This document shows, piece by piece, positions 1 through 64,000 of a stretch of DNA of 64,000 nt. A program made the translations under genes and the position numbers. The stretch covers positions 576,001 to 640,000 of the forward strand of contig JBBCGK010000001.1 in NCBI GenBank assembly GCA_037200965.1, given 5' to 3'. This DNA comes from a bacterium (GTDB lineage: Bacteria > Patescibacteriota > Minisyncoccia > Phycocordibacterales > Phycocordibacteraceae). Numbering within the stretch: position 1 is the first letter of the stretch; every line of letters starts with the position of its first letter. The notes beneath the pieces were generated by a model. The model made no database searches and had not been told where the DNA came from. It saw nothing but the letters and a program-made list of their open reading frames with translations.

Positions 1-15
1 TGGGGAGCTGCCATA

Positions 16-450
16 TCAGGATTCATCCTTCCTGTCCTGGACGTCAAGCGACCAGGCAAGGTCCCGGAGCTTGCTTTGCGAGAGTTTCGGAAGCGCCGAC
101 GGCCGTACTTCCTCGGCCTTGGCGCGGGCGGCCGCGGCGGCAGTCGTCGCGGCCGCCTCGCTCTGGGTCGGGTCGGAATGCCGCCACAGGAAGAGCTTTC
201 CTCCTCCGTAGAAGCCGATCGCCGCCTCGATAAGCTCGACGAATGACTTGCCGTTCACTTTATAGAATGCGAGCGCTCCCGCGAGCGCAACTACGGGAAT
301 GCAGAGGATGATGGCGAGGACGAGCGGCAGGGAGAGGATAATGATGGCGCAGAGGCCGCCGCCGCCCGCGATATAAATGAACTGCTTGAGCGTGAGCGGG
401 CCCACGATCTTGTCCTCCACTTCGATGAATTGGGGTACCGGATACTCCAT
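16..450 (-). CDS. PrgI-family-like small membrane protein (T4SS/conjugation-associated), two TM helices
   Basis: N-terminus MEYPVPQFIEVEDKIVGPLTLKQFIYIAGGGG followed by two hydrophobic helices. This resembles PrgI-family proteins of Gram-positive and CPR type IV secretion clusters. It is the last gene of a minus-strand operon. Confidence 0.5.
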   Translation of the reverse strand: MEYPVPQFIEVEDKIVGPLTLKQFIYIAGGGGLCAIIILSLPLVLAIILCIPVVALAGALAFYKVNGKSFVELIEAAIGFYGGGKLFLWRHSDPTQSEAAATTAAAAARAKAEEVRPSALPKLSQSKLRDLAWSLDVQDRKDES

Positions 451-513
451 TTGCTTCCAGTATATACCAAAAGAGCCGCGCGAAGCGGGCGCTATCCTCT
501 TCTTCTCCTGTAT

Positions 514-1092
514 CTAGTGTTGATCGATCGGCTCGTGATACGGGTCCTCGGCATACTCCTTCACGATCGGGCGCGGCAGCGGCGGGGTCTCAAAGGGAGG
601 GCGTGTTTCCGGAGTAGCTGGTGGTGTCTGATATTGCGAGACTTCCTTTTGCTGCCGTACGACAGCGTTTTCGGCCCCGGGCAGGTTCGAAGGGGGAGGT
701 ATTTGTTTTGCGATATGCGTCGGAACTTGCGGCACCTGCCGCATTGATGTGTCCTGCGGCGCTGCTGCGGTTGCCGCGCGCATTTTTGCCTGAAGCGGCT
801 GGAATACATCCTTATTGATATCCTCGAGGATTGCCTTCAGTATTTCCGGCGCGAGCCCAAGCTCCTCCTGCAGTGATTGTGCGAGTTCTGCCGGTGCTTC
901 TGTCCCCGTTAATACCAGCATAAGCTCGCGCCGCACCACTGCTCCTTGGTCGACATGGAGCTTGTATTTGGAAGTAATGGCGCGCGCGGTATTTGCAAGG
1001 CCGTCTTGTGCCAGATATTCGCGTATGGGCGGCGGCAATATTTCCATCATCCGTCCTATACTTTCTTCCAGCGTCGGTTCGGTTTCGTTCAT
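514..1092 (-). CDS. hypothetical protein, Pro-rich C-terminus, member of the secretion-like operon
   Basis: 192-aa ORF co-oriented and tightly spaced with neighbouring genes. No recognisable motif. Confidence 0.4.
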   Translation of the reverse strand: MNETEPTLEESIGRMMEILPPPIREYLAQDGLANTARAITSKYKLHVDQGAVVRRELMLVLTGTEAPAELAQSLQEELGLAPEILKAILEDINKDVFQPLQAKMRAATAAAPQDTSMRQVPQVPTHIAKQIPPPSNLPGAENAVVRQQKEVSQYQTPPATPETRPPFETPPLPRPIVKEYAEDPYHEPIDQH

Positions 1093-1103
1093 ATGTTCTT
1101 TGA

Positions 1104-3107
1104 TTATTTCGCACCCCCCGCGTTTTCAGCCGCCTTTTTGAGAAGCCCCTCGATAGTATCGTATTCTTTTTCGGTTTTCTTCTTTTTTGCCTCGGTTCGG
1201 ATTTTTCGTGCGGCGGCGTTGTCGGCAGCGCGCCCAGGACCGCTGAGCCAGTATGGCTTTTCAAGCGGTATACCAAAGAGGCTAAAGTCTTCTTCAAGAG
1301 CCTGCGCGTACCCTTTCTTTCCTTTCCTGATGATATTTCCGTCCTTATCTTTGATTTCTTCAATACCGATTTGAGGAGCCTTGCTGTACGTGTCGATGAT
1401 TTCATTCTGAGTCTTCTCAACAATCTTATGAGCGGCCTTGGCACGCTCAAGTTCCGCTTTTGCGGCATCGATATCGGCCTGCACGCCGGTCGCTTTTGCC
1501 TTGTCAAGCTTCTCCTCAAGCTCGTCGACGTGTTTCTGCGAGGCGTTTCTTTTAGCGTCCGCCTCGTCAATGATTTTTTGTTCTTCCGGAGTGTTCTTCA
1601 TGCGCTTAGACCGTTCCAGACGTCCCTTTTCAGCGTCCGCTTCCATCTGCCGGTAATTACTCTTCGAGGCAGTACCCAAATCAAGGCCACCTGCCTTAGC
1701 AATTCCCCCAAGGGCTCCGCGCCCGTCGAAAGTCGCTTTCGCGCCTGCATCCGCAACGCGGAAGGCGATGCTATTAACCAGCGGACGCTTGCGCAGCCAC
1801 TCGCTCTTTTCGAACCGCTTGCCAAGGCGGTTGAATCCTCTGCCGATCGTGCGTCGGCCCACGGCTGCGCTGATGCCGAAGAACGCACCGCTGGTGGCTT
1901 TGCTTGCCGTACTCACCGCAAAACCAGCCCCCATCGCGCCGAGTTCCTTGGCCGACATGAGCGCGGCGATCATAAAGCCGATGATGATCGCGAAGGTGAT
2001 GAAAACGCTTACGGAACCGCCCCCCCCGGCCGCAAGCGCGGTCGCGAAACCACCGCCTCCCGCCGCCGCCGAGACCCCCTGGCCGATTTTGAGCCCGATA
2101 AGTGTGAGGAGGAGATAAACCGGAACGAAGAACGACTGGTGGAGTATCGTCGTCCACCATTGCTTCGCATACCCATGGAACATCGGCAGCGCCATGCCAG
2201 CAAAACCGATCGGGGAAAGGACCATCAAAAAAGCGAGCACGACGATACGGACTACGAGCATGATCGCGGCGGCGAACAGAACGACGGCCGCGATCAGCAC
2301 GAAGATGGTCGATAAAATTAAGACAATGACACCGTTGAAATTCCCGCTGAATTTGGTATAGGACTGAAGCCCGTCTTCTCCGAAAATAGTGCCGATGCCA
2401 AGCGTGCTGAGGACCGCTCCCGCAAGGCCGGAATCTGTAAAACAGCTTGCACTATTGCTGCTTTGTATGCTGCAGGTGCTCGAACTTTGGGAACTGATGT
2501 TCGAATAAATAGCGGTCGACAGAAGGTTTGAGCTGTCGATAATCACTTGCGAGATAAAGAGCGAGAAGTTGAGAAGAATCGCGAACAGGAGCAGCTGGGG
2601 CAGTGATTTTTTGAGGCCGTAGTTTTGAAGGCCGAGGATGATGGCGATGCCGATAAAGACAAAGCTGAATATGAGTACGATATTCCCGACGTCGCGCAGC
2701 ACCCCCCAGCCGATTCCGATGCCGGATGCGGTACCGCCGAGCGTCTGGCCGAAGTTGAGGACGCTGTAATAAATAGCCGTATTGAGCAGAATGCCCGAAA
2801 GCCACAGAAGGCCCGATGCGAGCGTAAGAAAAAGATAAGCAATGCTGCCCATCGCGCACGGTACCCACGTGCTTACGCTCCAGATGCTGCATTCGGTTGG
2901 TCCTTTGGTGCCGGACTCAGGGGGTCCCGGTGTCGTTTGCGCGGGCGCTGCCGGAGTATTTGTCGGCGGAGTGGTCGCTGGCGGAGTGGGTGTCCCGAAT
3001 CCGGGCGTCCCGTTTCCGAGTGCGAGCAACGAAAGATTTGTCGCAGACGCTACGCTGGGAAGTGCGAGAATCGCGAGCAACAGAAGCGAAAGAAGGAATT
3101 TTTTCAT
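1104..3107 (-). CDS. TrbL/VirB6-like polytopic membrane protein (signal peptide, Thr/Pro linker, multiple TM helices, charged coiled-coil C-terminus)
   Basis: N-terminal signal peptide MKKFLLSLLLLAILALPSVASA, a TP-rich linker, at least 6 hydrophobic helices, and a C-terminal K/E-rich coiled coil. This architecture is typical of TrbL/VirB6. Confidence 0.5.
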   Translation of the reverse strand: MKKFLLSLLLLAILALPSVASATNLSLLALGNGTPGFGTPTPPATTPPTNTPAAPAQTTPGPPESGTKGPTECSIWSVSTWVPCAMGSIAYLFLTLASGLLWLSGILLNTAIYYSVLNFGQTLGGTASGIGIGWGVLRDVGNIVLIFSFVFIGIAIILGLQNYGLKKSLPQLLLFAILLNFSLFISQVIIDSSNLLSTAIYSNISSQSSSTCSIQSSNSASCFTDSGLAGAVLSTLGIGTIFGEDGLQSYTKFSGNFNGVIVLILSTIFVLIAAVVLFAAAIMLVVRIVVLAFLMVLSPIGFAGMALPMFHGYAKQWWTTILHQSFFVPVYLLLTLIGLKIGQGVSAAAGGGGFATALAAGGGGSVSVFITFAIIIGFMIAALMSAKELGAMGAGFAVSTASKATSGAFFGISAAVGRRTIGRGFNRLGKRFEKSEWLRKRPLVNSIAFRVADAGAKATFDGRGALGGIAKAGGLDLGTASKSNYRQMEADAEKGRLERSKRMKNTPEEQKIIDEADAKRNASQKHVDELEEKLDKAKATGVQADIDAAKAELERAKAAHKIVEKTQNEIIDTYSKAPQIGIEEIKDKDGNIIRKGKKGYAQALEEDFSLFGIPLEKPYWLSGPGRAADNAAARKIRTEAKKKKTEKEYDTIEGLLKKAAENAGGAK

Positions 3108-3110
3108 GGC

Positions 3111-4712
3111 TCAGTGGATGACTGGCGAGAGACAAGCATTCGCCTCCTTCACGATATTATTCATCGTGGTTATAAGCGTACCTCCCTCTCCCCCGGAATC
3201 GGTGCTTTGCGTTTCGGCGTCCGCTATTTCGCTCGCGGAAGGCGTGGTTGAAGCAGAAAGGAATTGCTGATAGTTGAGTCCCGCCCGCGCAAGCGCGCCC
3301 GCGGCGGGAACGGAACCGTCCGCAGGCGTTACTTGCTCGGAAAGAATGCCCAGTGTCTGAAGCGAAGCGACGGCCTTCGCATCTGCGGCGGAAGCCTGGT
3401 CTATCACAGGATTCACGACCGTTTCTATCACGGCGCCCGCGTTCGCTCCTTCTTCAAAAGTGCAGGCACCGAAGACAGTATGGCTGTTGGCAGCCTCCGT
3501 GGCCGCCGTCTTTGCCGCATCTGCGGCGGCACCGATCTTCTTCCAGTCGTTCTGATATTTCGTAATTTGCGTTTTTCCTTGCTGGAGCGCTTCCGAGAGA
3601 TTGGATACGACATTCGAGACGTTCCCCGCATCGGCTGCCGCGAGGTCCGGTCGGCTGAAATAATCACTGCCGCCGCCTTGCGGTTTGGAAAGACCCAGGA
3701 AGCCGCTGCCGCCGAGCACGTTCTTGATAAGTCCCTGGAGAACGGCACCGATAATTTCGTCTATCTCGTCGGCCGAGATGACGGAGTCGATCGGGGTGCC
3801 GATCGCCTTGCTCGCGGCGTCCGCGATGACCGAGCCCGGGGTCTCGATATCGTATTCAAGACAGTTTGCACCATTGTCCTTCACGACCGGGTCGGAGAAC
3901 TGGAAGTCCATCGTGCCGTCCGGGTTTGTCGTTACGACCGGGTCGGCCACTTCAACGGTCTGCGGCGCTTGACCTTGCAGTTTGCAGTCGCCGCGCCAGG
4001 AGAGGAAGCCCTTATTCTGAGTTATTTCATCTTTGCTTTGTGTGACTGCCGCAGTCGCCCGGGCGATGAGCTCGTCACGCGCCCGCATCGCGAAGCCCAC
4101 GGGGTTATTCTGGGAATCCATCGTGAACCTGAACCATCCCGAGAGCCCGCCTTTATTGAAATCGAATCCGGAAGATGAAACCGCAACGGTCGCGCTTCCG
4201 AGCGTGCACTGGTTGAGAAGGAAGAATGAGTTGCTCGACGTCGACTTGTAGTAGTCCGCCTGGAGAAGCGCCGCCGTATTTACTTTGAAAGGCAGGTCGA
4301 GTGAGAAGTTACCGATCTGCGAGAAGAATTTCGACGCAACCTGATCGACGATGTTTCCGAGATGCACGTTCAGGTTCACCACGAACGACGGTGATCCGTT
4401 GAAACCGTTGCTCGCCCAACTGACGATGCTTTGCACCATGGCGGCCTTCACTTGCTGCACGACCGCATAAGCGAGCGGATCGAGCACATATTCTTTTATT
4501 TGGAGTGCAAGGGCGTTTTCGGACGTTACGGCATCGGCAGCAGCAGAGATCGTTTGCTTTGCGATTTCGATGAAGGTGGTGGGTGCTGAGTCGCTTGCTA
4601 TGTGCACAGTCTGTGCCTGCACGCGCGAAGAAGCGAAGAGTGTCGGGGCCGCGAGCGAAAGCCCGATGATAAAAACTGCGGCCCGGACGCGACTTGAGGG
4701 GGGTTGCGGCAT
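3111..4712 (-). CDS. secreted hypothetical protein (signal peptide, A/S/T-rich)
   Basis: 533-aa ORF with a signal peptide (MPQPPSSRVRAAVFIIGLSLAAPTLFASS). It is separated by 3-4 nt from its neighbours in the operon. Confidence 0.5.
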   Translation of the reverse strand: MPQPPSSRVRAAVFIIGLSLAAPTLFASSRVQAQTVHIASDSAPTTFIEIAKQTISAAADAVTSENALALQIKEYVLDPLAYAVVQQVKAAMVQSIVSWASNGFNGSPSFVVNLNVHLGNIVDQVASKFFSQIGNFSLDLPFKVNTAALLQADYYKSTSSNSFFLLNQCTLGSATVAVSSSGFDFNKGGLSGWFRFTMDSQNNPVGFAMRARDELIARATAAVTQSKDEITQNKGFLSWRGDCKLQGQAPQTVEVADPVVTTNPDGTMDFQFSDPVVKDNGANCLEYDIETPGSVIADAASKAIGTPIDSVISADEIDEIIGAVLQGLIKNVLGGSGFLGLSKPQGGGSDYFSRPDLAAADAGNVSNVVSNLSEALQQGKTQITKYQNDWKKIGAAADAAKTAATEAANSHTVFGACTFEEGANAGAVIETVVNPVIDQASAADAKAVASLQTLGILSEQVTPADGSVPAAGALARAGLNYQQFLSASTTPSASEIADAETQSTDSGGEGGTLITTMNNIVKEANACLSPVIH

Positions 4713-4714
4713 AG

Positions 4715-5737
4715 TTAATAGCCGTTAACGGGCGAAATGCTGAGAAACTGTGATCCGGGCTCTCCTGCGGGGACGACCACTCCCGCATCCTTGAATGTCT
4801 GTGCCATCGCGACGAACGCGTTGCGCATCGCGATGACGTCGTCAGGATACTTGGCAAGCCCGAGCGAAGTCAGGAGCGGATCGCGATCAAGCGCAGCGAG
4901 CTGTTGTGTCACTGTGCCCATGTTCGCGAGCGCGTTCGCGAGCGCGAGATGTTTCGTCGCGAGTTCCTCGGGTACCGGCACGCTGCTGAGGGCATGTGCT
5001 CCCCCGGTATAGGTCTCGGCGATCTTCCCTATCATGTCGAGCGCCTTTGTGTCGCTTCCACTTATCGCGTCTCCGAGATAGAGGAGCTCGCTCTTTTTTG
5101 AAGGGGCTGTATATCCGGCAAGCGTATTTTCAGCAGCGGCCGCGTAAGTCCGCATTGCTTCCGGGCCGCTTCCCGATACGTTCATTTGCCCGAGCGTAAA
5201 TGCATCCTGTTGCGGCACCGCGCGCTCCAATTCCGAAAGCGCGCTCGCGACGAACGTTGCCATATCGTCCGCGGAAAGAGGCGCTCCCTGATGCGCCGCG
5301 ACGTATTGCGCGAAGAATGCCTGGGCGAACTGCTCGGTGAGGGAGCCGGGAGCTGGCGCTTTCCCCGGAATGTTTTTTGCTATGGTCGAGGAAGCAACCG
5401 AGGATGCCGGTATCGGCGCCTTCGGCACGATAAGTCCCTGCGCGACTGCTTGCGCGTCCGTCATGCCCCGCCCGCCGGTGTCGGTCTTATCCGGATCCGT
5501 ACCGTAGAGCGACTCTTCCCAGTCCGGGAGGCCGTCGCCGTCGGAGTCTTTTACGGCTATGGCCTTGAGGAGATCGTCGGTCGTCCCGGCCTCCGCGTTC
5601 GACGCTTTGAAAAGATGCGGCCACTGCGGGATGAGGTACGCCGCAAACACCATTACCAGGGCAATGGCGAGCGCAACTGGCGTGCTCCATTGTTTCGTTT
5701 TGTTAGTCACACGCGTACCGTAAAGGATAGCACGCAA
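4715..5737 (-). CDS. membrane-anchored protein with thrombospondin-type-3-like Ca-binding repeat (DSDGDGLPDWEE, DPDKTD)
   Basis: N-terminal TM anchor followed by a DxDxDG acidic repeat. It is the first gene of the minus-strand operon 5737->16. Confidence 0.5.
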   Translation of the reverse strand: MRAILYGTRVTNKTKQWSTPVALAIALVMVFAAYLIPQWPHLFKASNAEAGTTDDLLKAIAVKDSDGDGLPDWEESLYGTDPDKTDTGGRGMTDAQAVAQGLIVPKAPIPASSVASSTIAKNIPGKAPAPGSLTEQFAQAFFAQYVAAHQGAPLSADDMATFVASALSELERAVPQQDAFTLGQMNVSGSGPEAMRTYAAAAENTLAGYTAPSKKSELLYLGDAISGSDTKALDMIGKIAETYTGGAHALSSVPVPEELATKHLALANALANMGTVTQQLAALDRDPLLTSLGLAKYPDDVIAMRNAFVAMAQTFKDAGVVVPAGEPGSQFLSISPVNGY

Positions 5738-5760
5738 GCCCGTTTTACCTCACTATACCT

Positions 5761-6543
5761 TCATGGTGTGTGCATAGCGCTGGCGAGGAGAAGCCATGTG
5801 GAAAGACCCAAATCTTCCGCGCGCGCCTTCTCCGGAACTTCCGCCGCAAGAAACGCATGTTGGATCGCTTCCGGTGCGGCGATTGCCTCCAAATTTCGCG
5901 CCAAAAGCTTCCTTTTATGGGCGAATCCGGCACGGATAGCCGAGAAAAAGGACTCTTCCTGGGCCGTATTCTTGAAATTAGCACGGCCGATGTTTTCTAT
6001 GGTGAGCACGGCCGAGTCTACGGCCGGAGCGGGCACGAACGCGCCTTTGGGGACCGTAAAGCGGTATTTCGGCTCGCCGTACGCCTTCACCGAAAGCGAA
6101 AGCAGGCTCTCCTTCTTGCTTCTGGCGATACGAACGGCCACCTCCTTCTGCACCAGAAGCGTCATCGAGGCGGGCTGGTGCGCGTCGGTAAGGAACCGGC
6201 GCAGGATCTCGCCGCTTATGTAGTACGGAATATTCGCCACGAGGAGATAGCGCTTCGGGAACGCTGCCGTGTCGAACGCGCGGATGTCCTCATGGATAAG
6301 CTCGAGCTTTCCTAAGCCAATCTCCGCGGCGAAGGTTTCCCGGAGTATGGGAATAAGCTCCTTATCGGTCTCGACGGCGACCACATGCCCGGCGCGCGAG
6401 AGGAGTTCCCGCGTGAGAAGCCCGGTTCCGGGACCGATTTCAAGTACGGTGTCTTTGGGGCCGATGCCCGCGGCATCCGCGATGCGTGCGGCAATCGAGG
6501 CGTGCATGAGAAAGTGCTGGCCGAGCGATTTCTTCGCGCGCAT
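5761..6543 (-). CDS. rsmA: 16S rRNA (adenine1518/1519-N6)-dimethyltransferase RsmA/KsgA
   Basis: Motifs KSLGQHFL, EIGPGTGLLT and NIPYYISG. Confidence 0.9.
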   Translation of the reverse strand: MRAKKSLGQHFLMHASIAARIADAAGIGPKDTVLEIGPGTGLLTRELLSRAGHVVAVETDKELIPILRETFAAEIGLGKLELIHEDIRAFDTAAFPKRYLLVANIPYYISGEILRRFLTDAHQPASMTLLVQKEVAVRIARSKKESLLSLSVKAYGEPKYRFTVPKGAFVPAPAVDSAVLTIENIGRANFKNTAQEESFFSAIRAGFAHKRKLLARNLEAIAAPEAIQHAFLAAEVPEKARAEDLGLSTWLLLASAMHTP

Positions 6544-6546
6544 AGA

Positions 6547-6840
6547 TTAGAAACTCCGGCGCTTTAACGCGCGAAGCAGGTCCGGCCCGTATCCCTGGCT
6601 TCGATGCCGCAGAACCAGGACGATCAGTTCGTCTTTTTTGCACCGGCGGATGGCCCGCCAGTCTCCGACCCGGAGGGAGCGATAGTCCGAAAGCGGGTAC
6701 CCGAGAGGCTTCCCGGGAAGCGCCATGCGCGCATACTGCTGTTCGATAGACGTATGTACGCACTTCCATACCGAAGCGTCGAGACTCCGCGCGTCTTTGG
6801 CAATAACCTCGCTATGATAGCTAACGCGCCACGCGCTCAT
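6547..6840 (-). CDS. type II toxin, RelE/ParE family
   Basis: C-terminal LSDYRSLRVGDWRAIRRCKKDELIVLVLRHRSQGY matches the RelE/ParE core. The start (MSAWRV) lies inside a longer ORF and overlaps the upstream antitoxin by 20 nt. Confidence 0.65.
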   Translation of the reverse strand: MSAWRVSYHSEVIAKDARSLDASVWKCVHTSIEQQYARMALPGKPLGYPLSDYRSLRVGDWRAIRRCKKDELIVLVLRHRSQGYGPDLLRALKRRSF

Positions 6841-7102
6841 CGTGCAATTTGCGCCAGAGCGCGTCTGCCTCGCCCGCGCTGAGGTATTTCGTGCCCGGGG
6901 CGGTACGTTCCTTGAGCATCTTCGCAAGCGCCCGCTGCTCTTTCGGCGTTATATATTCGAATTCTTCTTCCGCAATAGCCGCGTCAAGCATTCTGGCGGC
7001 GATGGTGGCGCGCGGAGTCCGTTCCCGCTTGGCGCGAAGGGAGAGCGCCCGCGCGGTCGACGGCGCGAGTGTCACCAGCATGCGCTCCTTGGTTGTCGCC
7101 AT
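6821..7102 (-). CDS. ribbon-helix-helix-type antitoxin
   Basis: 93-aa protein MATTKERMLVTLAPSTARALSLRAKRERTPRATIAARMLD immediately upstream of, and overlapping, the toxin gene. Confidence 0.55.
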   Translation of the reverse strand: MATTKERMLVTLAPSTARALSLRAKRERTPRATIAARMLDAAIAEEEFEYITPKEQRALAKMLKERTAPGTKYLSAGEADALWRKLHDERVAR

Positions 7103-7145
7103 ATATCAAAAGTGTATCACCTGCTCCGCGCGTGCGCAACCGGAA

Positions 7146-10139
7146 TCACGCCTCGATGATACGTTCCTGTCCGGAATGTCTCATGAGCGCGGGATCGATG
7201 TCGTGCAAGAAGTTCGACGGCTCGGTGATAAAGTCGGCGCCGTAGATGCGGCGGATGCGTGCGAGCGTAAGCACGAGGCGTTTTTTCGCGCGCGTCATCG
7301 CGACATAGAAGAGGCGCCGCTCCTCTTCGTCGTCGTCTTCCTCGTTGCGCTCGTGCGGGAACAACCCTTCTTCAAGTCCGCTTACGAACACCAGATCGAA
7401 CTCGAGTCCTTTCGCCGCGTGCACCGTCATGAGCGTAACGCCCGTCTTCCCTTCAACGCGGTCGAGCTCGTCCTGGTCTCCCGCAAGAGCCGCGTCCGCA
7501 AGGAACGCCGCGATGCCTCCCCGCCCCGGAGTATCGTCGTAGCGCGTCGCCAGAGTAGCGAGCTCCTGGATGTTCTCGAAGCGTTCCTTCTCTTCTTCGT
7601 TTCCGTGCTCGAGTTCGGCCTTAAGCCCGCTCTTCTCGACGACGAGCCGCACGAACTCCGAAGGTGCCGCGCTTTCGGCGCTTCGCGAAAGTTCCCCGAC
7701 TATCGCTTCGAACGCCGCGACTTTCGCCTTCTCGCCCGCCCGGAGCTCGTCGCGCTTTCCTGCCGAAAGTTTCCCGAGCGTCGTCTTGCCGATGCCGCGC
7801 GTTGGCGCCTGCACCGCGCGCATCCGGTCCGCTTCGCGCGAGGGTTCAAGCGAAAGACGCACCCACGCGAGTACGTCTTTCACCTCCTTGCGGTCGTAGA
7901 ACCTCGTACCTAAGAGCTTGTACGAAATCCCTTCGGCAAGGAACGCCTCCTCGAGCGCGCGGGACTGGAAGTTAGTGCGAAACAGAACCGCGATTTCTTC
8001 CGGTGCCGTGCCGTTTCGTATCACGCGTCCCGTCTCGTGCGCGATCCAACGCGCTTCGTCTTCCGCGTTGTCCGCGACGTGGAGCGTGATCGGATCGCCA
8101 GGTGCGTTTTCCGTAACCGAGCGCTTTTCTTTCCGGCGCCGGTTTTTTTCGATCACGGCGTTCGCCGCGGAAACGATCGTCGCCGTCGATCGGTAGTTAT
8201 GCTCGAGCATGATGGTTTTCGCGCTCGGGTAGGTTTCGTCAAACGCGAGCAGGTTGTCTATCGTCGCGCCGCGCCAGCTATAGATGCAATTGTGCGTCGC
8301 GATGCCATTCGCGACGAAATTGTGTGTGCCTTCAATGTCGATGTCGTATACCCGCACTTTCCTTGCGGGGACGCGTTCAACCTTATCTACAAGGTCGTAT
8401 CCTCCCTCGGAATCAAAGACCGCCATGCCCGGCCGTACGCTTGCGGCGGGAAGGAGCGGAAGCGAATTCCCGTCCCTGAGCCTCGCCTTTTTCCCGCCAA
8501 GCCGTGCCGCACGCACGATGCTCGCGCTTGGAAACGCGACGCGAAGGCGTTCGACGCTTTCAAGCAGTGCCCCGTAACTCTTATGGGCGGATTCGAATCG
8601 CCAGCTGGCAGATCCTTTCTTTGCCGGACGCACGGAGAATCCGGCCTTTCGTAAAAGGATGCTGCCTTCCTCGTCGCTACCCACCACCGATATCCTGTGC
8701 ATTGTTGTTTCCCCGCGCCGGTCGCCGCACAACGTTATGTTGATGTTTCGCCGGTCGCTCCGGGTCGCCTGCGCGCGGTGGTGCGGATGCGCAGGAGAAA
8801 GGAAGAGGTCGTCCATAAGTTTCTTCGCACCGGACTCAGTATCGAAAGAAGCGAAGACGGAATCGATCGTTCCTTGATCATGAACGTATCCTCCGGTGCC
8901 GCTCCCCTTGCGCGCGACAAACGGGAGCGTCGGGATACCATATGAAAGGGACAGCTTGTATTCCATCACCCGTGCTGCCCGGGAAGTATCGTGTGTCCCG
9001 AGAACCCACACCGCGTCTCCGTGCTCCTGGTTGCAGCGCTGCTGGAATCCGGCCATAGCCAGGCGCTGTCCGTTCGTATAGGCGCGCGAAACGCCGAGCC
9101 GCCAGCCGACACCGTTTTTTGCCATGAGATACGTAAAATAAAGTTGCGGCATGAGTCCGAGCCGATATCCGGCGAAATGCACGTGTTCTGGCGTGCTCGT
9201 GAGGATCCGTCCCGCGGCCGTGGTTATGCGCACCAATGTGCCAGAGTGCGTCCGCTGCTTAGCGCGAATAACGCGCGCGGCGCGCGTATCGCCGCTTCCG
9301 TAGTTCGACCGAACCTCGTCGCCTATTCGTATCTTCTCGATGTTCCTTTCGGAACCGTCGGCCATTGCCACTTTCGTCCCGGCGACAAGGCATTGATCGA
9401 TATCTCCGACCACAAATACGTTCCCGTGCCGCCTGGAAAGCATGCCGACGAGCGTTCCTTGAAGCGCGTTCGTATCCTGAAACTCGTCAATGTGGAGATA
9501 GTCCCAGCGCTCCTGCGCGAGCGCACGTACGTCCTCATGCTCGCGCAGGAGCCGTACCGGAAGCGAGATGAGATCGTCGAAGTCGAGCGCTTTCTCTTCC
9601 CTCAGCGTTTTCTCATAGCGCAGCCACGCTTCGGCGACGATACGCCCCCCGAAGCTTTTGCGGCCATGCTCGGCATAGAAGCTCTCCGCGGTTTCTCCCG
9701 CTCCCTTGGCCTTCGATATGCGCGACAACACCGCTCTTGGCGAAAGTTCCTTCGTGTCGACATCAAGTTCCTTGAGAGCCTTGCCGATCGCTTTCTGGGA
9801 GTCGTCCCGGTCGAAGATGGTGAAGTGCCTCGGCACGCCGATCTTTGCGCCGTACGACTCGAGAAGCTCGCGGCCGAGCCCGTGGAATGTGGCGATGAAA
9901 GGCGGCCGGCCGCCGTGAAGAAGCCTTGAAAGCCGCTCGCGCATCTCGCGCGCGGCTTTGTTGGTAAAGGTGACGGCGAGGATCTTCTCGGCGGGCACCC
10001 CCTCCTTTATAAGGTGGTAAATCCGGGTGGTAAGCACCTTCGTTTTCCCCGATCCTGCCCCGGCAAGCACCGATACCGGGCCGGCGGTCGCGAGAACCGC
10101 CGCTTTTTGGGCGTCATTAAGGTCTTCGAGGTGGTTCAC
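7146..10139 (-). CDS. UvrD/PcrA-family ATP-dependent DNA helicase, intein-containing
   Basis: Walker A AGAGSGKTKVL and DEFQDT are present. Helicase motif III (VGDIDQ / CIYSWRGA) is split by a 368-aa insertion. C-terminal helicase motifs are intact. Confidence 0.85.
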   Translation of the reverse strand: MNHLEDLNDAQKAAVLATAGPVSVLAGAGSGKTKVLTTRIYHLIKEGVPAEKILAVTFTNKAAREMRERLSRLLHGGRPPFIATFHGLGRELLESYGAKIGVPRHFTIFDRDDSQKAIGKALKELDVDTKELSPRAVLSRISKAKGAGETAESFYAEHGRKSFGGRIVAEAWLRYEKTLREEKALDFDDLISLPVRLLREHEDVRALAQERWDYLHIDEFQDTNALQGTLVGMLSRRHGNVFVVGDIDQCLVAGTKVAMADGSERNIEKIRIGDEVRSNYGSGDTRAARVIRAKQRTHSGTLVRITTAAGRILTSTPEHVHFAGYRLGLMPQLYFTYLMAKNGVGWRLGVSRAYTNGQRLAMAGFQQRCNQEHGDAVWVLGTHDTSRAARVMEYKLSLSYGIPTLPFVARKGSGTGGYVHDQGTIDSVFASFDTESGAKKLMDDLFLSPAHPHHRAQATRSDRRNINITLCGDRRGETTMHRISVVGSDEEGSILLRKAGFSVRPAKKGSASWRFESAHKSYGALLESVERLRVAFPSASIVRAARLGGKKARLRDGNSLPLLPAASVRPGMAVFDSEGGYDLVDKVERVPARKVRVYDIDIEGTHNFVANGIATHNCIYSWRGATIDNLLAFDETYPSAKTIMLEHNYRSTATIVSAANAVIEKNRRRKEKRSVTENAPGDPITLHVADNAEDEARWIAHETGRVIRNGTAPEEIAVLFRTNFQSRALEEAFLAEGISYKLLGTRFYDRKEVKDVLAWVRLSLEPSREADRMRAVQAPTRGIGKTTLGKLSAGKRDELRAGEKAKVAAFEAIVGELSRSAESAAPSEFVRLVVEKSGLKAELEHGNEEEKERFENIQELATLATRYDDTPGRGGIAAFLADAALAGDQDELDRVEGKTGVTLMTVHAAKGLEFDLVFVSGLEEGLFPHERNEEDDDEEERRLFYVAMTRAKKRLVLTLARIRRIYGADFITEPSNFLHDIDPALMRHSGQERIIEA
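8289..9392 (-). other. intein (368 aa) inserted in helicase motif III; Cys1 (CLVAGTKV), terminal HN, +1 Cys
   Basis: N-terminal splicing block CLVAGTKVAMADG...IGDEV and C-terminal block VYDIDIEGTHNFVANGIATHN followed by the extein CIYSWRGA. No LAGLIDADG or HNH motif is recognisable in the central region. Confidence 0.7.
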
Positions 10140-10500
10140 CGGTCAAATATACCCCACATTCCCCTATCCCCAGCTTCACCAAGCCTTCATTGACAGGGGT
10201 TTTTGCCCGGGTAAGATAGCTGAATCGACTGACCCGGAAGAACTCAAGAAATGGCCCATATAAGCCGTTTTTGTACTTGGGAGCACGCCTGAACAACCTT
10301 TAAACCGTATCTTCTCGAACAAGAATCTTCCTGATTCCAAAGGGCGCAAAGGTGCACCTCAGGACGCATATCGGCTGATCCACCCCGCAACCGCGGCGTG
10401 CCTCGCCCTCTGTCTTCTTTTTCTCCTGGCCCCGGGCCTTGCGAAGGCTTTTTCGCTTTCCGGGCTCTTCGGAAGCCCTGCCCAGGGTGCTTCGGGGGTA

Positions 10501-11439
10501 ATGACCGTCGTTCCCGACCCGGGCCTCGCCCTTCTTGCTTCCCCGACCAATTCCGACCCGAATGCCGGAAGCGCTCCGGACGCCCCCGACACCACCGGGG
10601 GCGCTGCGCTTGTCGCCCATACCGGGCCTGCGGGCACCATCGCCGATATCGTCGAAATGCCCGCAAACGACCAAATTTCTACATATGTCGTTCGTTCGGG
10701 CGACTCGATTTCCGATATTGCCCAGATGTTCGATGTTTCCGTAAATACCATCATTTGGGCCAATAACCTGAAGAGCGCCAAGGATATTCATGTGGGACAG
10801 ACGCTCGTCATTCTTCCGGTCTCGGGCCTCAAGTACACGGTCGTTAAGGGCGATACGCTTGCGGGGGTCGCGAAGAAATACGGAGCGGACGCGGAAGAAA
10901 TAGCGCAGTTCAGCGGTCTTGAGGGTGCCGCGCCGCTTGTTGCCGGGCAAGTACTCATTATTCCGGGAGGCGAGCTTGCGGCTGCGGCTCCTGCGAAGAA
11001 AACCAGTACGTCGAAAACTCCTGCGAACCCGCTTCGCGGCGCGAGCGGTCCTTCCATCCCCGGCTACTACGGAAACCCTCTTCCGGGCGCCATTCTTACG
11101 CAGGGCCTTCACGGCAACAACGGCGTCGACCTCGGAAAGCCTTCGGGAGCACCTATCCTTGCGGCGGCGGCGGGTACCGTCATCGTCTCGAAAGCCGACG
11201 GCGCGTGGAACGGCGGATATGGAAGCTACGTGGTTATAAGCCACGGCAACGGCACCCAGACGCTTTACGCGCACATGAGCCGCGACATCGCGACGGTCGG
11301 CGAGACGGTCGCGAAGGGCGACGTCATCGGCTACGTCGGCCGCACGGGCGAAGCCACCGGCCCGCACCTCCACTTCGAAGTCCGCGGCGCGAAGAATCCC
11401 ATTCCCGCTTCCTGCGCCGTCGGGAGGGCGTGCTGGTAA
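10501..11439 (+). CDS. LysM-domain M23 family peptidoglycan metalloendopeptidase
   Basis: Two LysM repeats (YVVRSGDSISDIAQMF, YTVVKGDTLAGVAKKYG) and an M23 core (HGNNGVD ... GPHLHFEV). The in-frame upstream sequence encodes a signal-peptide-like stretch without a canonical start, so the N-terminus is uncertain. Confidence 0.85.
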   Translation: MTVVPDPGLALLASPTNSDPNAGSAPDAPDTTGGAALVAHTGPAGTIADIVEMPANDQISTYVVRSGDSISDIAQMFDVSVNTIIWANNLKSAKDIHVGQTLVILPVSGLKYTVVKGDTLAGVAKKYGADAEEIAQFSGLEGAAPLVAGQVLIIPGGELAAAAPAKKTSTSKTPANPLRGASGPSIPGYYGNPLPGAILTQGLHGNNGVDLGKPSGAPILAAAAGTVIVSKADGAWNGGYGSYVVISHGNGTQTLYAHMSRDIATVGETVAKGDVIGYVGRTGEATGPHLHFEVRGAKNPIPASCAVGRACW

Positions 11440-11490
11440 CAATATTTCAATAACAAAAGCAATTACTGGTACAAACATAAGCTGCATCAG

Positions 11491-12451
11491 CTTAATATCG
11501 CACTAACATATCGAACACTCTTGCAGTCGAGCATACGGCGTCTTGAGCTCGATGCCAAGGTGCGGCCGTTCGTGGTTGTATTCGCGCAGAAAGGCCTGAT
11601 ACTGGGCATTGAGGTCCTCCATTGAAGCGGGCTTTTTCATGAAGCGCCAGAAGAACTCCTCCTCGTCGGTGCGGAATGACCGCTCGATGACCGCGTTCTC
11701 ATTCGGGTTCGCCTTGTGGATGAAATGATGCTTCCAGCCGAGTTCCCCAGTCACGAAGGCGCGGAAGCGGCTCTGGAACTCAAGGCCGTTGTCGGTCTGC
11801 ACGAAATCCGGTACGAACGGCAGCGAAACCGTCCGCAGGGCCTCGATGGAGAAGTCCTGCACGAGCTCGGGGAAGATGACGCCAGCTTTGTATCGGCTCC
11901 AAATATCAATGACGGCATACAGATACAGGGTATGCGGGAGCCCCGACAGCTCGGGCGTCACGTACTTCACATCCATCTGAAGCTTCCCGGGCGCGGTCAC
12001 GTTCTTGAGATACATATGCGTGGTCTCCTGATATCTCGGCCGTCGGTATGACGCGCCTTCCAGTATATGACCTTTCGCTTTGAGGAAGCGATGGATGGTC
12101 GCCGGGTGCTCGGAGAGGCCGAGCAGCACTTTGAGCTTGCGCGCCCCGTATCCTTTCTCTTCGCGCAGGCGCAAGAGCGCCTCAGCCCGCTCTCCCGAGA
12201 GCGTCCTGCGGCGAAGACGCTTCGGTCTTGTCGACTTGCGGACAAGCTGCCGCGTCGAGAGCGCAAACCGGCTCCGGATGCTCCGGGCTCGCTTCTTCCA
12301 GAACACCACCGTGCCCGGAGATATGCCGAGTGTCCGTGCGGTTTCGCGCACCTTTCCTCCCGACTTCTTCAATTTCCTGATGATTTCCCTGGGTTCTTTG
12401 CGCATATCCTCCTTAGTATTAGGGAGTGTTCGATATGCAGTGCGACCTTAA
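11491..12451. mobile_element. IS481-like insertion sequence (~961 bp) with ~30-bp imperfect terminal inverted repeats and a 7-bp direct repeat GCATCAG
   Basis: Left end CTTAATATCGCACTAACATATCGAACACTC. The right end reverse complement is CTTAAGGTCGCACTG-CATATCGAACACTC. A flanking GCATCAG lies at 11484-11490 and at 12452-12458. Confidence 0.75.
11503..12405 (-). CDS. DDE transposase, IS481/IS3 superfamily (N-terminal HTH, DDE integrase core)
   Basis: Motifs DVKYV, LYLYAVIDIWSR, QTDNGLEF and YNHERPHLG. Confidence 0.85.
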   Translation of the reverse strand: MRKEPREIIRKLKKSGGKVRETARTLGISPGTVVFWKKRARSIRSRFALSTRQLVRKSTRPKRLRRRTLSGERAEALLRLREEKGYGARKLKVLLGLSEHPATIHRFLKAKGHILEGASYRRPRYQETTHMYLKNVTAPGKLQMDVKYVTPELSGLPHTLYLYAVIDIWSRYKAGVIFPELVQDFSIEALRTVSLPFVPDFVQTDNGLEFQSRFRAFVTGELGWKHHFIHKANPNENAVIERSFRTDEEEFFWRFMKKPASMEDLNAQYQAFLREYNHERPHLGIELKTPYARLQECSIC

Positions 12452-12541
12452 GCATCAGTTGCGTTCGCGACGGTTTTTGATAGCATTCGCGGAATCGCCG
12501 TAGGTTTTGGATGCGGCGCAACGAGTAAGAGGGAGAATAAG

Positions 12542-12898
12542 ATGGGCGACAAATCGCCAGAGTACCTTCCGTACGAAGAATTCCACGCGTGTCTCAAAAG
12601 ACGCCTGCCCAGGCTAAATCCCGGGAACAGGGACGACATGCAATTTCTGAGTGCCGCCGCCGTCTTGCGCAACTGCATCGCAGAAGAACATCGGCTTGCC
12701 GTGCTTGAGGACATCAGCGCGGGTCTTGCTGTGCTTCACGGCAACGAACATCCGGACGCCGAGCGAATGCGGAAGCTCCTGGAAACGCTGCGCCGGGGCG
12801 TCTACTTCACCGGGTATCCGTCGGAGGAATCTGCAAGCAAGACTCCTCCGCTTCCGCGGGGCGGAGTTATCAATGGCGACTGCACGCAATCCATGTGA
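12542..12898 (+). CDS. hypothetical protein
   Basis: 118-aa ORF with the SD-like AGAGGGAG upstream. No recognisable motif. Confidence 0.4.
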   Translation: MGDKSPEYLPYEEFHACLKRRLPRLNPGNRDDMQFLSAAAVLRNCIAEEHRLAVLEDISAGLAVLHGNEHPDAERMRKLLETLRRGVYFTGYPSEESASKTPPLPRGGVINGDCTQSM

Positions 12899-12984
12899 CG
12901 GATTCGGCACACTTGCAGGCGGCGGGGGATCGTTTCCTCCCCCGCCTGTTTTCTTTTGTACAGATTGGTTAAACTGAAAGTTGT

Positions 12985-13788
12985 ATGCGGAAGCCAGCGA
13001 CTCCTCTCACCGAACGCATCATCGATGCGCTATCAAACGGTCCGCGCGGGAAAGTGGAACTGCGCAACCGGGTCGTCGGCAAGGATTTTACCTACCAAGG
13101 CTTCTATAAAGCACTCGCCTCGCTCCGCGCCGCGGAAATAGTTACCCTCCATCGTGACACGGTAAGCCTTTCCGTCGTCTGGCTCGAGCGGGAGCGGGAG
13201 CGTATCGCGAAGAGTGCGGACGCATATCATCTCTCCGGATATCAGAGTTATTTCGGCGGGTTGAAGAATGGCAAGAAACTCTCTTTTAAATTCAAGACGC
13301 TCCGTGAACTCGACCTCTTCTGGACGCAGGCGGTGCTTATCGCGATGCAGGGCGCCGGTCGCGGCGTTCCCATCATTTCCTTCATCCCCCACGACTGGTT
13401 TTACCTTCTTCGGCCCTCGACCGCCGACGTATGGTTCAAACTGCTTGGCAAGGAGAATCCGCATGTGAACATCCTCACGCACGCGACTCGGGAAGAAAAG
13501 AAACTGAGCGAGCATCCTCGCGTTGCCCGCATCGAAAATATGTTCGGCGAGAACCCGCTCCGGCAGAAGGAATCCGCGTATATGAATGTTATCGGCGATC
13601 TGGTGATCGAAGCTGCCCTTGATGAGGCAGTCGTACCCGGGATTCGACGGGCGGTCCGCGGTGAGGCGGTCGACATCGACAAACTCACGGCTCAAAAAGG
13701 TGTTTTCAAGCTTTCTATCCGGCGCGATTCTGCCAAGGCTTCTGTCTTTACGAAGAAAGCCCAAAAGTACTTCAGCATATCTCTGTAA
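12985..13788 (+). CDS. uncharacterised winged-helix regulator-like protein, paralog family X (1 of 3)
   Basis: 267 aa with an N-terminal wHTH-like region. It shows clear similarity to 26571..27374 and 62739..63554 (IPHDWFYL / NPHDFWAY / NPHNWSS, and the C-terminal blocks). Confidence 0.55.
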   Translation: MRKPATPLTERIIDALSNGPRGKVELRNRVVGKDFTYQGFYKALASLRAAEIVTLHRDTVSLSVVWLERERERIAKSADAYHLSGYQSYFGGLKNGKKLSFKFKTLRELDLFWTQAVLIAMQGAGRGVPIISFIPHDWFYLLRPSTADVWFKLLGKENPHVNILTHATREEKKLSEHPRVARIENMFGENPLRQKESAYMNVIGDLVIEAALDEAVVPGIRRAVRGEAVDIDKLTAQKGVFKLSIRRDSAKASVFTKKAQKYFSISL

Positions 13789-13799
13789 ACAACCGGAAG

Positions 13800-14141
13800 T
13801 TGAAAGTATCGACAAATCCGGGAAGTTATTTGCCGATCCTGTTCCGAGGGCTATCTTTCGTGAAGTTACGTGCGATAGAGGAGATGCGCATGATGTGTTC
13901 TGTATGGCCCTACATAATTACTGTCGCGTTCCTTGGAGCAGGGGCTTTTTTGTTCTTGAGTCCGGAATTGAATAGGTACACGGCTCACCGAAGGACGGAA
14001 CTTGGTCTTCCTCCCCTGCCCGCTACTTTCGGTCAAGTCTTCGTACATGGTCTGTGGGCCGCCTTCATGATGTCCCTTATGAGCGGTTTCGTGGCGTATT
14101 TGGTCTATATCACCGTTCACGCTTCCGCGGCCTGCCGCTAG
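13800..14141 (+). CDS. small membrane protein (2 TM), hypothetical
   Basis: Hydrophobic ORF followed by the hairpin 14153..14181. The start is uncertain. Confidence 0.3.
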   Translation: MKVSTNPGSYLPILFRGLSFVKLRAIEEMRMMCSVWPYIITVAFLGAGAFLFLSPELNRYTAHRRTELGLPPLPATFGQVFVHGLWAAFMMSLMSGFVAYLVYITVHASAACR

Positions 14142-14152
14142 GCCAGCCAACC

Positions 14153-14181
14153 CGCCCGGTTTCCGACGAGGAAACCGGGCG
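14153..14181 (+). terminator. GC hairpin (CGCCCGGTTTC / GAAACCGGGCG)
   Basis: Perfect 11-bp stem immediately downstream of 13800..14141. Confidence 0.4.
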
Positions 14182-14276
14182 AACTATTATCAGCACATGC
14201 AACTTTTAGTTGTTTATATCCATACATACCTTCATTTCCTTCGCTTTTATACTTTATTAATCCTAGGCTAGCGGGC

Positions 14277-15092
14277 ATGCGCAAAAGCGATCCGAATCCC
14301 TCTTTCGACTGGTGGGATGAACGCGTCACGAACGAAATATATCTTTCCACGAACCGTCCGGATTGGTGGCGGTTCTGCAAGGCTGTCGCTGGGCTGCTTG
14401 CTGACGGAGAGAATGTGCTTGATGTCGGAACGGGCGACGGCCATACCTTCTGGCAAATCATCTCGGTCGCCTCCGCGCTTCCTTCGTACCGGATAAATAG
14501 CCTGTTCCTGCTCGAACCGAACGAAAGCGGCCTTCGAAGGGCCATGCGCCGCTGCTCGCAATTGCCCGTGGAGCGCATAGTGCCGTACCGGAGTTCGTTT
14601 GCCGATTTCGCGGCCGCATGGGAGCGGAATCCTGAGAGGCTTGATGCGCCGAAGCAGTTCGATAAATTGTTCGCGGGACATGTCAATTACTACCTCGCGG
14701 GCACCCCGAATAACGAAAGTTCGTACCGCGCCGCGCTCGACGCCATGGCCGCTATGGCGGAGACGCTCGTCATCGTTACCGCCCCGCGGGACGGCGACTA
14801 CTACAAAATGGTCCCGAACCCGTTTGGAGAGTATGTGTACAGCGATGTCGTAGCCGAGCACTACCGATCCAGGGGTCTGCGGGTCGAGGTAACGGAGATG
14901 CCCATGCGTTTTTATATTGATCATGTAAATCAGAGCAGGCATGAAGCCGCCGTGCTGTGGCAGTTCTTCAGCAATACCGAGCGGAAGCCGAGTGAAGCTG
15001 AACTTGAAGAGTTTGTAGCGAATGCAAATAAGACCAAGGATAGGAACGGGGATATAAATTTTAAGGACCAAATTCTAGTTATAAATACGTAA
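14277..15092 (+). CDS. class I SAM-dependent methyltransferase
   Basis: SAM-binding motif VLDVGTGDGHTF. Confidence 0.65.
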   Translation: MRKSDPNPSFDWWDERVTNEIYLSTNRPDWWRFCKAVAGLLADGENVLDVGTGDGHTFWQIISVASALPSYRINSLFLLEPNESGLRRAMRRCSQLPVERIVPYRSSFADFAAAWERNPERLDAPKQFDKLFAGHVNYYLAGTPNNESSYRAALDAMAAMAETLVIVTAPRDGDYYKMVPNPFGEYVYSDVVAEHYRSRGLRVEVTEMPMRFYIDHVNQSRHEAAVLWQFFSNTERKPSEAELEEFVANANKTKDRNGDINFKDQILVINT

Positions 15093-15128
15093 GCAGGAGA
15101 CGAGAAGTTTGGTGAACAAATCGCAAAG

Positions 15129-15875
15129 TTAAAGACCGTCCCACAAAACGTCAAAAGCGTCTTTCAGATACTTCACGATCGCCTGATTCTCGATCATCAC
15201 TCCCACGTTGTCCTTGTACGAGAAGAAATACGCGCGGTTGCCCACAAAATAGATTCCCGCTTCCTGCTCGTCGATGTCGAGCCGTTTAACGTTTCGCCCG
15301 AGCGCGGTCTGCTCATCCCTGATGCCGAAGTTGTCCGGCGCGTCCGCGATGAGGAGGTTGGTCGTGACTCCGTACGAGTGCCGACGCTCGATAAATCCGC
15401 GGATGTATTCTTCGAGTCCGCCATCGAAGCGATTGATGCCGAACCCGCGGAAGCTTTTGGCTTTGGTGCCTTTGTGCTGCGTAAGAATATTCTCGAACAG
15501 TCTCTTCAGTCCCTCTTGCCCTTCGTAGTACTGCACGACCGGGAATGCGCCTCCGCGCTTGTTCTCCGCAAGAAGCTTCGGCAGCTCCCGCTCGAGCGTC
15601 TTTTTCTGCTTTTCAAGTTCGTCTTTCCTTTCGGCGACCAGCCGCAAGAGCTCGTTCGGGTCGGCATAGAATTGCCGGACGCCCCGCTTGTCGCTCTGGT
15701 CGATAAATCGCTTCTTGACCAGATCGGCGAGGAGCGAATAGACCGTCTGCCGCGGCAGTCCTGTTTCTTTCGCAACTTTAGCGGCGCCCGCAAGCCCGAT
15801 TCGTAGTAGAGCGAGGTACACACACGTTTCTTTTTCGGACAGGCCGAGTTTTTGTAGGATTTGTTCCACACCCAT
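15129..15875 (-). CDS. TrmB-family transcriptional regulator
   Basis: N-terminal LGLSEKETCVYLALLRIG...ETGLPRQTVYSLLADLVKKRFI. Confidence 0.8.
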   Translation of the reverse strand: MGVEQILQKLGLSEKETCVYLALLRIGLAGAAKVAKETGLPRQTVYSLLADLVKKRFIDQSDKRGVRQFYADPNELLRLVAERKDELEKQKKTLERELPKLLAENKRGGAFPVVQYYEGQEGLKRLFENILTQHKGTKAKSFRGFGINRFDGGLEEYIRGFIERRHSYGVTTNLLIADAPDNFGIRDEQTALGRNVKRLDIDEQEAGIYFVGNRAYFFSYKDNVGVMIENQAIVKYLKDAFDVLWDGL

Positions 15876-16037
15876 ACCTATAGCTTATTGCTGACGAGAA
15901 CTTTCGTCAATTCTTTTAAAAGAAGGCGGACAGTAAGCAATTCTGTACACGACTTGTCATACAAGTCTTGATTATTACTAAAACATCAGCAAAGTAGGGC
16001 GCAGGAACCTGTACGGTGTAAGAAGGAGCAACTGAAG

Positions 16038-16439
16038 ATGAACTACGATGTTTATGGAGACCTGAAAGACAGATTGCGGTTTAGGAGTGGAGTTCGCTTC
16101 GCCCTTAGGATGGTCGGCGGCAGAATTCCTTCAAATTTCACTCTTACCAAACACGGCGCTTCCTGGGAATACATCACGCAGCCCTTAGAGGTCATCGTGC
16201 TTTACGAGGACAAGCCGGAGCCGCGCGTGACTGTCGATTATTCCAGAAACAATCCATTCTTTTCCGCCGTTTTCTGTTGGCCGGAAGAAGGGCGAGAATC
16301 GGACAATGACAGGATGCCATCCAGCGCCCGTCGCCTATGCCGGGTTTTGCTCCGCCGGGCGCGGAGAATGTACTCCCGGCGTATGTTCTGGGCGAAAGTC
16401 CGCCGGGCTCTTTGGCTCGGCAAACCCTTGACGGATTGA
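16038..16439 (+). CDS. hypothetical protein
   Basis: 133-aa ORF with AAGGAG 8 nt upstream of the ATG. It is divergent from the TrmB gene. Confidence 0.4.
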   Translation: MNYDVYGDLKDRLRFRSGVRFALRMVGGRIPSNFTLTKHGASWEYITQPLEVIVLYEDKPEPRVTVDYSRNNPFFSAVFCWPEEGRESDNDRMPSSARRLCRVLLRRARRMYSRRMFWAKVRRALWLGKPLTD

Positions 16440-16499
16440 GAAGACAGGAAAAGCAGCGCGGTGTTTACACCGCGCTGTTCCTTTTCCGTCCCCCGGTTC

Positions 16500-16874
16500 T
16501 TATCCGTTCAAATGTGCCTTACAGGTCGCCGCAGCAGGGTCGGCGTTAAGGCGGTCTTCTTCAATCGGTTCGCCGGAAACGGTGCAGATGCCGTAGGTTC
16601 TCTTCTCAATGCGGTCGAGCGCGGCAAGCACTTCGTTATAGCGTATTTCAAGGTCGCTCAGAATCCCCGCGTTTTCCTCATATGCCTCCTTCTGGTCCGC
16701 AGCGTCTACGGGATCCGGTTCGGAGCCGGTCTCGGGAGGAACGGTTTCCCAGTCGCCCGAATTCCCGGGATTCCTGCGCCCAAGGCTTGCAAGCTCGCTT
16801 TCAAGCTTTGCCTTCTCTTCCGCAAGCCTCGCTTTGTATGTATTGGTGTCGGTCATATCGGCCGATTCTAGCAC
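16500..16874 (-). CDS. DksA/TraR-family protein (degenerate C-terminal zinc finger)
   Basis: Coiled-coil N-terminus and a C-terminal CTVSGEPIEEDRLNADPAAATC. Confidence 0.6.
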   Translation of the reverse strand: MLESADMTDTNTYKARLAEEKAKLESELASLGRRNPGNSGDWETVPPETGSEPDPVDAADQKEAYEENAGILSDLEIRYNEVLAALDRIEKRTYGICTVSGEPIEEDRLNADPAAATCKAHLNG

Positions 16875-16877
16875 GGC

Positions 16878-18197
16878 TTATTGCTTGCGAGTAGTCGCAA
16901 GGCGGTTCATGAGTTCGGTGAAGGCTGCCGCGTCGCGGGCGATGACGAGCGTCGACTGGTTCCAATAGCCGTACATGATAAGGCTTCGTCCGCTTGCGTC
17001 CCGAAGCGTCCGCACGTCATGGTTTGCCACCACTTCGTCCTTAAATGAAGGCGCGGGAAGAAATTGCGCGGAAGACACCGAAGAAGAGGGTGTCGTGGTT
17101 GATGCGATCGGCTCGGAAACGACGGCGGCGGGATATGCCGGGTACAGAAGCGCCAAATCTCCGGGAAGGGTCGGCTCCCACGCGAGCATGCCGCCGAAGC
17201 TGCGTTCGAACGAGTCGACTTTGAGTATGAAAAACGGGCGCGTCTCTTCCCCGTTTCGTACGACGCCGAGCATGCTTTCGGGCAAGATGCTGCGGAGCAG
17301 GATGTCCGGCGCGGGGAGCTGCATGGCCGCCACAAGGGAGCCGCCGGAAACGGGGGAACTTGAGGTTATTCCGTCCGCGGTCGTCGTGCTCACCGTCGCA
17401 TACACGAGGCGGACGGCCCCCGCGGCAAGCGGCTTCTGGGCGGCTTCTGCAAAGGCGGCAAGAAGATCGCGCCCAGTGCCCGTGATCTCTTGCTGCTCGT
17501 CGACGAAAATAAGGGAAGGGGCGCTCACTACGGTCGGGATGATATTGGCCGCCTGCATGAAGTAGTACGCGGCGTAGAGTGCGCCTCCTCCAAGAAGCAC
17601 GATCGCGATTCCCGACAACATGAGCGCAACGCCTCCCTTTTTCACGGGCGCGGCGGTAACTTTTCGTGCGGGCGCGTCCGATTCGGTTGCGAGAACGCTT
17701 ATAGCCGAAGCCCCTTTGTCTTCGATGTGTTCCGCGAAATCATTCTTATACGTATGCAGTCCGGCAGAAATATCAGGCGCTTTGACCGGAGCGGCCGGAG
17801 CCGGAACTGGTGCGGGCGGCGGAACAAACGCTTCCGGTACCTCAAGCGGGCTCGCTTCTATGAGGCGCTCCGAGGCGGTGGGAGCATATCTGTCCCGTAC
17901 GCTCGCGGAAGCGTTCCGGTCCGCGTCGAACGCCGATTCCGGAGGCGCTTGCGCGGTCTCAGGCTGCCGCACGGCGCCCGCTTTCGCGCGGAGGCGCGCG
18001 AGTATGGCGTCACGGTCTTCTTGCGCGGCCGCTTGCGGCGCGGGAACCGGCGGGGGCACTGCCGCGCCCTGCGCGGTCACGCCTGTAATCGAGGCGACAT
18101 CGCCCGCATAGGTGCGTATCACGCGCTCCGGCACGTCGCGGCCTCCGGCGAGTGCCGGGGCCTCTTCGGTCGCATCGATGTAATTGTCGTCCTGCAT
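16878..18197 (-). CDS. hypothetical membrane-anchored Pro/Ala-rich protein
   Basis: 439-aa ORF with a single TM (VALMLSGIAIVLLGGGALYAAYYF). Confidence 0.45.
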   Translation of the reverse strand: MQDDNYIDATEEAPALAGGRDVPERVIRTYAGDVASITGVTAQGAAVPPPVPAPQAAAQEDRDAILARLRAKAGAVRQPETAQAPPESAFDADRNASASVRDRYAPTASERLIEASPLEVPEAFVPPPAPVPAPAAPVKAPDISAGLHTYKNDFAEHIEDKGASAISVLATESDAPARKVTAAPVKKGGVALMLSGIAIVLLGGGALYAAYYFMQAANIIPTVVSAPSLIFVDEQQEITGTGRDLLAAFAEAAQKPLAAGAVRLVYATVSTTTADGITSSSPVSGGSLVAAMQLPAPDILLRSILPESMLGVVRNGEETRPFFILKVDSFERSFGGMLAWEPTLPGDLALLYPAYPAAVVSEPIASTTTPSSSVSSAQFLPAPSFKDEVVANHDVRTLRDASGRSLIMYGYWNQSTLVIARDAAAFTELMNRLATTRKQ

Positions 18198-18329
18198 CGC
18201 TTAGGAAAGTATAACCGAAAAGATATGCGCGAAATCCCGGCGGGTGCCTTACTTTTTTGAGGGGGGTGAATATTTTTGGGATGTATGCGATAGTGCCGGA
18301 CAGCGGAATTGTTCCAAGGAGTACCTGAA

Positions 18330-18839
18330 ATGCGAATACTAAGGCTCGAAGGGGACGGGCGGATCCTGGAACAGATCGGTGAACTGAAAATCCATGACCC
18401 TCCCCCGTTCTCAGTTTCGGTGCACGGACTTCACCTGCGGGGTTGTGAAGTCACGCGTACAAGGAATTTCAATCGGCGCTTCAACGCAATCCGCAGACCA
18501 GCGCTCGGCGACGCAGCCATCTGCATATGGAAACTCAGTCTCTCCGGCGTTTCGGACAAAGCAACGGCCGAGGACATATTCGGACCGTTTCCGGTACCCG
18601 TAGAGATAGGCCATGCCAGAATAGTCCTCGCCCGGCATCTGAAAAAGGGCGGCCTCCTAAGCGAAGGAACGGAGGCCAACATCTTTCCCGCCCTCGCCTC
18701 GGGAGACGAAATACACACTGTTCGCTTGGCGCGTGTTGCGCGCGGGAAGTGGATATACGGAAGTCCTATAGCGCCGAGACCGCTTCAGGACGAATATCGA
18801 AGCGGCACATACGTGCTTTCCTATCCGCCGGGAGCGTAA
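18330..18839 (+). CDS. hypothetical protein
   Basis: ATG at 18330 with SD CCAAGGAG 8 nt upstream. Confidence 0.4.
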   Translation: MRILRLEGDGRILEQIGELKIHDPPPFSVSVHGLHLRGCEVTRTRNFNRRFNAIRRPALGDAAICIWKLSLSGVSDKATAEDIFGPFPVPVEIGHARIVLARHLKKGGLLSEGTEANIFPALASGDEIHTVRLARVARGKWIYGSPIAPRPLQDEYRSGTYVLSYPPGA

Positions 18840-18894
18840 ACACACAGGCCCCGGGACACATGCGTGTCCCGGGGCCAAATTTCAGTCTATATGC

Positions 18895-19410
18895 CTATCC
18901 CCGGTGCCCGATAATGAATTTCTTCGGGTCGTCGCACATGTCGGTGAAGGCATGTACCGCTTCCTTGAGCTTCGCCGAGGAAGACTTGCCGAACGAGATC
19001 GCTTCCACCTGACATCCCTCGTTCATGTCGAGGTATTCGACGAGCGGAACGTAATCGCCATCGCCGGACGCGATGATAACCGTGTCGAGCTTCGGCGCCA
19101 TTTTGACCGCGTCGATCGCGAGCCCTACGTCCCAGTCGGCCTTTTTCGCGCCGTCGGAGAAGACCTGGAGGCCTTTTACCTTGGTCTCGATGCCGATTTT
19201 CGTAAGGGCGTCGAAGAACGCGCTCTCTTCCCCGCTTTCGGTCGAGATGACGTAGGCGATGGCGCGCACGAGCACGCGACCGCCGACCGCTTCCTTGAGA
19301 ACGTTCGCGAAGTTCACGCGCGCCTTATAAAGATGCTTCGCGCTGTGATAGAGATTCTGCGTATCGATAAATACGCCGACCCGCTGCGCGGGATGTTTGA
19401 TGACTGCCAT
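18895..19410 (-). CDS. NYN-domain (LabA-like) protein
   Basis: Motifs RVGVFIDTQNLY and TVIIASGDGDYVPLVEYL. Confidence 0.75.
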   Translation of the reverse strand: MAVIKHPAQRVGVFIDTQNLYHSAKHLYKARVNFANVLKEAVGGRVLVRAIAYVISTESGEESAFFDALTKIGIETKVKGLQVFSDGAKKADWDVGLAIDAVKMAPKLDTVIIASGDGDYVPLVEYLDMNEGCQVEAISFGKSSSAKLKEAVHAFTDMCDDPKKFIIGHRG

Positions 19411-19497
19411 AGAAAGTAATGCTTATGAGAAACGTTTATTAAAACAGGACGGAAGTCCTGAGCTACATACTACCATCCCGCAAGCGGCGGGAAGAAG

Positions 19498-19764
19498 CTA
19501 CTTCTTAAGCCCGAGCTTCTTGACGACCGCGTTGTAGCGGCGCTTGTCGTTGTTCTCGAGATAGTGGAGGTGGCTCCGGCGGTCGGCGACCATCTGGAGA
19601 AGTCCGCGGCGGGAATGGAAATCCTTCGCGTTCTTCTTGAGGTGCTTGGCAAGGTCGTCGATCTTCTTGCTAAGAAGCGCGATCTGCACGTTGGCAGAGC
19701 CGGTGTCGGTCGGGTGGATACCCGAGTCCTTCATGATTGCCGCCTTTTTCTTCGTAGTTAGCAT
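19498..19764 (-). CDS. rpsO: 30S ribosomal protein S15
   Basis: Sequence MLTTKKKAAIMKDSGIHPTDTGS...RRGLLQMVADRRSHLHYLEN. The start is the internal ATG at 19764. A GC hairpin CCCGCAAGCGGCGGG lies downstream. Confidence 0.9.
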   Translation of the reverse strand: MLTTKKKAAIMKDSGIHPTDTGSANVQIALLSKKIDDLAKHLKKNAKDFHSRRGLLQMVADRRSHLHYLENNDKRRYNAVVKKLGLKK

Positions 19765-19852
19765 GTGCCGATACCCTACCACATCTTGATTATTTATGCA
19801 AGGGTTGTATTGTAAGTGCTGGTTCGGCAGCACTGTTTTAACGGAGGAACTC

Positions 19853-20161
19853 ATGCATAAGATAGTCGCTTCTTTTTGCGCCGACGGGCGGGAAATCCTG
19901 ACCCCCGAGGTCAGAAAGGAAGCTCGCACAATCGGGCGGGCGCTGAAGAAGAGAGCGCCCCTTACGGGCTACATGGTTGTGGCAACCGGGAAAGGGATTC
20001 GGACATTTTCAGTTCTCCATGTTCCGAACATTAACCGGCTCAGTCTCGAAGGGGGCGGGCGCGTGTCGGTTTGGTGGCGCTCCAGTCGCAACGATGCGGA
20101 TACCATGTTCAAGCAATTGCTCGGTCTGCCCGAGGTCAGCTGCTGGGTGCTGACACTCTGA
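19853..20161 (+). CDS. hypothetical small protein
   Basis: SD GGAGG 5 nt before the ATG. It is followed by a perfect 9-bp-stem hairpin, GACCCGCGG-CTGGTG-CCGCGGGTC. Confidence 0.35.
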   Translation: MHKIVASFCADGREILTPEVRKEARTIGRALKKRAPLTGYMVVATGKGIRTFSVLHVPNINRLSLEGGGRVSVWWRSSRNDADTMFKQLLGLPEVSCWVLTL

Positions 20162-20247
20162 GTGTTCGAACGCCAGACAATGACGACCCGCGGCTGGTGC
20201 CGCGGGTCGCTAATTATTGTGCGCACATCGGTGCTACACTTCCCCAT

Positions 20248-21168
20248 ATGAATGCCGAGCAGCTCAAGCGGCAATTTCTCGAATACATCGAAATCGAGCG
20301 AGGCCGGAGCGTGAAAACGGTCGAGAACTACGACCGCTACCTTTCGCGCTTTATCAAACAGGCGGATATAAAAGACCCTTCCGATATTACCGAACCGAAA
20401 ATCCGCGAATTCCGCATGTGGCTCAACCGCCAGTCGGGCACCGGACGGGACTCGATGAAGCGCCGCACCCAGAACTATTACCTCATCGCGCTCCGCGCAT
20501 TCCTCAAATACCTCCGGAGGCTCGAGATCCAGACCATAGCCCCCGAGCGCATCGAACTCGCGAAGGTGCCGGAGCGGCAGATCGACCTTATAACCTCGGC
20601 GGAGCTCAGTCGCCTTATAGACTCCCCTGCCGAGGCGCTCAAAACGGAAAAAGACCCGCACGTGCGCCGTACCCTCCTTCGCGACCGCGCAATCATGGAA
20701 CTTCTCTTCTCCACGGGCCTGCGTATCGCCGAGTTGTGTTCCCTCAATAACGATCTCGATCTTGGAAGGGACGAATTTTCCATACGAGGCAAAGGCGACA
20801 AAGTCCGCGTGGTATTCCTCTCCCCTGCCGCCAAGGAGGCGGTACGCGAATACCTCAAGGCTCGCGCTGATATGGAGGAGGCGCTCTTCGTCGACGGCCG
20901 CCCGAAGAAGCTCCACCGCATCACTCCCCGCGACGTGCAGCGGCACCTCAAGGCGTATGCCGCCCGGGCCGGTATCACGAGCAAAGTGTCTCCCCATACC
21001 CTTCGGCACGTCTTCGCGACTGATCTTCTAAGCAACGGCGCGGATATCAGAAGCGTCCAGCAGCTCCTCGGCCACGCCTCCATCATCACGACGCAGATCT
21101 ACACGCACGTTACCGACTCGCACTTGCGGGATGTGCATAAGAAGTTTCATAGCAAAAACCGCGAGTAG
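20248..21168 (+). CDS. tyrosine recombinase XerC/XerD family
   Basis: Motifs HTLRHVFATDLLSNGADIRSVQQLLGHASIITTQIYTHV. The start was chosen at the internal ATG (MNAEQLKRQFLEYIEIERG). Confidence 0.8.
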   Translation: MNAEQLKRQFLEYIEIERGRSVKTVENYDRYLSRFIKQADIKDPSDITEPKIREFRMWLNRQSGTGRDSMKRRTQNYYLIALRAFLKYLRRLEIQTIAPERIELAKVPERQIDLITSAELSRLIDSPAEALKTEKDPHVRRTLLRDRAIMELLFSTGLRIAELCSLNNDLDLGRDEFSIRGKGDKVRVVFLSPAAKEAVREYLKARADMEEALFVDGRPKKLHRITPRDVQRHLKAYAARAGITSKVSPHTLRHVFATDLLSNGADIRSVQQLLGHASIITTQIYTHVTDSHLRDVHKKFHSKNRE

Positions 21169-21172
21169 TTGT

Positions 21173-21865
21173 TTAGGAAGAAGGAAGGCCTCTCGGGACT
21201 GCATCGAAGTGTTCTATGCCCTCATATTCTTTTATATACCTGGCAAGCCGCTTCGTAAGCGGGAGAACAACCATTTCACAGAGTATCACCGCCATCCAGC
21301 TGACAGTCGCTGCGGAAGCCATAAGCGCAAGCGGCAGGATACCCGCGAATGCGATCCCATAGAAGAAGAGCACGTTCACTATCTGTGCTACCGCTACCGA
21401 CGTAAGAGCCCTACCGTAGAAGTACCGAGCCGTGAAATGTACCTTCAAGCGCGACATGACGTATGAGTTGGTGAGTTCTGTGACAAAGTACGCAATAATT
21501 CCCGCAGTGGTTATGCGCGGAACTTGGGAGAAGAGAGTGACGAACGCCGAGTTATTCGCGTAACCTGCCGCAGGCGGGAGGAATACGGCGAGTTCTATGA
21601 AAATGGTATAGACGATAAGACCTCCGAGCCCGACCCACAGAAGTCGTCTCACTCGCCGATAGCCGTATACCTCGGCAAGAATGTCAGCAACGATAAGCGA
21701 CAAGACATAGCTGATTTGCGAACCGACTATCGAGATCCCGAAAAAGTTGACGAACTTGAGATTAAGAACTTCGGTAACAAGCATGAGCGCCATCATAGGC
21801 ATGGCGAGGTACACCAGCGCTTTTGGCTGCCAGGTGTCGCCGACCGCAACCTTTAATTCCTTCAT
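21173..21865 (-). CDS. queuosine-precursor transporter (YhhQ/DUF165 family)
   Basis: Polytopic membrane protein with VADILAEVYGYRRVRR and FVTELTNSYV. Confidence 0.65.
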   Translation of the reverse strand: MKELKVAVGDTWQPKALVYLAMPMMALMLVTEVLNLKFVNFFGISIVGSQISYVLSLIVADILAEVYGYRRVRRLLWVGLGGLIVYTIFIELAVFLPPAAGYANNSAFVTLFSQVPRITTAGIIAYFVTELTNSYVMSRLKVHFTARYFYGRALTSVAVAQIVNVLFFYGIAFAGILPLALMASAATVSWMAVILCEMVVLPLTKRLARYIKEYEGIEHFDAVPRGLPSS

Positions 21866-21981
21866 AACTTCACCTTATTTTCGACAGGGAAAGGCGTCAA
21901 AAAAGTCGACAAAGTGTCTAGAATCAAGAAAATACCCATGGTTTACATATGGTATTGTTTGTCTGACTAGCCGTCAGAATC

Positions 21982-22728
21982 ATGCAAAACCGGGAATCGC
22001 TCAGAAAAATGCTCATACGCTCGGGCCTTAACGATCACGAAGCCGTAGTGTATCTTTCGATGCTTGAACTCGGCCCCTCGACCGTGCTCAAAATCTCCCG
22101 ACAGTCGGGGGTAAAACGAACAACCATTTACGCCGTTATAGAGTCCCTGCGCGCCAAAGGACTGGTAGGGATTGAGGAGCCGGGTCTCAAGCGCATATAC
22201 GTAGCGGAGAATCCGACGCGTCTTGAACGCATACTCGATGAACAGAAGCATGCCCTTCAGTCGTTTTTTCCCGAACTTCAGGCACTCTATTCGCTGCGCG
22301 GCAATAACTCAATAATCCGTTATTACGTCGGTACCGAGGCGATGAGGAGCGTCTACGACGAACTTCTCGCGGAACTCAAAAGCGGTGACGACTATTATGT
22401 CTTTGGGGACCCCGAGCGGTGGGATGCGTTCGATAAAGACTATTTCAAGTCTTTCATTGCTCGCAGGCTGCGGATCAATCTCAAGGCGAAGATCGCGCTC
22501 ATACCCTCAGAAGTTGCGAAAAGTTATAAGCTAAATGAGAAGAATTTTCGGGAAGAGGTTCGCTTGCTTCCGAAAGGCACGCGGCTTGATGCAAATATGC
22601 TGATAACGCCTCGGAAAATCGTAATTCACCCGCTCACCTATCCCATTACGACCATTGTTATTGAAACAGACGCCTTGGTTCGTATGCAGCAGGAGCTGTT
22701 TATGGTGACGTGGGAAGGACTCATATAA
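21982..22728 (+). CDS. TrmB-family transcriptional regulator
   Basis: Sequence SGLNDHEAVVYLSMLELGPSTVLKISRQSGVKRTTIYAVIESLRAKGLV. Confidence 0.8.
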   Translation: MQNRESLRKMLIRSGLNDHEAVVYLSMLELGPSTVLKISRQSGVKRTTIYAVIESLRAKGLVGIEEPGLKRIYVAENPTRLERILDEQKHALQSFFPELQALYSLRGNNSIIRYYVGTEAMRSVYDELLAELKSGDDYYVFGDPERWDAFDKDYFKSFIARRLRINLKAKIALIPSEVAKSYKLNEKNFREEVRLLPKGTRLDANMLITPRKIVIHPLTYPITTIVIETDALVRMQQELFMVTWEGLI

Positions 22729-23268
22729 AAATCTGGAAGACCAGCACCTTAAGAAACCTGTATATTTGATTGATCAAGTTATAAAACAGAGAACCACCTT
22801 GCAGAAGCCGGCCTTAAACAAGGCGATTCTCTGCATGGTGGTCGATTATGCGGCATCGTCACCTCCTGTTGTCGTTGCCGGGACAGTCGTTGTCGTGCGA
22901 GCAATTTTGCACAGCCAGTCGAGCATGGCCCGGCGAGCCTTACCATTTGTCTGGGTCCGAAAATACACATACACGTGGCCTGCGTGAGAGGTACCGTGGA
23001 TACCGAAATAGTCGTCCGCGATGCCTAACCGCTTCGCCATTTCTTTTGCAGACCTCTGGGAAAAGGACTCAAACTCTTCCTCGGATGTGCGGGGGCGAAG
23101 AAGAAAACGGGCAACTGTTACCGCGGACCCAAGGCTTATTCTTGCCGTGAATGTCCAGGTCACTCCTGATGCTCTACGCATTGTTGGCACCCTCCTTAAC
23201 GATGCCGCTGATAAATGTATACCTGAAATACGTAAAAGCAACCGGCCGGGAACGTGTAAGATAAAGAA

Positions 23269-24060
23269 ATGAAGATCGTCTCGTGGAACGTGAACGGTAT
23301 ACGTGCGGTGCACCGGAAAGGCGTCTTTCTCCCTTTCATTGAGGAAATAAAACCCGACATCCTCTGCCTCCAGGAAACGAAAGCTCAGGAACACCAGTCG
23401 GAGATAGATCTGCCGGGCTATACGGAATACTGGAACTCCGCGAAGAAGGCCGGGTACAGCGGTACGGCCATCTTCTCGAAAGAAGAAGCGCTCGACATAC
23501 GGCTTGGTCTTCCCGAGGATCTCGTGGCGAAATACGGTCTTGCGGACGACTCCTACGGTGACCCTAATACCGAAGGAAGGGTTATTACGGCCGAATACCA
23601 AAAATTCTTCGTAATCTCCGCGTATACGCCGAACTCAAAGCCCGACTTAAGCAGGCTCGGCCTCAGGCATACGCAATGGGACCCAGCGTTTCTTGAGTAC
23701 TGCAAGTGGCTTGAGGAGGAGAAGCCGGTTATATTCTGCGGCGATCTCAATGTGGCCCATACGCCGGACGACCTCGCCCATCCCACGGAGCATGAAGGCG
23801 GGCACGGCTACACTAAGGAGGAACGCGAAGGGATCGACCAGATCATAGCGGCTGGCTTTATTGACACTTTCCGTTTATTTACCAAGGGCAACGGACACTA
23901 CTCCTGGTGGAACCATTGGAACTTCGCCCGGGAGCGCAACATAGGTTGGCGAATCGATTATATATTCGTATCAAAATCTCTTGCGCCGCTTATTAAAGAG
24001 GCGGCGATACATCCGGAAATCCTGGGCTCCGACCACTGCCCTGTTTCAATAACGATCTAA
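23269..24060 (+). CDS. xth: exodeoxyribonuclease III (ExoIII/APE1 family)
   Basis: Motifs MKIVSWNVNGIRA, LCLQETK and SDHCPV. Confidence 0.9.
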   Translation: MKIVSWNVNGIRAVHRKGVFLPFIEEIKPDILCLQETKAQEHQSEIDLPGYTEYWNSAKKAGYSGTAIFSKEEALDIRLGLPEDLVAKYGLADDSYGDPNTEGRVITAEYQKFFVISAYTPNSKPDLSRLGLRHTQWDPAFLEYCKWLEEEKPVIFCGDLNVAHTPDDLAHPTEHEGGHGYTKEEREGIDQIIAAGFIDTFRLFTKGNGHYSWWNHWNFARERNIGWRIDYIFVSKSLAPLIKEAAIHPEILGSDHCPVSITI

Positions 24061-24424
24061 AGGACATAAAGGACACTTATCCCCTGCTTGCCTCTTTACT
24101 TCGTCCTTTACAAGAGTATCCTTACCTTCGGGCAGTTGTACCGTTGATCGCTCTTTAGCTCTTTGTGCGAGCAAACATCAATCAGTGAGCGCCAAAGCAC
24201 GAGACAGCCAGCCTCCGCCAGGGACGAATCCCTTACGTACTCAGGGCTTGGCCAGTTGCACGTGAAAAGACGCCCAGTTCAAGGCAATCTCTCGAAAGCC
24301 GCCAGAAACCCAGTCTCTTATAGTGAAGGACCATCAGTTCTCCCCCGTTCCCCCATTTGTGGTCCCCACTCCTTCGGGTTACAGGCGGCTTTCTCTTTTC
24401 CGTACTGTTTCCCGTGTAACTGAT

Positions 24425-25894
24425 TTAACAAACGTGGTGTCTCTCGAGGATCTTCTGTAGTTCCGCCTCTTCCTCCGCTTCCCTCCTCTTCATGCCTGCG
24501 TCTCCGAGCTCTTTAAGTGCTTTGTCGCTAAGAGTGCTGAACTCTGCTATCTTCCCGTCCAAATACTCCAAGGAGTTCTTTTTTGGGTCCTCAAGCACCT
24601 CTTCAAGAAGTGCGTGAAGCATCCAACCTATCCTTGGCCCCGGTTGCACGTGTAACACTTCCATGATCCTCCTGCCGTCAGTTTTTAGCATAGCTACGGA
24701 TATAGGGTCCCTGAGGGCTTCGTCCACCATCGCTTTGTATTTACGGAAACGGAACGGCTGCTCCTTGGGCCTTCCGGTGCCTATACGGTCGCATATGCGC
24801 AGATTGAGCAAGTCCATGATGTTTTCCTGCCCCACGTTCCGAATCATTCTCCGTACGGCCGAGAGGGTTATCTGATCAGGGTCGGAGAAGAACATGTGCC
24901 AACGGACCAGTTTGGTGACCTTTTCGATGGTTTCACGTGGAAACTTAAGATCTTCAAGGGCCTTTTGTGTTACACGTGAACCAACCACCTCGTGTCCATG
25001 GAAGGTCCAGTCCTGCTTTTCCTCTGACCATCGACGGGTTTCCGGCTTAGATACGTCGTGGAACAGGGCAGCAAGGCGTATATCGAATTCCCAGCCCTTG
25101 TCTGCAGCGTGCTGCATGCTCCTCATCAGGTGGCCAAACACGTCATAGCTGTGTGCCTGGTTCTGGTCGATCCCTATACCGCGGGTTAAGTCGTGGGCGA
25201 TATAACTAAGTATTCCAAGCTGCTGTGCCAGCACAAGGGCCATCATGGGCTGGTCGGACTCAAGAATGCGGGTGAGCTCATCGCGTATGCGCTCCTTTGA
25301 AATATGCTGCAGGTTTGGGGCCTTTGCCTGGATAGCTGCAGCGGCATCGCCATCAAGTGCGAAACCTAGCTCCGCCACGAGCCGCACCGCACGCATAAGG
25401 CGCAAGGCGTCCTCTTCGAAGCGTAGAGCCGCCTCCCCCACCGTTCTGAGCACTTTGTCCTTTATGTCCTTTTGACCGCCGTACGGGTCAATTAGATGTC
25501 CTTTAGACTCATCAAGGGCTATGGCGTTGATCGTGAAATCGCGGCGCGCGAGGTCTTCGGTAAGGCTTTGGCCGAATTCGACCTTATCCGGCCGTCGTTT
25601 GTCGGTATAGGAGGATTCGGTGCGGTAGGGTGTAACCTCGATCACTTTAAGGCTCTCCTCGTCCGTTTCACGTAGAACACCAACGGTTCCAAAGTCGTTG
25701 GTGTAGTAGGAATCGGGGAATATACGCTGTATATCCTCAGGTTTTGCGTTGGTAGTGACATCCCAATCTTTCGGCTTACGGCCTATAAGAAGATCGCGTA
25801 CGCATCCGCCGACAAGATATGCTTCGAACCCTTCCTTGCGGAGTATTTCGGAAACCGAGGAAACTTCTTTTGAAATAGAGAAGTGCATAATCAA
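24425..25894 (-). CDS. cca: CCA-adding tRNA nucleotidyltransferase with HD domain
   Basis: Motifs GGCVRDLL, DFTINAIA and HDVSKP. Confidence 0.85.
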   Translation of the reverse strand: MIMHFSISKEVSSVSEILRKEGFEAYLVGGCVRDLLIGRKPKDWDVTTNAKPEDIQRIFPDSYYTNDFGTVGVLRETDEESLKVIEVTPYRTESSYTDKRRPDKVEFGQSLTEDLARRDFTINAIALDESKGHLIDPYGGQKDIKDKVLRTVGEAALRFEEDALRLMRAVRLVAELGFALDGDAAAAIQAKAPNLQHISKERIRDELTRILESDQPMMALVLAQQLGILSYIAHDLTRGIGIDQNQAHSYDVFGHLMRSMQHAADKGWEFDIRLAALFHDVSKPETRRWSEEKQDWTFHGHEVVGSRVTQKALEDLKFPRETIEKVTKLVRWHMFFSDPDQITLSAVRRMIRNVGQENIMDLLNLRICDRIGTGRPKEQPFRFRKYKAMVDEALRDPISVAMLKTDGRRIMEVLHVQPGPRIGWMLHALLEEVLEDPKKNSLEYLDGKIAEFSTLSDKALKELGDAGMKRREAEEEAELQKILERHHVC

Positions 25895-25955
25895 TAAAAT
25901 AGTAGCCCGCGATTAGGCTTTCTCCTAGCCGTGTCTTAGTATCAAAGAGTTCAAT

Positions 25956-26027
25956 GCCCCTGTGGTGAAATGGATATCATTACAGACTTCGAATCTGTCG
26001 TTCCAAGTTCGAATCTTGGCGGGGGCA
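25956..26027 (+). tRNA. tRNA-Arg (anticodon UCG), CCA not encoded
   Basis: Cloverleaf folded by hand: acceptor GCCCCUG/CGGGGGC, anticodon loop CUUCGAA, T-arm CCAAG-UUCGAAU-CUUGG. Confidence 0.8.
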
Positions 26028-26036
26028 CAAAAAGAA

Positions 26037-26059
26037 GCAGGCGGCTCTGGGCCGCCTGC
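26037..26059. terminator. bidirectional hairpin GCAGGCGGC-TCTGG-GCCGCCTGC
   Basis: Perfect 9-bp stem between tRNA-Arg (+) and the end of 26079..26438 (-). Confidence 0.5.
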
Positions 26060-26078
26060 GGGGAAGTTGGTGTAGGGC

Positions 26079-26438
26079 TTATTGTGGTCTCCGGACCAGC
26101 TCGCCCTTCTTGTTGATGTGAAGCTCCGCGATCAGAACTTCGGCGCGGTCGAGAGCCGCATTGATTGCCGACCGGGGATTCGGATGCTTCCCGCTTGCGA
26201 GCTCCTCGTCGGCGTAGCTGTACACGCCTTTGGCGAATTCGAGCGTACCCCGAACCACGCCGTCCGGGGTTTCCGGAGCCGCGGTAACGAGCTTCAGGGC
26301 CGCGAGCTCACCGCGGATTCCGGCGGGAAGGTCCGGCCACTTTCCGTCGATGACCTCTTGATCGAGATCCTCGATGCATCCTTCAAAGAGCTCGTGGGCG
26401 CCGTTCCTGGCGCGCTGGGCAAAACCTGATGGGGGCAT
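26079..26438 (-). CDS. hypothetical protein
   Basis: 119-aa ORF. The minus strand was preferred over the overlapping plus-strand ORF because of the downstream hairpin. Confidence 0.35.
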   Translation of the reverse strand: MPPSGFAQRARNGAHELFEGCIEDLDQEVIDGKWPDLPAGIRGELAALKLVTAAPETPDGVVRGTLEFAKGVYSYADEELASGKHPNPRSAINAALDRAEVLIAELHINKKGELVRRPQ

Positions 26439-26570
26439 GGTCTTCTCCTGTTTCCGTTAGACCTTCTCGGTCCGAGGTTGAGATTACTAAGTATGATTTT
26501 ATAATGCGATTATACTGGCGCTTTTTATATACTTTTGTACTTTTAGTTCAAATAGAGTATCCTCTCGATA

Positions 26571-27374
26571 GTGATATTCAGCCGCACGGAAGACCTCGAA
26601 GACCGTATCATCGAACTCCTCCTTGAGGGTCGTTTGAGTATCAAATCGATGCACGCCCGGCTGGTCTTTCCTGAGAAATCGCTCTCGCTTCGCGCTATTT
26701 ATAAAGCGACGGACAAACTCATCGCGGCGGGCGTGCTCATTAAAACCGGGAAGCGGCTGATGGTGGACGAAGAATGGGCGCGAAGGGTAGGGGAGCGACT
26801 TCGTCCTGTCCCGGTCGCGGCGCCCTCAGTCGGGGAGAAATTTTCCCATACCTTTACATCGATCGAACACCTCGATGCCTTCTGGAAGACAGTGGTCCTC
26901 CCTATTGAGGAATCGGTTCCGAACCCCGAAGTCTTCTTCTACAACCCGCACGATTTCTGGGCATATATGCCCGAGCGCAAGGAAAGCGAGGAGGCGTATT
27001 ATCGGCATTTCGCTAAGGTGGGGCGCCACGGCTTTTTTATCGTAGGAGGGGAGTCTGAGGCGGACAAGGAATTTAAGCGGGAATACCAAGGCGAATACCT
27101 TCAAATAGATACAAGAAATATCCTATCCCTTCGCCGAAGTGACCATGTGACCGTTATAGGCTCTCTTATCGTCACGGTACGGCTCCCTAAGGTATCAGCG
27201 ACGCGGATCGATAAGCTCTATGAATCGAACAGGCCGATAAAGGACACACTTCCCGAGCTTCTCCCCATCTGTCGGGCGTTGGGGAAGATTCGCTTCACCC
27301 TTGAAAACGACCCCTTGAAGGCAAAGAAGCTCAGAAAGCTTCTTGCGAGGAACTTCTATTTTCCGAAAACGTAG
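26571..27374 (+). CDS. uncharacterised winged-helix regulator-like protein, paralog family X (2 of 3)
   Basis: 267 aa, homologous to 12985..13788 and 62739..63554. Confidence 0.55.
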   Translation: MIFSRTEDLEDRIIELLLEGRLSIKSMHARLVFPEKSLSLRAIYKATDKLIAAGVLIKTGKRLMVDEEWARRVGERLRPVPVAAPSVGEKFSHTFTSIEHLDAFWKTVVLPIEESVPNPEVFFYNPHDFWAYMPERKESEEAYYRHFAKVGRHGFFIVGGESEADKEFKREYQGEYLQIDTRNILSLRRSDHVTVIGSLIVTVRLPKVSATRIDKLYESNRPIKDTLPELLPICRALGKIRFTLENDPLKAKKLRKLLARNFYFPKT

Positions 27375-27426
27375 CGGCTGTTAACAATCTTGCGTCATAA
27401 CCGTACTCTCGTCGTAGAGTATATAT

Positions 27427-28128
27427 ATGCGAAAGGATAAAGACAAAGCTTTTGAATTACGCAGGAATGGAAAGAGCTACAGAGAAATCAGGGGCGCCCT
27501 TAAGGTACCAATAAGCACCCTTTCTGGCTGGTTCAGTGAAATTGGATGGTCTAAGAAGATGGCCAGAGATTTAGCAGCAAAGGCCCAGATACAGCACACG
27601 GCCAGGATAATCGAACTCGACAGGATTCGGGGCGTTCATCTGGCTCGGATATACGAGGAAGCGAAGGAAGAAGCCCGGACAGACCTTGAGATTCTCAAAT
27701 ACAACCCCCTCTTTATAGCCGGGCTCATGCTCTATTGGGGCGAAGGAGACAAGACGACGAAAAGTCAGGTGCGGCTCGCGAATACCGACCCGGAATTAAT
27801 CAGACTCTTTGTCGTCTTCTTGAAGAACGTATGCAATATACCCGAGGAGAAAGTGTGGGTCTCCATCCTCACTTATCCGGATATAGACGATGAGGCGAAT
27901 CGGCGTTATTGGTCCCAAGCATCCGGGGTCCCGCTCGATAAGTTCCTCAAAAGCATCCTTATACAGGGCCGCCATAAGACGAAGCGTCTCGGACACGGCG
28001 TCTGCAGCATCTTCGTCTCAAGTACGTACCTGAAGGTGAAGATGATCGAGTGGCTGCGGTTGTTACCGCAGGAATTGATGAACTTGCAATATTATGAGAA
28101 TATAAAGCCCGAGGCGGACATGGTTTAG
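27427..28128 (+). CDS. hypothetical protein with N-terminal HTH
   Basis: Sequence AFELRRNGKSYREIRGALKVPISTLSGWF. Its 3' end overlaps the first 15 nt of tRNA-Gly. Confidence 0.45.
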   Translation: MRKDKDKAFELRRNGKSYREIRGALKVPISTLSGWFSEIGWSKKMARDLAAKAQIQHTARIIELDRIRGVHLARIYEEAKEEARTDLEILKYNPLFIAGLMLYWGEGDKTTKSQVRLANTDPELIRLFVVFLKNVCNIPEEKVWVSILTYPDIDDEANRRYWSQASGVPLDKFLKSILIQGRHKTKRLGHGVCSIFVSSTYLKVKMIEWLRLLPQELMNLQYYENIKPEADMV

Positions 28129-28187
28129 TGGTAAAACAGGATCTTGCCAAGATTCAGTCGGGGGTTCGATTCCCCCTGTCCGCACCA
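28114..28187 (+). tRNA. tRNA-Gly (anticodon GCC), CCA encoded
   Basis: Acceptor GCGGACA/UGUCCGC, anticodon loop UUGCCAA, T-arm GGGGG-UUCGAUU-CCCCC. Confidence 0.85.
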
Positions 28188-28194
28188 GCTTCTT

Positions 28195-28234
28195 GAAGCG
28201 CAAAAACGGCCTTGAATGGCCGTTTTTGCGCTTC
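28195..28234 (+). terminator. rho-independent-like hairpin (17-bp stem GAAGCGCAAAAACGGCC / GGCCGTTTTTGCGCTTC)
   Basis: Perfect inverted repeat immediately 3' of tRNA-Gly. Confidence 0.6.
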
Positions 28235-28394
28235 GGACAAAAGTGGATAAAGGTGTTAATACTGGGGATAAAGGACAATATTTGACGCTCTGTCCACCGC
28301 GATGGTCTGTAGAATTGCAAGCAAATAGGCCCTCATTCTTAAAGCCGTGAGGTCCTCTCGGAAAATGAAGAAAGGACATAAAGGTTTTAGGCGA

Positions 28395-28436
28395 CCAAAA
28401 TGTAAAACACCCCTGACGGGGTGTTTTACATTTTGG
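28395..28436 (-). terminator. 19-bp-stem hairpin CCAAAATGTAAAACACCCC-TGAC-GGGGTGTTTTACATTTTGG overlapping the tRNA-Pro 3' end
   Basis: Perfect inverted repeat directly downstream of tRNA-Pro on the minus strand. Confidence 0.6.
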
Positions 28437-28507
28437 TCGGGGCGCCGGGAATCGAACCCGGTCATCTTGCTCCCAAAGCAAGCGTACTACCGGTATACGA
28501 CGCCCCG
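28434..28507 (-). tRNA. tRNA-Pro (anticodon UGG), CCA encoded
   Basis: Reverse complement folds as acceptor CGGGGCG/CGCCCCG, anticodon loop UUUGGGA (G37), T-arm CCGGG-UUCGAUU-CCCGG. Confidence 0.85.
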
Positions 28508-28603
28508 AGTGCAAGCAGAGTAACACGGGCCCTTAACCCTTGCGACTTTTACATTCTCCGATCAGTGCGGAAAAGCCCCGTAAGTGGTATTCTCGGGAAC
28601 GAA

Positions 28604-28674
28604 GCGGGATTAGTTTAATGGTAGAACATCAGTTTTCCAAACTGATGGCGGGAGTTCGATTCTCCCATCCCGCA
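28604..28674 (+). tRNA. tRNA-Gly (anticodon UCC), CCA not encoded
   Basis: Acceptor GCGGGAU/AUCCCGC, anticodon stem UCAGU/ACUGA with loop UUUCCAA, T-arm GGGAG-UUCGAUU-CUCCC. Confidence 0.75.
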
Positions 28675-28810
28675 CAGCGGTCAGAGACCCGTTTTTCGTC
28701 TGCGAGGCCTCGAAAATAGTTCGCAACCGCGAGGCCTGCCCGGTCGAGCTTTAGTGTTCCGCATCCGTTCCGTCTAAATTAAACCGACCCGGCAAGCTAT
28801 ACTTACCTCT

Positions 28811-29347
28811 ATGTCCCACGAGGTCCCGAAACTCAATCAGAGCGAATCTAAGGAAAAGCCGCCTGTTCTGTACCATGGAACAGCGAACGGTGATATCAAG
28901 GAGTTTGAACCACGTTCCGCGGCAGAAAGACCCGATGAAGAACCGGCGGTGTATGCATCTCCTGATCGTGAGATCGCCATTCAATCAATGGCGAATAAAT
29001 TCGTGACAAACGGCGGTATCGTAAATGGGCGTAAATTCGTATGTATTCCCATGACCCGTGAAGAATTTATAGAACAGGATCACGGTGGCACGGTGTATAG
29101 CTTCCCCAGCGATTCCTTCGAAATAAATAAAGGAATCGGACTTGGCGATAAGGAATGGGTTTCTAGAACTACTGTTAAACCCCGTGGGTTAGAGCGGTTC
29201 CCTTCGCTATTAGCAGCAATGCTCAAACAAGGAACCGAGGTTTATTTTATTAAACCCGAAATGGTCTCGGTAATTAGTAAAGCTCAAGATAGTGACCCTG
29301 AAGAATTAGAGAGGCTTCTTGGGGGTCTTGAACGGGCAGAGTCTTGA
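28811..29347 (+). CDS. hypothetical protein (island cargo)
   Basis: 178-aa ORF with no recognisable motif. Confidence 0.45.
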   Translation: MSHEVPKLNQSESKEKPPVLYHGTANGDIKEFEPRSAAERPDEEPAVYASPDREIAIQSMANKFVTNGGIVNGRKFVCIPMTREEFIEQDHGGTVYSFPSDSFEINKGIGLGDKEWVSRTTVKPRGLERFPSLLAAMLKQGTEVYFIKPEMVSVISKAQDSDPEELERLLGGLERAES

Positions 29348-29478
29348 ATCGCGTCCGACCCCATCATTTTGACCTTTCCCAAATTCGCCGTGGAGCCTCG
29401 CGGTGCCACACATGCTGTGGTTTTCATCCGTCCACGCCCGTTCACGCACAAAAGCCCGACATTCGTCGGGCTTTTGTG

Positions 29479-30804
29479 CTAGTCGGCCAGCGTGATGATT
29501 CGGTCGTTGAGAATAAGCCGATCTCTGAGGTGCTCCAGCAGCTCCCGCTTTTCCTCTCTCGTGCCGTTCTTCAGCAGATACTTGGCATACTTGCGTATGT
29601 CCATCTCCTTGGCCTCGATGGTTTCTTTGGTGCCCTCCACCTCCGCCCGCAGCTTGTTGTATCGGGACACCTCCCGCTCAATGAGGTGTCGCGCCCCGAT
29701 CTCGTCAAGGGAGATGCGGTCTATCATGGTGGCGAGCTGGTCGAGTACTTTCTCCTCCCGCAGATACGGGTTCTTGCACTGGGTATCCTTGGCCCGGGAG
29801 CAGGAATAATACACATAGGAGACGGGCTCGCCGGTACTCAATATCTTCTGCTTCTCCTGTGCCGTTATGCCGCTCCCGCAGTACCCGCACAGCAGGAGCT
29901 TGGTGAAGTTCCATTCTTTGAAGCGGTGCTTGGGGCGGTTCTCCTCGGCGATCTTTTCCTGCACGGCTTGGAAGAGTTCCTGGGTGATAAGCGGCGTATG
30001 TTTGCCGGTATACCAGTTTCCCGAGCCTCTCGGATACTCGAACACGCCGCAATAGAAGGGGTTCTTGAGCATTTTGTATAGCGTCGAGAGATTCATGCTC
30101 TTGCCGATGCGCGAGGCGAACTGCACATCCCTCTTCAGCCACCCGTGTACCTTGCGGCCGCTCCAGCGCTCGATCCCGACTTTCTCGAAGACCTGTTTAA
30201 TGATTGGCGCTCTAATAGGGTCCACCAATATCTCGCAGCGGTGATCCTTCCGAGAATCGTTGAGGTATCCCGTGGGCGCGATGCCGGGCCACAGGCCCAT
30301 CTCGGCCCTTGCACGTAGCCCGCGCTTCACATTGATGCGCTTGTTATCGTTCTCAAGCTTCGCTTGGCTCCCAAGAATCATCAGCAAGAACTTCTCGTTC
30401 GGGTTGTTGCCGAACCGCTGCCCATATGTGCGTATGTCCACCAAGTGCCTGCTATCCATTAAGTCCACGATGCGGCCGAGGTCGCCTGCGTTGCGACTGA
30501 TGCGGTCCGGTGCCCAGGTTAAGATGCCGTTGAACTTTCCAGCCCTCAATTCGTCTACGATTTCATTGAATACCGGTCGCGCTCCGGCCTCCTTGGCCGA
30601 GTGCGACTCTCGCTTCACCTCGACAATCTCCAATTTCTCTTTCTCTGCGAGCGCCAACATCTCCTTGACCTGGCTCTCGATGCTCAAAACTTGCTGCTCC
30701 TCGCTCTCTGTACTTTTCCTCGCATACAAGCAGTACCGCACCGCCTGTACCTCCACCAAGGGAGGAGCCGCCCCAAATCCGCCCTGAATCATTGCTGTTT
30801 CCAT
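29479..30804 (-). CDS. large serine recombinase (resolvase-type catalytic domain + recombinase domain + zinc ribbon + coiled coil)
   Basis: Catalytic motif [16 protein letters not shown], a recombinase domain, CGYCGS...[12 protein letters not shown], and a long C-terminal coiled coil. Confidence 0.85.
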
Positions 30805-30902
30805 ACATTTGCCGTTATTGCTAACGGGTCAATGGATGACGCAACCCCTCGTGGGTGTCCAGCGAGGGGTTGTTGGTATCTAATGCGGAATTTAGTACCT
30901 TG

Positions 30903-31934
30903 TTATTTTCTCTTCCCTGGTTTTCTCACAGGCTCGGCGTGAGGGAACTTCTCAAAGTGATCGATGACGGCTTCCTCTTTTGCAACTTGTTCTGACGCAG
31001 TACGTTTGCGCTCTTCATCCTCCTTCTCGCGGCGAGTCACCGCTTCGCGCTCCTCATCTTCCCGAATACGTTCACGCTCCTTCGCCTCGATTTCCCCAAG
31101 AACCTCGGTTGCGATTTTAAGCTCGTGTTCGTCGCCAAATTTTCGTATGTGCTCAAGCGCATCCTGGGCATACTGCTCATCCAGTAAACTTAGATATAGA
31201 CGGAATTTCGCGGGATATTCTCGCAGGGAGGACTCAACTTCTTCGGCAGAGTAGAATTGGTCACCCAAGCGGTATTCACTCGGATGTTCGCGAATAAACG
31301 CCGCGACCTCTTCGATTCTTGCCTTCGGAATAAGAACACCCGAAGCGACCAGCCCGATTTCGTGGTATGTGCTGCCGTCCTGGAAATTCGCAGTCGGGAG
31401 ATCTAATGCTTTTGCGAGCGCCTCCTCTCGATCTTGGCGAATAGGGCCGTCCCTGCGAGGCAGAGCGGGGCGACGGCTCCATCCATCGCCGATGCTCTTA
31501 TCAAGAAAATCAAAAACAAGAAGCGCGTTTTCACCCAAGATCCCGCCGTCCTCATGTTCGGATGGAAAGAATCTATCGCGATTTTGCATGAGCCTTCCGT
31601 CAGGCAGGTCCTCACTGGATATGATCGTGAATTCTGGGAGGCCAAGCTCTTCGAGACTTCCTTCCTGCCGTAACAGGTCTATGAGAACATCGTGGTCACT
31701 TTTGCCTAAGTCCTTGCCGAGCGCATTTAACTCAAGATGTGTATTGTGCCGCTCAGAGTCTATGAGTTCCGCTTCCGTTTTCACTTCTGGGTCGGTGAGA
31801 GCGTGCGCGTTCTGCTTGCGAAATCGCTTAAGCTCCTTGAACTTGTCTTGATACGAACGAACAAGACGGCCATACTTTTTCTGAGCGGTTTCCTGTGATT
31901 CGGGCCGTGGGCCAGCACCTTCAAATCCGGACAT
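30903..31934 (-). CDS. hypothetical protein with charged E/K/R-rich C-terminus (island cargo)
   Basis: 343-aa ORF. Confidence 0.45.
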   Translation of the reverse strand: MSGFEGAGPRPESQETAQKKYGRLVRSYQDKFKELKRFRKQNAHALTDPEVKTEAELIDSERHNTHLELNALGKDLGKSDHDVLIDLLRQEGSLEELGLPEFTIISSEDLPDGRLMQNRDRFFPSEHEDGGILGENALLVFDFLDKSIGDGWSRRPALPRRDGPIRQDREEALAKALDLPTANFQDGSTYHEIGLVASGVLIPKARIEEVAAFIREHPSEYRLGDQFYSAEEVESSLREYPAKFRLYLSLLDEQYAQDALEHIRKFGDEHELKIATEVLGEIEAKERERIREDEEREAVTRREKEDEERKRTASEQVAKEEAVIDHFEKFPHAEPVRKPGKRK

Positions 31935-32019
31935 ATAGACATCATACTATGACAAATGAAAAGCCGTCCTCAAACGACTTTTCGTTAGAGAACGGCTTTG
32001 GCCTGTTAGAGCTTTTGCC

Positions 32020-32304
32020 CTACTGGGAGGCCGACGCGCGGCCTGCCATGAAGAGTTTCAGGAGGAGCTCTTCGGCGCCATTTTTTCTATGCAGGTTGGC
32101 ATCAATCGCCAACCAGAGCACGCCCGAAATGGCGGCAATTGCCAGGTCGTCCTCGTCGAGATCGACGTATCCAACGACCTCTTCGGTGCCACCACTTTCC
32201 GTAATCATCCGACGCGCTTCTTCGATGTCGTCGACGTTGCAGATGGCCGCTCCGAATCCTTCATCGGCTTTCGCGCCGACCTGACGAGTGAATACGATAC
32301 CCAT
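32020..32304 (-). CDS. hypothetical small acidic protein
   Basis: 94 aa from the internal ATG (MGIVFTRQVGAKADEGFGAAICNVDDIEEA...). The longer upstream extension overlaps the neighbouring gene out of frame. Confidence 0.3.
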   Translation of the reverse strand: MGIVFTRQVGAKADEGFGAAICNVDDIEEARRMITESGGTEEVVGYVDLDEDDLAIAAISGVLWLAIDANLHRKNGAEELLLKLFMAGRASASQ

Positions 32305-32458
32305 AGATCTTCTCCCTAGCTGGATGCCCGTAAATGGGCGACAAATTGACTGTTTTCTATAGTAGCATGTAGCACATATACTGTCAAGGGTCATGCGCCT
32401 GGATTCTATATCAAAAGCCCCACACCGGATTGTGTGGGGCTGTAGCGGACGGATTGTG

Positions 32459-32923
32459 CTAGGCGTGGTGTCTCCGTTGGTTGAGCAGCACGAGGCCGCC
32501 GAAGAAGAAACCGATTCCGAGCGGAAGGTCCGCGAGGAAGTTGAGGAACCAGTTGCGCCAGGGAGCGGTGCTCCCGCCCGTATGCACCGCAGATATCGCG
32601 GCGAAGACCAGAGTGGCCATGGGCCACAGAAACATCCAATCGCGATCCGGCCCCCGGAAACTCGTGGGATGATACACACCCTCCCTCAAGAAGAGGAGGC
32701 CAGTAATCGCGCAGAGTGCACTCAGCCCGCACATCAGGGCTTCGAGTTTGCGATCGTCGTCCCCAATCCTTCCGCCCGCCGCCATCGTGCAGAGGACGGT
32801 GACGGTCAGGGCGACGCCGATACCGACGCCGATGCGCTGGGTAAACAGGGCGATTGCCCCGCCGACCAGAAGCTGGGCGAGCAGGATGCCCGCGTTCCAG
32901 TACCAATTTCTCAATGTCGTCAT
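32459..32923 (-). CDS. hypothetical 4-TM membrane protein
   Basis: 154-aa ORF with four hydrophobic helices. Confidence 0.45.
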   Translation of the reverse strand: MTTLRNWYWNAGILLAQLLVGGAIALFTQRIGVGIGVALTVTVLCTMAAGGRIGDDDRKLEALMCGLSALCAITGLLFLREGVYHPTSFRGPDRDWMFLWPMATLVFAAISAVHTGGSTAPWRNWFLNFLADLPLGIGFFFGGLVLLNQRRHHA

Positions 32924-33014
32924 GTTTGTGGCCCTCCTTAGGCCATTTGTGCTACCGTACGCAGTATTACATATCTACTTAGGAAGTCAAGGATTGCATG
33001 GCGACCCCGAATTC

Positions 33015-33539
33015 TAGGCATTTGTAGGCATTTCGCGGCCTGCCGTATGAGTGTCTAATGTGTCTAATCGGCACCTACCGAAAGTGACAGTGCGCTGTCA
33101 CTCTTTACGCCTAATTTCCTCTAAGATACCCAGCATCTGCGGTCTGGTTCTCTGAAAATGTTACGCGCCCGTACATGCCGTATTCGTGTAACATTTGTAA
33201 CATTTTGCCCTCCGGCATTGGACACGCCTGCGGGGGTATCTAACGTCCTTGCAACCCCAAAATGCAACATGCCACAAACGCCGTTTTGACGTTGCATTCT
33301 ATATCATTTTGACCCCCGACCCCCTGTCAGATTTGTAAGGTAACAGTCCACTTTCCGAACACTCGGGATAGCCCTTTTCGTGTTCGGTTTGTTCGCTTTT
33401 CCAGTCCGCAACCGCGAGGCCCACGCTCGCCACTCGTGAGACACACCCAAAACGCTAGAATACCTTGCAACTGCTTGCTGGAATCGCTAAAACGAGACAG
33501 TGTCCGATATACCCTACCTGTGTCTCATTTGTCTCATTT
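33015..33539. repeat. noncoding region with four short tandem duplications (TAGGCATTTG x2, GTGTCTAAT x2, GTAACATTT x2, TGTCTCATT x2) plus palindromes
   Basis: Tandem units at 33015-33033, 33051-33068, 33188-33206 and 33521-33539. Perfect palindrome AGTGACAG-TGCG-CTGTCACT at 33083-33102. Inverted repeat AATGCAAC...GTTGCATT at 33261-33298. Confidence 0.6.
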
Positions 33540-33770
33540 TGTACCCGACCCCGAGGCCTCGATCGGGGTTAGCGGCTACTCGCCAAAGGGCGTTGCGTTT
33601 GCCTCGCCTGGCCCAGTTCAGTACAGTGAGGGGGCACACTCTAGTGCTAGTTCAAGTGACCGAGGTGCATAAAGAAAAACCGCCTCTTGCGAAGCGGTTT
33701 AAGGTTGCGCCCTATCTTTATCCTGCCCAGCGCGGCAGTTCGATTTTTGGTTCTGTTGCCAAGCGGGTTT

Positions 33771-34532
33771 TCATCCCGCTCCGTTAATCTCCAAGAGCTC
33801 GCTCTCTAGTTCCCTAGCTATATGTGGCCAAGCCTCTTCCACGACTCCCGTTAATAGTCCGACGCGTTCTAAGTCGCGCACCATCGTTTCAACAGGGATA
33901 CTGAAGAAAAGACGACCTGATTTAGCGTAGTAACAAGGATGCGCTTCTGGGTCATGGCGATCTAGGATGTTCCATCCCTTAGTGGGACGATAACAATCTA
34001 AGATTTCCACCGTGCATTGTGGGAAGAGTTCCCCTAGCCATGCACGAAGACTCTCGCATCCCAATTCGGGATTACCGCGGAAGGGCTCATGATCTCCAAA
34101 GTGGGAAGTCCAGAGAGAAACGACCTTAGGCTCGCCGATCTTGTCGGCAACCATGCGAGCCACCTTTTGAAAGATAGCTTTCGTTTCTTCCAACCCGATA
34201 TCATGGGTCGACTTTTCTCCAAAGAGAGAGGCCGAAATCCCCCGAGCGATCAGCTGATCCAACCCACCGAAACGGAACTGTTTGGCGGATAGAAACAGAT
34301 CGCTCTTGCAGGTAAGGTCGGGGAGCCAATAGGAAGCCTCCTTTGCCTCCGTTTCCATATTGTCGCGGTCACGGAAGATACCTTGAAATCCACGAGGATA
34401 GGATTTCTCCCTCACCTCGTACCCAGCTATCTTCAATGTCTCCAGGATGCGTGGGACATACGCCTCGAATACATCGTTCGAGCGGTAAGTAACAAGTACG
34501 GTCTTAGTCATATGGTTGCCCTCCTGAGGCAT
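33771..34532 (-). CDS. hypothetical protein
   Basis: 253-aa ORF. The start may instead be the internal MTKTVLV. Confidence 0.45.
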   Translation of the reverse strand: MPQEGNHMTKTVLVTYRSNDVFEAYVPRILETLKIAGYEVREKSYPRGFQGIFRDRDNMETEAKEASYWLPDLTCKSDLFLSAKQFRFGGLDQLIARGISASLFGEKSTHDIGLEETKAIFQKVARMVADKIGEPKVVSLWTSHFGDHEPFRGNPELGCESLRAWLGELFPQCTVEILDCYRPTKGWNILDRHDPEAHPCYYAKSGRLFFSIPVETMVRDLERVGLLTGVVEEAWPHIARELESELLEINGAG

Positions 34533-34660
34533 GCGCCGAAGCGCGATAAAGCGAACTTGATTTCTGAGATTAGTGTAGCGCAGTATTGTATAAAGTCAAG
34601 TAGTCTTGACGACCAAATATATGACCTATATGCTATGTAAATAAAGGCTATTTAATACCT

Positions 34661-35434
34661 ATGTCAATAATTCTTGACCAAACGGATAGCAAGGAGTTGA
34701 TTGAAGGGCTTGAGACGCTGGGCCTGAACGCTAAGGAGGCACAGGTCTATCTGGCCCTTTTGCCCCGTCGGGACGTCGGTTCCTCGAAGATTGTCCTTGC
34801 GACAGGCCTTCATAAGCAGTTCGTATACAATGCAATCGAAAAACTGGAGCAATTAGGCCTCATAAAGCATGTCATACAGAACGGCCGGAAGAAGTTCAGT
34901 GCCAATCCGCCGAGTCGTCTCCTCTCTATCGTGGAAGAGAAGCGCCTTGCCGCTCAAAACATGGCGAAGCGCCTCCAGGAACGCTTTATCGGCGCGCATG
35001 AGCAGGATTTCGAAGTGTTCCAAGGAGATTCGGCCGTACTTGCCCACCATTACGATATGTTCGAACGCATCGAACAGGACCAGGAAGCGCTCGTGATATC
35101 GGGACCCACCGAGACATTCCTTAAGATTATCGGCCCGGACGAGAAGGATGTATTCGAGGAAACGCGCGTAGCGAAAGGCCTTCGCATCCGCTATCTGGGT
35201 ATGGAATCGATGCGCGAACGGCTCATCGAGACGAAAAAATGGCGCAAGCTCTTCGATTACCGCATCCTGCCGGGCGGACAATCGACCGGCCAGCTCGATA
35301 TCGATATCTGGCCGAACAACGTCACGTACAACCTTTTCGGTGATCCTCTGCTCTCCATCACGATTACGAACAAAGCGATGACCGATGGATACCGGGAGTT
35401 CTTCGAGTCGCTGTGGAAGCTCTCGAAACCATAA
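34661..35434 (+). CDS. TrmB-family transcriptional regulator
   Basis: Sequence LGLNAKEAQVYLALLPRRDVGSSKIVLATGLHKQFVYNAIEKLEQLGLI. A TTGACG-17-TATGCT promoter-like element lies upstream. Confidence 0.75.
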   Translation: MSIILDQTDSKELIEGLETLGLNAKEAQVYLALLPRRDVGSSKIVLATGLHKQFVYNAIEKLEQLGLIKHVIQNGRKKFSANPPSRLLSIVEEKRLAAQNMAKRLQERFIGAHEQDFEVFQGDSAVLAHHYDMFERIEQDQEALVISGPTETFLKIIGPDEKDVFEETRVAKGLRIRYLGMESMRERLIETKKWRKLFDYRILPGGQSTGQLDIDIWPNNVTYNLFGDPLLSITITNKAMTDGYREFFESLWKLSKP

Positions 35435-35599
35435 AAGAAGTGCTAGACCGAGATGCCTCAGCTTTGGTCTGAGGAATTCGCCAAGGAACCTTTGAAATGC
35501 CTCACTCGGTGCAGTTCACGACTGGGGTGGGGCACAGTTAGAGATTTCGAGTCCGCAGATCTCGAAGAAGTCCTGAAAATCCAAGCCAGGATAGAGATT

Positions 35600-36160
35600 T
35601 AATACCCCAATTCCCCGCGGCTCTGCCGCGGGGTACCGCTAAGGAGGGTTCGGGAACCGTTGGTTCCCGAGATACAATACGCGCATGGCCGTCGTCCGTT
35701 CGAACCACTGCGCCTTCGACACCCACTACCACATCGTCTTTCCGGTCAAATACCGCAAAGCACTCCTGACACCTGTCGTCACCAAGGCAATTCGGGATAT
35801 CGCTGGCGATATAGCCGAACGGTACGACATCGTCTTCGAGCAGCTCGGTACCGACCAGAACCATATCCATATACTGTGCTCCTTCCATCCCAAATACAGC
35901 GGGGGAGATGTCGTACGGATGTTCAAGTCCATCACCGCAAAACAGCTGTTTGAGCGATTTCCCGAATTGAAGAAGGACCTCTGGGGCGGAGAGTTCTGGG
36001 CAGACGGCTACTATATCGCCACCGTCTCCACACACGGCGACTGGACCACGGTCGAACGCTATGTCGCTAACCAAGGAAAGACGAGCGGACAACCAACCCA
36101 ACTCACGATTCTCTGACGGCCATGCACGACTCAATACCCCGGGGCTCTGCCCCGGGGTTG
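35600..36160. mobile_element. IS200/IS605-family element (tnpA only) bounded by subterminal GC hairpins
   Basis: Left hairpin CCCCGCGG-CTCTG-CCGCGGGG (35613-35633). Right hairpin CCCCGGGG-CTCTG-CCCCGGGG (36137-36157). Both are preceded by AATACCCC. Confidence 0.7.
35685..36116 (+). CDS. tnpA: IS200/IS605 family HUH (Y1) transposase TnpA
   Basis: Motifs HYHIVFPVKYRK and NHIHIL. Confidence 0.85.
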   Translation: MAVVRSNHCAFDTHYHIVFPVKYRKALLTPVVTKAIRDIAGDIAERYDIVFEQLGTDQNHIHILCSFHPKYSGGDVVRMFKSITAKQLFERFPELKKDLWGGEFWADGYYIATVSTHGDWTTVERYVANQGKTSGQPTQLTIL

Positions 36161-36201
36161 TTTATTAGCGATTTCCGCATAGGTTAGCAGCTTTTCAAAC
36201 G

Positions 36202-36231
36202 CAAAACAGCCAGCGTACGCTGGCTGTTTTG
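36202..36231. terminator. hairpin CAAAACAGCCAGCG-TA-CGCTGGCTGTTTTG
   Basis: Perfect 14-bp stem downstream of 36248..36661 (-). Confidence 0.6.
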
Positions 36232-36247
36232 CTCGTCTCGCTCCAGA

Positions 36248-36661
36248 TTAGAGTGGAACGTCGGCCGAAGGCGAGATTGCCGTACCGGTCGCGGCAATGT
36301 TCACCACGCCGCTGTGGAGAGCGAGCCCGGTGGCGGCTACCAGCGCTTCCGAGGCGTTCGCCGCGACGACCGTCTTCACGTCGCCGTTCACGTTTATGTA
36401 TTGATACGTGCCTGACGGGTAGTTGGCATCCGTCGTCGTTCCGCCGGGGAGCGACGCGCTATCGCCTGCGTTCAAGAAGCCCATATCAAGCACCACACCA
36501 CTATGCGGAGCGATATTGATCGCCTGCGCGAGCGCCTGCTCGGCGTTTGCCGCGTTGGTGTCCTGTATTTCCCCGCTCGTGTTCACGTAGTGGTATGTGG
36601 CTGCAAGCGAAGCGGTGGGGAGCGCAAGCAGCATTACGGCAAGAAGGAGTATTTTCGTCAT
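36248..36661 (-). CDS. small secreted protein with two internal ~45-aa tandem repeats
   Basis: Signal peptide MTKILLLAVMLLALPTASLA. Repeat units YHYVNTSGEIQDTNAANAEQALAQAINIAPHSGVV and YQYINVNGDVKTVVAANASEALVAATGLALHSGVV. Confidence 0.55.
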   Translation of the reverse strand: MTKILLLAVMLLALPTASLAATYHYVNTSGEIQDTNAANAEQALAQAINIAPHSGVVLDMGFLNAGDSASLPGGTTTDANYPSGTYQYINVNGDVKTVVAANASEALVAATGLALHSGVVNIAATGTAISPSADVPL

Positions 36662-36785
36662 AGATTCATTCTTTCATCATGCCTTATTTGGTAATATCCC
36701 GGCGTCAGTATCCCATTTTCCTCATGAAGGGGGCGTGAGGGTCTTTGCTCACTTTATATATAAGTAAGAAGCGTACAATAGAGAT

Positions 36786-37925
36786 ATGGAACCCCTCGCC
36801 GCCCGCATACGCCCGAAAAACCTTGATGATGTGAGAGGGCAAGAGCACTTGGTAGGTCCTGGAAAGCCGCTCCGGGTCGCCATTGAGAAAAAGCATCTCT
36901 TCTCTTTCATCCTCTGGGGCCCGCCCGGGACAGGAAAGACCACTATCGCCCGCATTTACGCCCGCGCGCTCGACGCCGAGCTCTTTGAGCTCTCGGCAGT
37001 CTCGGCGGGAAAGGAGGATATACGGAAGATAGTGGGGAATGGGAAGAAAACGCTCGGTTTTGATAAACCGAAAGTTCTCTTTCTCGACGAGATACACCGT
37101 TTCAACAAGTCGCAGCAGGATTTCCTCCTCCCGTATGTCGAAAGCGGTGAGCTCACCTTGATCGGCGCGACGACGGAGAACCCGAGCTTTGAAGTGATCC
37201 CGGCACTCCTCTCAAGGGCCCGCGTGTTCGTTCTCGAACCACTTTCGGAGGGGTCTCTCAAAGCAATTGTGAAAAGCACCAAGATTAAGGTGCCAAAGGA
37301 TGCGTTTGATTGGCTTTTAGGCTACGCAAACGGCGACGCGCGCCGGGTGCTCGGGATGCTTGAGGGAGCCGAAAAGCTGTACGGTAATATCACGGTCGAG
37401 AATCTCAATAAAGCGCTCGAGTCTCCGCACCTGCGCTACGACAAGAAGGGCGAAGAGCACTACGACACCATCTCCGCGTTCATAAAATCCATGCGCGCTT
37501 CGCAGCCTGATGCTGCACTCTACTATCTCGCGCGCATGGTCGAAGCCGGGGAAGACCCGCTCTTTATCGCAAGGAGGATGGTAGTCTTCGCGTCGGAAGA
37601 CGTAGGGCTTGCCGTGCCGACCGCACTCGTGGTCGCGAATGCGGTATTCCGCGCATGCGAAACGATCGGGTATCCCGAATGCGCCATAAACCTCGCGCAC
37701 GGCGTCGCGTATCTCGCCGAGTGCAAGAAAAGCCGGAAGAGCTACGATGCATACTTTGAAGCGGTAGCGGATGTGCAGAAGCTCGGCAATCTTCCGGTGC
37801 CGATGAAGATCCGAAACGCGCCCACCAAGCTCATGAAGAACCTGGGATACCACAAGGGCTACAAGCTCTACGACGAGGAGTCGTATCTGCCGGAAAAGCT
37901 TAAGAAGAGGAAGTATTTGAACTGA
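36786..37925 (+). CDS. rarA: replication-associated recombination protein A (AAA+ ATPase RarA/MgsA)
   Basis: Motifs [10 protein letters not shown] and [14 protein letters not shown]. Confidence 0.9.
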
Positions 37926-37965
37926 CGGTCGGCCTACCCACAAGCTATAGTATCAAAGGTTTGCA

Positions 37966-37992
37966 ATAACCGTATCACTGTGATACGGTTAT
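37966..37992. promoter_or_regulatory. perfect 12-bp inverted repeat ATAACCGTATCA-CTG-TGATACGGTTAT immediately upstream of the fic ATG
   Basis: Seen directly in the sequence. It ends 5 nt before the ATG at 37998. Confidence 0.5.
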
Positions 37993-37997
37993 CCTAT

Positions 37998-39062
37998 ATG
38001 ATTGATACGATAAAAAGTTCCGTTCAAGCGAATCTCTTTGAATTCTTATTCCGGAGTGGCAGCGGCAAGTCCTCCGAGCTGCATTCTTTCATTGCTCGAA
38101 AAGGAGCGGACGACGTGTCGCTCGTTACGATAAAACGGCTTTTGGGAAGGCTGCAAAAAGAAGGATCCCTTGCGGTCGCGGGGAAAGGTCCAGCCACCCG
38201 CTACGCCCTTACTCCTTTGGGAAGACTTACGGCAAAAGTCGATGCGCACGCATACTGCGCCGAGGAACCCGACCGCCGGTTCGGTCTGGCCGGGTATCAG
38301 TTCGATCTTTTCCCGGCGCTCGCCTTCGATCCGTTCTCTCCGAAAGAACTCGAAGCGCTCGAAACGGCAACCGCTGGGTATCGGGGAAAATCGAACGGGC
38401 TATCGGAAGCGCTCCGTCGGAAAGAGCTCGAGCGTTTCGTGATAGAGCTCTCGTGGAAATCGTCGAAGATAGAAGGCAACACCTACACGCTCCTTGATAC
38501 CGAGCGTCTCCTTAAAGACGGCAGCGAAGCGGCGGGGCACGGCAAGGACGAGGCGACGATGATCCTCAATCACAAAGCCGCGTTTTCTTATATTACCGAG
38601 CATCGCGAACGGTTTTCGGCATTGACGCGCGCGGGCGCGGAGGAGGTGCATGATCTTCTTACCCGCGGGCTGTCGGTCGCACGCGGCTTCCGCTCCGGCC
38701 TCGTGGGGGTGACCGGCTCCCGCTATCGGCCGCTCGACAACCGCTACCAGATCGAGGAGGCTTTCGAAGAGCTCGCGCACGCGGTCGGCCGCATGCCGCA
38801 CGGCTACGCGAAAGCGCTCGTCGCGCTCGTCGGCCTAAGCTACATCCAGCCGTTTGAGGACGGCAACAAGCGGTCGGCGCGCCTCATGGGGAATGCGCTC
38901 CTTCTTTCCCACGGCCTTTCGCCGCTCTCCTATCGGAGCGTGAGCGAAGAGGCATACCGCGAGGCGATGCTCGCATTCTACGAGCTCAACACTCTCGAGC
39001 CGTTCAAGGCGCTTTTTCTCGAGCAGTATCGGTTCTCCGCCGAAACGTACGCGCTTTCGTGA
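37998..39062 (+). CDS. Fic-family protein (Fic/DOC) with N-terminal wHTH
   Basis: Fic motif IQPFEDGNKRSARL (HPFx[DE]GNGR-like). Start chosen at the ATG (MIDTIKSS); the ORF track's upstream start is a GTG inside the palindrome. Confidence 0.8.
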   Translation: MIDTIKSSVQANLFEFLFRSGSGKSSELHSFIARKGADDVSLVTIKRLLGRLQKEGSLAVAGKGPATRYALTPLGRLTAKVDAHAYCAEEPDRRFGLAGYQFDLFPALAFDPFSPKELEALETATAGYRGKSNGLSEALRRKELERFVIELSWKSSKIEGNTYTLLDTERLLKDGSEAAGHGKDEATMILNHKAAFSYITEHRERFSALTRAGAEEVHDLLTRGLSVARGFRSGLVGVTGSRYRPLDNRYQIEEAFEELAHAVGRMPHGYAKALVALVGLSYIQPFEDGNKRSARLMGNALLLSHGLSPLSYRSVSEEAYREAMLAFYELNTLEPFKALFLEQYRFSAETYALS

Positions 39063-39187
39063 CGGAATAGATGCGGAGGCCGCGAGCCTTACGATGAGGA
39101 GTTGTACTTGCCGGAGAAAGAAGAGGAAGTATATGAAATAGGAAAATGGCCGCGACTAGCGCGGCCATCTCAAGTTTTTGTTGGAAA

Positions 39188-39733
39188 CTAAAGCCCGATG
39201 AGTTTCTGGGCATCTTCCGGTCCTCCGACATAGAAGACAAGCTTCAGCATAGTCGTGCCCTCGTCCGCAATGCTCAGATGCGGCGTCCCGGCGGGGTTAT
39301 AAACGATGCTTCCTGCGGCGACTGGTTCTTCGGCCCTGCGCATGTCGTGCGGCAGCGTCCATTCGTTCTCGTGCGCCCAGAGTTCGATGCCGTGCTTGCA
39401 GAGGCCGTGAAGTCCGCCGTGTTTCCTTTTGGGAACATTCAGCATGAGCTTCTCGCCCTCGGGAATCCGCTCGAAAAGCAGCGATACCGGCAAGCCGATG
39501 TAGTGATTCTTTCGCTTGTGTACGACGCAAATGATGACTCGGTCGGCGAGTTTGAGCCGACCGCGGGACATTTGCACGCGGTTCGCGCTGTTCGCGGCGT
39601 AGAAAAGGCATCGTTCGCCGTCGATGAGGCGCATATTGAGCCACATCTCGCCCTCTCCGTGCCTGGTCGGAACTTTCTTGACGCGGTGGCCTCGGGCCCG
39701 CGCATGGCTGCAGCCCTTTTCGATGTATCCCAT
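39188..39733 (-). CDS. hypothetical His-rich protein
   Basis: SD AGGAGTG 8 nt upstream of the ATG. The minus strand was preferred over the overlapping plus-strand ORF on composition grounds. Confidence 0.35.
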   Translation of the reverse strand: MGYIEKGCSHARARGHRVKKVPTRHGEGEMWLNMRLIDGERCLFYAANSANRVQMSRGRLKLADRVIICVVHKRKNHYIGLPVSLLFERIPEGEKLMLNVPKRKHGGLHGLCKHGIELWAHENEWTLPHDMRRAEEPVAAGSIVYNPAGTPHLSIADEGTTMLKLVFYVGGPEDAQKLIGL

Positions 39734-39813
39734 GGATAACACTCCTGCGTAACTGTTGCGGTCTGACCGGATACTAGCGTCGAAGGGGATAAAACGCAAT
39801 TCGTATAGGGAAA

Positions 39814-39840
39814 ACCCGCGGAGGTAAAATCTCCGCGGGT
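39814..39840 (-). terminator. hairpin ACCCGCGGAG-GTAAAAT-CTCCGCGGGT downstream of hup
   Basis: Perfect 10-bp stem. Confidence 0.55.
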
Positions 39841-39860
39841 CTTCCTGCGAGAAAAAGAAA

Positions 39861-40133
39861 CTATTTAACCGCGTCCTTAAGCGCCTTGGCCGCGCGGAAC
39901 TTCGGAGTGCGGGTCGCGGCGATCTTGATTGACTCGCCGGTGCGGGGGTTCCTGCCGGTGCGTGCCGGGCGGGCCTTCGCTACGAAGATGCCGAGGCCTG
40001 CGATCGAAACCTCGTCGCCTTTCTTGAGGCCGTCCGTGATGCACTCGATCATCGTCTCGACCGCGCGCTCCGCGTCCGCCTTGGTCGAACCAAGAACGCC
40101 GTGCACTTTGTCTACGATAGCTGCTTTATTCAT
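39861..40133 (-). CDS. hup: HU-family DNA-binding protein
   Basis: Motifs MNKAAIVDKV...SIAGLGIFVAKARPARTGRNPRTGE. Confidence 0.9.
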   Translation of the reverse strand: MNKAAIVDKVHGVLGSTKADAERAVETMIECITDGLKKGDEVSIAGLGIFVAKARPARTGRNPRTGESIKIAATRTPKFRAAKALKDAVK

Positions 40134-40344
40134 ATTCTGGTCGGGGTTTTACCTATAATCCCTACCTAAAGCAGGGCTTGGCCTAAAGTATAGGAAATAG
40201 GCGGTTTTGTGCAACTGGCCTTGATATAAGCAGGGGACAGAACTAGGACCGTATTCACAGAATACTACCTTTCGGCGGGCCATCCGCAGGACTCCTTCCC
40301 GGGAATTGCGAAAAACCATAATTCCCGGTAATATAGGCCGTATT

Positions 40345-41307
40345 ATGAAGATTTATCTGCCAAACAGCGCTTTCCTTGGAAACATAGACTCCTTCTTCCG
40401 GGGATTTGACCCAAGCGATCCCCAGACACTTCAGGTAACTGCGAACAAGAATTGGATATCGGTTCACCCACTCGTGCTCACTATGCTTGCCGCACTTGGT
40501 AACACGATTACCCCGGAGAATCTCCATTTCGAGGTGCTTGAGGCGCGTTCGAAGCATTACTTCGAACGTATGGGTCTTTTCAAGCACCTGGGCTTGTATT
40601 CCGGCATGTCCATTACCGAACATGACCCAAGCGGCAGATTCATACCGCTTACGCAGGTTATCGACGCGACTGACCTTACGCGGTTCGTCACCGACATGAT
40701 CCCCTTACTCCATCTTTCTCCGACTCATGCGGAACCAATCCGGTATATCGTGAGCGAACTGGTGCGGAACGTGATCGAACACGCGGAAACCAGGGAAGGC
40801 GCGTTCGTTGCCGCTCAATATTATCCAAAGAGCAACACAATCCGGATCGGTATCTGCGACGCCGGGATCGGTATTACGAAAAGTATCCGCCGTTCTCATC
40901 AGGCTAGTGGCGACCTGCAAGCCATCCGCCTTGCCCTGACTCCGGGAATTACCGGTACGACGCCGCGCGAGGGTGGCAATGAGCAGAATGCGGGAGCCGG
41001 ATTGTTCTTCGTGAAATCAATCGCGGCCGTCAATGGAGACTTCTTCGGTATCTATAGCGGGAACGCATTCTACAAGCTTCTGCGGCAAGACAAAGAATCT
41101 CGCGATCTCCTTCATCCCGACCCGTTTGAGGATCGACATTCGGCGGGGCAGGACTATCCGTACTGGCAGGGAACGGCAATTGGTATCGATATATGTCTTG
41201 ACGCCCACGAGCGCTTTACCACCCTTCTCGGTCATATACGGGGTGCATACGCCAGAGCCGTCCGCGAACGCAAGCGTGACCGCTATAGAAAACCCGTATT
41301 CATATGA
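40345..41307 (+). CDS. GHKL/histidine-kinase-like ATPase (RsbW/SpoIIAB-like N-box) with N-terminal extension
   Basis: Motifs SELVRNVIEHA, GICDAGIGI and GAGLFFVKS. The start is uncertain (TTG at 40306 or ATG at 40345). It overlaps the next gene by 4 nt (ATGA). Confidence 0.6.
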   Translation: MKIYLPNSAFLGNIDSFFRGFDPSDPQTLQVTANKNWISVHPLVLTMLAALGNTITPENLHFEVLEARSKHYFERMGLFKHLGLYSGMSITEHDPSGRFIPLTQVIDATDLTRFVTDMIPLLHLSPTHAEPIRYIVSELVRNVIEHAETREGAFVAAQYYPKSNTIRIGICDAGIGITKSIRRSHQASGDLQAIRLALTPGITGTTPREGGNEQNAGAGLFFVKSIAAVNGDFFGIYSGNAFYKLLRQDKESRDLLHPDPFEDRHSAGQDYPYWQGTAIGIDICLDAHERFTTLLGHIRGAYARAVRERKRDRYRKPVFI

Positions 41308-41594
41308 AAACCATACCTTTACGGCCCCTTACGGGCCCGTTTGCCGAAAACAAGGATATCGCGAGGATGATCCGGCTTGAGATGATTACTCCCGCGCTCT
41401 CCGAAGATGGAGAAGTCATTCTCGACTTCTCAGGAATCGAGGGAGCAACCCAGTCTTTCGTTCACGCGCTTATCAGCGAACTGTTTCGTCAGCACGGAAG
41501 CCAGATTCTCGACCGCATCAGGTTCAGGGACTGCAACAGTACGTTGCAGGAGGTCATCACGATAGTGACCGAGTATATGCAGGAAGCGGAATAA
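41304..41594 (+). CDS. small STAS-like (DUF4325-like) protein, putative partner of the upstream ATPase
   Basis: 96 aa (ILDFSGIEGATQSFVHALISELF) translationally coupled to the GHKL gene. Confidence 0.5.
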   Translation: MKTIPLRPLTGPFAENKDIARMIRLEMITPALSEDGEVILDFSGIEGATQSFVHALISELFRQHGSQILDRIRFRDCNSTLQEVITIVTEYMQEAE

Positions 41595-41600
41595 GCTCCC

Positions 41601-43109
41601 TTACCGTGCAAACTCCACCACCCTGTTCTCCCGTATGATATTTATCTTTATTTCCCCCGGGTACTTGAGCTCTTCCTGGATACGCTTGGAGATATCCTTG
41701 GCGAGCCGGTGCATGGCGAGATCGGTAATCTTGCCCGGGTTCACGAACACGCGTATTTCGCGTCCGGCTTGTATGGCATAGACTTTCTCGACGCCTTCGA
41801 AGCCCCCCGCGATGCGCTCGAGTTCTCCGAGGCGCTCGAGATAGCGCTCTACCGTGTCCCTTCTCGCGCCGGGGCGTCCGCCGGATACTGCATCCGCCAC
41901 CTGGACGATGATCGATTCCGGCGTTTCATACGGATATTCCTCATGGTGCGACTGCATGGCTTGTATCACGCGCTTGTCGACGCCGAATTTCTCGAGAAGG
42001 CGGCGACCGATCTCCACGTGCGTGCCCTGCACTTCGTGGTCGACGGCCTTGCCGATGTCGTGGAGAAGGGCACCCGTTCGCGCGACGGCCGCGTCGGCCC
42101 CGAGCTCGGTCGCAAGCATCGAGGCGAGATGCGCCATTTCGACCGAGTGCGTGAGAACGTTCTGTCCGTAGCTTGTACGGAAATGGAGGCGGCCGAGAAG
42201 CGCGATGAGCTTAGGGTCAAGTCCGACGACCCCCGCTTCATACGCGGCCTTCTCGCCCTCCTGCTTCACTATCTCGGCGACTTCCGCCCGGGTCTTCTCG
42301 ACAGCCTCTTCTATCTTCGCGGGTTGGATGCGCCCGTCAGCGATAAGCTTCTCAAGCGCGATCTTCGCTATGTGGCGGCGCAGCGGATCGAAAGAGGAGA
42401 GGGTGATCTTATCCGGCGCATCGTCGATAAGGACATCGACGCCCGTCGCCCGCTCGAAGGCTTTTATATTGCGGCCTTCCTTGCCGATGATCTTGCCTTT
42501 CATCTCTTCTGAGGGGATGGTGACGGCAAGGCTCATCACCTCCGCGTTTACGGCATTCCCGAGGCGGTGTATTGCGGCAATCAGGATGCTGCGTGCCTTT
42601 TCCTCGAGCCGCTCGCGGCCGTGCGCTTCGAGCTTCTGGATGCGCGTAAGAATGGCCTCCTCCTGCCCGCTCTCTACCTCTTTTATCAAAGCCTCGCGCG
42701 CGTCCTTTTCCGTGAGGTGGCCAGCGCGTTCGAGTTCTTTGGTGCGTTTCTTTGAAAGTTCGTCGGCGACTTCCATCGCATTCTCGGCCTCGCGCTCGCG
42801 CTCGCGAACGTCTTCCGTCGCGGTATCGAGGTCGCGCTGGCGCTCGTCGAGGAATTCTTCTTTCTTCGCAAGCCGTTCCTCGCGTTCCCGGAGGGGATCG
42901 AGCATTTCGGTCTCAAGGGCCTCGGCCCTGGCCTGCGCCTCTTCGAGCACCTTCGCGGCCGCTTCCTTGGCGGCGAGGATCCGCTGCTTGATTTCCAATT
43001 CCAAAGAGCCCCGCTGTGAGAGCGAGACGAGGACGCGGAGCACGTAGCCGAACGCGATTCCCGCGACGCCCGAGAGCGCGAGCAGGGTGAGGATGATCTT
43101 GAGAGACAT
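41601..43109 (-). CDS. rny: ribonuclease Y
   Basis: N-terminal TM, a coiled coil, a KH domain (GKEGRNIKAFE) and an HD domain (LLHDIGKA). Confidence 0.9.
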   Translation of the reverse strand: MSLKIILTLLALSGVAGIAFGYVLRVLVSLSQRGSLELEIKQRILAAKEAAAKVLEEAQARAEALETEMLDPLREREERLAKKEEFLDERQRDLDTATEDVREREREAENAMEVADELSKKRTKELERAGHLTEKDAREALIKEVESGQEEAILTRIQKLEAHGRERLEEKARSILIAAIHRLGNAVNAEVMSLAVTIPSEEMKGKIIGKEGRNIKAFERATGVDVLIDDAPDKITLSSFDPLRRHIAKIALEKLIADGRIQPAKIEEAVEKTRAEVAEIVKQEGEKAAYEAGVVGLDPKLIALLGRLHFRTSYGQNVLTHSVEMAHLASMLATELGADAAVARTGALLHDIGKAVDHEVQGTHVEIGRRLLEKFGVDKRVIQAMQSHHEEYPYETPESIIVQVADAVSGGRPGARRDTVERYLERLGELERIAGGFEGVEKVYAIQAGREIRVFVNPGKITDLAMHRLAKDISKRIQEELKYPGEIKINIIRENRVVEFAR

Positions 43110-43309
43110 ATGCGGGTTATTAAACCCGCCGCCCCGAGGTCAAAGTGTTCTGTCGGAACGGTTTCAAAAATCCGGAATACACGGCGTACTTTGGTCGGGA
43201 GGGCAGGGGAGCGATCGGATAAGGTCGTTCAGGCGGGTCGGTACGGTCGCACTGTACTATAAAAGGTGGGAAGGGGCAAAAACCATGAAAAAGAGCTATA
43301 CTCATTTTC

Positions 43310-44059
43310 ATGAAATCTCCGGGCATGGAAAGCCGGGAAGTCCCTCCGAAAATCCTTTTCAAGGTTACTCTCATGCGGCATGAGAAGCCGTATTACAAGG
43401 ACGAAGGCCATGATCTGACGCCAGAAGGGGTCGAGCGCGCGGTGGAGACAGGAAAGCAGATGCGGGAACAGGGAACGGTAAGCGACGAGGATGAGATATA
43501 TCTCGTGCATTCGCCCCAGCCGCGCGCGAAAGGTACGCTCGAATTCGTCGCGCAAGGAGCGGGTTTGGAAGGAAAGCCTATGGTGAGCAGCAACCAGCTC
43601 CGCAAGAGCGACTTTCTGGATATGGACGCGTTTTTGGCGCGGGTAGCGGAACTCGGCCATGACCAGGAAAAGATAGCGCAAGACCACTACACGCACCCGA
43701 TGCATGCGGAAGGTTCCGTGATCGTCGAGCCGCATGCGCACAAGAAGGAAAGGCTGTATCGCGCATTCGAATATCTTCTCAAGTGGTTCGAGAGCCATCC
43801 GGCAGAAGGGAAGACCGCGCACGTCATCGCGGTATCCCATTTCGAGATCATTACCCACCTAATCGATGACGTCTTCGGTATGGAAAACATCGGAAGATAT
43901 AATGCGCCGAGTTTCGGCGAGGCAGTCCAGATCGAAGCCCGGCCGACTGCGGAAAGCAACCGGGTGCTCCTGAAGGTTACTTTTGACGGGAAAACCAAGG
44001 ATGTTTATTTCGACCGGGCCGCCCGTTCCATCGTTATCGACGGCCAGGCCGCCTCCTAA
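43310..44059 (+). CDS. histidine phosphatase (phosphoglycerate-mutase-like) family protein
   Basis: Motifs LMRHEKP ... AVSHFE. The start is uncertain. Confidence 0.5.
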   Translation: MKSPGMESREVPPKILFKVTLMRHEKPYYKDEGHDLTPEGVERAVETGKQMREQGTVSDEDEIYLVHSPQPRAKGTLEFVAQGAGLEGKPMVSSNQLRKSDFLDMDAFLARVAELGHDQEKIAQDHYTHPMHAEGSVIVEPHAHKKERLYRAFEYLLKWFESHPAEGKTAHVIAVSHFEIITHLIDDVFGMENIGRYNAPSFGEAVQIEARPTAESNRVLLKVTFDGKTKDVYFDRAARSIVIDGQAAS

Positions 44060-44069
44060 GCTTACCGCT

Positions 44070-45092
44070 ATGAGCTATTCGCAAAGACCGCTTATCGAAG
44101 CCTTCAAGCGGGGCGAAGTTCCTGGTGAAAGCACGGTCCCGAAGCATATAGAAACGGTCATCTCGAATGTCTTCCTGTTTCCCGAGCGCGTGTATAAGGT
44201 CTATAAGGATGACAACGAGTTCTTCAACAAGAATTTCAGGGACATCTCGGCCAAAGAGGCACGCTTTTCGTTTACCAGAAAGGACTTCGTCTGGAATTCC
44301 ACGTTAAGCCCTTCAATCTACCTTGAGCTCAAAGGAGCCGCGGTAGCAGGGGCTTCCATGCAGCTTGCCGAGCCTGGCGACAGCGCCGAAGAGCTTGTGT
44401 TCCTGATGAACCGAATCGACTCGAAAGATATCTTATTCGAGAAGCTCTCTCGCGGGGAAGTATCGGTCGCAGATGCTTATGCGATCGGCGGTCAGCTTGC
44501 GGGGAACTTGGCCAAAGTTCGCACCAGGGCGATAACCGGCCTCAACTATTTCGAGATATTCGAACGGGAGATACGCGATGTGCGCGAATGGATACAGGGA
44601 GTGTCCGAGTACATTCCCGAAGAAGAGTGGAAGAAATACTGTGATTTCATGGAAGAATTCAGGCAGACAAACCGCGCGTGGCATGAAGGTGAGCTTAGCG
44701 AACAGCTTGCCTATTCGGGCGACGCCCATAGCCATAATGCCGTTTTCTCAAACGGGGCGCTGTACCTGATGGACACGTATGCTCCGAAAGAGGAATGGAT
44801 GGTGGCGCACAATCTCATTCCTTTCTACCGGATCGGCGCAGACTTATGGGCGCTCGGCAGCAAGGAGCTGTTCGACTCGTATGCCCGTGGCTATGAAGCG
44901 GCTCTTGAAACCACCCTCGACCCCCGCCTGCAGGCTCCCTTCATTATCTATGCGGCATCCATCATGGTCTCCTATCTATACATGCTCCAAAAGACGGATA
45001 CTGACAAGAAAGAGGCTGCAAAGAAATATCATGAATTCATACAGAGGTATTACAAAGAGATTACCAATCCAGACGCACAGATTACGGTTTAG
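44070..45092 (+). CDS. hypothetical protein, possibly kinase/phosphotransferase-like
   Basis: 340 aa from the ATG just after the upstream stop. GDAHSHNAVF weakly resembles a phosphotransferase catalytic loop. Confidence 0.4.
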   Translation: MSYSQRPLIEAFKRGEVPGESTVPKHIETVISNVFLFPERVYKVYKDDNEFFNKNFRDISAKEARFSFTRKDFVWNSTLSPSIYLELKGAAVAGASMQLAEPGDSAEELVFLMNRIDSKDILFEKLSRGEVSVADAYAIGGQLAGNLAKVRTRAITGLNYFEIFEREIRDVREWIQGVSEYIPEEEWKKYCDFMEEFRQTNRAWHEGELSEQLAYSGDAHSHNAVFSNGALYLMDTYAPKEEWMVAHNLIPFYRIGADLWALGSKELFDSYARGYEAALETTLDPRLQAPFIIYAASIMVSYLYMLQKTDTDKKEAAKKYHEFIQRYYKEITNPDAQITV

Positions 45093-45102
45093 AGGCGCCG
45101 AA

Positions 45103-45147
45103 GGGAAAGGGAAACGCCCCGGCAAAACCGGGGCGTTTCCCTTTCCC
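45103..45147. terminator. 20-bp-stem bidirectional hairpin GGGAAAGGGAAACGCCCCGG-CAAAA-CCGGGGCGTTTCCCTTTCCC
   Basis: Perfect inverted repeat between convergent genes. Confidence 0.65.
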
Positions 45148-45157
45148 TCGATAAAAC

Positions 45158-45766
45158 CTATTTCCCCTTATACACCTGGTCAACGATCCCGTATTTCTTC
45201 GCCTCGTCGGCGGTCATGAAGAAGTCGCGCTCGACGTCCTTCTCGATCTTTTCAAGCGGCTGCCCGGTGTTCGCGGCGAGCATCTTGTTGAGGCTCGAAC
45301 GAAGCTTGAGTATCTGCTTCGCGGTGATCTCGATGTCGGTCGCCTGGCCTTCGGCGCCTCCCGAGGGCTGATGGATCATCACTTCCGCGTTCGGAAGCGC
45401 GAAGCGCTTGCCCTTCTTCCCGGCCGAGAGAAGTATCGCGCCGCCGGATGCCGCCATGCCGACGCATACGGTCGAGACGTCAGGCTTGATGTGATTCATG
45501 GTATCGACCATGGCAAGCGTTGCCGTGACCGAGCCGCCGGGGGAGTTTATATAGAGCTGGATATCCTTCTTCGGGTCTTCCGACTCGAGAAAGAGCATCT
45601 GCGCGATAACGAGGTTCGCAGTATCGTTGTCGATGCCGCCGCCAAGGAAAATGATGCGCTCGCGAAGGAGACGCGAGAAGATATCGTATGCGCGCTCGCC
45701 GAACTGCGATTTCTCGATGACCATCGGAACGAGCATGGATGCGCTCGGAGTGCTGTGTTTTTGCAT
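45158..45766 (-). CDS. clpP: ATP-dependent Clp protease proteolytic subunit
   Basis: Motifs [12 protein letters not shown]...SPGGSVTA...MIHQPSGG. The true start may be the internal MLVPMV. Confidence 0.9.
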
Positions 45767-45779
45767 GATAGTTTCTTGG

Positions 45780-45986
45780 TTACTCGGATACGGTCGTGGT
45801 GCCGACCGGGAGCGGCGCCTGGCGCTCGGCTATCTTCTTTCCCCAGGCATAGAAGGCTCCCACGACGACGATCGCCACGATGACGACGATGGCGATAAGT
45901 GCGCCATAGGACGTCTGCTTTTCGGTGCGGACGGGTTCAACAGTTGCCGGCGTCTCCCGGCTTGGCACGGGTTCGTTGGGTTCCAT
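45780..45986 (-). CDS. small single-TM membrane protein
   Basis: 68-aa ORF that exactly fills the gap inside the nusA-ppa-clpP minus-strand operon. Confidence 0.4.
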
Positions 45987-46009
45987 GCGAAGAGTATAGC
46001 AAACCGCCG

Positions 46010-46597
46010 CTATGCTTCGAGTTTCGGTTTATATTCCTTGTCGTAGCGCTCGATGCTTTCGTGTACGACCGTTTGAGCGTTCGCGACGTCGAGGAACTCT
46101 CCGACCGCGCCGGTTCCGGGCTTTTTGAGCGCCTTATAATTCTCCCAATAGTATTTCGTTTCCGTCTTGAAGTACTCCCCGAGATCCTCGACCGTCTTTA
46201 TGTGGTCGGCGCGCCGGTCGCTTGCGAGGACGGCGATGATCTTGTCATCCACCTCGCCGCCGTCGACGAACTTCATCGCCCCGATGATGCGGGCCTCGAC
46301 GAGCGATCCCGGCACCAAAGGCTCCGTAACGTTCACGATCTCCACGTCGAGAGGATCGTTATCAAGATCCCAGGTCTGCGGGATCGCCCCGTACGTGAAG
46401 GGATAGGCAAGGGAGGAATAACCGACGCGGTCGAGCTTGAGCTGTCCCGATTCCGTGATGAGTTCGTACTTGTTGATCGAGCCGGACGAGACTTCCACGA
46501 TTACGTTGACGATGCCTTTCTCCTCATCCGCAAACGCAGGAAGCGCGTGCAGGAGGTTCAGCATGTACCTTGAGGGTTTTTGATCGATGTTTGCCAT
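46010..46597 (-). CDS. ppa: inorganic pyrophosphatase (family I)
   Basis: Motifs DNDPLDVEIV...YPFTYGAIPQTW. Confidence 0.9.
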   Translation of the reverse strand: MANIDQKPSRYMLNLLHALPAFADEEKGIVNVIVEVSSGSINKYELITESGQLKLDRVGYSSLAYPFTYGAIPQTWDLDNDPLDVEIVNVTEPLVPGSLVEARIIGAMKFVDGGEVDDKIIAVLASDRRADHIKTVEDLGEYFKTETKYYWENYKALKKPGTGAVGEFLDVANAQTVVHESIERYDKEYKPKLEA

Positions 46598-46620
46598 ACG
46601 TTTCAGTATACGCTGTGCGG

Positions 46621-48036
46621 CTATTCATCCGACGCTTTCACGTCGCGCGCTTCCTCGGCGTCGGCCTTGGAGCCGTTGTCGGTGATCGCGGTCTCGTCCG
46701 CGACCGTAAGGCTCGAAGCCTCCGGATCGTCCTCATTGATGACCGACTCGCTTTCTGAAGGCTTGAGCCCTATCTCGGCGGACGGGTCCTCGGTCGGCAC
46801 ATGTGCCCGCTCGAGGCTTTCCTTAAGCGCGGCCCGGTCCGCCTTCTCGTCCCGTACGTTCGCAATGGAGATGCTCTCGCCGTCGGAGCCCGCGACGCTC
46901 GCGCCCCCGGTCGAGATGATGTCGATGTTCCAGCCCGTGAGCTTGGCGGCGAGGCGTACGTTCTGTCCGCCGCGGCCGATCGCAAGCGACTGCTGGTCCT
47001 CGCTCACCGTCACGATCGCGCGGTGGTCGGCCTCGTTAAGCTTCACCTCGATAGCTTCGGCGGGGGAGAGGGACTCCTTTATATAGGAGGCCTGGTCCTC
47101 GCTCCACTCGATGATGTCGATGCGCTCGCCTCCGAGTTCCGACATCACGGTAGAGACGCGGACGCCTCGTTGTCCGACAAGGGAGCCGACCGGATCGACG
47201 TGCGCCTCGGTCGAGGCGACGGCGATCTTCGTGCGGCTGCCCGCTTCACGCGCGAGTCCCTTCACTTCGATCGCGCCCGAAGCAAGTTCCGGAGCTTCCA
47301 TCTCGAAGAGCTTCAAGAGGAATTTCGGATGCGAGCGGGAAAGACGCAGGTATACGCCGCGGAATCCCTCGTCGACGGCGTAGAGATACGCGCGGATACG
47401 CTCTCCCGGGCGGAAGCGCTCGCCGGGAATTTGCTCCTCGTACGGGATGATGCCGGTCGCGCGACCGAGGTCGACGAAGACCGCGCCGCGCTCGACGCGC
47501 TGCGCAATGCCGGAAACGATCTCTCCTTTCTTGTGCCCGAACTCCTCCATGATGGAGATCTTTTCCGCTTCGCGGATCTTCTGTATCACCACCTGCTTCG
47601 CGGTCTGTGCCGCGATGCGGCCGAAGTCGTCCTGCGGCTCGAGCGGGAAGACGATCTCCTCGCCAAGCGCCGCGTCGCGCTTGATGCGCTTCGCGTCCTC
47701 AAGAAGCATGTGCTTCTCCGCATCAAAGCGGGGAAGTTCGCCTTCGGCCACCTGTTCCTCTTCATGAAAATGTCCGTGATCGGATTCCGGCGCGGCTTCT
47801 TCGCCGTCTTCGGGAAAACGCACCATCGAAGCGTCGACGATGGTCTTTACCTGCTCGAAGGACACGGTGCCAGTGTCAAGCGAAAGCTTGGCGCGCACGA
47901 CCTGGCCACGCTTGCCGTATTCCTTCTTGTACGCGGTTGCCATGGCGACTTCGATCGCGTCGATCATGGTCGCTTTGGAGATGCCGCGCTCTTCGAATTC
48001 CGTGAAAACCGAATTGATCGTCTTGAGATCCAACAT
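46621..48036 (-). CDS. nusA: transcription termination/antitermination factor NusA
   Basis: N-terminal domain, S1 and KH domains (GRGGQNVRLAAKLTGWNIDI), and an acidic tail. Confidence 0.9.
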   Translation of the reverse strand: MLDLKTINSVFTEFEERGISKATMIDAIEVAMATAYKKEYGKRGQVVRAKLSLDTGTVSFEQVKTIVDASMVRFPEDGEEAAPESDHGHFHEEEQVAEGELPRFDAEKHMLLEDAKRIKRDAALGEEIVFPLEPQDDFGRIAAQTAKQVVIQKIREAEKISIMEEFGHKKGEIVSGIAQRVERGAVFVDLGRATGIIPYEEQIPGERFRPGERIRAYLYAVDEGFRGVYLRLSRSHPKFLLKLFEMEAPELASGAIEVKGLAREAGSRTKIAVASTEAHVDPVGSLVGQRGVRVSTVMSELGGERIDIIEWSEDQASYIKESLSPAEAIEVKLNEADHRAIVTVSEDQQSLAIGRGGQNVRLAAKLTGWNIDIISTGGASVAGSDGESISIANVRDEKADRAALKESLERAHVPTEDPSAEIGLKPSESESVINEDDPEASSLTVADETAITDNGSKADAEEARDVKASDE

Positions 48037-48188
48037 ATATAGGGGGTGTTATAGGGTGTGTAGTAGCGTTTTCCAAAACGGAAGCCCGCTTCCGCGGGCT
48101 TCCGTAACGGTCGTGCTGTACGGAAAAGATAGCACGGACGGGGAGCGCGCGTCAAACTATATACCGCCGCCAGTGCATGCTTCGCCTG

Positions 48189-48216
48189 TTGACGAAAGAG
48201 CTACTATGGCTATAAT
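48189..48216 (+). promoter_or_regulatory. sigma70-like promoter TTGACG-16 nt-TATAAT
   Basis: Near-consensus boxes. The -10 box ends 7 nt before the antitoxin ATG at 48224, suggesting a leaderless or short-leader transcript. Confidence 0.45.
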
Positions 48217-48223
48217 GGCTCGT

Positions 48224-48499
48224 ATGACCAAAACGCTCATCAATGAAAATATGATCGACGCGCGGGAGGCGAAGAATAACTTCGGCGCGCTTATCGACGC
48301 CGCGCAGCGCCGCCCTATCATCATCCGCAAGCACGGGCGCAAGGTCGCCGTCATGCTCTCGCCGGAGGAATTCGCGCTTTTCGAGCGCATGGAGGACATC
48401 GTGTGGGGAAAGAAGGCGATGGCGGCACTCAAAAAGAACGATTTTCTCGGTCCGGCCGCGTCCAAACGCGTTCTCGACAAGTACCGCAATGCGGCTTGA
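48224..48499 (+). CDS. type II antitoxin, Phd/YefM family
   Basis: Sequence MTKTLINENMIDAREAKNNFGALIDAAQRRPIIIRKHGRKVAVMLSPEEFALFE. Confidence 0.65.
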   Translation: MTKTLINENMIDAREAKNNFGALIDAAQRRPIIIRKHGRKVAVMLSPEEFALFERMEDIVWGKKAMAALKKNDFLGPAASKRVLDKYRNAA

Positions 48500-48758
48500 G
48501 CTTTCCAAAGCATTAGACCGTTTCCTCGCCCGCATTCCGAAGAAACACGCGGGCCAAATTACCCGTAAGATCGACGAGTTGCTGATCAATCCCTATCCCA
48601 TAGACAGCAAGCTCCTGTCCGGCATCCCTCTGTATCGCGTCGATGTAGGCGAATACCGGATAGCGTACCGCGCGTATACGACTATGCTCGTCGTGGTTCT
48701 TGTTGGTAAGCGAAACGACGGCGATGTTTACCGCCGCCTGGCGAGGATGTTCCGTTAG
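48489..48758 (+). CDS. type II toxin, RelE/ParE family
   Basis: Sequence GEYRIAYRAYTTMLVVVLVGKRNDGDVY. It overlaps the antitoxin by 11 nt. Confidence 0.65.
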   Translation: MRLELSKALDRFLARIPKKHAGQITRKIDELLINPYPIDSKLLSGIPLYRVDVGEYRIAYRAYTTMLVVVLVGKRNDGDVYRRLARMFR

Positions 48759-48775
48759 CTTTTCATTTTTAGCGC

Positions 48776-50557
48776 ATGAAACCGGAAGTTTCCGCGTTAT
48801 ACTTCCTATACACAGACATGCACGTACCGGAACAACAGCTTACGCAATTCATCATCGATTCGGGGCTGGTATCCCGGAAGGATGTTGATAATGCGCACGC
48901 GGAAGCGAGGGAGCGCGGCCGATCCGTCGGCGATGTTCTCGTCCTTCGCGGGCATCTTTCCGAAGACGACCTGCGGCGTACCGCGTCCTATGTCCTTGGT
49001 ATCCCGTTCGTTCAGTTCGCCGGGAAACAGATCCCTCCCGATATTCTTCTGCTTATTCCCGAGCCCGTCGCCCGGGCGCATAACGTCATAGCGCTTGATG
49101 CGGACGAGAGCGGTATCGAAGTCGCCCTTCTCGACATCGACGACCTTGCGTCGCTTGACGCGCTCCGGGAGAAGACCGGGCGCGCCATCCGCCCCCGCCT
49201 TACGGACACCGGATCGATCCGCTCCGCGCTTATGCAATACCAGAAGGCTCTTCAGAAAGAGTTCGGCGCGATCATCTCCACCGAATCGAATCTGCTCGAC
49301 GCTGCCGGTCTTGTCGAAGGCGCCTCTAGGGAAGAAATAACGCGTTTGGCGGAAGACCCCTCGATCGCGCGCATCGTCGATGCGCTTTTGCGCCACGCGA
49401 TCGTGCAAAACGCGTCTGACGTGCATGTCGAACCGGCGGAAGGAGGAACGCTCGTCCGCTACCGCATCGACGGCGCTCTCCATGACGCCATGTCCCTTCC
49501 GGGAAACATCGCTCCGCGCATCATCGCCCGCATCAAGCTGCTTGCCGCGCTCGATCTTCACGAACGGCGCCTGCCGCAGGACGGACGGTTCAGGATGGAG
49601 ACGGAAAAAGATACGACATCGTTTCGCGTATCGACGCTCCAGACGGACCGCGGCGAGAAGCTCGTGCTGCGCCTCCTTCGCGAAACCGCCGAAGGATTTA
49701 CGCTCGAGACGCTCGGTTTCCACGGAGAGGGGCTTGAGCATCTACACAAGGCGCTCCGGGAACGAAGCGGGCTTATTCTCGTCGCGGGGCCTTCCGGTTC
49801 GGGCAGGACGACCACGCTCTATACGCTTCTCGACATACTGAACGCGCCGGAACGGAGCATCGCGACCATAGAAGAGCGCGTCGAATACCGGATGAAGCGC
49901 GTGAGCCAGACGCAAGTGGACGTGTCGGCAGGATTCGGCTTCGCAAACGGCCTGCGCGCGATCCTTCGCCAGGATCCCGATGTCGTCATGGTAGGCGACA
50001 TAGGGGATGCCGAGACCGCCGCGCTTGCGATAAGCGCGGCGCTATCCGGACGCCTCGTGCTCGGGGCGATATCGGCCGGGAGCGCCGCAGCGGCCATCTC
50101 CCGCCTCATAGCTGTGGGGGCGGATCCGTCCTCGCTTGCCGCTTCCCTTAAGGCAGTGATCGCCCAGCGGCTTGCGCGCCGGTTGTGTGATGAGAAAGAA
50201 ACGTACGTTTTGAATACAAAAGAGCGGGCGCCGGTTGCTCCGGAAGAGAGCTTCCGCGCCGCACTCGGAGCACTTCAGGAAGAGAGGGTCGCGAAGAGCG
50301 GTGTTTTTCTCGACACCGTCCCGTTTCCCCGCGCGAAGCCGTCTGCCGAGTGTATGGACGGGTTTAAGGGGTACGTCGGCCTTCAGGAAATCCTTCCCGT
50401 ATCTTCCGCAATCCGTGATCTCATTGTTCGCGAAGGAACGAACGAGGAGATAGAAGGACAAGCCGTAAGAGAAGGCATGCTCATGCTTTTTGAAGACGGT
50501 CTGTATAAGGTGATGCGGGGGATGACGAGCCTCGAGGAAGTGGCGGGTACGATATAG
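48776..50557 (+). CDS. GspE/PilB-family secretion/pilus assembly ATPase
   Basis: N-terminal GspE_N-like domain and Walker A LILVAGPSGSGRTTTLY. The C-terminal region is conserved. Confidence 0.8.
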   Translation: MKPEVSALYFLYTDMHVPEQQLTQFIIDSGLVSRKDVDNAHAEARERGRSVGDVLVLRGHLSEDDLRRTASYVLGIPFVQFAGKQIPPDILLLIPEPVARAHNVIALDADESGIEVALLDIDDLASLDALREKTGRAIRPRLTDTGSIRSALMQYQKALQKEFGAIISTESNLLDAAGLVEGASREEITRLAEDPSIARIVDALLRHAIVQNASDVHVEPAEGGTLVRYRIDGALHDAMSLPGNIAPRIIARIKLLAALDLHERRLPQDGRFRMETEKDTTSFRVSTLQTDRGEKLVLRLLRETAEGFTLETLGFHGEGLEHLHKALRERSGLILVAGPSGSGRTTTLYTLLDILNAPERSIATIEERVEYRMKRVSQTQVDVSAGFGFANGLRAILRQDPDVVMVGDIGDAETAALAISAALSGRLVLGAISAGSAAAAISRLIAVGADPSSLAASLKAVIAQRLARRLCDEKETYVLNTKERAPVAPEESFRAALGALQEERVAKSGVFLDTVPFPRAKPSAECMDGFKGYVGLQEILPVSSAIRDLIVREGTNEEIEGQAVREGMLMLFEDGLYKVMRGMTSLEEVAGTI

Positions 50558-50565
50558 TTATAGGC

Positions 50566-51423
50566 ATGAAGGAGGGAATGCCTGGTACCGGTAAGAACAC
50601 CCAGTCGCAATCGGAGCCGGAAAGGATCGATCGGCGGGTATTTCTTCGCGGCGTTCTTGCTGGCGGCGCTGCGGTGGCCGCAGGCCCGCTTGCTCCTCAG
50701 GAAGCGCAAGCGTCGACAGCGCAAGAGATCCACGAAGGGATGAAAAACGTCGCGGAACTCGAGACGGAAAACGCGAAATACAAGATCGTCTATTCGCTGC
50801 ATAACATCCCCACCAATCCCGGCGTGCTGGAAAGAAGCGACGCCTTGGTGCTTGAAATGACCGACATCAACGATGGGGAGATAGCAAAATCTGAGGTTAC
50901 TACGCATATGAACGGACATTCGGGGGCTAGCGGCAAATTGCAGTATCAGGACGTACTACCCACCGCTCTTGATCGAGGGATGCCGGTATATTTTGCAGAT
51001 GCGATGGGTTTTTCCGAAGAAGCGGTCTTCAGCGAAATGATTAAACGAGAGGTTATCACTCAAGCTGAAGGAACGGTGGGTATAGGAGCGTTGGTTGGTG
51101 GGGCCATCTCCCTTAAGAAGAATCAAAGCAGACCGGATAGAAGGAAGTTGCTGGGCGGCATCGCCGGGTTGACGAGCGGAATTTGGCTCAATATGCCAAG
51201 AGCGGAAAATCTCGTGCAACGAGCGCTGTATGCGGACAACACGCGGGAACCGGAAGAGGGCTCGCTCTACCGGACGATCGATAAGAAATTGACTGATGCG
51301 AATTACCATCTCCATCCCGAAACCCGTACCAAGGTCCGCGATGTTCGTAATACGCTCATAGCCCAAAAAGCGGAGAAACTCGGCAAATGGCTGACGGCAA
51401 AGCTCGACAAGAAACCGACCTAA
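50566..51423 (+). CDS. hypothetical secreted protein with twin-arginine-like signal (DRRVFLRGVLAGGAAVAA)
   Basis: 285-aa ORF. Confidence 0.45.
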   Translation: MKEGMPGTGKNTQSQSEPERIDRRVFLRGVLAGGAAVAAGPLAPQEAQASTAQEIHEGMKNVAELETENAKYKIVYSLHNIPTNPGVLERSDALVLEMTDINDGEIAKSEVTTHMNGHSGASGKLQYQDVLPTALDRGMPVYFADAMGFSEEAVFSEMIKREVITQAEGTVGIGALVGGAISLKKNQSRPDRRKLLGGIAGLTSGIWLNMPRAENLVQRALYADNTREPEEGSLYRTIDKKLTDANYHLHPETRTKVRDVRNTLIAQKAEKLGKWLTAKLDKKPT

Positions 51424-51639
51424 CACTTCTCATCGGGGGTGCGCATACGAGGATCGAGCGGGAGCTTGCGCGAACCGAAGAAGAAAGAGTGGAGGAATTG
51501 AAGAACATCCTCGGTCCATCGTTTAAGGCACAAGGCGCGGTCGTGAAGGTCTGGAAAGAGAACGGCCGCCTACAAAGCAAAGTCTTTACCGACGAAGCGT
51601 TCGAATAGGCCGTTTCTCGTGCCTGCTATACTTGAGTAT

Positions 51640-52383
51640 ATGCTCATCGTCGCGAACTGGAAGGCGTATGTGGCGAGCGAAGAGAAGGCGAGGAAGCTCT
51701 TCACGCTCGCGAAACGGCTCGCGAAACAGCCGAAGATAAAGATCGCGCTCGCCCCGCCCGCTCCGTACCTGGGGCTTTTCGCAAGTTTCAAAAAGTCGAA
51801 AATTTGGCTTGCCGCGCAGGATGTCTCGGAGGCGACTGGCGGGGCCGAAACCGGGGAGGTTCCCGCCCAGTTTCTTTCGGGCCTGGGCGTTTCATACGTG
51901 ATAATCGGGCACTCGGAACGGAGGGCGAGGGGCGAAACGCTCGAAGCGGTCGCCGTAAAGATGCAGCGGGCAAGCGCACAGGGATTAAAGCCGATTCTTT
52001 GCATCGGAGAAAAGGAGCGGGATCATAACGCGGCGTATCTCGCGCTTCTTCGCCAGCAGATCACCAGCGCGCTCGAGCCGCTTACCCAAAAAGAGCGCAT
52101 GAGCGTTACGATCGCGTACGAGCCCGTATGGGCCATAGGAAAATCCGCGGCTGACGCCATCACGCCGCCCGATCTGCATGAAATGGTGCTCTATATACGG
52201 AAAGTCTTGGCCGATCTCGTCCCCGGACGCGCCAACGCGCGCATTCCTATTCTCTACGGCGGTTCGGCGGAAGCGGGGAATATCCGGCTTCTTGCGGCCG
52301 GCAGCGGTATCGACGGATTCCTGGTCGGCCATGCTTCAGCCGATCCGGAGATGTTTTCGGAGTTGGTAAGAGCATTAGCATAG
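51640..52383 (+). CDS. tpiA: triosephosphate isomerase
   Basis: Motifs ANWK, GHSERR and AYEPVWAIG. The start may be GTG at 51619 or ATG at 51640. Confidence 0.9.
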   Translation: MLIVANWKAYVASEEKARKLFTLAKRLAKQPKIKIALAPPAPYLGLFASFKKSKIWLAAQDVSEATGGAETGEVPAQFLSGLGVSYVIIGHSERRARGETLEAVAVKMQRASAQGLKPILCIGEKERDHNAAYLALLRQQITSALEPLTQKERMSVTIAYEPVWAIGKSAADAITPPDLHEMVLYIRKVLADLVPGRANARIPILYGGSAEAGNIRLLAAGSGIDGFLVGHASADPEMFSELVRALA

Positions 52384-52439
52384 TAAGTTCATATAAAAAG
52401 TAACGGTGCACCGGCCAGAAGCCAGCACACCGTTAGAAG

Positions 52440-53702
52440 TCAGGCCGCAACCGAAAGCCTTTCGGCGACGCGCCTAGGCACGTCGCTGTAGAAGCGCTTC
52501 GGCAGGGATATGCCATCTTTCACGCACCCGTTGTTGAACTTGTTGATCTGGTAGTTCACGCTGCCTTGCCAGATATCAACCAGCGATGCATCCCGCACAT
52601 TCGGATGGACGACGAAGTCGGGTGTGTCGTTTCCGGGGCATCTCCAGACGGCACCATCGTAGTGCAGATAGAGTCCGTGCGTGAGCTGATTGCACGGAGC
52701 GATGCCGATGTAGGATGCGGCGCCTTCATGGTACAGCTGTTCAAGGGTCATGACGCCGCGGGTGATGGCCCAAGTGTAGACGTCGACGGCGAGGTCGAGA
52801 TAGTCGTTCTCGAACTTCTCATCCGCAGCCGACCTCACCAGCTTATGGCCCTTGCCGCTCACCATGGTGGGCGGCATCACAACGGGGATATTTCGTTCGG
52901 TTCCCCACTGATAGAGCTCGAACGCGCCATGTACGTTTTCGCCCGTAACCGGAGCGCAGGCGATCTCGAGGCGCTGATGCAGGAGGTCGCCGTTCATCCC
53001 GAGTCCGCAGAGGCGCTCGATGGCGAGGTTCCGCGCCGCGTGATAGTCGAACCTGATATCGCGGAACTCGCGCAAGTTCTGCGGAATGAAGCGATTTTCA
53101 AGCTCGGGATCGAACGACCGTGCGCCGACGAGGAACGTGGTGTTTGGATATGCCGCAAGACGCCGGGTCAGGTCCTCCGATCCGATCCCGTGATAGTGCC
53201 GCGACAGATGGTCATTGCCCATGATTGCCGCCTTGGTGAAGATACCGGCGATGATGTTCCTTTTCGCCAGCTCATCGAGGATGAAGAAGAGCTTTGAATT
53301 CGCCAGCAGTTCTCCGGGACCGAGAAACTTCATCGACTCGAGCCCGAGCAGTTTCGCCTGGTCGACAACCCGCATGACTTCAGGAAGAGTCATGATCGGA
53401 TTGACCAATTCGGCGTTGTTGAAGCAGCCGGGACAGGCGTGCGGACACGGATAGTTCTTCACGAACGTGTCCTTCGCCTCTTTGGAACCGGGCGCATGCG
53501 CGTTGACCTTGGCCGCAAAACCGGCCTCGGGGATATTGAGATCGAGGGTAAGCATTTTCTTTACGCGCTTGCCTTCAATCTCAACGCTTTCCCCGATACG
53601 GCTTTCAGGGAAGCTCCATTTATACACCATCAATGCGTAGCCGTTCGGGATCTGGCCCTTGGGCGGCAGAATGGGCACAACGGCAGGGAATATGTTTTTC
53701 AT
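52440..53702 (-). CDS. radical SAM protein with Cys-rich C-terminal (SPASM/twitch-like) region
   Basis: Motifs CPHACPGCF (CxxxCxxC + aromatic) and GPGELL. C-terminal cysteines (APC, WRC, GCV). Confidence 0.7.
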   Translation of the reverse strand: MKNIFPAVVPILPPKGQIPNGYALMVYKWSFPESRIGESVEIEGKRVKKMLTLDLNIPEAGFAAKVNAHAPGSKEAKDTFVKNYPCPHACPGCFNNAELVNPIMTLPEVMRVVDQAKLLGLESMKFLGPGELLANSKLFFILDELAKRNIIAGIFTKAAIMGNDHLSRHYHGIGSEDLTRRLAAYPNTTFLVGARSFDPELENRFIPQNLREFRDIRFDYHAARNLAIERLCGLGMNGDLLHQRLEIACAPVTGENVHGAFELYQWGTERNIPVVMPPTMVSGKGHKLVRSAADEKFENDYLDLAVDVYTWAITRGVMTLEQLYHEGAASYIGIAPCNQLTHGLYLHYDGAVWRCPGNDTPDFVVHPNVRDASLVDIWQGSVNYQINKFNNGCVKDGISLPKRFYSDVPRRVAERLSVAA

Positions 53703-53874
53703 GACGGTAGCCTTTCGGGTTGGGTTGCCTTTCTTTCAAGAAGCTTCGCACTTCTTCCGCAAGTATATTTCTACAAGTCAAGGATGTCAATAGGTCGTAT
53801 GCTAAAATAGGGCTTACTTAAAGCATGTGCACAGTAGTGTGGAACGCGTTTGACACGAATATACCCTATAGAGT

Positions 53875-54678
53875 ATGATTAAACTCATGAAAAAAAGACA
53901 AGAGGACGCGTCAGAAACGCTTCTGTCTTTAGGGCTTTCAAGAAGGGAAGTAGGAGTGTATATCGCGCTTTTAGAGCTTGGACACGGGACGGTCACCCAG
54001 ATATCAAGAAAGGCGGGTATAAATAGGACGACTGGTTACGATATCCTTGATGCGTTAGCGCACAAGAACCTCGCGCGGCTCTCCGGTAAGGAGCCAAAGG
54101 AAGAATACGTGGCTGAATCTCCGGAAAAGCTCGTTACGCTGCTTGATGAGAAGCTGGCAGAGACACAAAAGCAGCTGATCCTTGCGAAGGAATTTCTCCC
54201 GCAACTCAAAGCGATGCATACGGTTCAGGATCGTCCGCAAGTACGGTTCTATGAGGGTGTCGAAGGACTCAAAGAAGTATATGAAGACACTTTGACTTCC
54301 CCGGAACCGATTCGTGCGTACGCCTGTATCGACGACATGCACAAGGCGCTCCCCAACTACTTTCCCGAGTACTATAAACGTCGCGCGCGCAAAGGCATCT
54401 CGATACGCGGCATAGTCCCCGAGACAAAAACGGCGATGGCGCAGGCTGCGTTTAATGCGGAGGAAAAACGCGATATAGCGTTCGTGCCTGCCGATAAGTA
54501 TTACTTCTCTCCGGAAATAAATATTTACGCTAATAAAGTTATGGTGGCATCGTGGCGCGAGAAGCTCGGCATCATCATAGAAAGCGCCGAGATCGCTGAT
54601 GCCATGAAAAAGATATATGAGCTGGCGTGGGCAGAAGCCAAGCGGCTTGATGCGGCGAACTCACCGGTGTCGACATAG
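53875..54678 (+). CDS. TrmB-family transcriptional regulator
   Basis: Sequence LGLSRREVGVYIALLELGHGTVTQISRKAGINRTTGYDILDALAHKNL. Confidence 0.75.
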   Translation: MIKLMKKRQEDASETLLSLGLSRREVGVYIALLELGHGTVTQISRKAGINRTTGYDILDALAHKNLARLSGKEPKEEYVAESPEKLVTLLDEKLAETQKQLILAKEFLPQLKAMHTVQDRPQVRFYEGVEGLKEVYEDTLTSPEPIRAYACIDDMHKALPNYFPEYYKRRARKGISIRGIVPETKTAMAQAAFNAEEKRDIAFVPADKYYFSPEINIYANKVMVASWREKLGIIIESAEIADAMKKIYELAWAEAKRLDAANSPVST

Positions 54679-54714
54679 GCAACGTCGAAGGAAGGAGCAG
54701 GTTACTATGTATCC

Positions 54715-55854
54715 ATGAAAAGCGTTCGCGATATTCCGGTGCTTGAAAACGTACCGGTATTCGTGCGCTCGTCGCTCAATGTTCCGTTGGTAGATGGAAA
54801 GGTAGCGAACGCGTACCGCATCAAGCACGCGCTTCCCACCATCGAATTCCTCCGGAAAGAGAACGCGCGCATTGTTATCGGAAGCCATATCGGGGAAGCG
54901 GGAACCGAGACGCTCGAGCCCGTATACCTCGCGCTCAAGCAGATGCTCCCCGGCGTCTCGTTCTGCCCGGTCTCTACGGGTCCCCGGGCGCGCGAAGCGG
55001 TGCGGGCGCTTCTGCCGGGCGAAGTTCTCGTGCTTGAGAACCTGCGCAGGAATCGGGGGGAAGTGATGAACGACATGGCGTTTGCCGAAGCGCTTGCCGA
55101 ACTCACGGATGTCTTTGTCGAAGATGCGTTCGATACCTGCCATCGCGAGCACGCATCGATAGTAAGCCTTCCGACGCTCCTGCCTTCGTATGCGGGGCTT
55201 CAGCTCATCGAGGAGATCGCCGAACTCTCGAAGGCGCTCAAACCGAAGGCCCCGTCGCTCGCGGTCATCGGCGGCGCGAAGTTCGGCACCAAGGAGCCCG
55301 TGATCCGCAAGCTTCTCTCCCTCTACACGCACGTGTTTGTGGGCGGCGCGCTTGCGAACGATTTTCTCGCAGCTAAGGGCTATCCCGTGGGAAAGTCGCT
55401 CGTTTCGGGCGGAGATGCCGCCGCTACTAAAGAACTCTTGGTGGATAAGAAACTGGTGCTTCCGCTCGATTCGCTCGTCTGCAAATCCGGCGGCGCGAAA
55501 ACGCCCGGACAGGCACGTATCGCGGGACTTGATGACGTTCAGGAAGACGAAACCATCCTCGATCACGGCCCGAAGACGAATGAAATGCTCGCGAGATTGG
55601 CAGCCGGCGCGAAGACGATTCTCTGGAACGGGCCGCTCGGCCAGTATGAGGCGGGCTTCACGGAAGCGACGGATGCGCTTGCGGTCGCCATCGCCGACTC
55701 AGGCGCGGAGTCATACATCGGGGGAGGAGACACGGAAGCTGCCATCGACTCGCTCGGCCTCAACCGCCGATTCACGTTCATATCGACCGGCGGCGGCGCG
55801 ATGCTTTCGTATCTTGCGAAGGGGACGCTTCCGGGGATTGAGGCGCTGGGCTAG
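54715..55854 (+). CDS. pgk: phosphoglycerate kinase
   Basis: Full-length match to the PGK domain architecture (GSHIGEAG...STGGGAMLSYL). Confidence 0.9.
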   Translation: MKSVRDIPVLENVPVFVRSSLNVPLVDGKVANAYRIKHALPTIEFLRKENARIVIGSHIGEAGTETLEPVYLALKQMLPGVSFCPVSTGPRAREAVRALLPGEVLVLENLRRNRGEVMNDMAFAEALAELTDVFVEDAFDTCHREHASIVSLPTLLPSYAGLQLIEEIAELSKALKPKAPSLAVIGGAKFGTKEPVIRKLLSLYTHVFVGGALANDFLAAKGYPVGKSLVSGGDAAATKELLVDKKLVLPLDSLVCKSGGAKTPGQARIAGLDDVQEDETILDHGPKTNEMLARLAAGAKTILWNGPLGQYEAGFTEATDALAVAIADSGAESYIGGGDTEAAIDSLGLNRRFTFISTGGGAMLSYLAKGTLPGIEALG

Positions 55855-56111
55855 GTTCCGTACAGGTTATGGTGCGTGTCGATGTCCGTGAGGACGATGG
55901 CGTCACCTACCATCTCGTAGATGAGTCGCCAATCGCCGGTCACGTTGATGCTTCGAAAGCCCGTCCATTCTCCCCGCAAGGGATGGTTGTTAAGTAGCGG
56001 GTTTTGAGGATCGGCCATAAACAGCCTAAGGCGCTCGACGAGCGCGCGGCGGATACCAGCCGGTAGGCGCGATACTCGTTTCTCAAACTGTCGTTTGCGG
56101 AGAACCTGCAT
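55851..56111 (-). CDS. type II toxin, RelE/YafQ family
   Basis: Sequence LLNNHPLRGEWTGFRSINVTGDWRLIYE. Confidence 0.65.
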   Translation of the reverse strand: MQVLRKRQFEKRVSRLPAGIRRALVERLRLFMADPQNPLLNNHPLRGEWTGFRSINVTGDWRLIYEMVGDAIVLTDIDTHHNLYGT

Positions 56112-56113
56112 GA

Positions 56114-56383
56114 CTATGCGCGTATGGCGCGCGCGAATTCTTCAAGGGACGAAGCGATGAAATGCTCCGGATGTTCGCGGTATTCGCGGCTAAGCGCTTC
56201 CCATTCGCGCAGCTTCTCCGGACGCGGTACAAGCGATACCTCGAACCGCCCGTCGGAAACGAACTGCGCGAGCTGCGCGTTCATAACGGTAGTAAGGGGA
56301 ATGCCGAGCTTCTGCGCGGTGCGCTTCGCGGCATCCCGGAGCTTTTTGTCAGTCTTGATGGTGATAGTTGTTTTCGTATTCAT
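56114..56383 (-). CDS. type II antitoxin, DinJ/RelB family
   Basis: Sequence ITIKTDKKLRDAAKRTAQKLGIPLTTVMNAQLAQFV. It lies directly upstream of the toxin gene. Confidence 0.6.
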   Translation of the reverse strand: MNTKTTITIKTDKKLRDAAKRTAQKLGIPLTTVMNAQLAQFVSDGRFEVSLVPRPEKLREWEALSREYREHPEHFIASSLEEFARAIRA

Positions 56384-56530
56384 ACCTATATACTACTTTG
56401 GGTATGAGCGTGCTGTCAATCCAATGCAGTTCAAATCTCGTCCGCGAGCCCGCGCACTTCACAAAACCGCCTATCTGGGCGGCTTTGTGTTTAAGAGAAC
56501 GGAATGTTTAAACCAGGTATACTTTTAGTT

Positions 56531-56890
56531 ATGGAAGACTGCATTTTCTGCAAAATAGTGAACCGAGAATCACCTGCCTCGGTAGTGTTTGAAGACGATA
56601 CCTCTATGGTAATTGAACCCATTGATCCTATTTCAAAAGGACATGTACTCGTGCTGCCCAAGAAACATTTTGTGAATATGCTCGATACCGACGACGAGAC
56701 GTTATCTCATCTTGCTGTCGTTTCCAAGAATGTCGGGCACACAGTGCTTGGAAAAAACAACGCTCACTCAATGAACCTTCTCCATGCCGCTGGGATGGAG
56801 GCGCAGCAATCCGTATTCCATCTCCACTTCCATATCGTGCCACGGTATGAGAATGATGGGCTGGATCTCTGGTTTAGGAACAGTCTCTAG
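56531..56890 (+). CDS. HIT-family (histidine triad) protein
   Basis: Sequence MEDCIFCKI...HLHFHIVPR. Confidence 0.8.
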   Translation: MEDCIFCKIVNRESPASVVFEDDTSMVIEPIDPISKGHVLVLPKKHFVNMLDTDDETLSHLAVVSKNVGHTVLGKNNAHSMNLLHAAGMEAQQSVFHLHFHIVPRYENDGLDLWFRNSL

Positions 56891-56991
56891 GATTAGAGAG
56901 GATACTGGAATCGAACCATTCTCTCAGAAAGCACAGTAAGCTGAGCTAACACAATTTCGGTATAAGAATATAGCCCCTACACTCTCTTATC

Positions 56992-57504
56992 TTGGTTCCA
57001 ACAGCGTCTACGAGCTCGCGCACTCTGGACGATAGTGGAACTGCTATAGTTCCTGATATGGAAATTCCACAGATTAAGATGATTTACGCTTATCCGTTAG
57101 ACGAGGACAGGCGACGGTTTTTCTCTCAACAAAACTTAGGCCGGTATCCCTCCGTTGAAGAGGTCAGGGATACGACTTCTCACTGGAGAAATGTATGGAA
57201 TGAAACCAATAGAGACAACAGGATCGTCTTAACGTTACAAGAGTTAACGAAGAGAGTGCCAACGCGGAGCTTAGAGTGTTTCATTATCGGAGGAGGCATT
57301 AAAGCCATGTCTACCCCCTTCATTATTTCAGTCAGAAAAAGAAATGGGGAAGAGCGCTCAGATCAAGACTTCATCGAGACGCTAATTCACGAAGCAGCGC
57401 ATATTTTCGTATCAGACGTTCCGGCCTACTTCGACTCTCTTCGCGAGAAATATTCCGGGAGCCGCTATCTGCCCGGAATCATATACTCATTTACGCGCTA
57501 TTAG
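56992..57504 (+). CDS. hypothetical protein with HExxH motif (LIHEAAHIF), putative small metallopeptidase
   Basis: 170-aa ORF. The start is uncertain. Confidence 0.4.
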   Translation: MVPTASTSSRTLDDSGTAIVPDMEIPQIKMIYAYPLDEDRRRFFSQQNLGRYPSVEEVRDTTSHWRNVWNETNRDNRIVLTLQELTKRVPTRSLECFIIGGGIKAMSTPFIISVRKRNGEERSDQDFIETLIHEAAHIFVSDVPAYFDSLREKYSGSRYLPGIIYSFTRY

Positions 57505-57793
57505 AGAAACTATACTTAGACCTATTTAATTCTCGCCCAAGTGACTTTGCTAACAGTGACCTGCCGGACAGTTATATCCGAGCGATAGAAATCGTTAAGC
57601 AAGAGGGTTACGAAAAGCTGATTGAAGAATACCAGTCCTTCGTGTAGTAGTTCCGAGGTTGTCCGTAAGGTCGCGACCCTCCCATCTGTTTCACAAATAT
57701 GCCCGAATCTTCCCCGCATTCCCCTCGAAATCCATTTTGTCCCCTTCCGCTTGGCCTGGGAATATCCAGATATTCAATCGGTGGCAACGCGGT

Positions 57794-57848
57794 AGTAGCG
57801 TATCTTGCATGGGAAACGCTTCCGGGGACTGAGGCGCTGGAATCCTAG
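57794..57848 (+). repeat. degenerate duplicate of the pgk 3' terminus (would encode ..AYLAWETLPGTEALES*), direct repeat of 55805-55856
   Basis: CGTATCTTGC...ACGCTTCCGGGGA[T/C]TGAGGCGCTGG is shared with the pgk end (25 bp with 1 mismatch inside a ~45-bp ~85% match). Confidence 0.6.
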
Positions 57849-58615
57849 AGAGCCTTCCACATAAAGGCATGCATATTTTTAAACAGATTAGCGATATCCT
57901 TGTTTTCGATAACAACCGCAGATAAGTCCCGGAGACTTATAAGCGCGACCTTTTCGTTGAAAACAAGAACGTCGACATTGGACGTAAACCATTCGGGGAG
58001 CCGTTTGTCTGATTTATTTTCATATCCGTTCTTCTCGCGCAGAGCTCGCAGTTTTTTGTAGGTTTTAGCGCTTGCGATAAACAAATCCTTCGCCTTAAAC
58101 GCGTGATCGCTATTTGTCTTGTCGAAATCGCCGTATTCTGCTTCGGTGAAGTTTTCGAAGAAAATATCGGCGGGGAAGATGGAATACGTATCGCCGAGCG
58201 TTTTAAACAGTTCCTCGTAAATATTCTTGATCGCACGCTTTCCTTCGAAGAAGCCGACCTTGGGCTTGTTCGTCGCGCGTTCATATATCTTGCTCATGAC
58301 GGCGGCAGTCGAGTCGAATGCTAGAAGCTCCTTCCTAAGATTTGCGGCGACGGTCTTCGGATCGACTGCCGCGTACAGCGTGCGCTTGCCGATAGGTATC
58401 CGAGTAATGAAACCCTTTTTGAGCAGAAGATCCAGATATTCGTAGCAGGTAGCGCGCCGCACGTCCGCTTGGCGGACTATATCCGCGACTCCCATGCGGC
58501 TTTTCCCGAGAAGCGACACGTAAATCACCGCAGCCTTATCCGGCAAACCGATTCGTTCCAACTCCTTTATGAACGGGATATGTTCCATAAGTTCATATAA
58601 GCTGACTTGGAACAA
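57845..58615 (-). CDS. TrmB-family transcriptional regulator
   Basis: Sequence IGLPDKAAVIYVSLLGKSRMGVADIVRQADVRRATCYEYLDLLLKKGFI. Confidence 0.7.
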   Translation of the reverse strand: MFQVSLYELMEHIPFIKELERIGLPDKAAVIYVSLLGKSRMGVADIVRQADVRRATCYEYLDLLLKKGFITRIPIGKRTLYAAVDPKTVAANLRKELLAFDSTAAVMSKIYERATNKPKVGFFEGKRAIKNIYEELFKTLGDTYSIFPADIFFENFTEAEYGDFDKTNSDHAFKAKDLFIASAKTYKKLRALREKNGYENKSDKRLPEWFTSNVDVLVFNEKVALISLRDLSAVVIENKDIANLFKNMHAFMWKAL

Positions 58616-58720
58616 ATGTCAACGAAAGCGACATATTTTACCAGTACCCTCTAAACCACCCTTCACTTTATAAGTCTATTAATAAATATAAGCGTTATTC
58701 CAGACACAAGTACCCATTTA

Positions 58721-59245
58721 TTGAATACTGGGCGGGCTGGTATGGCGCTAAAATCAAAGACAACTCTGCAAACCAAACGCGGCATTTTCGAAGTCGGATA
58801 TTACGTTGTAGACGGGAATCCTTATGTTTCTTTCCGCTACGGGGATGTTTCCCAGGGCAGACCAATAGTGCGATTACAGTCGGCTTGCCTTTTCGGGGAG
58901 GCTTTCGGTTCGCTTGAGTGCGAGTGTGGCGCGCAACTTGCCAAGGCTCTGGACGCCATTGTTAGCCGCGGGGCGGGTCTTGTGCTCTATGCCTATGCGG
59001 AAGGTCGTGGCGCAGGGCTTGAGAAAAAGATAGAAGCTATGGAGATTCAAAGGACGACCGGATGCAATACAGTCGAAGCTTTTGACTCGCTTGGTCTTGA
59101 GAAGTCCGACTACCGGGATTATCAGGCTGAGGTGAACATCCTCACCGAGTTAGGCACAAGCCTCCATATCTGCTTGTTTTCGAAAAATCCAGCTCGATAT
59201 CAAGCGCTCAAAGACGCAGGCTTCGATGTAGATCCATATGAGTAG
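58721..59245 (+). CDS. GTP cyclohydrolase II (RibA)-family protein
   Basis: Motifs RLQSACLFGEAFGSLECECGAQLAKAL (zinc Cys triad) and EGRGAGLEKKIEA...NTVEAFDSLGLEKSDYRDY. The start may be the internal MALKSK. Confidence 0.75.
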   Translation: MNTGRAGMALKSKTTLQTKRGIFEVGYYVVDGNPYVSFRYGDVSQGRPIVRLQSACLFGEAFGSLECECGAQLAKALDAIVSRGAGLVLYAYAEGRGAGLEKKIEAMEIQRTTGCNTVEAFDSLGLEKSDYRDYQAEVNILTELGTSLHICLFSKNPARYQALKDAGFDVDPYE

Positions 59246-60140
59246 CTCGTCTGAGCTTATGTATCGTTGGCTTCGCGTATCTCCTACCGGAGACGGATAT
59301 ATCGAGCCCGATTATTACGATCAGCTTCTCAGAAAGTATATCTTTGATGGTAAAGAGGATACCGAGTACTTCCGAGAACATCTTGCAAAAGCACCTTCTC
59401 ATTCAGCATTTCTTGAGCTTGGCCCCGGGACCGGACGAGCGACAAATATACTATTCGCATCGGTTCCGGACATACATTCGCTTACGCTCGTTGATTTAAG
59501 CAGCCGTATGCTTAGTAGCTGCAAACAAGTTTTCACCCGCAAAGAATGCATTTCTTATGTCGTTTCCGATTCCATAGATTTCCTGTTGTCAGTGCAGTCG
59601 TCGTACGACTATATCTATAGCCTGTGGAGTCTTTCTCACTCCATACACAAGAATCTTGAAGACTTGGGAAAAGAAGACGGAAAAGCAAAAGTACGAGAGG
59701 CGCTCTTAAAAATGGTACGGGAGAATCTCAACCGGAACGGCTCTTTATTCCTGATACATTTCGATTCTTCCTCTCCCGAGCAGGAAATATCTATTCGGCA
59801 AAGGCGGCGCGATTCCCGTGACCGGAAATTGTTTGCAGATGTCTCCAAACAAAGTCCCTCTAAGGAAATACTCGACGAGTGCCTTGAAGAATTAAGGCGC
59901 TCGGGTGAGATCTGTTTTGAATGTGAGAGGCATGTAGGTACAGCGCTCGAATTCAGTTCGCTCGACGAAGCGCTCGAGTATTATCTTAATTTCCATATGG
60001 CTTCGTATTTCAATACCTCAAGTTCGATCGACGACATCTTGAAGGAGCTTTCTCAGGATTTACTGGAACACCAAGGGAGTGATGGAAAGATACGGATCGT
60101 TCCCGGTTGCTTCATCTACAAAGCAAGTAAGCCTGGTTAA
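59238..60140 (+). CDS. class I SAM-dependent methyltransferase
   Basis: Motif LELGPGTGRAT. Overlaps the upstream gene by 8 nt (ATGAGTAG). Confidence 0.6.
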   Translation: MSSSSELMYRWLRVSPTGDGYIEPDYYDQLLRKYIFDGKEDTEYFREHLAKAPSHSAFLELGPGTGRATNILFASVPDIHSLTLVDLSSRMLSSCKQVFTRKECISYVVSDSIDFLLSVQSSYDYIYSLWSLSHSIHKNLEDLGKEDGKAKVREALLKMVRENLNRNGSLFLIHFDSSSPEQEISIRQRRRDSRDRKLFADVSKQSPSKEILDECLEELRRSGEICFECERHVGTALEFSSLDEALEYYLNFHMASYFNTSSSIDDILKELSQDLLEHQGSDGKIRIVPGCFIYKASKPG

Positions 60141-60176
60141 ATGTTGGTTGCCAGAAAGCTCCCTATATAAAAATCA

Positions 60177-60998
60177 CTAAGATACTTGGCTATTCATCAG
60201 ATCGCGCAAAAGCTCGTTCGCATCTATAAGCTGCGAATGCTCCTGCATAAATTCAAAGGCGGAAAGAATCATTTTTTGTATCTCCGAGTTCTTGACTTCG
60301 ACAATCAATCCTTCGCTTAAGGAGAAGAGATATAAGGAATCCTTAAATATCCAGCACTGGCCGCCATGCCTGAAGTACTTTGGATCAATAACATTGACTC
60401 TCGCGGTGCGTCCTTCGAAATCTTTCACCCATTGTATTCCTAGAGAACGCGCTTGTTCCTCAAGCCACCCGATTGGCAAGACAGCTTCGGTAATCGTACG
60501 GCCCTTCTTTATATCGCGGTTTATTCGGTTTGTTTCGGAAACGGTGAACAGGGTATTCCAACTCTTGGTCGCGCGGTCACCTTGGAAGCCCCAGAAGAAC
60601 CGTTGGTTCTTGTTCGCTTCAAAGAGCTCAAGCATGACCTTCCTAATTGCTTCTTTTCCCCGATAGATACATACCGTTGAGTCAGCGCGACCGTGAACCT
60701 GTTGGTTTCCTTCGGGTATTTGCAGCAAGAAACGCTTGAAATCGTATAGTGCCTGATCAATAGTATCTCCGCTATGCAATTGCCACCGCTTGCGTCCTTT
60801 GGCGATGCGCGAAACGGCCAGCCCTCGTTTATGCAGATTCGCCAAAATCGCATAAATGGCAGAGCGGGAGATTCCCGTCTGGCGAGTCAGCTTTAAGGGC
60901 GTATCCGCACCGTCGCGAAGCGCCAAGAGAATCTTCCTTTCCTTGATTGAGAGGCCGAGTATTCGCAGATCATCGTGAAGTGCCATACGGCAAAACAT
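60177..60998 (-). CDS. TrmB-like transcriptional regulator
   Basis: Sequence LGLSIKERKILLALRDGADTPLKLTRQTGISRSAIYAILANLHKRGL. Confidence 0.65.
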   Translation of the reverse strand: MFCRMALHDDLRILGLSIKERKILLALRDGADTPLKLTRQTGISRSAIYAILANLHKRGLAVSRIAKGRKRWQLHSGDTIDQALYDFKRFLLQIPEGNQQVHGRADSTVCIYRGKEAIRKVMLELFEANKNQRFFWGFQGDRATKSWNTLFTVSETNRINRDIKKGRTITEAVLPIGWLEEQARSLGIQWVKDFEGRTARVNVIDPKYFRHGGQCWIFKDSLYLFSLSEGLIVEVKNSEIQKMILSAFEFMQEHSQLIDANELLRDLMNSQVS

Positions 60999-61169
60999 AG
61001 CAAAAGGTATATAACCTGTCCACTTTCTTAGACAGATATATAAAGCATAAAAACCCTTATATACAGCTTATTTCCAGTATTACTCAACTTAGAGAATACC
61101 TTACTATACTGTCAATGTCTTTAGGATCATTCTTATAGAGGGAACTAGAACTTTATATGGGAGACCGCT

Positions 61170-62318
61170 ATGGCTTGCGAAACGAACGAAGTGCCGCAGG
61201 AAGTGACCGCGATCGATCGTTGGATTGACCACGTATTGCACGGAGAAAAGGATACTGCGATTCCAACGTTACTTGGTCGGGAAGTTCCACCTCTTTTGTC
61301 GTGGATAGTGCGGGGCGGATGCGCGATACAGTGCCGCCACTGCATCTTTCCTCACGAAGGCCCGAAAACCTTCGGCGTGCAAACGGGCGAGGAAGCGCTT
61401 CTCGGCATTCTCCGCCAGTTGTCCGGTTCGCGCCACCTCATTCACGAAGGAAGGCAGCTACTTCCGTGGCAGGTACCGATCTTGGCGGCTGCAGGCCGCG
61501 CAGGACACGGAGTATCGCTTATCAATAACGGACAATATGCAGCGCCGAATATGCTGGCGCTATGCGAGCGAGAGGGGCTCGCAATCGACGCGCTTGACGT
61601 GTCGGTCGACGGTACGAAAGATATCCACAATGGACAGCGCGCGAGCAATAATGCCTGGGACATCGCAATGAAAGGGATTGTGCATGCCAAGCACATACTC
61701 AAGACCGATGGCAAACTTACTTCTCTCTTCACGCTCACCACGCTCAATCACGCGCACTTAGCCGAAACGGGAGAGATGCTCACGCAGGTGGTCGATGAAT
61801 GGCACGTGACGACGATGTCGTTACGGCCGGGGATCGAGCACCTGCGGGCAGGCGATCGCGAACTCGCCTTAGCGCTTGAACAATTGCTCGGCGGCAACTT
61901 CGCGAAACCAGTGTTCCTGCGTACCTATTCTCTCGACGATTTTGTCGCTCTGCTTGGAATTCTCGGAAAAGAAACGGCAAATAGGGTTCTCAGGAACGCG
62001 CTGGTGACTTATAACGCCATCGTACTCGATATCGGAATACCCCTGTACTTCTATCCTAAGTCCCTGCAGGTGAATGAAACGTTAGTGATCGACGCGGATG
62101 GGTGGTGGCGTCTGCCGTTTTGCATCCATCACTCGCTTGCGGAACTGCGGGCGGGAGAGGATGAGATGGGCAAGGATATTTCGCATTTCAATGTCGTCCC
62201 GGTACTGCCGTGCGTGGATGTCCCAACTCTCCATGCCAAGGCCGCATCGAGATGGTGGGTCAGTATAGGCCGGGATTGTTTATCGCTTGAGCGCCAGGCG
62301 CTCGAAGCGTTTCTCTAA
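61170..62318 (+). CDS. radical-SAM-like enzyme (CxxxCxxC: GGCAIQCRHCIF) with C-terminal Cys residues
   Basis: N-terminal Cys triad in typical rSAM spacing. Three further Cys near the C-terminus. No other family assignment is possible by eye. Confidence 0.5.
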   Translation: MACETNEVPQEVTAIDRWIDHVLHGEKDTAIPTLLGREVPPLLSWIVRGGCAIQCRHCIFPHEGPKTFGVQTGEEALLGILRQLSGSRHLIHEGRQLLPWQVPILAAAGRAGHGVSLINNGQYAAPNMLALCEREGLAIDALDVSVDGTKDIHNGQRASNNAWDIAMKGIVHAKHILKTDGKLTSLFTLTTLNHAHLAETGEMLTQVVDEWHVTTMSLRPGIEHLRAGDRELALALEQLLGGNFAKPVFLRTYSLDDFVALLGILGKETANRVLRNALVTYNAIVLDIGIPLYFYPKSLQVNETLVIDADGWWRLPFCIHHSLAELRAGEDEMGKDISHFNVVPVLPCVDVPTLHAKAASRWWVSIGRDCLSLERQALEAFL

Positions 62319-62341
62319 CAACCGGAAAGGAGGTGAAAACT

Positions 62342-62461
62342 ATGTCCGGAGCCAATACCGGTTCCGCTGGCGTGGATGCGAAAGCACGTCCGCCAGTGCA
62401 ATCGTCAGGGGCGAATACCGGTTCGACGGGCGTAACGACGCCGCGTTTGCCGCGTAAGTAG
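62342..62461 (+). CDS. 39-aa repeat peptide MSGANTGSAGVDAKARPPVQSSGANTGSTGVTTPRLPRK, candidate RiPP precursor/substrate
   Basis: Strong SD AAGGAGGTGA 8 nt upstream. Begins 24 nt after the rSAM-like stop. Two copies of SGANTGS[AT]GV. A nested hairpin (62472-62515) lies downstream. Confidence 0.4.
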   Translation: MSGANTGSAGVDAKARPPVQSSGANTGSTGVTTPRLPRK

Positions 62462-62738
62462 CCTCGGTGACTACAGAGAGCCCGTTCACGCTTTTGATTC
62501 GCGTGGGCGGGCTCTTCTCTTTTATACACTAAATGTGATTCTCGATGTTTCTTTAGAATCGATCGGTCGCCGTTCGCGTAGCCGAGACGGGTCTAACAAT
62601 CGAACGATAGCGGCGCAATGCTCAAGTCTCTTGCGGCTGAATGTTTTCAGCGATTGAAGCATTGAGAGACTAAACAGATTACTCTATTCATAAAGACGCA
62701 TATACCACCTCGTAAAGTCACCCAATACCGCTTTGGTA

Positions 62739-63554
62739 TCAACGACGAATATGAAAATCCTTGGATATACGGCGTTTCCACGCGGCGGCTTTCCCAGGGT
62801 CTTTAGCAATTTTTACCTTTGATGTAACTTCGTGATCTAACTTCTTCAACTTATCCTTGGCGCGCTCAAGGTCGGTTTCCGTTTTAAAGAGAAGTTCGAC
62901 TGCCTTTCGAGCTTTGGGATTAAAACGCACTTCAATCACCCATTCGTGGATTACGGCAATAAACACTTCTTGACGAACTTTCGGCGAGTACGATACCTCA
63001 ACGTTAGAGAATGCGAGCTCCCGGGTTGCGAGCTTGTCGAGCGCCGAAGAGGAGCCGATGAGAAGATAGGCTCTTCTTCCTTTTGCTCCAAGGAGCATAT
63101 CGTGGCTTTTGTCGCTATCGCCACGCAGTACACTCGACCAATTATGCGGATTAAAGAGGTAAAGGTGCTGGCGGTGAGGAACACCCTTTTCAATTACTGA
63201 AAACAGATGGGACCATATCCGATCCATAGCAGTAAGACCATGAATGGTAAGCGTGATCTCTTCTCCGCGTTCAAGCTGACTGAAGTCGCCGAGGATGGAA
63301 CTGTTTTTATATTCGACAAGCTGGCGAAGCTGCTTTAACCAATGTTCGCTTACCGATACGGCAGAACGGTAGACGATAACCTTCTCTTGCGCTCTCAGCT
63401 TTCTAAGCGCCCTATAAAAACCCTGCTTCGTGCAGGCGTGCTTCCTCCTCAGGCCTTTAAGGAGCTCAGTAGTCGTAACCGCTCCTTTTTGAAGTACAAA
63501 AGTAAGGACTGAATCTTCAAGGCGGCTGCCTAACAGTTGCATAGCAGTAAACAA
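62739..63554 (-). CDS. uncharacterised winged-helix regulator-like protein, paralog family X (3 of 3)
   Basis: 271 aa, homologous to 12985..13788 and 26571..27374 (FNPHNWSS, IGSSSALDK). Confidence 0.55.
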   Translation of the reverse strand: MFTAMQLLGSRLEDSVLTFVLQKGAVTTTELLKGLRRKHACTKQGFYRALRKLRAQEKVIVYRSAVSVSEHWLKQLRQLVEYKNSSILGDFSQLERGEEITLTIHGLTAMDRIWSHLFSVIEKGVPHRQHLYLFNPHNWSSVLRGDSDKSHDMLLGAKGRRAYLLIGSSSALDKLATRELAFSNVEVSYSPKVRQEVFIAVIHEWVIEVRFNPKARKAVELLFKTETDLERAKDKLKKLDHEVTSKVKIAKDPGKAAAWKRRISKDFHIRR

Positions 63555-63658
63555 CCCGTTTACTATACACCCATTTTGGCCCAGATGCTTGAGCTTGGCA
63601 AAAGGCGGGTTCTAAATGTACGCGGACGGAAGAACCGTTCTCTTTGGAGGAACGAACT

Positions 63659-64000
63659 ATGTGTTTTTGTGGCTATGATCCGAAAATGGGCGAGAGCGTC
63701 CGGGTGTTTGCTGAGGGGTTGAATCGATCCCTCAGCGCCAAGGCCGAGCGTCTCGGTCTTACCATGTCCGCGCAGATGCAATCGGAAGCGCTCGAGCTGA
63801 ACGCGCTGATCGAACTCCTGAACCAGAAGCTCGCGAACTCGGAAGACTCTCGACGACATGAGCTGGAAGGACTGCTCGGCATCGTGTACCTCATTCGTGC
63901 TCTTATGCAGCCGGAACGAAACGAGATATCCGTTCGCAGCGACTTCGAACTCTCAGTTCGCACGCGGGCAGTTCGACTGGACGAGAGCATGATTCGCTTC
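63659..64000 (+). CDS. hypothetical protein, 5' partial view (continues beyond window)
   Basis: ATG preceded by GGAGGA. The open frame runs to the window end. Confidence 0.3.
   Translation, partial: MCFCGYDPKMGESVRVFAEGLNRSLSAKAERLGLTMSAQMQSEALELNALIELLNQKLANSEDSRRHELEGLLGIVYLIRALMQPERNEISVRSDFELSVRTRAVRLDESMIRF

Follow-up and report, generated by a model that had tools for sequence, protein, structure and literature searches.

A mosaic insertion between pgk and HIT in a Paceibacteria-type bacterium carries a probable RiPP-like radical-SAM and repeat-peptide module

Introduction

Can an AT-rich block of genes in a bacterium with a tiny genome be a single, horizontally acquired biosynthetic locus? 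Specialised metabolism is considered sparse in CPR bacteria, whose genomes are tiny. The host of the DNA studied here is such a tiny-genome CPR (Paceibacteria-type) bacterium. An initial annotation of a 64,000-nucleotide stretch (the window) had singled out positions 57,845-63,554 as a lower-GC accessory island. The island was said to start exactly at a displaced 3' remnant of pgk and to combine a GTP cyclohydrolase II-like gene (RibA-like), a methyltransferase (MTase) gene, a radical-SAM (rSAM) gene, a repeat peptide and three winged-helix regulators. We ask where this DNA begins and ends, how it arrived, and which of its genes belong together.

A segment of atypical composition

The segment is indeed poorer in GC than its surroundings. 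In a windowed calculation, GC is 0.489 for 57,845-63,554 and 0.551 for the 64-kb window. The lowest GC of any 5.7-kb window starting before 50 kb is 0.515, and all 5.7-kb windows with a GC of 0.489 or less overlap the segment. GC3 of the segment's genes is 0.54 versus 0.67 (Mann-Whitney p = 3e-4). The low-GC DNA sets in at about 56,400, not at 57,845.

Codon usage divides the genes. The RSCU correlation with the rest of the window (median 0.80) is 0.25-0.44 for the RibA-like, MTase, TrmB2 and X271 genes, which are thus atypical; across six of eight genes it ranges from −0.10 to 0.44. The rSAM and TrmB1 genes are near-native in codon usage, and the rSAM gene, with a GC of 0.557, is not low in GC either. 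Within the block the correlation spans −0.10 to 0.72, and both GC and codon usage vary from gene to gene.

An insertion at the junction of pgk and HIT

Two housekeeping genes flank the atypical DNA:

54,715-55,854, plus strand: pgk (379 aa; PF00162 at 330 bits), the left backbone gene
64,203-64,559, outside the window, convergent with pgk: HIT2, the right flank (gene table of the contig, L001)

The pgk orthologues are 77-80% identical, and the relatives that we compared range from 65 to 80% in pgk. At the pgk/HIT junction the block is missing in three relatives: two with pgk 77-78% identical, the closest found, and one with 65%. In L047/L048 pgk and HIT overlap by 4 nt, in L049 only a toxin-antitoxin pair (RelE/RelB type, as here) lies between them, and in L050 a single 138-aa gene. 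The backbone order TIM-pgk...HIT-RecJ-RNaseH-ComEC-SOD is kept in L047, L049 and L050. No genome of the same species without the block was found. Because pgk and HIT abut or nearly abut in three relatives, the insert covers 55,855 to about 64,202. It measures 8.3 kb and ends 200 nt beyond the window. The borders given by the initial annotation are therefore wrong, while its view of the block as accessory, acquired DNA gains support from the comparison with relatives and from the relic gene ends within the insert:

57,688-57,773, minus strand: last 26 codons of a HIT gene, 90% identical over 86 nt to L001 13,031-13,116 (the 3' end of HIT2)
57,774-57,848, plus strand: last 24 codons of a pgk gene, 76% identical over 67 nt to 55,783-55,849

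The translated HIT relic ends in IWIFPGQAEGDKMDFEGNAGKIRAYL before its stop, compared with VWIFPGQAEGDKMDFEGNAERIRARL in HIT2. The pgk relic ends in AYLAWETLPGTEALES, compared with SYLAKGTLPGIEALG in pgk, and its conserved GGG/AML residues have decayed. The two relics abut head to head and divide the insert into two cargo blocks. The stop of the pgk relic overlaps the TrmB1 stop in CTAG. Thus the displaced pgk remnant is real, but the insert starts well to the left of it. The HIT remnant next to it had been missed.

Head-to-head 3' ends of HIT and pgk indicate that two "alleles" of a pgk-cargo-HIT slot were joined. An illegitimate recombination would have made the join, its breakpoints lying 26 codons before the end of HIT and 24 codons before that of pgk. 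As the likely route we see either unequal exchange or the uptake of a relative's DNA followed by homology-facilitated illegitimate recombination. None of the 11 cargo genes encodes a recombinase or transposase domain, and there is no integrase, mobility gene or tRNA in or beside the block (the window's tRNAs are found only at 25.9-28.7 kb). Hence the route of acquisition can only be inferred.

The insert resembles genomic islands and "hot-spot" cargo in its atypical composition, its absence from relatives, the variable cargo at the junction and the duplicated gene-end relics. Unlike classical genomic islands it has no integrase, transposase, tRNA target or perfect att repeats; its repeats are gene fragments of 76% and 90% identity. 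Taken as a whole, the explanation that we consider likely is that the AT-richer segment forms the right two thirds of a strain-specific, 8.3-kb insertion in the pgk/HIT junction.

A mosaic of small cassettes

The DNA is a real accessory insertion, and it is a mosaic. Its units would be small cassettes, each a winged-helix regulator with divergent enzyme genes. We propose five: the RelE/RelB pair; HIT1 with a 170-aa ORF; TrmB1 divergent from RibA-like(Y105M)-MTase; TrmB2 divergent from rSAM-peptide; and X271 divergent from a 140-aa ORF. The left cargo block contains:

55,851-56,111, minus strand: RelE/YafQ-type toxin (PF15738 at 40.9 bits, TIGR02385 at 39.1 bits)
56,114-56,383, minus strand: RelB-like antitoxin (TIGR02384 at 29.7 bits, below its cut-off)
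56,531-56,890, plus strand: HIT1, a HIT-family paralogue (PF01230 at 83 bits)
56,992-57,504, plus strand: 170-aa ORF with no assigned function

The stop of the toxin gene overlaps the pgk stop in CTAG. HIT1 is 32% identical to HIT2. HIT1 and the 170-aa ORF are the most atypical DNA of the insert (RSCU correlation 0.07 and −0.10, GC about 0.45), and both are absent from the pgk/HIT site of L047, L049 and L050.

To the right of the relics, the gene order is as initially described. The first cassette there comprises:

57,845-58,615, minus strand: TrmB1, a TrmB-like winged-helix protein (256 aa; PF01978 at 47.9 bits, cut-off 25.6), divergent from the RibA-like gene
58,721-59,245, plus strand: RibA-like, a stand-alone protein of GTP cyclohydrolase II fold (PF00925 at 114.8 bits, cut-off 23.3)
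59,238-60,140, plus strand: class I SAM methyltransferase (PF13649 at 36 bits)

Against NCBIfam the RibA-like protein scores below the cut-offs of both NF001591 (119 bits, cut-off 148) and TIGR00505 (100 bits, cut-off 206). Aligned to E. coli RibA (2bz0; 152-sequence MAFFT alignment), it keeps the zinc ligands C54/C65/C67 and R128 and has a Met at the position of the catalytic Tyr105 (E. coli numbering). Among the best 150 representatives this position is Y in 76, M in 40, I in 19 and L in 9, and the closest stand-alone matches almost all have M, L or I. SCO6655 of Streptomyces coelicolor is reportedly such a Tyr-to-Met variant of GTP cyclohydrolase II. RibA-like shares with RibA and SCO6655 the PF00925 fold, the Cys triad and Arg128, and with SCO6655 the Met. 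It differs from both in being a stand-alone protein of 167-174 aa with no riboflavin genes near the locus, and in the coupling of its gene to an uncharacterised methyltransferase.

Whether the RibA-like and MTase genes overlap, as had been claimed, depends on the MTase start. With ATG 59,238, which the homologue alignment (A2) favours, they overlap by 8 nt; with the gene caller's start at 59,259 they do not. We think that they probably overlap. With Met in place of the Tyr that deformylation requires, RibA-like would open GTP to a formylated pyrimidine (a FAPy-type product). The translationally coupled MTase may then methylate this product or a derivative. Such a pair would point to a use of GTP ring opening other than riboflavin synthesis. 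The host has no obvious flavin synthesis. The MTase family is small (22 homologues found), and its members lie in differing genomic contexts.

The insert closes with:

62,739-63,554, minus strand: X271, a "family-X" protein (271 aa) with a predicted winged helix and PLD-like domain, divergent from the 140-aa ORF
63,659-64,000, plus strand, cut by the window end and running to 64,081 (L001 gene table): 140-aa ORF with no assigned function, the last cargo gene before HIT2

Neither protein gave a family match (for X271, Pfam and NCBIfam were searched). A structure model of X271, of moderate confidence (pLDDT 66), suggests a TrmB-like architecture of winged helix and PLD-like domain; compared with TrmB_53875 by hhalign, X271 gives a probability of 0.1. 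Of the three winged-helix regulators, TrmB1 and TrmB2 are thus borne out by PF01978 (TrmB2 at the border of the cut-off), while the case for X271 is a fold model. The TrmB family (archaeal TrmB/TrmBL2) combines a winged helix with a PLD-like middle domain. Here the proteins have only 250-270 aa and no C-terminal sugar-binding domain, and they score far under the TrmB equivalog cut-offs.

The regulator-rSAM-peptide module

One cassette stands out, since it is conserved elsewhere at unrelated genomic positions. It spans 60,177-62,461 and is followed by a hairpin:

60,177-60,998, minus strand: TrmB2, a TrmB-like winged-helix protein (273 aa; PF01978 at 25.9 bits, borderline against 25.6), divergent from the rSAM gene
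61,170-62,318, plus strand: rSAM enzyme (382 aa), Cx3Cx2C motif at C51/C55/C58
62,342-62,461, plus strand: 39-aa peptide gene, MSGANTGSAGVDAKARPPVQSSGANTGSTGVTTPRLPRK, with two core repeats and GGAGGTG upstream
62,476-62,525, plus strand: terminator-like hairpin, a 16-bp stem and a U-run, which ends the rSAM-peptide operon

The hairpin has a free energy of −30.3 kcal/mol (z = −4.9), and 0 of 200 shuffled sequences fold equally stably. Of about 20 rSAM loci, 17 contain a divergent TrmB-like gene. TrmB2 shares 51-53% identity with the regulators that accompany a distant rSAM subfamily in L035 and L037. When the ORFs of the rSAM loci are clustered, the recurrent genes are rSAM and the TrmB-like gene only. 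RibA, MTase, X271 and HIT found no match by tblastn in about 30 rSAM loci, pgk is absent from the other loci as well, and no protease or exporter is conserved near them. Among the insert's cassettes, TrmB-like regulator, rSAM and peptide are the only conserved multi-gene system.

C51, C55 and C58 of the enzyme are invariant in 23 sequences (alignment A1), and no further Cys is invariant or nearly invariant in this alignment. The closest folds to the rSAM model are SkfB, anSME, SuiB, ChlB, CteB and PqqE. The Cx3Cx2C motif and the modelled overall fold thus resemble those of SPASM/twitch maturases (SkfB, SuiB, CteB, PqqE, anSME). Unlike these, the enzyme lacks conserved auxiliary-cluster cysteines, does not match SPASM (PF13186), and falls below every curated family cut-off in sequence similarity. 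It also has no RRE domain, since only about 40 residues (two helices) precede the rSAM core, and its peptides are leaderless and as short as 11 residues. Known rSAM epimerases use a conserved extra Cys, which this enzyme lacks too. We found neither a family model nor a paper that covers it.

The repeats of the peptide read [GA]-A-N-T-G-S-A-G plus a basic tail. Of 21 distinct Paceibacteria-type loci, about 20 have related peptides next to rSAM. These peptides combine N-x-G-S cores with R/K/P-rich tails and are encoded directly downstream of rSAM, or upstream in a distant subfamily. Each locus has 1 to 4 peptide genes and each peptide 1 to 4 repeats. The motif begins at residue 2-3, and none of the peptides has an N-terminal leader, including the 11-12-aa versions in L026. 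The basic P-R-x-P tail could serve as a follower. A Shine-Dalgarno sequence (GGAGGTG) precedes the peptide ATG by 5-9 nt, and a codon-level comparison finds all synonymous codons in use at the conserved residues. At the level of sequence comparison, we show that the peptide is translated and that enzyme and peptide are tightly linked across the family. The repeat peptide ORF of the initial annotation is real, and regulator, rSAM and peptide are probably a new RiPP-like module.

Precursors with several cores or repeats are known substrates of rSAM enzymes, for example those of three-residue cyclophane "triceptides". As in triceptide-type precursors, a short core occurs 1 to 4 times in each peptide and a locus has several peptide genes; unlike in these, each repeat carries its own basic P-R-x-P tail. 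The A-N-T-G-S-A-G core contains neither an aromatic residue nor Cys, so neither cyclophane nor thioether chemistry applies. The enzyme would make a 5'-deoxyadenosyl radical and abstract a hydrogen within the invariant N-x-G-S/T core of the leaderless peptide. Our best guess at the outcome is an intramolecular cross-link or an epimerisation. This would give a small modified basic peptide, with its operon under the control of the divergent regulator.

We put at about even the chance that this is a previously undescribed, CPR (Paceibacteria)-specific RiPP-like system. In it, an rSAM enzyme free of auxiliary clusters and RRE would act directly on an 8-residue core, recognising and modifying it in peptides that have no leader and as few as 11 residues. 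Such a system would yield a small, basic modified peptide that might act as a signal, cofactor or effector in a host-dependent lifestyle, and the cassette would move between sites and swap regulators. The best homologue of the rSAM is 67% identical, and the housekeeping genes of that homologue's genome are 59-72% identical. Because the enzyme has diverged like housekeeping genes and its gene is near-native, the module may be old in the lineage and merely relocated.

Alternative explanations

The whole block from 57.8 to 63.5 kb could instead be one horizontally acquired biosynthetic gene cluster, in which the GTP cyclohydrolase II-like protein, methyltransferase, rSAM and peptide lead to one product, much as had been suggested. 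The genes are contiguous, all lie in inserted lower-GC DNA, and each enzyme type is known from natural-product pathways. Yet RibA-like or MTase genes occur within 4-10 kb of rSAM in none of about 20 other loci, and three loci with MTase homologues have neither RibA nor rSAM. The block itself falls into three separate divergent regulator/operon units that differ in GC and codon usage, with a strong terminator-like hairpin after the peptide gene. This co-occurrence test largely refutes a single cluster, to which we give very little credence. The RibA-like/MTase pair is not linked to the rSAM module, and the idea of a modified peptide finds support for the regulator-rSAM-peptide unit but not for the rest of the block.

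It is also improbable that the block is ancestral and was lost from the relatives compared, its low GC reflecting a tendency of this genome's regulator and accessory genes to be AT-rich. Such a history needs three independent precise deletions that restore the 4-nt pgk/HIT overlap or near-abutment, and the relic junction records the addition of a copy rather than a loss. The RSCU correlation of HIT1, the 170-aa ORF, RibA and MTase (−0.10 to 0.25) and the different backbone position of the rSAM module in L006 also speak against it. In its favour are the GC of the window's other TrmB-like and family-X paralogues (0.50-0.55), the near-native codon usage of rSAM and TrmB1, and the relics, which are closer to this genome's own pgk and HIT than to those of relatives. 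The remaining alternative concerns the module: the small repeat ORF might encode a leader peptide with a regulatory role, or a small basic protein that is independent of rSAM and just happens to share its operon, with rSAM acting on a small molecule or nucleotide (viperin- or MoaA-like). We consider this unlikely. Enzyme and peptide stay paired across 25-67% enzyme identity, through the flip from downstream to upstream and through variation of both gene and repeat number between 1 and 4. The 8-residue core is under protein-level selection, which is atypical of attenuation leaders, and enzymes that modify peptides or proteins make up four of the five best structural matches to the rSAM model and six of the best nine.

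Implications

A conserved pair of rSAM and mini-peptide that recurs in dozens of CPR genomes would be a cheap and tractable entry point, because two genes and a substrate of 11-39 residues suffice. It could reveal new radical peptide chemistry and possibly molecules used by these episymbionts. The locus is also a worked example of cargo gain without mobile-element genes: a conserved junction of two housekeeping genes takes up changing cargo, and the recombination can be read from the relic gene ends. PADLOC matched no specific defence system in the insert and returned generic domain-level matches (MTase-mad2 at 1.7e-12, HIT-ThsC, and rSAM-pVip at E 0.004). TrmB-like genes are frequent around the locus, with at least nine paralogues in 64 kb.

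An accessory insertion between pgk and HIT

The AT-rich segment at 57,845-63,554 belongs to a real accessory insertion. Its borders differ from those in the initial annotation, which also read its genes too much as one unit. The best named relatives of pgk and of the radical-SAM (rSAM) protein all come from Parcubacteria, Paceibacterota, Kaiserbacteria, Nomurabacteria and Moranbacteria. Hence, the organism is a CPR (Patescibacteria) bacterium. Relatives for the synteny comparison were found by protein search and look-up of their contigs. Searching contigs with pgk yielded nothing beyond a 2.4-kb Saccharibacteria contig and one archaeon, neither of use for synteny. The window has an identical counterpart within a 960-kb contig of MAG GCA_037975565.1, and its own locus (L001) comprised 51,170-64,000 and 8.3 kb past the window end.

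The comparison covers the closest relatives that were retrieved. In L047/L048 (pgk 77% identical) pgk and the HIT-family gene are convergent and overlap by 4 nt. In L049 (78%) only a RelE/YafQ-RelB pair lies between them, and in L050 (65%) a single 138-aa gene. Downstream of HIT, all relatives examined and L001 carry RecJ, RNase H, ComEC and SOD in this order, and flanking proteins are 59-86% identical among the compared loci. Since pgk and HIT are adjacent or nearly so in the relatives, the DNA from 55,855 to ~64,202 is an insert: 8.3 kb carrying 11 genes and a peptide. The toxin-antitoxin pair is the only part of it that occurs in a relative, and in one only (L049). The segment itself is absent from the pgk/HIT junction of all these relatives, which bears out its reading as acquired, accessory DNA. 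It contains the following features:

57,845-58,615, minus strand, TrmB-like protein 1 (TrmB1; PF01978, 47.9 bits)
58,721-59,245, GTP cyclohydrolase II-fold protein (RibA-like; PF00925, 114.8 bits)
59,238-60,140, class I methyltransferase (MTase)
60,177-60,998, minus strand, TrmB-like protein 2 (TrmB2; PF01978, 25.9 bits)
61,170-62,318, rSAM protein (Cx3Cx2C; Pfam score 23.1, under the cut-off)
62,342 (ATG start), repeat-peptide ORF, MSGANTGSAGVDAKARPPVQSSGANTGSTGVTTPRLPRK
62,739-63,554, minus strand, 271-aa protein (X271, 'family X'), without family match

Two gene relics lie within the insert. The pgk relic (57,774-57,848) matches the true pgk 3' end at 76% identity over 67 nt and is still readable as the last 24 codons of pgk. 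Abutting it on the opposite strand is the HIT relic (57,688-57,773), which encodes the last 26 codons of HIT2, the backbone HIT gene just beyond the window end (window-equivalent 64,203-64,559); the relic and the HIT2 3' end share 90% identity over 86 nt. The relics are joined via their truncated 5' ends, giving the layout pgk - cargo 1 - HIT relic/pgk relic - cargo 2 - HIT. A single illegitimate crossover joining two versions of a slot in which cargo lies between the pgk and HIT 3' ends would produce this layout, probably when incoming DNA underwent homology-facilitated illegitimate recombination or, alternatively, by unequal exchange. The relics are closer to the genome's own pgk and HIT than to the relatives' copies, and conserved residues have been lost from the pgk relic. 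Thus the partner was a close lineage and the event not very recent. Profile searches of the insert genes and a tRNA scan found no integrase, transposase or tRNA involved in the insertion.

The pgk stop codon overlaps that of its convergent neighbour, be it the toxin, HIT or, for the relic, TrmB1, by 4 nt in every allele (window 55,851-55,854 and 57,845-57,848; L047 11,137-11,140; L049 2,095-2,098). Where read (window pgk/toxin and relic/TrmB1), the overlap is the palindrome CTAG. This shared overlap could reflect compaction or hint at the site of cargo exchange. On a larger scale, two 100% identical copies of a 962-nt IS element (window 11,491-12,452; L001 19,808-20,769, ~7 kb past the window end), each encoding a 300-aa rve_3/HTH_Tnp_1 transposase, flank ~59 kb that include the whole studied region.

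Base composition and codon usage

The GC content of the segment is 0.489 compared to 0.551 for the entire window, and mean GC3 is 0.54 in its genes compared to 0.67 in the 55 genes through pgk (Mann-Whitney p = 3e-4). Only 3.4% of the sliding windows have a GC of 0.489 or less and all of these overlap the segment region; every 5.7-kb window starting before 50 kb has a GC of at least 0.515. The lower GC noticed at first sight is therefore real. So is the pgk remnant at which the island was said to begin, but not that exact start: GC declines from ~56,400, 1.4 kb further left, and inserted DNA begins at 55,855.

Codon usage is heterogeneous. We correlated the RSCU of each gene with that of the remaining window (median 0.80, 10th percentile 0.53) and obtained values from -0.10 to 0.72 among the inserted genes. 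The 170-aa ORF (-0.10), HIT1 (0.07), RibA-like (0.25), MTase (0.25), TrmB2 (0.41) and X271 (0.44) fall below the 10th percentile, whereas TrmB1 (0.69) and the rSAM gene (0.72; GC 0.557) do not.

HIT1, the HIT-family gene within the insert (56,531-56,890), is oriented opposite to HIT2 (L001 13,034-13,390), and its codon usage is among the most foreign in the window. The two are 32% identical overall, yet their first 23 nt are 91% identical.

Independent cassettes rather than one locus

The initial annotation took the gene content to be consistent with one small-molecule or modified-peptide biosynthetic locus. We gathered homologous rSAM loci by exact-protein look-ups and, with the family alignment as query, by scanning metagenomes (32 loci). 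In tblastn searches with all island proteins, RibA-like, MTase, X271, HIT and pgk were absent from all of them. When flanking ORFs were clustered all-against-all, no family recurred apart from the rSAM itself (20 loci) and a divergent TrmB-like gene that lies ~200 nt upstream of it (17 loci). The MTase family is small (22 proteins), and three of its loci have quite different neighbours, without RibA or rSAM. As the rSAM and MTase genes occur elsewhere without these partners, the block is not a single locus but a row of independent 'regulator plus enzyme operon' cassettes.

The 8-nt overlap of the RibA-like and MTase genes depends on the ATG at 59,238, which alignment with ten homologues favours. 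A conserved two-gene pathway was also considered for this pair; the other neighbours at the three MTase loci led us to drop it, although the pair may be functional in this strain. A GCH II and a methyltransferase also recall the toxoflavin pathway, but ToxC/D/E-type genes are missing. A 200-aa family in four rSAM loci, considered as a partner enzyme, proved to be a PaaX/Cas2-like regulator. A phage or defence origin was rejected as well: viral contigs searched with the rSAM and MTase alignments contained no relatives, and PHROGs and PADLOC gave generic domain matches only, with no specific phage-family or defence-system membership.

Regulators of this kind are common here. At least nine wHTH proteins of 250-270 aa, TrmB-like or 'family X', are encoded in the 64 kb, three of them in the island. 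The others are:

12,985-13,788
15,129-15,875
21,982-22,728
26,571-27,374
34,661-35,434
53,875-54,678

This paralogous family is unusually dense and its members are often divergent from the adjoining gene. Sequence kinship of family X with TrmB was rejected (hhalign probability 0.1); the link is one of predicted fold only. Intergenic regions had no Rfam match below E = 0.5 to a riboswitch or other RNA, and a sigma-70 promoter scan was uninformative, with fewer sites than in shuffled sequence.

A second TrmB/rSAM pair fills the TIM-pgk junction (52,440-54,678). Its rSAM (52,440-53,702, minus strand; Cx3Cx2C at C86/90/93, weak SPASM match) differs from the island enzyme, is divergent from the TrmB-like gene (53,875-54,678, plus strand), and no peptide ORF was seen beside it. 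L049 has nothing at this junction; in L047 it is occupied by a DGR (bAvd and reverse transcriptase), and L050 has an aldo-keto reductase there.

The RibA-like protein

Aligned with E. coli RibA (2bz0) and 150 library representatives, the RibA-like protein keeps the zinc cysteines 54, 65 and 67 and Arg128, and has Met at the Tyr105 position. Met, Leu or Ile also predominates at this site among the stand-alone homologues closest to it. Such a substitution reportedly halts S. coelicolor SCO6655 at the formylated product. By analogy with that precedent, the Met predicts a FAPy-type product, which the coupled MTase may modify. Elsewhere in the window, a Vut_1 transporter (21,173-21,865; putative vitamin/queuosine-precursor uptake) is divergent from a TrmB-like gene and bears on import versus synthesis of flavin or pterin-type cofactors.

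A regulator-rSAM-peptide cassette

The most interesting part of the insertion is the regulator-rSAM-peptide cassette. No Pfam or NCBIfam model scores above cut-off for the enzyme, and none matches the peptide at all. In the family alignment the only conserved cysteines are the three rSAM cysteines, and no more than ~40 residues precede the rSAM core.

Short same-strand ORFs accompany the enzyme in every rSAM subfamily (25-67% identity to the window protein), 12-420 nt downstream or, in a distant subfamily, between regulator and enzyme; L029/L030 are the sole exception. Each locus has 1-4 such genes encoding 11-66 residues, with 1-4 copies close to [GA]-[AV]-N-[TV]-G-S-[AT]-G and then an Arg/Lys/Pro-rich tail (P-R-x-P). 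Across 27 core instances the residues are retained while all synonymous codons are in use; G5, S6 and G8 were preset by the search pattern, which makes their invariance partly circular but not the synonymous variation. The motif occurs almost nowhere else in ~300 kb of six-frame-translated loci. Nearly all peptide ORFs share a strong Shine-Dalgarno sequence. In the window, the ATG at 62,342 lies seven bases after GGAGGTG (a GTG at 62,333 was rejected), and a 16-bp hairpin with U-run follows the gene (-30.3 kcal/mol, z = -4.9).

We infer that the substrate of the enzyme is a leaderless peptide, modified within its N-x-G-S core. The cassette seems to represent a variant of rSAM peptide-maturation systems that is restricted to CPR and as yet undescribed; it has no SPASM cysteines, RRE or leader. 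No conserved protease or exporter was found among the ORFs flanking the rSAM loci, and full-text literature searches returned nothing specific on either the peptide motif or rSAM RiPPs of CPR bacteria.

The module is portable. In L006, a homologous locus, RNase Y is found 1.5 kb away from it; the window's orthologous RNase Y is at 41.6-43.1 kb. Regulators have been exchanged too, it seems. TrmB2 shares 51-53% identity with the regulators that accompany the distant subfamily with upstream peptides, and is only remotely similar to those paired with the window's own rSAM subfamily. GC and codon usage also set it apart from the rSAM gene. These differences suggest that recombination took place at the divergent promoter between the two genes.

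In the distant subfamily the upstream peptide genes (e.g. MSGANTGSVRTARKPRAPKR and MKKCDAAANAGSAGRNGRGQLPPK) occur in 1-4 tandem copies, some with Cys:

L028, 2,375-2,680
L034, 5,334-5,790
L035, 1,343
L037, 1,818 and 1,967
L038, 225

At 7,132-7,257, L026 has two mini-ORFs, MGGANTGSTGK (11 residues) and MDSGASTGSAGK (12 residues), and a separate Shine-Dalgarno site precedes each. The public gene call P0053 reads the L026 rSAM through into the first of them.

Follow-up and report, generated by a model that had tools for sequence, protein, structure and literature searches.

A Tyr105-less GTP cyclohydrolase II homologue in an operon with a methyltransferase: a possible route from GTP to a methylated pyrimidine nucleotide

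In RibA, the GTP cyclohydrolase II (GCHII) enzyme, Tyr105 (E. coli numbering) is needed for deformylation to DARPP. The S. coelicolor homologue SCO6655 is said, from work of 2006 by Spoonamore et al., to carry Met120 in place of this tyrosine and to yield FAPy, and its M120Y variant reportedly regains deformylation; we know of no methyltransferase partner reported for it. Of the three RibA homologues of S. coelicolor, one is credited with "a completely new function unrelated to flavin biosynthesis" (PMC13151069); our search of the open literature for the Tyr/Met switch found no explicit statement of it. FAPy is likewise made by the archaeal GTP cyclohydrolase III (ArfA), after which a formamide hydrolase leads on to riboflavin and F420, and a route to riboflavin through FAPy and formamide hydrolase is described in archaea and S. 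meliloti (PMC13028884). Other fates of GCHII products are also on record: in Chlamydia, RibA and TrpF together bypass FolE and FolQ and give H2NMP (Adams et al. 2014, PMC4161248), and COG3236 hydrolyses the first riboflavin intermediates, as cited in a preprint and in PMC11188291.

Against this background, we characterized a GCHII gene and its surroundings in a 64-kb window (the whole stretch of DNA analysed) from a small-genome bacterium, probably of CPR type. The features of the locus are:

57845..58588, minus strand: TrmB-family winged-helix regulator, 247 aa from ATG 58588, the open reading frame reaching TTG 58615 (Pfam)
58617..58633, no strand assigned: imperfect inverted repeat TGTCAACGAAAGCGACA (TGTC-N9-GACA), conserved in the window, L008 and L019
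58701..58729, plus strand: promoter-like element CAGACA-17 nt-AATACT, with the block TTCAGACA...TTTATTGRATACTGG in all three loci
58742..59245, plus strand: GCHII homologue, Met type, 167 aa (Pfam and residue alignment)
59238..59245, plus strand: 8-nt overlap ATGAGTAG, in which the methyltransferase begins and GCHII stops (junction sequence)
59238..60140, plus strand: class I SAM-dependent methyltransferase of a small distinct family, 300 aa (Pfam, AlphaFold2 model, motifs)
60177..60998, minus strand: neighbouring gene for a further TrmB-like regulator (Pfam TrmB, weak, E=9.2e-6)
61170..62318, plus strand: neighbouring 382-aa protein, radical-SAM-like, carrying CxxxCxxC (Pfam Radical_SAM at E=9.2e-5, short of the cut-off)

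The open reading frame at 58721-59245 (+) matches Pfam PF00925 GTP_cyclohydro2 well above its gathering score (E=3.8e-33; 114.8 bits against a cut-off of 23.3; profile positions 5-160 of 165) and contains LQSACLFGEAFGSLECECG, EGRGAGL and NTVEAF, which upholds the RibA-family assignment of the original prediction. The start given there, TTG 58721, sits within the conserved promoter-like element and was replaced by ATG 58742, in agreement with the 167-aa product of public record P0001. Although public annotation names this product "GTP cyclohydrolase II", it misses all curated RibA cut-offs, scoring 119.1 bits against 148 for NCBIfam NF001591 and 100.6 bits against 205.85 for TIGR00505 ribA, and its C-terminus is ~27 residues shorter than in most relatives.

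An active-site alignment, proposed with the original prediction and run here on E. coli RibA, left the zinc site intact: the predicted cysteine triad, Cys49, Cys60 and Cys62, corresponds to the E. coli ligands Cys54, Cys65 and Cys67, and Arg125 to Arg128. All tested catalytic positions were retained except two, with Met100 (codon 59039-59041) in the Tyr105 column and Arg152 in place of Lys154 (key-residue strings RCCCERMNDRR for the window enzyme and RCCCERYDDRK for E. coli). Because Met100 stands where RibA has Tyr105, the enzyme probably ends at FAPy, with no deformylation to DARPP; this presumed link from Met to FAPy has one characterised enzyme, SCO6655, behind it. The ~27 absent C-terminal residues and the Lys154-to-Arg exchange could also change activity. 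Over 180 GCHII domains of the nearest representatives, the Tyr105 column holds Tyr in 78, Met in 56, Ile in 23, Leu in 14 and Val in 4; the clade around the window enzyme carries Met, Ile, Leu or Val nearly throughout, and this non-Tyr clade makes up ~55% of the nearest 50%-identity clusters.

The 8-nt overlap with the methyltransferase gene was found as predicted, the GCHII stop TAG (59243-59245) lying inside ATGAGTAG and the methyltransferase ATG at 59238, a layout that would be expected for translational coupling; a consensus scan of 57400-61300 placed no terminator between the two genes. Gene callers annotate the methyltransferase start at a later ATG, 59259, in three of four records. In L008 and L019, the orthologous junctions retain ATGAATAG and lack the second ATG, so it is the overlapping start that has been conserved; the same two loci repeat the ATGARTAG junction.

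Divergent to this operon lies the TrmB-type regulator (PF01978, E=1.2e-12, 47.9 bits against a cut-off of 25.6), which in the NCBIfam scan did not reach the sugar-sensing TrmB/TrmBL1 equivalog cut-offs. Its orthologues occupy the same position in L008 (62% identity), L019 (60%), L020 (55%) and L022 (53.5%). The repeat TGTCAACGAAAGCGACA is kept in the intergenic DNA of three loci though the proteins on either side share no more than 55-62% identity, and is a candidate operator of this regulator. The promoter-like element was picked out visually; a consensus scan (at least 9 of 12 matches) made no call there and found promoter-like sites across 57400-61300 to be rarer than in shuffled sequence. 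The end of the element, 12 nt before ATG 58742, implies a very short leader. Junction, divergent TrmB orthologue and intergenic motifs are thus common to three lineages at 55-65% protein identity.

The remaining neighbours comprise TrmB-like regulators, the radical-SAM-like protein, a HIT protein and hypothetical proteins. The TrmB-like gene at 60177..60998 has no orthologue beside other GCHII or methyltransferase loci, and NCBIfam returned weak NirJ/AhbC-like matches alone for the protein at 61170..62318. An operon link was considered and rejected for the radical-SAM-like gene (61170-62318), a radical SAM/SPASM gene (52440-53702), a 170-aa open reading frame and the other TrmB-like genes, all of which were left out of the system because no related locus contains a homologue of any of them. 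A phage or mobile origin was likewise set aside after viral-contig scans with both families gave no relatives, as was anti-phage defence, where the PADLOC hits were limited to mad2, matched through a generic methyltransferase domain, and to weak helix-turn-helix similarities. The GCHII-methyltransferase block sits in a lower-GC stretch.

The original prediction had further seen no riboflavin context around the GCHII homologue, whose zinc site is intact, and within the 64-kb window this is what we observed: Pfam and NCBIfam scans of ~55 open reading frames detected no RibB, RibD, RibE or RibH domain, and tblastn of the window with E. coli RibB, RibD, RibE and RibH (the search being validated by a positive control) returned nothing at E<=0.01. 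Nor did rib genes occur in ~100 related loci or beside any of ~50 Met-type GCHII genes. Furthermore, a fused RibB, RibD or RibE domain was present in 28 of 76 Tyr-type relatives compared to 0 of 93 non-Tyr relatives (Fisher p=7e-12). The strongest case for a non-riboflavin role, which the original prediction had overlooked, combines the loss of Tyr105 to Met, the missed RibA thresholds and this lack of rib fusions. The same observations, together with the empty rib surroundings and a methyltransferase overlap conserved at 55-65% protein identity, make ordinary riboflavin metabolism very unlikely, whether the gene were ribA itself or supplied a FAPy step completed by a formamide hydrolase encoded elsewhere, with the methyltransferase as an unrelated neighbour; such a role would agree with the Pfam membership, the intact zinc site, the public annotation and the existence of the formamide hydrolase route in archaea and S. 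meliloti.

The methyltransferase (open reading frame 59238-60140, +) matches Pfam Methyltransf_25/11/12, and its AlphaFold2 model (pLDDT 93.9) has a class I, Rossmann-like fold with a glycine-rich SAM motif; the signature motifs are LELGPGTGRAT, SLWSxSHSxH, HFDSxSxEQ, QSPSK, ALExxLNFHM and PGCFIY. Its nearest folds are the carboxyl O-methyltransferases HvrF, BioC, JHAMT and Tam (TM ~0.55-0.6, identity ~15%), a likeness that counts against FAPy as substrate because FAPy has no carboxylate. In other phyla, members of the family neighbour MetRS, ArgRS, Trp/Tyr-type synthetases and class II synthetase paralogues, as well as MccF-like S66 peptidases and ATP-grasp enzymes. Since the family elsewhere adjoins aminoacyl-tRNA synthetases and synthetase-like genes, the substrate class of the methyltransferase may be other than the GCHII product.

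To gauge how far the pairing extends, related loci were compared. In L020, the TrmB orthologue is followed by a GCHII of Tyr type with a fused TIM-barrel domain, an MTS-type methyltransferase and a methyltransferase-family member of the sister clade to that of the window, the genes being linked by 4-nt overlaps; L020 is a second, independent architecture in which GCHII goes together with this methyltransferase family and this regulator. By contrast with these associations, none of 40 other GTDB loci of the methyltransferase family had a GCHII gene within 10 kb, and none of 42 further Met-type GCHII loci had the methyltransferase or the TIM-barrel family (here called X). The GCHII-methyltransferase pairing is restricted to a narrow clade, and most members of either family lack the other. 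This distribution, the synthetase, peptidase and ATP-grasp neighbours and the carboxyl O-methyltransferase-like structure would all fit mere co-expression, with the methyltransferase acting on an amino-acid, aminoacyl or other carboxylate molecule and shared regulation as the only tie. We consider that arrangement quite unlikely, as two GCHII subtypes are tied to the methyltransferase clade in two architectures with one regulator orthologue, and the stop/start overlap is conserved.

X is a widespread, unannotated TIM-barrel family of >500 clusters without a Pfam domain, whose members are phosphate-binding barrels with folds matching HisA, RPE and MfnB-like proteins. The GCHII-fused domain of L020 is homologous to X (hmmsearch E=1e-6), and this fusion offers a first functional handle on the large hypothetical family; in L014 and L021, free-standing X genes form operons with that same clade of methyltransferases. 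Identification of X as TrpF was not adopted, the matches being a sub-threshold Pfam PRAI hit (E=0.0026-0.0096) and generic phosphate-binding barrel folds. One could nevertheless picture a pterin route around GTP cyclohydrolase I, in which GCHII and an X encoded elsewhere in the genome yield a dihydroneopterin-type pterin that is then methylated, as the L020 fusion, the X-methyltransferase operons, the barrel fold with its weak PRAI similarity (E=0.0026) and the RibA-TrpF precedent of Chlamydia (PMC4161248) would suggest. We give this route little credence: X was found neither in the 64-kb window nor at any Met-type GCHII locus, the evidence for X as an Amadori isomerase does not reach significance, the neighbourhood showed no fol or que genes, and the fused GCHII of L020 is of Tyr type whereas the window enzyme is of Met type, and a formyl group left in place would prevent the pterin ring from closing.

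A different association appears among relatives of the window GCHII. P0002, the closest full-length relative (58% identity), has a NADAR gene 2 nt downstream (PF08719, E=5e-24); non-Tyr GCHII relatives share an operon with NADAR (L009) or, as in the Val-type GCHII of P0298, carry a NADAR-like domain by fusion. Met-type GCHII genes mostly stand alone, in small genomes. Kobayashi is said to have reported in 1998 an 8-oxo-dGTPase side activity of E. coli RibA, which we count towards a role in guanine-nucleotide catabolism or sanitation, whereby GTP or damaged GTP would be destroyed and a NADAR/COG3236-type N-glycosidase would recover ribose 5-phosphate, the methyltransferase having a side role or none. 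Such a role would accommodate the P0002 and P0298 arrangements, the solitary Met-type genes and the action of COG3236 on the first riboflavin intermediates (PMC11188291). It is nonetheless quite unlikely, the window having no NADAR gene, and it leaves unexplained both a methyltransferase start fixed on the GCHII stop in three lineages and the two methyltransferases of L020.

Among the readings weighed, a non-riboflavin, methylated, GTP-derived product is best supported because of the Tyr switch, the low RibA scores, the absence of rib fusions from non-Tyr relatives and of rib genes from the window and related loci, and the L020 architecture. In its specific form, a TrmB-controlled two-gene operon would convert GTP to a ring-opened pyrimidine nucleotide that bears a methyl group and has no relation to riboflavin, a proposal we advance tentatively and at slightly less than an even chance. 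Judging from its residues, the GCHII homologue would bind GTP, release pyrophosphate and open the imidazole ring at the zinc site, and would halt at 2-amino-5-formylamino-6-ribosylamino-4(3H)-pyrimidinone 5'-phosphate (FAPy) with the formyl group still in place; the co-translated methyltransferase, as the conserved gene order suggests, would then methylate this product or a close derivative. The end product might serve as the precursor of a cofactor, as a signal or as an antimetabolite. The methylated GTP-derived metabolite envisaged in the original prediction therefore gains from the conserved operon, the non-Tyr GCHII and the link through L020, and loses from a pairing seen only in a narrow clade (0/40 and 0/42 elsewhere).

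More broadly, and unlikely as we judge it in full, these genes could belong to an undescribed modular pathway of Patescibacteria-type bacteria, built from Tyr-less or Tyr-type GCHII, X, one or two methyltransferases and a dedicated TrmB-type regulator, and making from GTP a new methylated compound, pyrimidine or pterin-like, that acts as cofactor, signal or antimetabolite; its minimal two-enzyme version would be the one in the window, and the non-Tyr GCHII clade would be a distinct class of FAPy synthases mis-annotated as RibA in small-genome organisms. GCHII genes annotated like that of the window are taken as evidence of riboflavin biosynthesis in metabolic reconstructions of CPR/Patescibacteria, and such reconstructions would be wrong were the non-Tyr clade to produce FAPy in place of DARPP; ultra-small bacteria carrying a non-Tyr GCHII would then hold an unrecognised GTP-derived metabolite. 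Operon, novel methyltransferase family and dedicated regulator together form a compact system of two small soluble enzymes whose substrates would be GTP and SAM.

Compared to known systems, the window GCHII shares the fold family of E. coli RibA (PDB 2BZ0/2BZ1; phmmer E=2e-22, residues 17-163 against 20-165) and keeps its EGR motif, Arg128, Asp residues and zinc ligands, but differs in Tyr105 to Met, Lys154 to Arg, the loss of ~27 C-terminal residues, the lack of rib context and the methyltransferase operon. With SCO6655 (reportedly Met120) it has in common a Met at the switch position, with the other catalytic residues of the window enzyme intact, and probably a role outside riboflavin synthesis, although the host of SCO6655 is an actinomycete and that of the window a small-genome bacterium. 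The clustering of a GCHII paralogue with a SAM methyltransferase recalls toxoflavin ToxABCDE, in which ToxB (GCHII) and ToxA (N-methyltransferase) serve a methylated GTP-derived product; the toxoflavin-like analogy drawn in the original prediction nevertheless did not hold, since the window genes include no RibD homologue resembling ToxE and the neighbours no ToxC or ToxD. In the Chlamydia RibA-TrpF route, a (beta/alpha)8-barrel diverts the GCHII product from riboflavin, a possible parallel to the GCHII-X fusion of L020, whereas the window has no barrel gene and its enzyme probably retains the formyl group. ArfA has the same predicted product, FAPy, on an unrelated fold. Finally, relative to the NADAR/COG3236 partnership, the methyltransferase of the window occupies the slot that NADAR fills in L009.

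The ORF at 58721-59245 encodes a homologue of GTP cyclohydrolase II (GCHII; Pfam GTP_cyclohydro2, E=3.8e-33), residues 17-163 of which align with residues 20-165 of E. coli RibA (PDB 2BZ0). When the upstream sequence was compared with that of two orthologous loci, the TTG at 58721 was found to fall within a conserved block, TTCAGACA...TTTATTGRATACTGG, that reads as a -35/-10-like pair (CAGACA, 17 nt, AATACT) and ends 12 nt 5' of the ATG at 58742, where the publicly called protein (P0001, 167 aa) begins; given the position of the TTG inside this promoter-like block, the 167-aa form is the real one. The GCHII stop codon (TAG, 59243-59245) lies within ATGAGTAG, whose ATG opens an ORF of 300 aa that carries class I methyltransferase domains. 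Gene callers picked a later ATG (59259) as the methyltransferase start in three of four records; in L008 and L019, both short metagenome contigs, the orthologous junction reads ATGAATAG and holds no second ATG, so the 8-nt overlap is the conserved arrangement. These observations confirm the original prediction of a GCHII homologue overlapping a methyltransferase gene by 8 nt.

Both contigs share the window's layout: an opposite-strand TrmB-type gene, a 167-aa GCHII with Met at the column of E. coli RibA Tyr105 (Met-type), and a methyltransferase overlapping it by 8 nt. Identity among the three lineages is 55-62% for GCHII and 49-65% for the methyltransferase, so this junction has endured through long divergence. 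Apart from the contig that holds the window, three public contigs carry the window's same four or five genes. An imperfect inverted repeat, TGTC-N9-GACA (58617-58633), is kept in the intergenic region and is a candidate operator. The methyltransferase family itself is small and sharply defined (22 clusters in 5.8 billion proteins; 40 loci among 185,579 species genomes).

Alignment with E. coli RibA revealed retention of the zinc cysteines, Arg49, Glu92 and Arg94 of the EGR motif, Asp126 and Arg128, together with replacement of Tyr105 by Met100 (IEAMEIQR vs IRAYALQD) and of Lys154 by Arg; the zinc cysteines had been recognized earlier, and both replacements had been missed. The Tyr105 column holds Met, Leu or Ile in all 23 close homologues (among 5.8 billion proteins) and, over 180 GCHII domains of the nearest representatives, Met in 56, Ile in 23, Leu in 14, Val in 4 and Tyr in 78, with almost all top-scoring relatives being non-Tyr (HMMER, run exhaustively against 1.84 billion representatives; 6112 matches, just 20 with E<=1e-30). 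The window GCHII scores under all curated NCBIfam RibA cut-offs and, like both operon-sharing orthologues, is devoid of ~27 C-terminal residues found in other family members. Fusion to a RibB, RibD or RibE domain occurs in 28 of 76 Tyr-type and none of 93 non-Tyr relatives that keep the cysteine triad intact (Fisher p=7e-12). Several relatives carry two or three GCHII-like repeats (P0166, P0170 (about 990 aa), P0173, P0204, P0254); the zinc cysteines are lost from one repeat in P0204 and P0254, and some repeats of P0166 and P0170 are incomplete or altered at other key positions.

Ordinary riboflavin use was weighed against the genomic context. Pfam and NCBIfam scans of ~55 window ORFs detected no RibB, RibD, RibE or RibH domain, and tblastn with four E. 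coli rib proteins against the window and ~100 fetched loci (+/-10 kb around ~50 Met-type genes) returned nothing at E<=0.01; in a positive control, the queries did pick up the rib domains that Tyr-type relatives carry as fusions. The earlier statement that no other rib genes lie in the window thus holds, and its non-riboflavin interpretation is strengthened by Met100, the sub-cut-off RibA scores and the lack of rib fusions among the 93 non-Tyr relatives; riboflavin use retains a share of the probability left beside our preferred reading.

SCO6655, reportedly the S. coelicolor RibA homologue with a role outside flavin synthesis, has, as Spoonamore et al. reportedly described in 2006, Met120 instead of Tyr and is said to stop at the formylated product FAPy, with Met to Tyr substitution restoring deformylation. 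Because the window GCHII has Met at this position, and given the reported behavior of SCO6655, its most likely product would be FAPy and not DARPP, the precursor of riboflavin. We tentatively favor, at somewhat less than even probability, a dedicated route under TrmB-type control in which GTP would be converted to FAPy and then to a methylated product. A pterin route and nucleotide catabolism each take part of the remainder.

L020 follows the same logic in a second architecture, where an orthologue of the window TrmB regulator (55% identity over 96%) faces three genes linked by 4-nt overlaps:
First gene: 453-aa protein, a Tyr-type GCHII with a C-terminal domain of ~250 aa
Second gene: MTS-type methyltransferase with an NHPF motif
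Third gene: member of the window methyltransferase family, 51-52% identity

The C-terminal domain of the fusion is homologous (hmmsearch E=1e-6) to a free-standing family of ~255 aa, here termed X, with >500 clusters, every one "hypothetical" and without a Pfam domain. Fused to GCHII once, X several times shares an operon with the same methyltransferase clade, at L014 and L021 and probably on two further contigs. Examples are:
L021 9157-9987
L014 3-467
L020 2074-2850
Proteins P0046-P0165

An AlphaFold2 model of X (pLDDT 94.4) is a TIM barrel with best fold matches (TM 0.5-0.6) to MfnB/MJ1099, HisA and ribulose-phosphate epimerase; together with a sub-threshold PRAI match, the predicted fold suggests a phosphate-binding barrel for a phosphoribosyl compound. 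For the methyltransferase, the regulator and X alike, the nearest named relatives belong to Patescibacteria or Minisyncoccia, and the organism is therefore probably of CPR type.

The pairing has limits: no GCHII lies within 10 kb of the methyltransferase family at any of 40 GTDB loci, and neither the methyltransferase nor X occurs at 42 additional Met-type GCHII loci. At L022 the regulator orthologue and methyltransferase stand without GCHII in between. Shared regulation of methyltransferase and GCHII without a shared substrate likewise takes part of the remaining probability. In other phyla, the methyltransferase family adjoins MetRS, ArgRS, Trp/Tyr-type synthetases, class II synthetase paralogues, MccF-like S66 peptidases and an aldehyde-dehydrogenase-nucleotidyltransferase fusion that likewise neighbors Met-type GCHII (L011, L063, L064). 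An aminoacyl-tRNA synthetase or synthetase-like gene lies <=6 kb away at ~27 of 45 loci (L016, L022-L060; MetRS 8, ArgRS 7, Trp/Tyr type 5, class II catalytic-domain-only paralogue 11) spanning Patescibacteria, DPANN archaea, Alphaproteobacteria, one actinomycete and others, often also with MccF-like S66 peptidases, PLP enzymes or nucleotidyltransferase fusions; such neighborhoods resemble small, transferable cassettes for biosynthesis or resistance. The structures most similar to the methyltransferase model (pLDDT 93.9) are small-molecule methyltransferases, with the carboxyl O-methyltransferases HvrF, BioC, JHAMT and Tam at the top, and the model does not specify a substrate.

Met-type genes are mostly solitary or in lineage-specific synteny (a sulfatase/phosphodiesterase-type gene and CysRS). 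A rival reading, that non-Tyr GCHIIs serve guanine-nucleotide breakdown, draws on a NADAR/COG3236 gene that follows P0002, the closest full-length relative of the window GCHII, and on a NADAR-like fusion in a Val-type relative (P0298); at L009 (918-1340) a non-Tyr GCHII and NADAR/COG3236 share an operon. COG3236 is the N-glycosidase cleaving the first riboflavin intermediates (cited in PMC11188291), and the partnership hints at a GTP to ribose 5-phosphate route in small genomes.

The window operon sits in a ~5-kb block of 45-50% GC between flanks with 56-62% GC, compatible with lateral acquisition. In addition to the operon and its regulator, the block holds a HIT gene, an orphan ORF of 170 aa and the next TrmB-like gene. 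Hypothetical proteins abound in the window and mobile-element genes are present, together with a few housekeeping genes (TIM, PGK, NusA, ClpP, RNase Y, CCA-adding enzyme). At least nine TrmB-like paralogues of about 250-270 aa occur in the 64 kb (six match Pfam TrmB, one marginally; the others were recognized solely by mutual blastp), several divergently paired with an enzyme or transporter gene. Features are:
7146-10139 (-), UvrD-type helicase, 997 aa, probably containing an intein (intein-splicing and Hint matches mid-protein)
11503-12405, IS-type transposase (rve)
20071-21168, tyrosine integrase
21173-21865 (-), Vut_1/YhhQ-type transporter (PF02592, E=4e-31), adjoining a TrmB-like regulator
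25956-28675, four tRNA genes
29479-30804, large serine recombinase
55851-56383 (-), YafQ/RelE-type toxin with upstream antitoxin-like ORF
56504-56890 (+), HIT-family hydrolase
56100-61200, low-GC stretch, 45-50% GC vs 56-62% in the adjoining PGK/TIM region
12985-13788, 15129-15875, 21982-22728, 26571-27374, 34661-35434, 53875-54678, 57845-58615, 60177-60998 and 62739-63554, TrmB-like paralogues

Vut_1/YhhQ-type transporters import queuosine precursors, likewise GTP-derived metabolites. The toxin and HIT-family genes sit just upstream of the low-GC block, and a second HIT gene lies ~5 kb beyond the window's downstream end (L001 15462-15818). Viral and defence-system origins of the operon were checked and rejected.

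Among known systems, membership in the RibA equivalog was rejected, because both the residue at the Tyr105 position and the curated scores speak against it. The operon probably belongs to the known theme of GCHII paralogues diverted from riboflavin. According to PMC13151069, one of three S. coelicolor RibA homologues serves a new function that has nothing to do with making flavins. The RibA and TrpF bypass of Chlamydia (PMC4161248) offers a plausible precedent for GCHII-X fusions of the L020 type and a less plausible one for the window, where there is no barrel gene and the formyl group is probably kept. Of the proposed toxoflavin-like analogy, the combination of a GCHII paralogue with a methyltransferase is what is shared, and at the cluster level this toxoflavin-type use is the nearest known counterpart; the operon is not a toxoflavin cluster, since ToxC, ToxD and ToxE are absent. 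A ToxA-like enzyme ranks just 33rd among fold matches of the methyltransferase model. Mechanistically, the closest known system is SCO6655, reportedly a FAPy-forming GCHII.

Follow-up and report, generated by a model that had tools for sequence, protein, structure and literature searches.

The occurrence of a mini-gene immediately behind a radical-SAM-like gene raises the question of whether the two encode an enzyme and its peptide substrate, as proposed in a preliminary description, made from sequence alone, in which the pair was called a candidate undescribed RiPP-like system. The locus lies within a stretch of 64,000 nucleotides (the window). Comparison with related loci supports the proposal, with modification of the peptide remaining an inference: we consider the locus likely to be a three-component cassette restricted to Patescibacteria, comprising a regulator, a radical-SAM maturase, and one or more leaderless precursor peptides, for which no modification has been observed. 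The features of the locus are as follows.

60177..60998, minus strand: TrmB-like winged-HTH transcriptional regulator, 273 aa (Pfam TrmB PF01978, 25.9 bits, residues 11-61)
60999..61169, no strand: AT-rich divergent intergenic region with repeated GTATATAA / TTATATAC boxes; promoter/operator role inferred only
61170..62318, plus strand: divergent single-cluster radical-SAM enzyme, 382 aa (C51-x3-C55-x2-C58; C-terminal domain without auxiliary-cluster cysteines)
62327..62336, plus strand: Shine-Dalgarno (SD) sequence AAGGAGGTGA of the peptide gene, read from the sequence
62342..62461, plus strand: 39-codon precursor-like peptide gene; its product, MSGANTGSAGVDAKARPPVQSSGANTGSTGVTTPRLPRK, contains two core units and ends in a basic Pro/Arg/Lys tail
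62345..62374, plus strand: core unit 1, SGANTGSAGV
62405..62434, plus strand: core unit 2, SGANTGSTGV
62476..62524, plus strand: intrinsic terminator at the end of the rSAM-peptide transcription unit (U-rich tail after a stem of 16 bp)
62739..63554, minus strand: another predicted HTH protein, 271 aa, encoded convergently to the peptide gene; uncertain whether it belongs to the system

The enzyme and the adjoining mini-gene

Profile and fold searches show the enzyme to be a genuine member of the radical-SAM superfamily. The cluster motif of the ORF (61170-62318, plus strand; TAA stop codon at 62316-62318) reads GGC51AIQC55RHC58. The window enzyme scores 23.1 bits against Pfam PF04055 (gathering cut-off, 29.5), and 49 of the 50 members of its family match this model at E<=0.01 (best E = 1.4e-8). 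Matches to NCBIfam are weak and involve NirJ/AhbC/SPASM-type models over the N-terminal half of the protein, with E = 0.014 for TIGR03942 and E = 0.21 for viperin; no model in Pfam, NCBIfam, or PADLOC identifies the enzyme specifically. The AF2 model is confident (pLDDT 91.7), has two short helices and nothing more at its N-terminus, and satisfies the criterion of a partial TIM-barrel radical-SAM core fold. The top structural matches include viperin, DesII, and BlsE, the last of which is also the best sequence match in the PDB, yet with an E-value of only 0.0025. Structurally, the enzyme is predicted to be nearest to the peptide-maturase branch, although it would carry a single cluster. A prokaryotic viperin or defense system was considered and rejected (PADLOC pVip, E = 0.004-0.006, ~14 bits).

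C51, C55, and C58 are the sole invariant cysteines, both in a 50-sequence alignment of the family and in a 70-sequence alignment to which the most distant members were added. Neither alignment contains conserved SPASM/twitch auxiliary-cluster cysteines, the C-terminal cysteines of the window enzyme are not conserved in the family, and the 70-sequence alignment has no conserved non-cluster Cys that could act as an H-atom donor. Using Pfam, we found no match to PF13186 or Fer4 and no B12-binding domain in the window enzyme or the 50 family members, and no PqqD/RRE domain in the window proteins or the same 50 members. The family is small and divergent: a database search recovered 53 relatives, nearly all from Patescibacteria MAGs, and 75 clusters at E<=1e-30 emerged when 1.84 billion representatives were searched exhaustively with a profile.

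The 39-codon ORF runs from an ATG at 62342 to a TAG at 62459-62461; a spacer of 23 nt separates the ATG from the enzyme stop codon, and the GGAGG of its SD lies 8 nt from the ATG. The encoded peptide contains no Cys, Trp, Tyr, Phe, or His. An alternative GTG start at 62333, giving a 42-aa product, was rejected, as this GTG is inside the SD and most single-unit homologs begin M-[SAG]-[GA]-A-N at an ATG. By exact look-up, the window peptide is absent from a collection of 15 billion proteins; among eight peptides looked up in this way, three are present, all unnamed. A word search of a protein database with the 42-aa version gave no candidate with enough common words, nine peptide variants scanned against NCBIfam had no match at E<=10, and the peptides are not recognized by any model of Pfam, NCBIfam, or PADLOC.

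The terminator has stem arms at 62476-62491 and 62501-62516 followed by UCUCUUUU (MFE -30.3 kcal/mol, z = -5.0), and none of 200 shuffled sequences folds equally well; similar hairpins are located 3' of the peptide genes in six related loci (L001, L005, L007-L009, and L011). Because the mini-gene is followed by a terminator, and the gene after that (62739-63554) is on the opposite strand, we infer that enzyme gene and mini-gene are transcribed as a single unit. The hairpin motif flanking peptide genes was also considered as a system-specific RNA and rejected, given that it is also present in the window where an unrelated gene ends. An Rfam scan of the peptide regions of L002, L003, and L006 (the window not being included) returned no family.

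The gene, SD, spacing, repeats, downstream hairpin, and CxxxCxxC motif of the preliminary description are all present. Its statements that the two core units are near-identical in DNA and thus suggest a recent internal duplication both fail: the units are identical at 23/30 nt (77%), five of the seven differences being synonymous third-position changes. Since the differences are mostly synonymous and multi-unit peptides also occur in distant lineages, the repeat is either old or maintained by selection.

Conservation of the peptide and regulator genes

Related loci were taken from GTDB genomes, JGI metagenomes, and an exact protein look-up. They span enzymes as low as 25% identity, from MAGs labeled Adler-, Nomura-, Taylor-, Morani-, and Paceibacterota and Saccharibacteria; a few other labels (e.g., Gammaproteobacteria or Micrarchaeota) are, we infer, probably binning errors, and the cassette is likely confined to Patescibacteria. 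A mini-ORF with the same core adjoins the enzyme homolog in all 24 loci with usable flanks, a count that includes the window itself (23 clear; one, L014, tentative), so that a small, often repeat-containing peptide is encoded beside the enzyme wherever this could be assessed. The two conditions named in the preliminary description as refuting it, an enzyme without the radical-SAM fold and homologous loci without such a peptide, are both answered in its favor. Some of these loci are close kin (L013 with L059; L007, L008, and L053), which makes the number of independent observations smaller than 24. The mini-ORFs number one to four per locus, lie on the strand of the enzyme within a few hundred nt of it, and encode peptides of 11-62 residues with one to three units per ORF. 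They are found either upstream or downstream of the enzyme gene, which argues for a functional rather than a positional linkage. Representative peptides are listed by locus.

L001: MATANVGSTG...GGANVGSAG...TGANVGSTG..., three units
L003: MAAANTGSTGVGKPRPPK and MSGANTGSTGVTQPRPPK
L005: MAGANTGSAGVGKPRRPKKGKK
L008 / L053: MGGANTGSTGK and MDSGASTGSAGK, 11-12 aa
L010: ...TN[TA]GS[IV]RK...
L011 (Saccharibacteria): two units
L012 / L013: M[RH]K[AT]CDAAANTGSAGRSGRGQPP[PS]R, upstream of the enzyme
L054 / L055: N[LVI]NSGSA[CG]

The core is G-A-N-[TV]-G-S-[AT]-G, reduced to N-x-G-S in distant clades; Gly-Ser is invariant across all variants, and the Asn is nearly so, being replaced by Ser in some Moranbacteria copies. 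Motif variants follow enzyme clades. Enzymes at least 41% identical are paired with GAN[TV]GS[AT]G and a PRPP-type tail, those at 32-35% (Moranbacteria type) with GA[NS]TGS[AT]GK-stop, the clade at 29% with N[LVI]NSGSA, and the clade at 25% with AANTGSAGRSGRG. A Pro/Arg/Lys-rich tail (KPRPPK, RPTPPKKK) occurs in many lineages. No core has a conserved Trp, Tyr, Phe, or His, and Cys is sporadic, limited to L012/L013 and L054/L055 and at no conserved position. There is no leader peptide conserved among the related loci: the core begins at residue 2-3 in most peptides, and those of Moranbacteria type have a total length of 11-12 aa. In L053, the enzyme ORF (P0053) continues in frame into the peptide; in the AF2 model of this natural fusion the tail is disordered (pLDDT <50), providing no support for docking.

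The ORF at 62342-62461 is a real gene. Strong AAGGAGGTGA-type SDs precede most peptide copies in related loci, and at conserved residues the codons vary synonymously (GGA/GGG/GGC/GGT, GCN, AAT/AAC, ACN, and TCN/AGC), which indicates selection on the peptide sequence and not on RNA. In six-frame counts, 25 related loci (394,014 residues) contain 29 copies of the strict motif [GASTV][AVGS][NSD][TVAS]GS[ATSG]G; 70 control loci with unrelated rSAM genes and three times as much sequence (1,151,042 residues) contain a single copy, which lies in a stretch of low complexity, and the remainder of the window contains none. This is an enrichment of ~85-fold per six-frame residue, and the association between enzyme and peptide exceeds chance.

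The regulator gene (60177..60998, minus strand) is divergent from the rSAM gene, and a TrmB-like gene is at the equivalent divergent upstream position in 23/26 related loci, the exceptions being truncated contigs; one is also present in L096-L098. Based on all-against-all clustering of the ORFs flanking the enzyme in related loci, the TrmB-like regulator is the only conserved neighbor besides the peptide. This clustering revealed no conserved protease, transporter, RRE protein, or second tailoring enzyme, and no conserved nucleotide- or sugar-pathway gene nearby. The family and fold of the enzyme, the selection on and translation of the peptide, and the strict enzyme-peptide-regulator synteny are shown, on evidence that is comparative throughout. 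Neither the divergent regulator nor the leaderless nature of the peptides was mentioned in the preliminary description.

Two sequence subtypes of the TrmB-like protein fill the divergent position, the window copy resembling the subtype of L012/L013, and the window contains four TrmB-like copies, three of them inside its last 12 kb. The intergenic GTATATAA / TTATATAC repeats are at 61005-61014, 61034-61043, and 61057-61064, and a promoter-like site for the minus-strand regulator is at 61022-60994. The convergent HTH protein (62739..63554) has no Pfam, NCBIfam, or PADLOC match; its sole homolog among the related loci (L007, 8441-9433) is likewise convergent to a peptide-like copy, a placement that may be coincidental. 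A GTP cyclohydrolase II and a methyltransferase encoded upstream (58721-60140) were considered as pathway partners and rejected, as they are conserved in no related locus.

Proposed cassette and its chemistry

That the peptide is the substrate, where and how it would be modified, and what the regulator does are inferred. We propose that the TrmB-like regulator would control the divergent promoter, that the rSAM gene and mini-gene(s) would be co-transcribed as far as the intrinsic terminator, and that translation of the peptide would rely on a strong SD of its own. The rSAM enzyme, with its single [4Fe-4S] cluster, is then predicted to bind the short core (G-A-N-[TV]-G-S-[AT]-G, minimally N/S-x-G-S) directly, without a leader or RRE; recognition of the core itself is inferred from its position at residue 2-3 of most peptides and from peptides of only 11 residues. 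Reductive cleavage of SAM would generate a 5'-deoxyadenosyl radical that takes an H atom within the core, most likely, by inference only, at the invariant Gly-Ser (Gly C-alpha, or Ser C-alpha/C-beta). Two outcomes are favored because the enzyme has neither an auxiliary cluster nor a conserved Cys, both again solely as inferences: a Ser-centered oxidation or cross-link with return of the electron to the rSAM cluster, or a redox-neutral rearrangement or elimination. In multi-unit precursors, every core unit may be modified independently.

We infer that the synteny, the clade-tracking motif variants, and the variable copy number are as expected for an enzyme-substrate pair. The cassette model is further supported by the in-frame fusion P0053/L053, by the terminator directly 3' of the peptide gene, and by a multi-core-like copy number as in RiPP precursors. 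Points against it are the absence of an RRE, leader, protease, and exporter, all usual in RiPP clusters; the absence of an auxiliary cluster, which most peptide cross-linking rSAMs have; and the nucleotide or sugar substrates of the single-cluster structural neighbors viperin, DesII, and BlsE. The definition of a RiPP cluster is therefore met only in part: a precursor gene is conserved beside a tailoring enzyme (24/24 assessable loci), but leader and follower peptides are absent, as are an RRE and any comparable domain for recognizing a leader.

Thioether and cyclophane chemistries appear unlikely, as does epimerization that depends on a Cys. The absence of a thiol or aromatic partner in the core argues against sacti-, ranthi-, cyclophane-, streptide-, and darobactin-type links: sactipeptides and ranthipeptides require conserved Cys donors in the precursor core, whereas the window peptide has no Cys, and cyclophanes (triceptides), streptide, and darobactin-type products require an aromatic core residue, of which none is conserved here. 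Hence the preliminary claim that sactipeptide, ranthipeptide, and cyclophane chemistry is improbable held, with regard both to the peptides and to an enzyme without SPASM/twitch cysteines. Its suggestion that epimerization or C-methylation would be compatible did not. In known rSAM peptide epimerases (PoyD; YydG/EpeE), the H atom is donated by a strictly conserved Cys outside the cluster (PMC8326336), and the lack of a counterpart in this family argues against PoyD/YydG-type epimerization; similarly, the N-terminal cobalamin-binding domain of class B (cobalamin-dependent) rSAM C-methyltransferases was not detected by Pfam, which argues against class B methylation. With no thiol or aromatic core, auxiliary cluster, or Cys H-donor, no well-characterized rSAM peptide reaction fits, making a new reaction type plausible.

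Unlike SPASM/twitch maturases (SkfB, SuiB, CteB, PqqE, ChlB, and anSME), to which identity is 11-15%, the family lacks auxiliary-cluster cysteines, a SPASM Pfam match, and an RRE or leader, and its peptides have no conserved Cys, Trp, Tyr, Lys-Trp, or Glu-Tyr pair. Anaerobic sulfatase-maturating enzymes act at the motif C/S-x-P/A-x-R and have two auxiliary clusters, whereas here the peptide context is S-[AT]-G-x and the auxiliary Cys are missing. Viperin, DesII, and BlsE, in contrast to this system, have no associated peptide gene and act on nucleotides or sugars. The His-Xaa-Ser (Hxs) system (NCBIfam TIGR03978 and related models), whose chemistry has yet to be established, pairs rSAM enzymes with a peptide in which a tiny polar motif is repeated. 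The present system resembles it in encoding a short repeat peptide of such a motif beside an rSAM, and HxsB gives a weak, partial match to the window enzyme (NCBIfam, E = 0.0018); however, the motifs differ (H-x-S vs N-x-G-S), Hxs has two rSAMs and HxsD and another taxonomic range, and the similarity does not reach family level. Extremely short precursors without a leader are also known from the biarylitides, where they are described as the smallest reported (PMC12951456) and where, as is inferred for the present system, the tailoring enzyme recognizes the core directly; that enzyme, however, belongs to the cytochrome P450s and forms cross-links between aromatic residues, such that enzyme and chemistry are unrelated. 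A similar architecture is seen in streptococcal RaS-RiPP loci, which combine a regulator, an rSAM, and a short precursor with a family-defining core motif (PMC13361665); those have an Rgg regulator with an SHP pheromone, SPASM enzymes, leader-bearing precursors, and usually transporters, whereas here the regulator is TrmB-like.

Alternative readings and significance

The alternative that most closely competes with the cassette model is that the substrate of the enzyme is not a peptide but a nucleotide, sugar, or cofactor intermediate, in the manner of the single-cluster enzymes viperin, DesII, and BlsE, and that the peptide is an unmodified small protein with a separate role, e.g., binding to the TrmB-like regulator as its ligand or partner, or acting as a basic Pro/Arg-rich effector. 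This is consistent with an enzyme lacking an auxiliary cluster, RRE, and conserved Cys, with its best structural matches and its best PDB sequence match (BlsE, E = 0.0025 only), and with the absence of a conserved protease or exporter. We nevertheless regard it as unlikely: the enzyme-peptide pairing is kept at 25-35% enzyme identity across several candidate phyla while all other neighbors change, the motif follows the enzyme clade, an 11-residue peptide is too small for a folded protein partner, and no nucleotide- or sugar-pathway gene is conserved nearby. It is all but excluded that the small ORF is not a functional gene, whether it be an ORF that arose by chance, an RNA element, or an attenuator that is translated to regulate a gene further downstream. 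Gene callers do leave it uncalled in most assemblies, and the window peptide is missing from the protein collection; against this, amino acids are kept while codons change synonymously, strong SDs precede most copies, the motif count is 29 vs 1 against controls, the peptide regions of three related loci (the window not being scanned) have no Rfam family, and the terminator and convergent gene come next, leaving nothing downstream to attenuate.

A further reading, which refines and overlaps the cassette model, is that the rSAM-modified peptide is a signal sensed by the adjacent TrmB-like regulator, serving in autoinduction or cell-cell communication by analogy with Rgg/SHP-controlled RaS-RiPP loci, rather than an antimicrobial or cofactor. 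In its favor, the regulator alone is conserved alongside the enzyme-peptide pair and is always divergent, extra peptide-like copies in L007 are near an additional HTH gene, and the window has an HTH gene convergent on the peptide. However, TrmB-like regulators are abundant in these genomes (four in the window), the two subtypes at the divergent position mean that the pairing may be plain transcriptional control, and no exporter or importer is conserved; we consider the signal reading very improbable.

Returning to the cassette model, our searches of the literature returned no description of the motif or of any rSAM-peptide system from CPR, and no family model describing the system was found. 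What is likely to be new here is an enzyme clade together with the precursor family of an rSAM-dependent RiPP-like system, the chemistry of which is probably also new but is not established. A phage-borne origin was rejected, with no match by tblastn against phages or by a degenerate DNA pattern scan of IMG/VR. A bolder reading would be that a single-cluster radical-SAM enzyme performs an undescribed modification of a Cys-free, aromatic-free Asn-x-Gly-Ser core in leaderless substrates down to 11 residues, defining a new RiPP class confined to host-dependent Patescibacteria; we consider this possible but less likely than not. If it were true, the product could serve in symbiont-host interaction or signaling, or be the ligand of the paired TrmB-like regulator. 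The KPRPPK / RPTPPKKK tails recall the PRP motifs of ribosome-targeting proline-rich antimicrobial peptides.

The capacity of Patescibacteria/CPR for natural products and signaling is almost unexplored. The cassette is small (three genes) and sequence-defined, and its putative substrates, as short as 11-mers, are obtainable synthetically, such that the chemistry is directly testable in vitro. The peptide genes are mostly missed by gene calls, including in all three assemblies whose calls were inspected, and thus provide an example of a systematic annotation gap.

Reading frames of the enzyme and peptide genes

In L053, one of the related loci encoding rSAM homologues, no stop codon was found at 4845-6167 (P0053, the rSAM protein of this locus) between the rSAM ORF and an 11-aa peptide (MGGANTGSTGK) in the same frame, and the SD and ATG of the peptide are still present inside the fused rSAM-peptide ORF. 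The enzymes of its close relatives, L007 and L008, end at a TGA within the SD. The fused ORF is either a fusion of enzyme and substrate that occurs naturally or the product of a 1-nt error in the assembly.

Tandem peptide cistrons share one frame, without an intervening stop, in the following related loci:

L002, 7310-7462, tandem peptide cistrons
L096, about 5400-5599, tandem peptide cistrons
L097, about 5470-5662, tandem peptide cistrons

Translation of the first cistron therefore continues through the SD of the second; in these three loci this SD is AAGGAGGTG, read as K-E-V or K-G-G. A single DNA stretch could give rise to a short precursor as well as to a long multi-core one. In the related locus L006, two peptide genes lie upstream, and the first of them (5570-5630; …ISNTGSVGVTRPRPVR) has a good SD, but ATG, GTG, and TTG are all absent and ATA is the only in-frame start candidate, which suggests either non-canonical initiation or an error in sequencing.

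Repeated elements at gene ends

In L007, the peptide 3' end (GASTGSAGK-stop), together with its GGGTATAC...GTATACCC terminator, occurs in three additional near-identical copies spread across 3.5 kb:

L007, 8341-8373, peptide 3' end and terminator
L007, 9798-9830, peptide 3' end and terminator
L007, 10672-10704, peptide 3' end and terminator

Two of the three lack a convincing start or SD, and the copies look as though a 'peptide tail + terminator' module may have been duplicated. One of them adjoins a homologue of the predicted HTH protein encoded by window ORF 62739-63554 (minus strand).

One short element is conserved: GGAGCGGG-(loop)-CCCGCTTGGCAACAGAA, which forms a hairpin followed by TTGGCAACAGAA. 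It is repeated at gene ends or between cistrons, and in three related loci (L002, L003, and L006) it flanks the peptide genes; its positions are:

L002, 7147-7179 and 7487-7519, flanking peptide genes
L003, 7177-7210, 7492-7521, and 8360-8393, flanking peptide genes
L006, 7226-7255, and two more 3' of the peptide genes
Window, about 33745-33790, minus strand, 3' end of the unrelated ORF 33771-34532 (minus strand)

A scan of L002, L003, and L006 against Rfam returned no family for this element, which might have a lineage-wide role in RNA processing or at 3' ends.

Regulators and other neighboring genes

The window encodes four TrmB-like paralogues, three of them inside its last 12 kb:

34661-35434, plus strand
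53875-54678, plus strand
57845-58615, minus strand
60177-60998, minus strand

Together with the unclassified HTH gene (62739-63554), these indicate that regulators of this type have undergone a large expansion in this genome.

A GTP cyclohydrolase II gene (58721-59245, plus strand; PF00925, E = 3.8e-33) and a class I SAM-dependent methyltransferase gene (59238-60140, plus strand) share an 8-nt overlap, an unusual pairing that is not conserved in the related loci. Window ORFs 55851-56111 and 56114-56383 (minus strand) resemble, by appearance, a RelE/ParE/YafQ-type toxin gene with a small antitoxin-like gene ahead; the toxin-like ORF falls into one cluster with a similar ORF of the related locus L012, and L096 has a Pfam-annotated ParE/YafQ toxin gene and an adjoining small ORF close to the cassette. 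A LOOT RNA (RF03000, 51 bits) was identified in L002 at 2096-2229 (minus strand), about 4 kb from the cassette.
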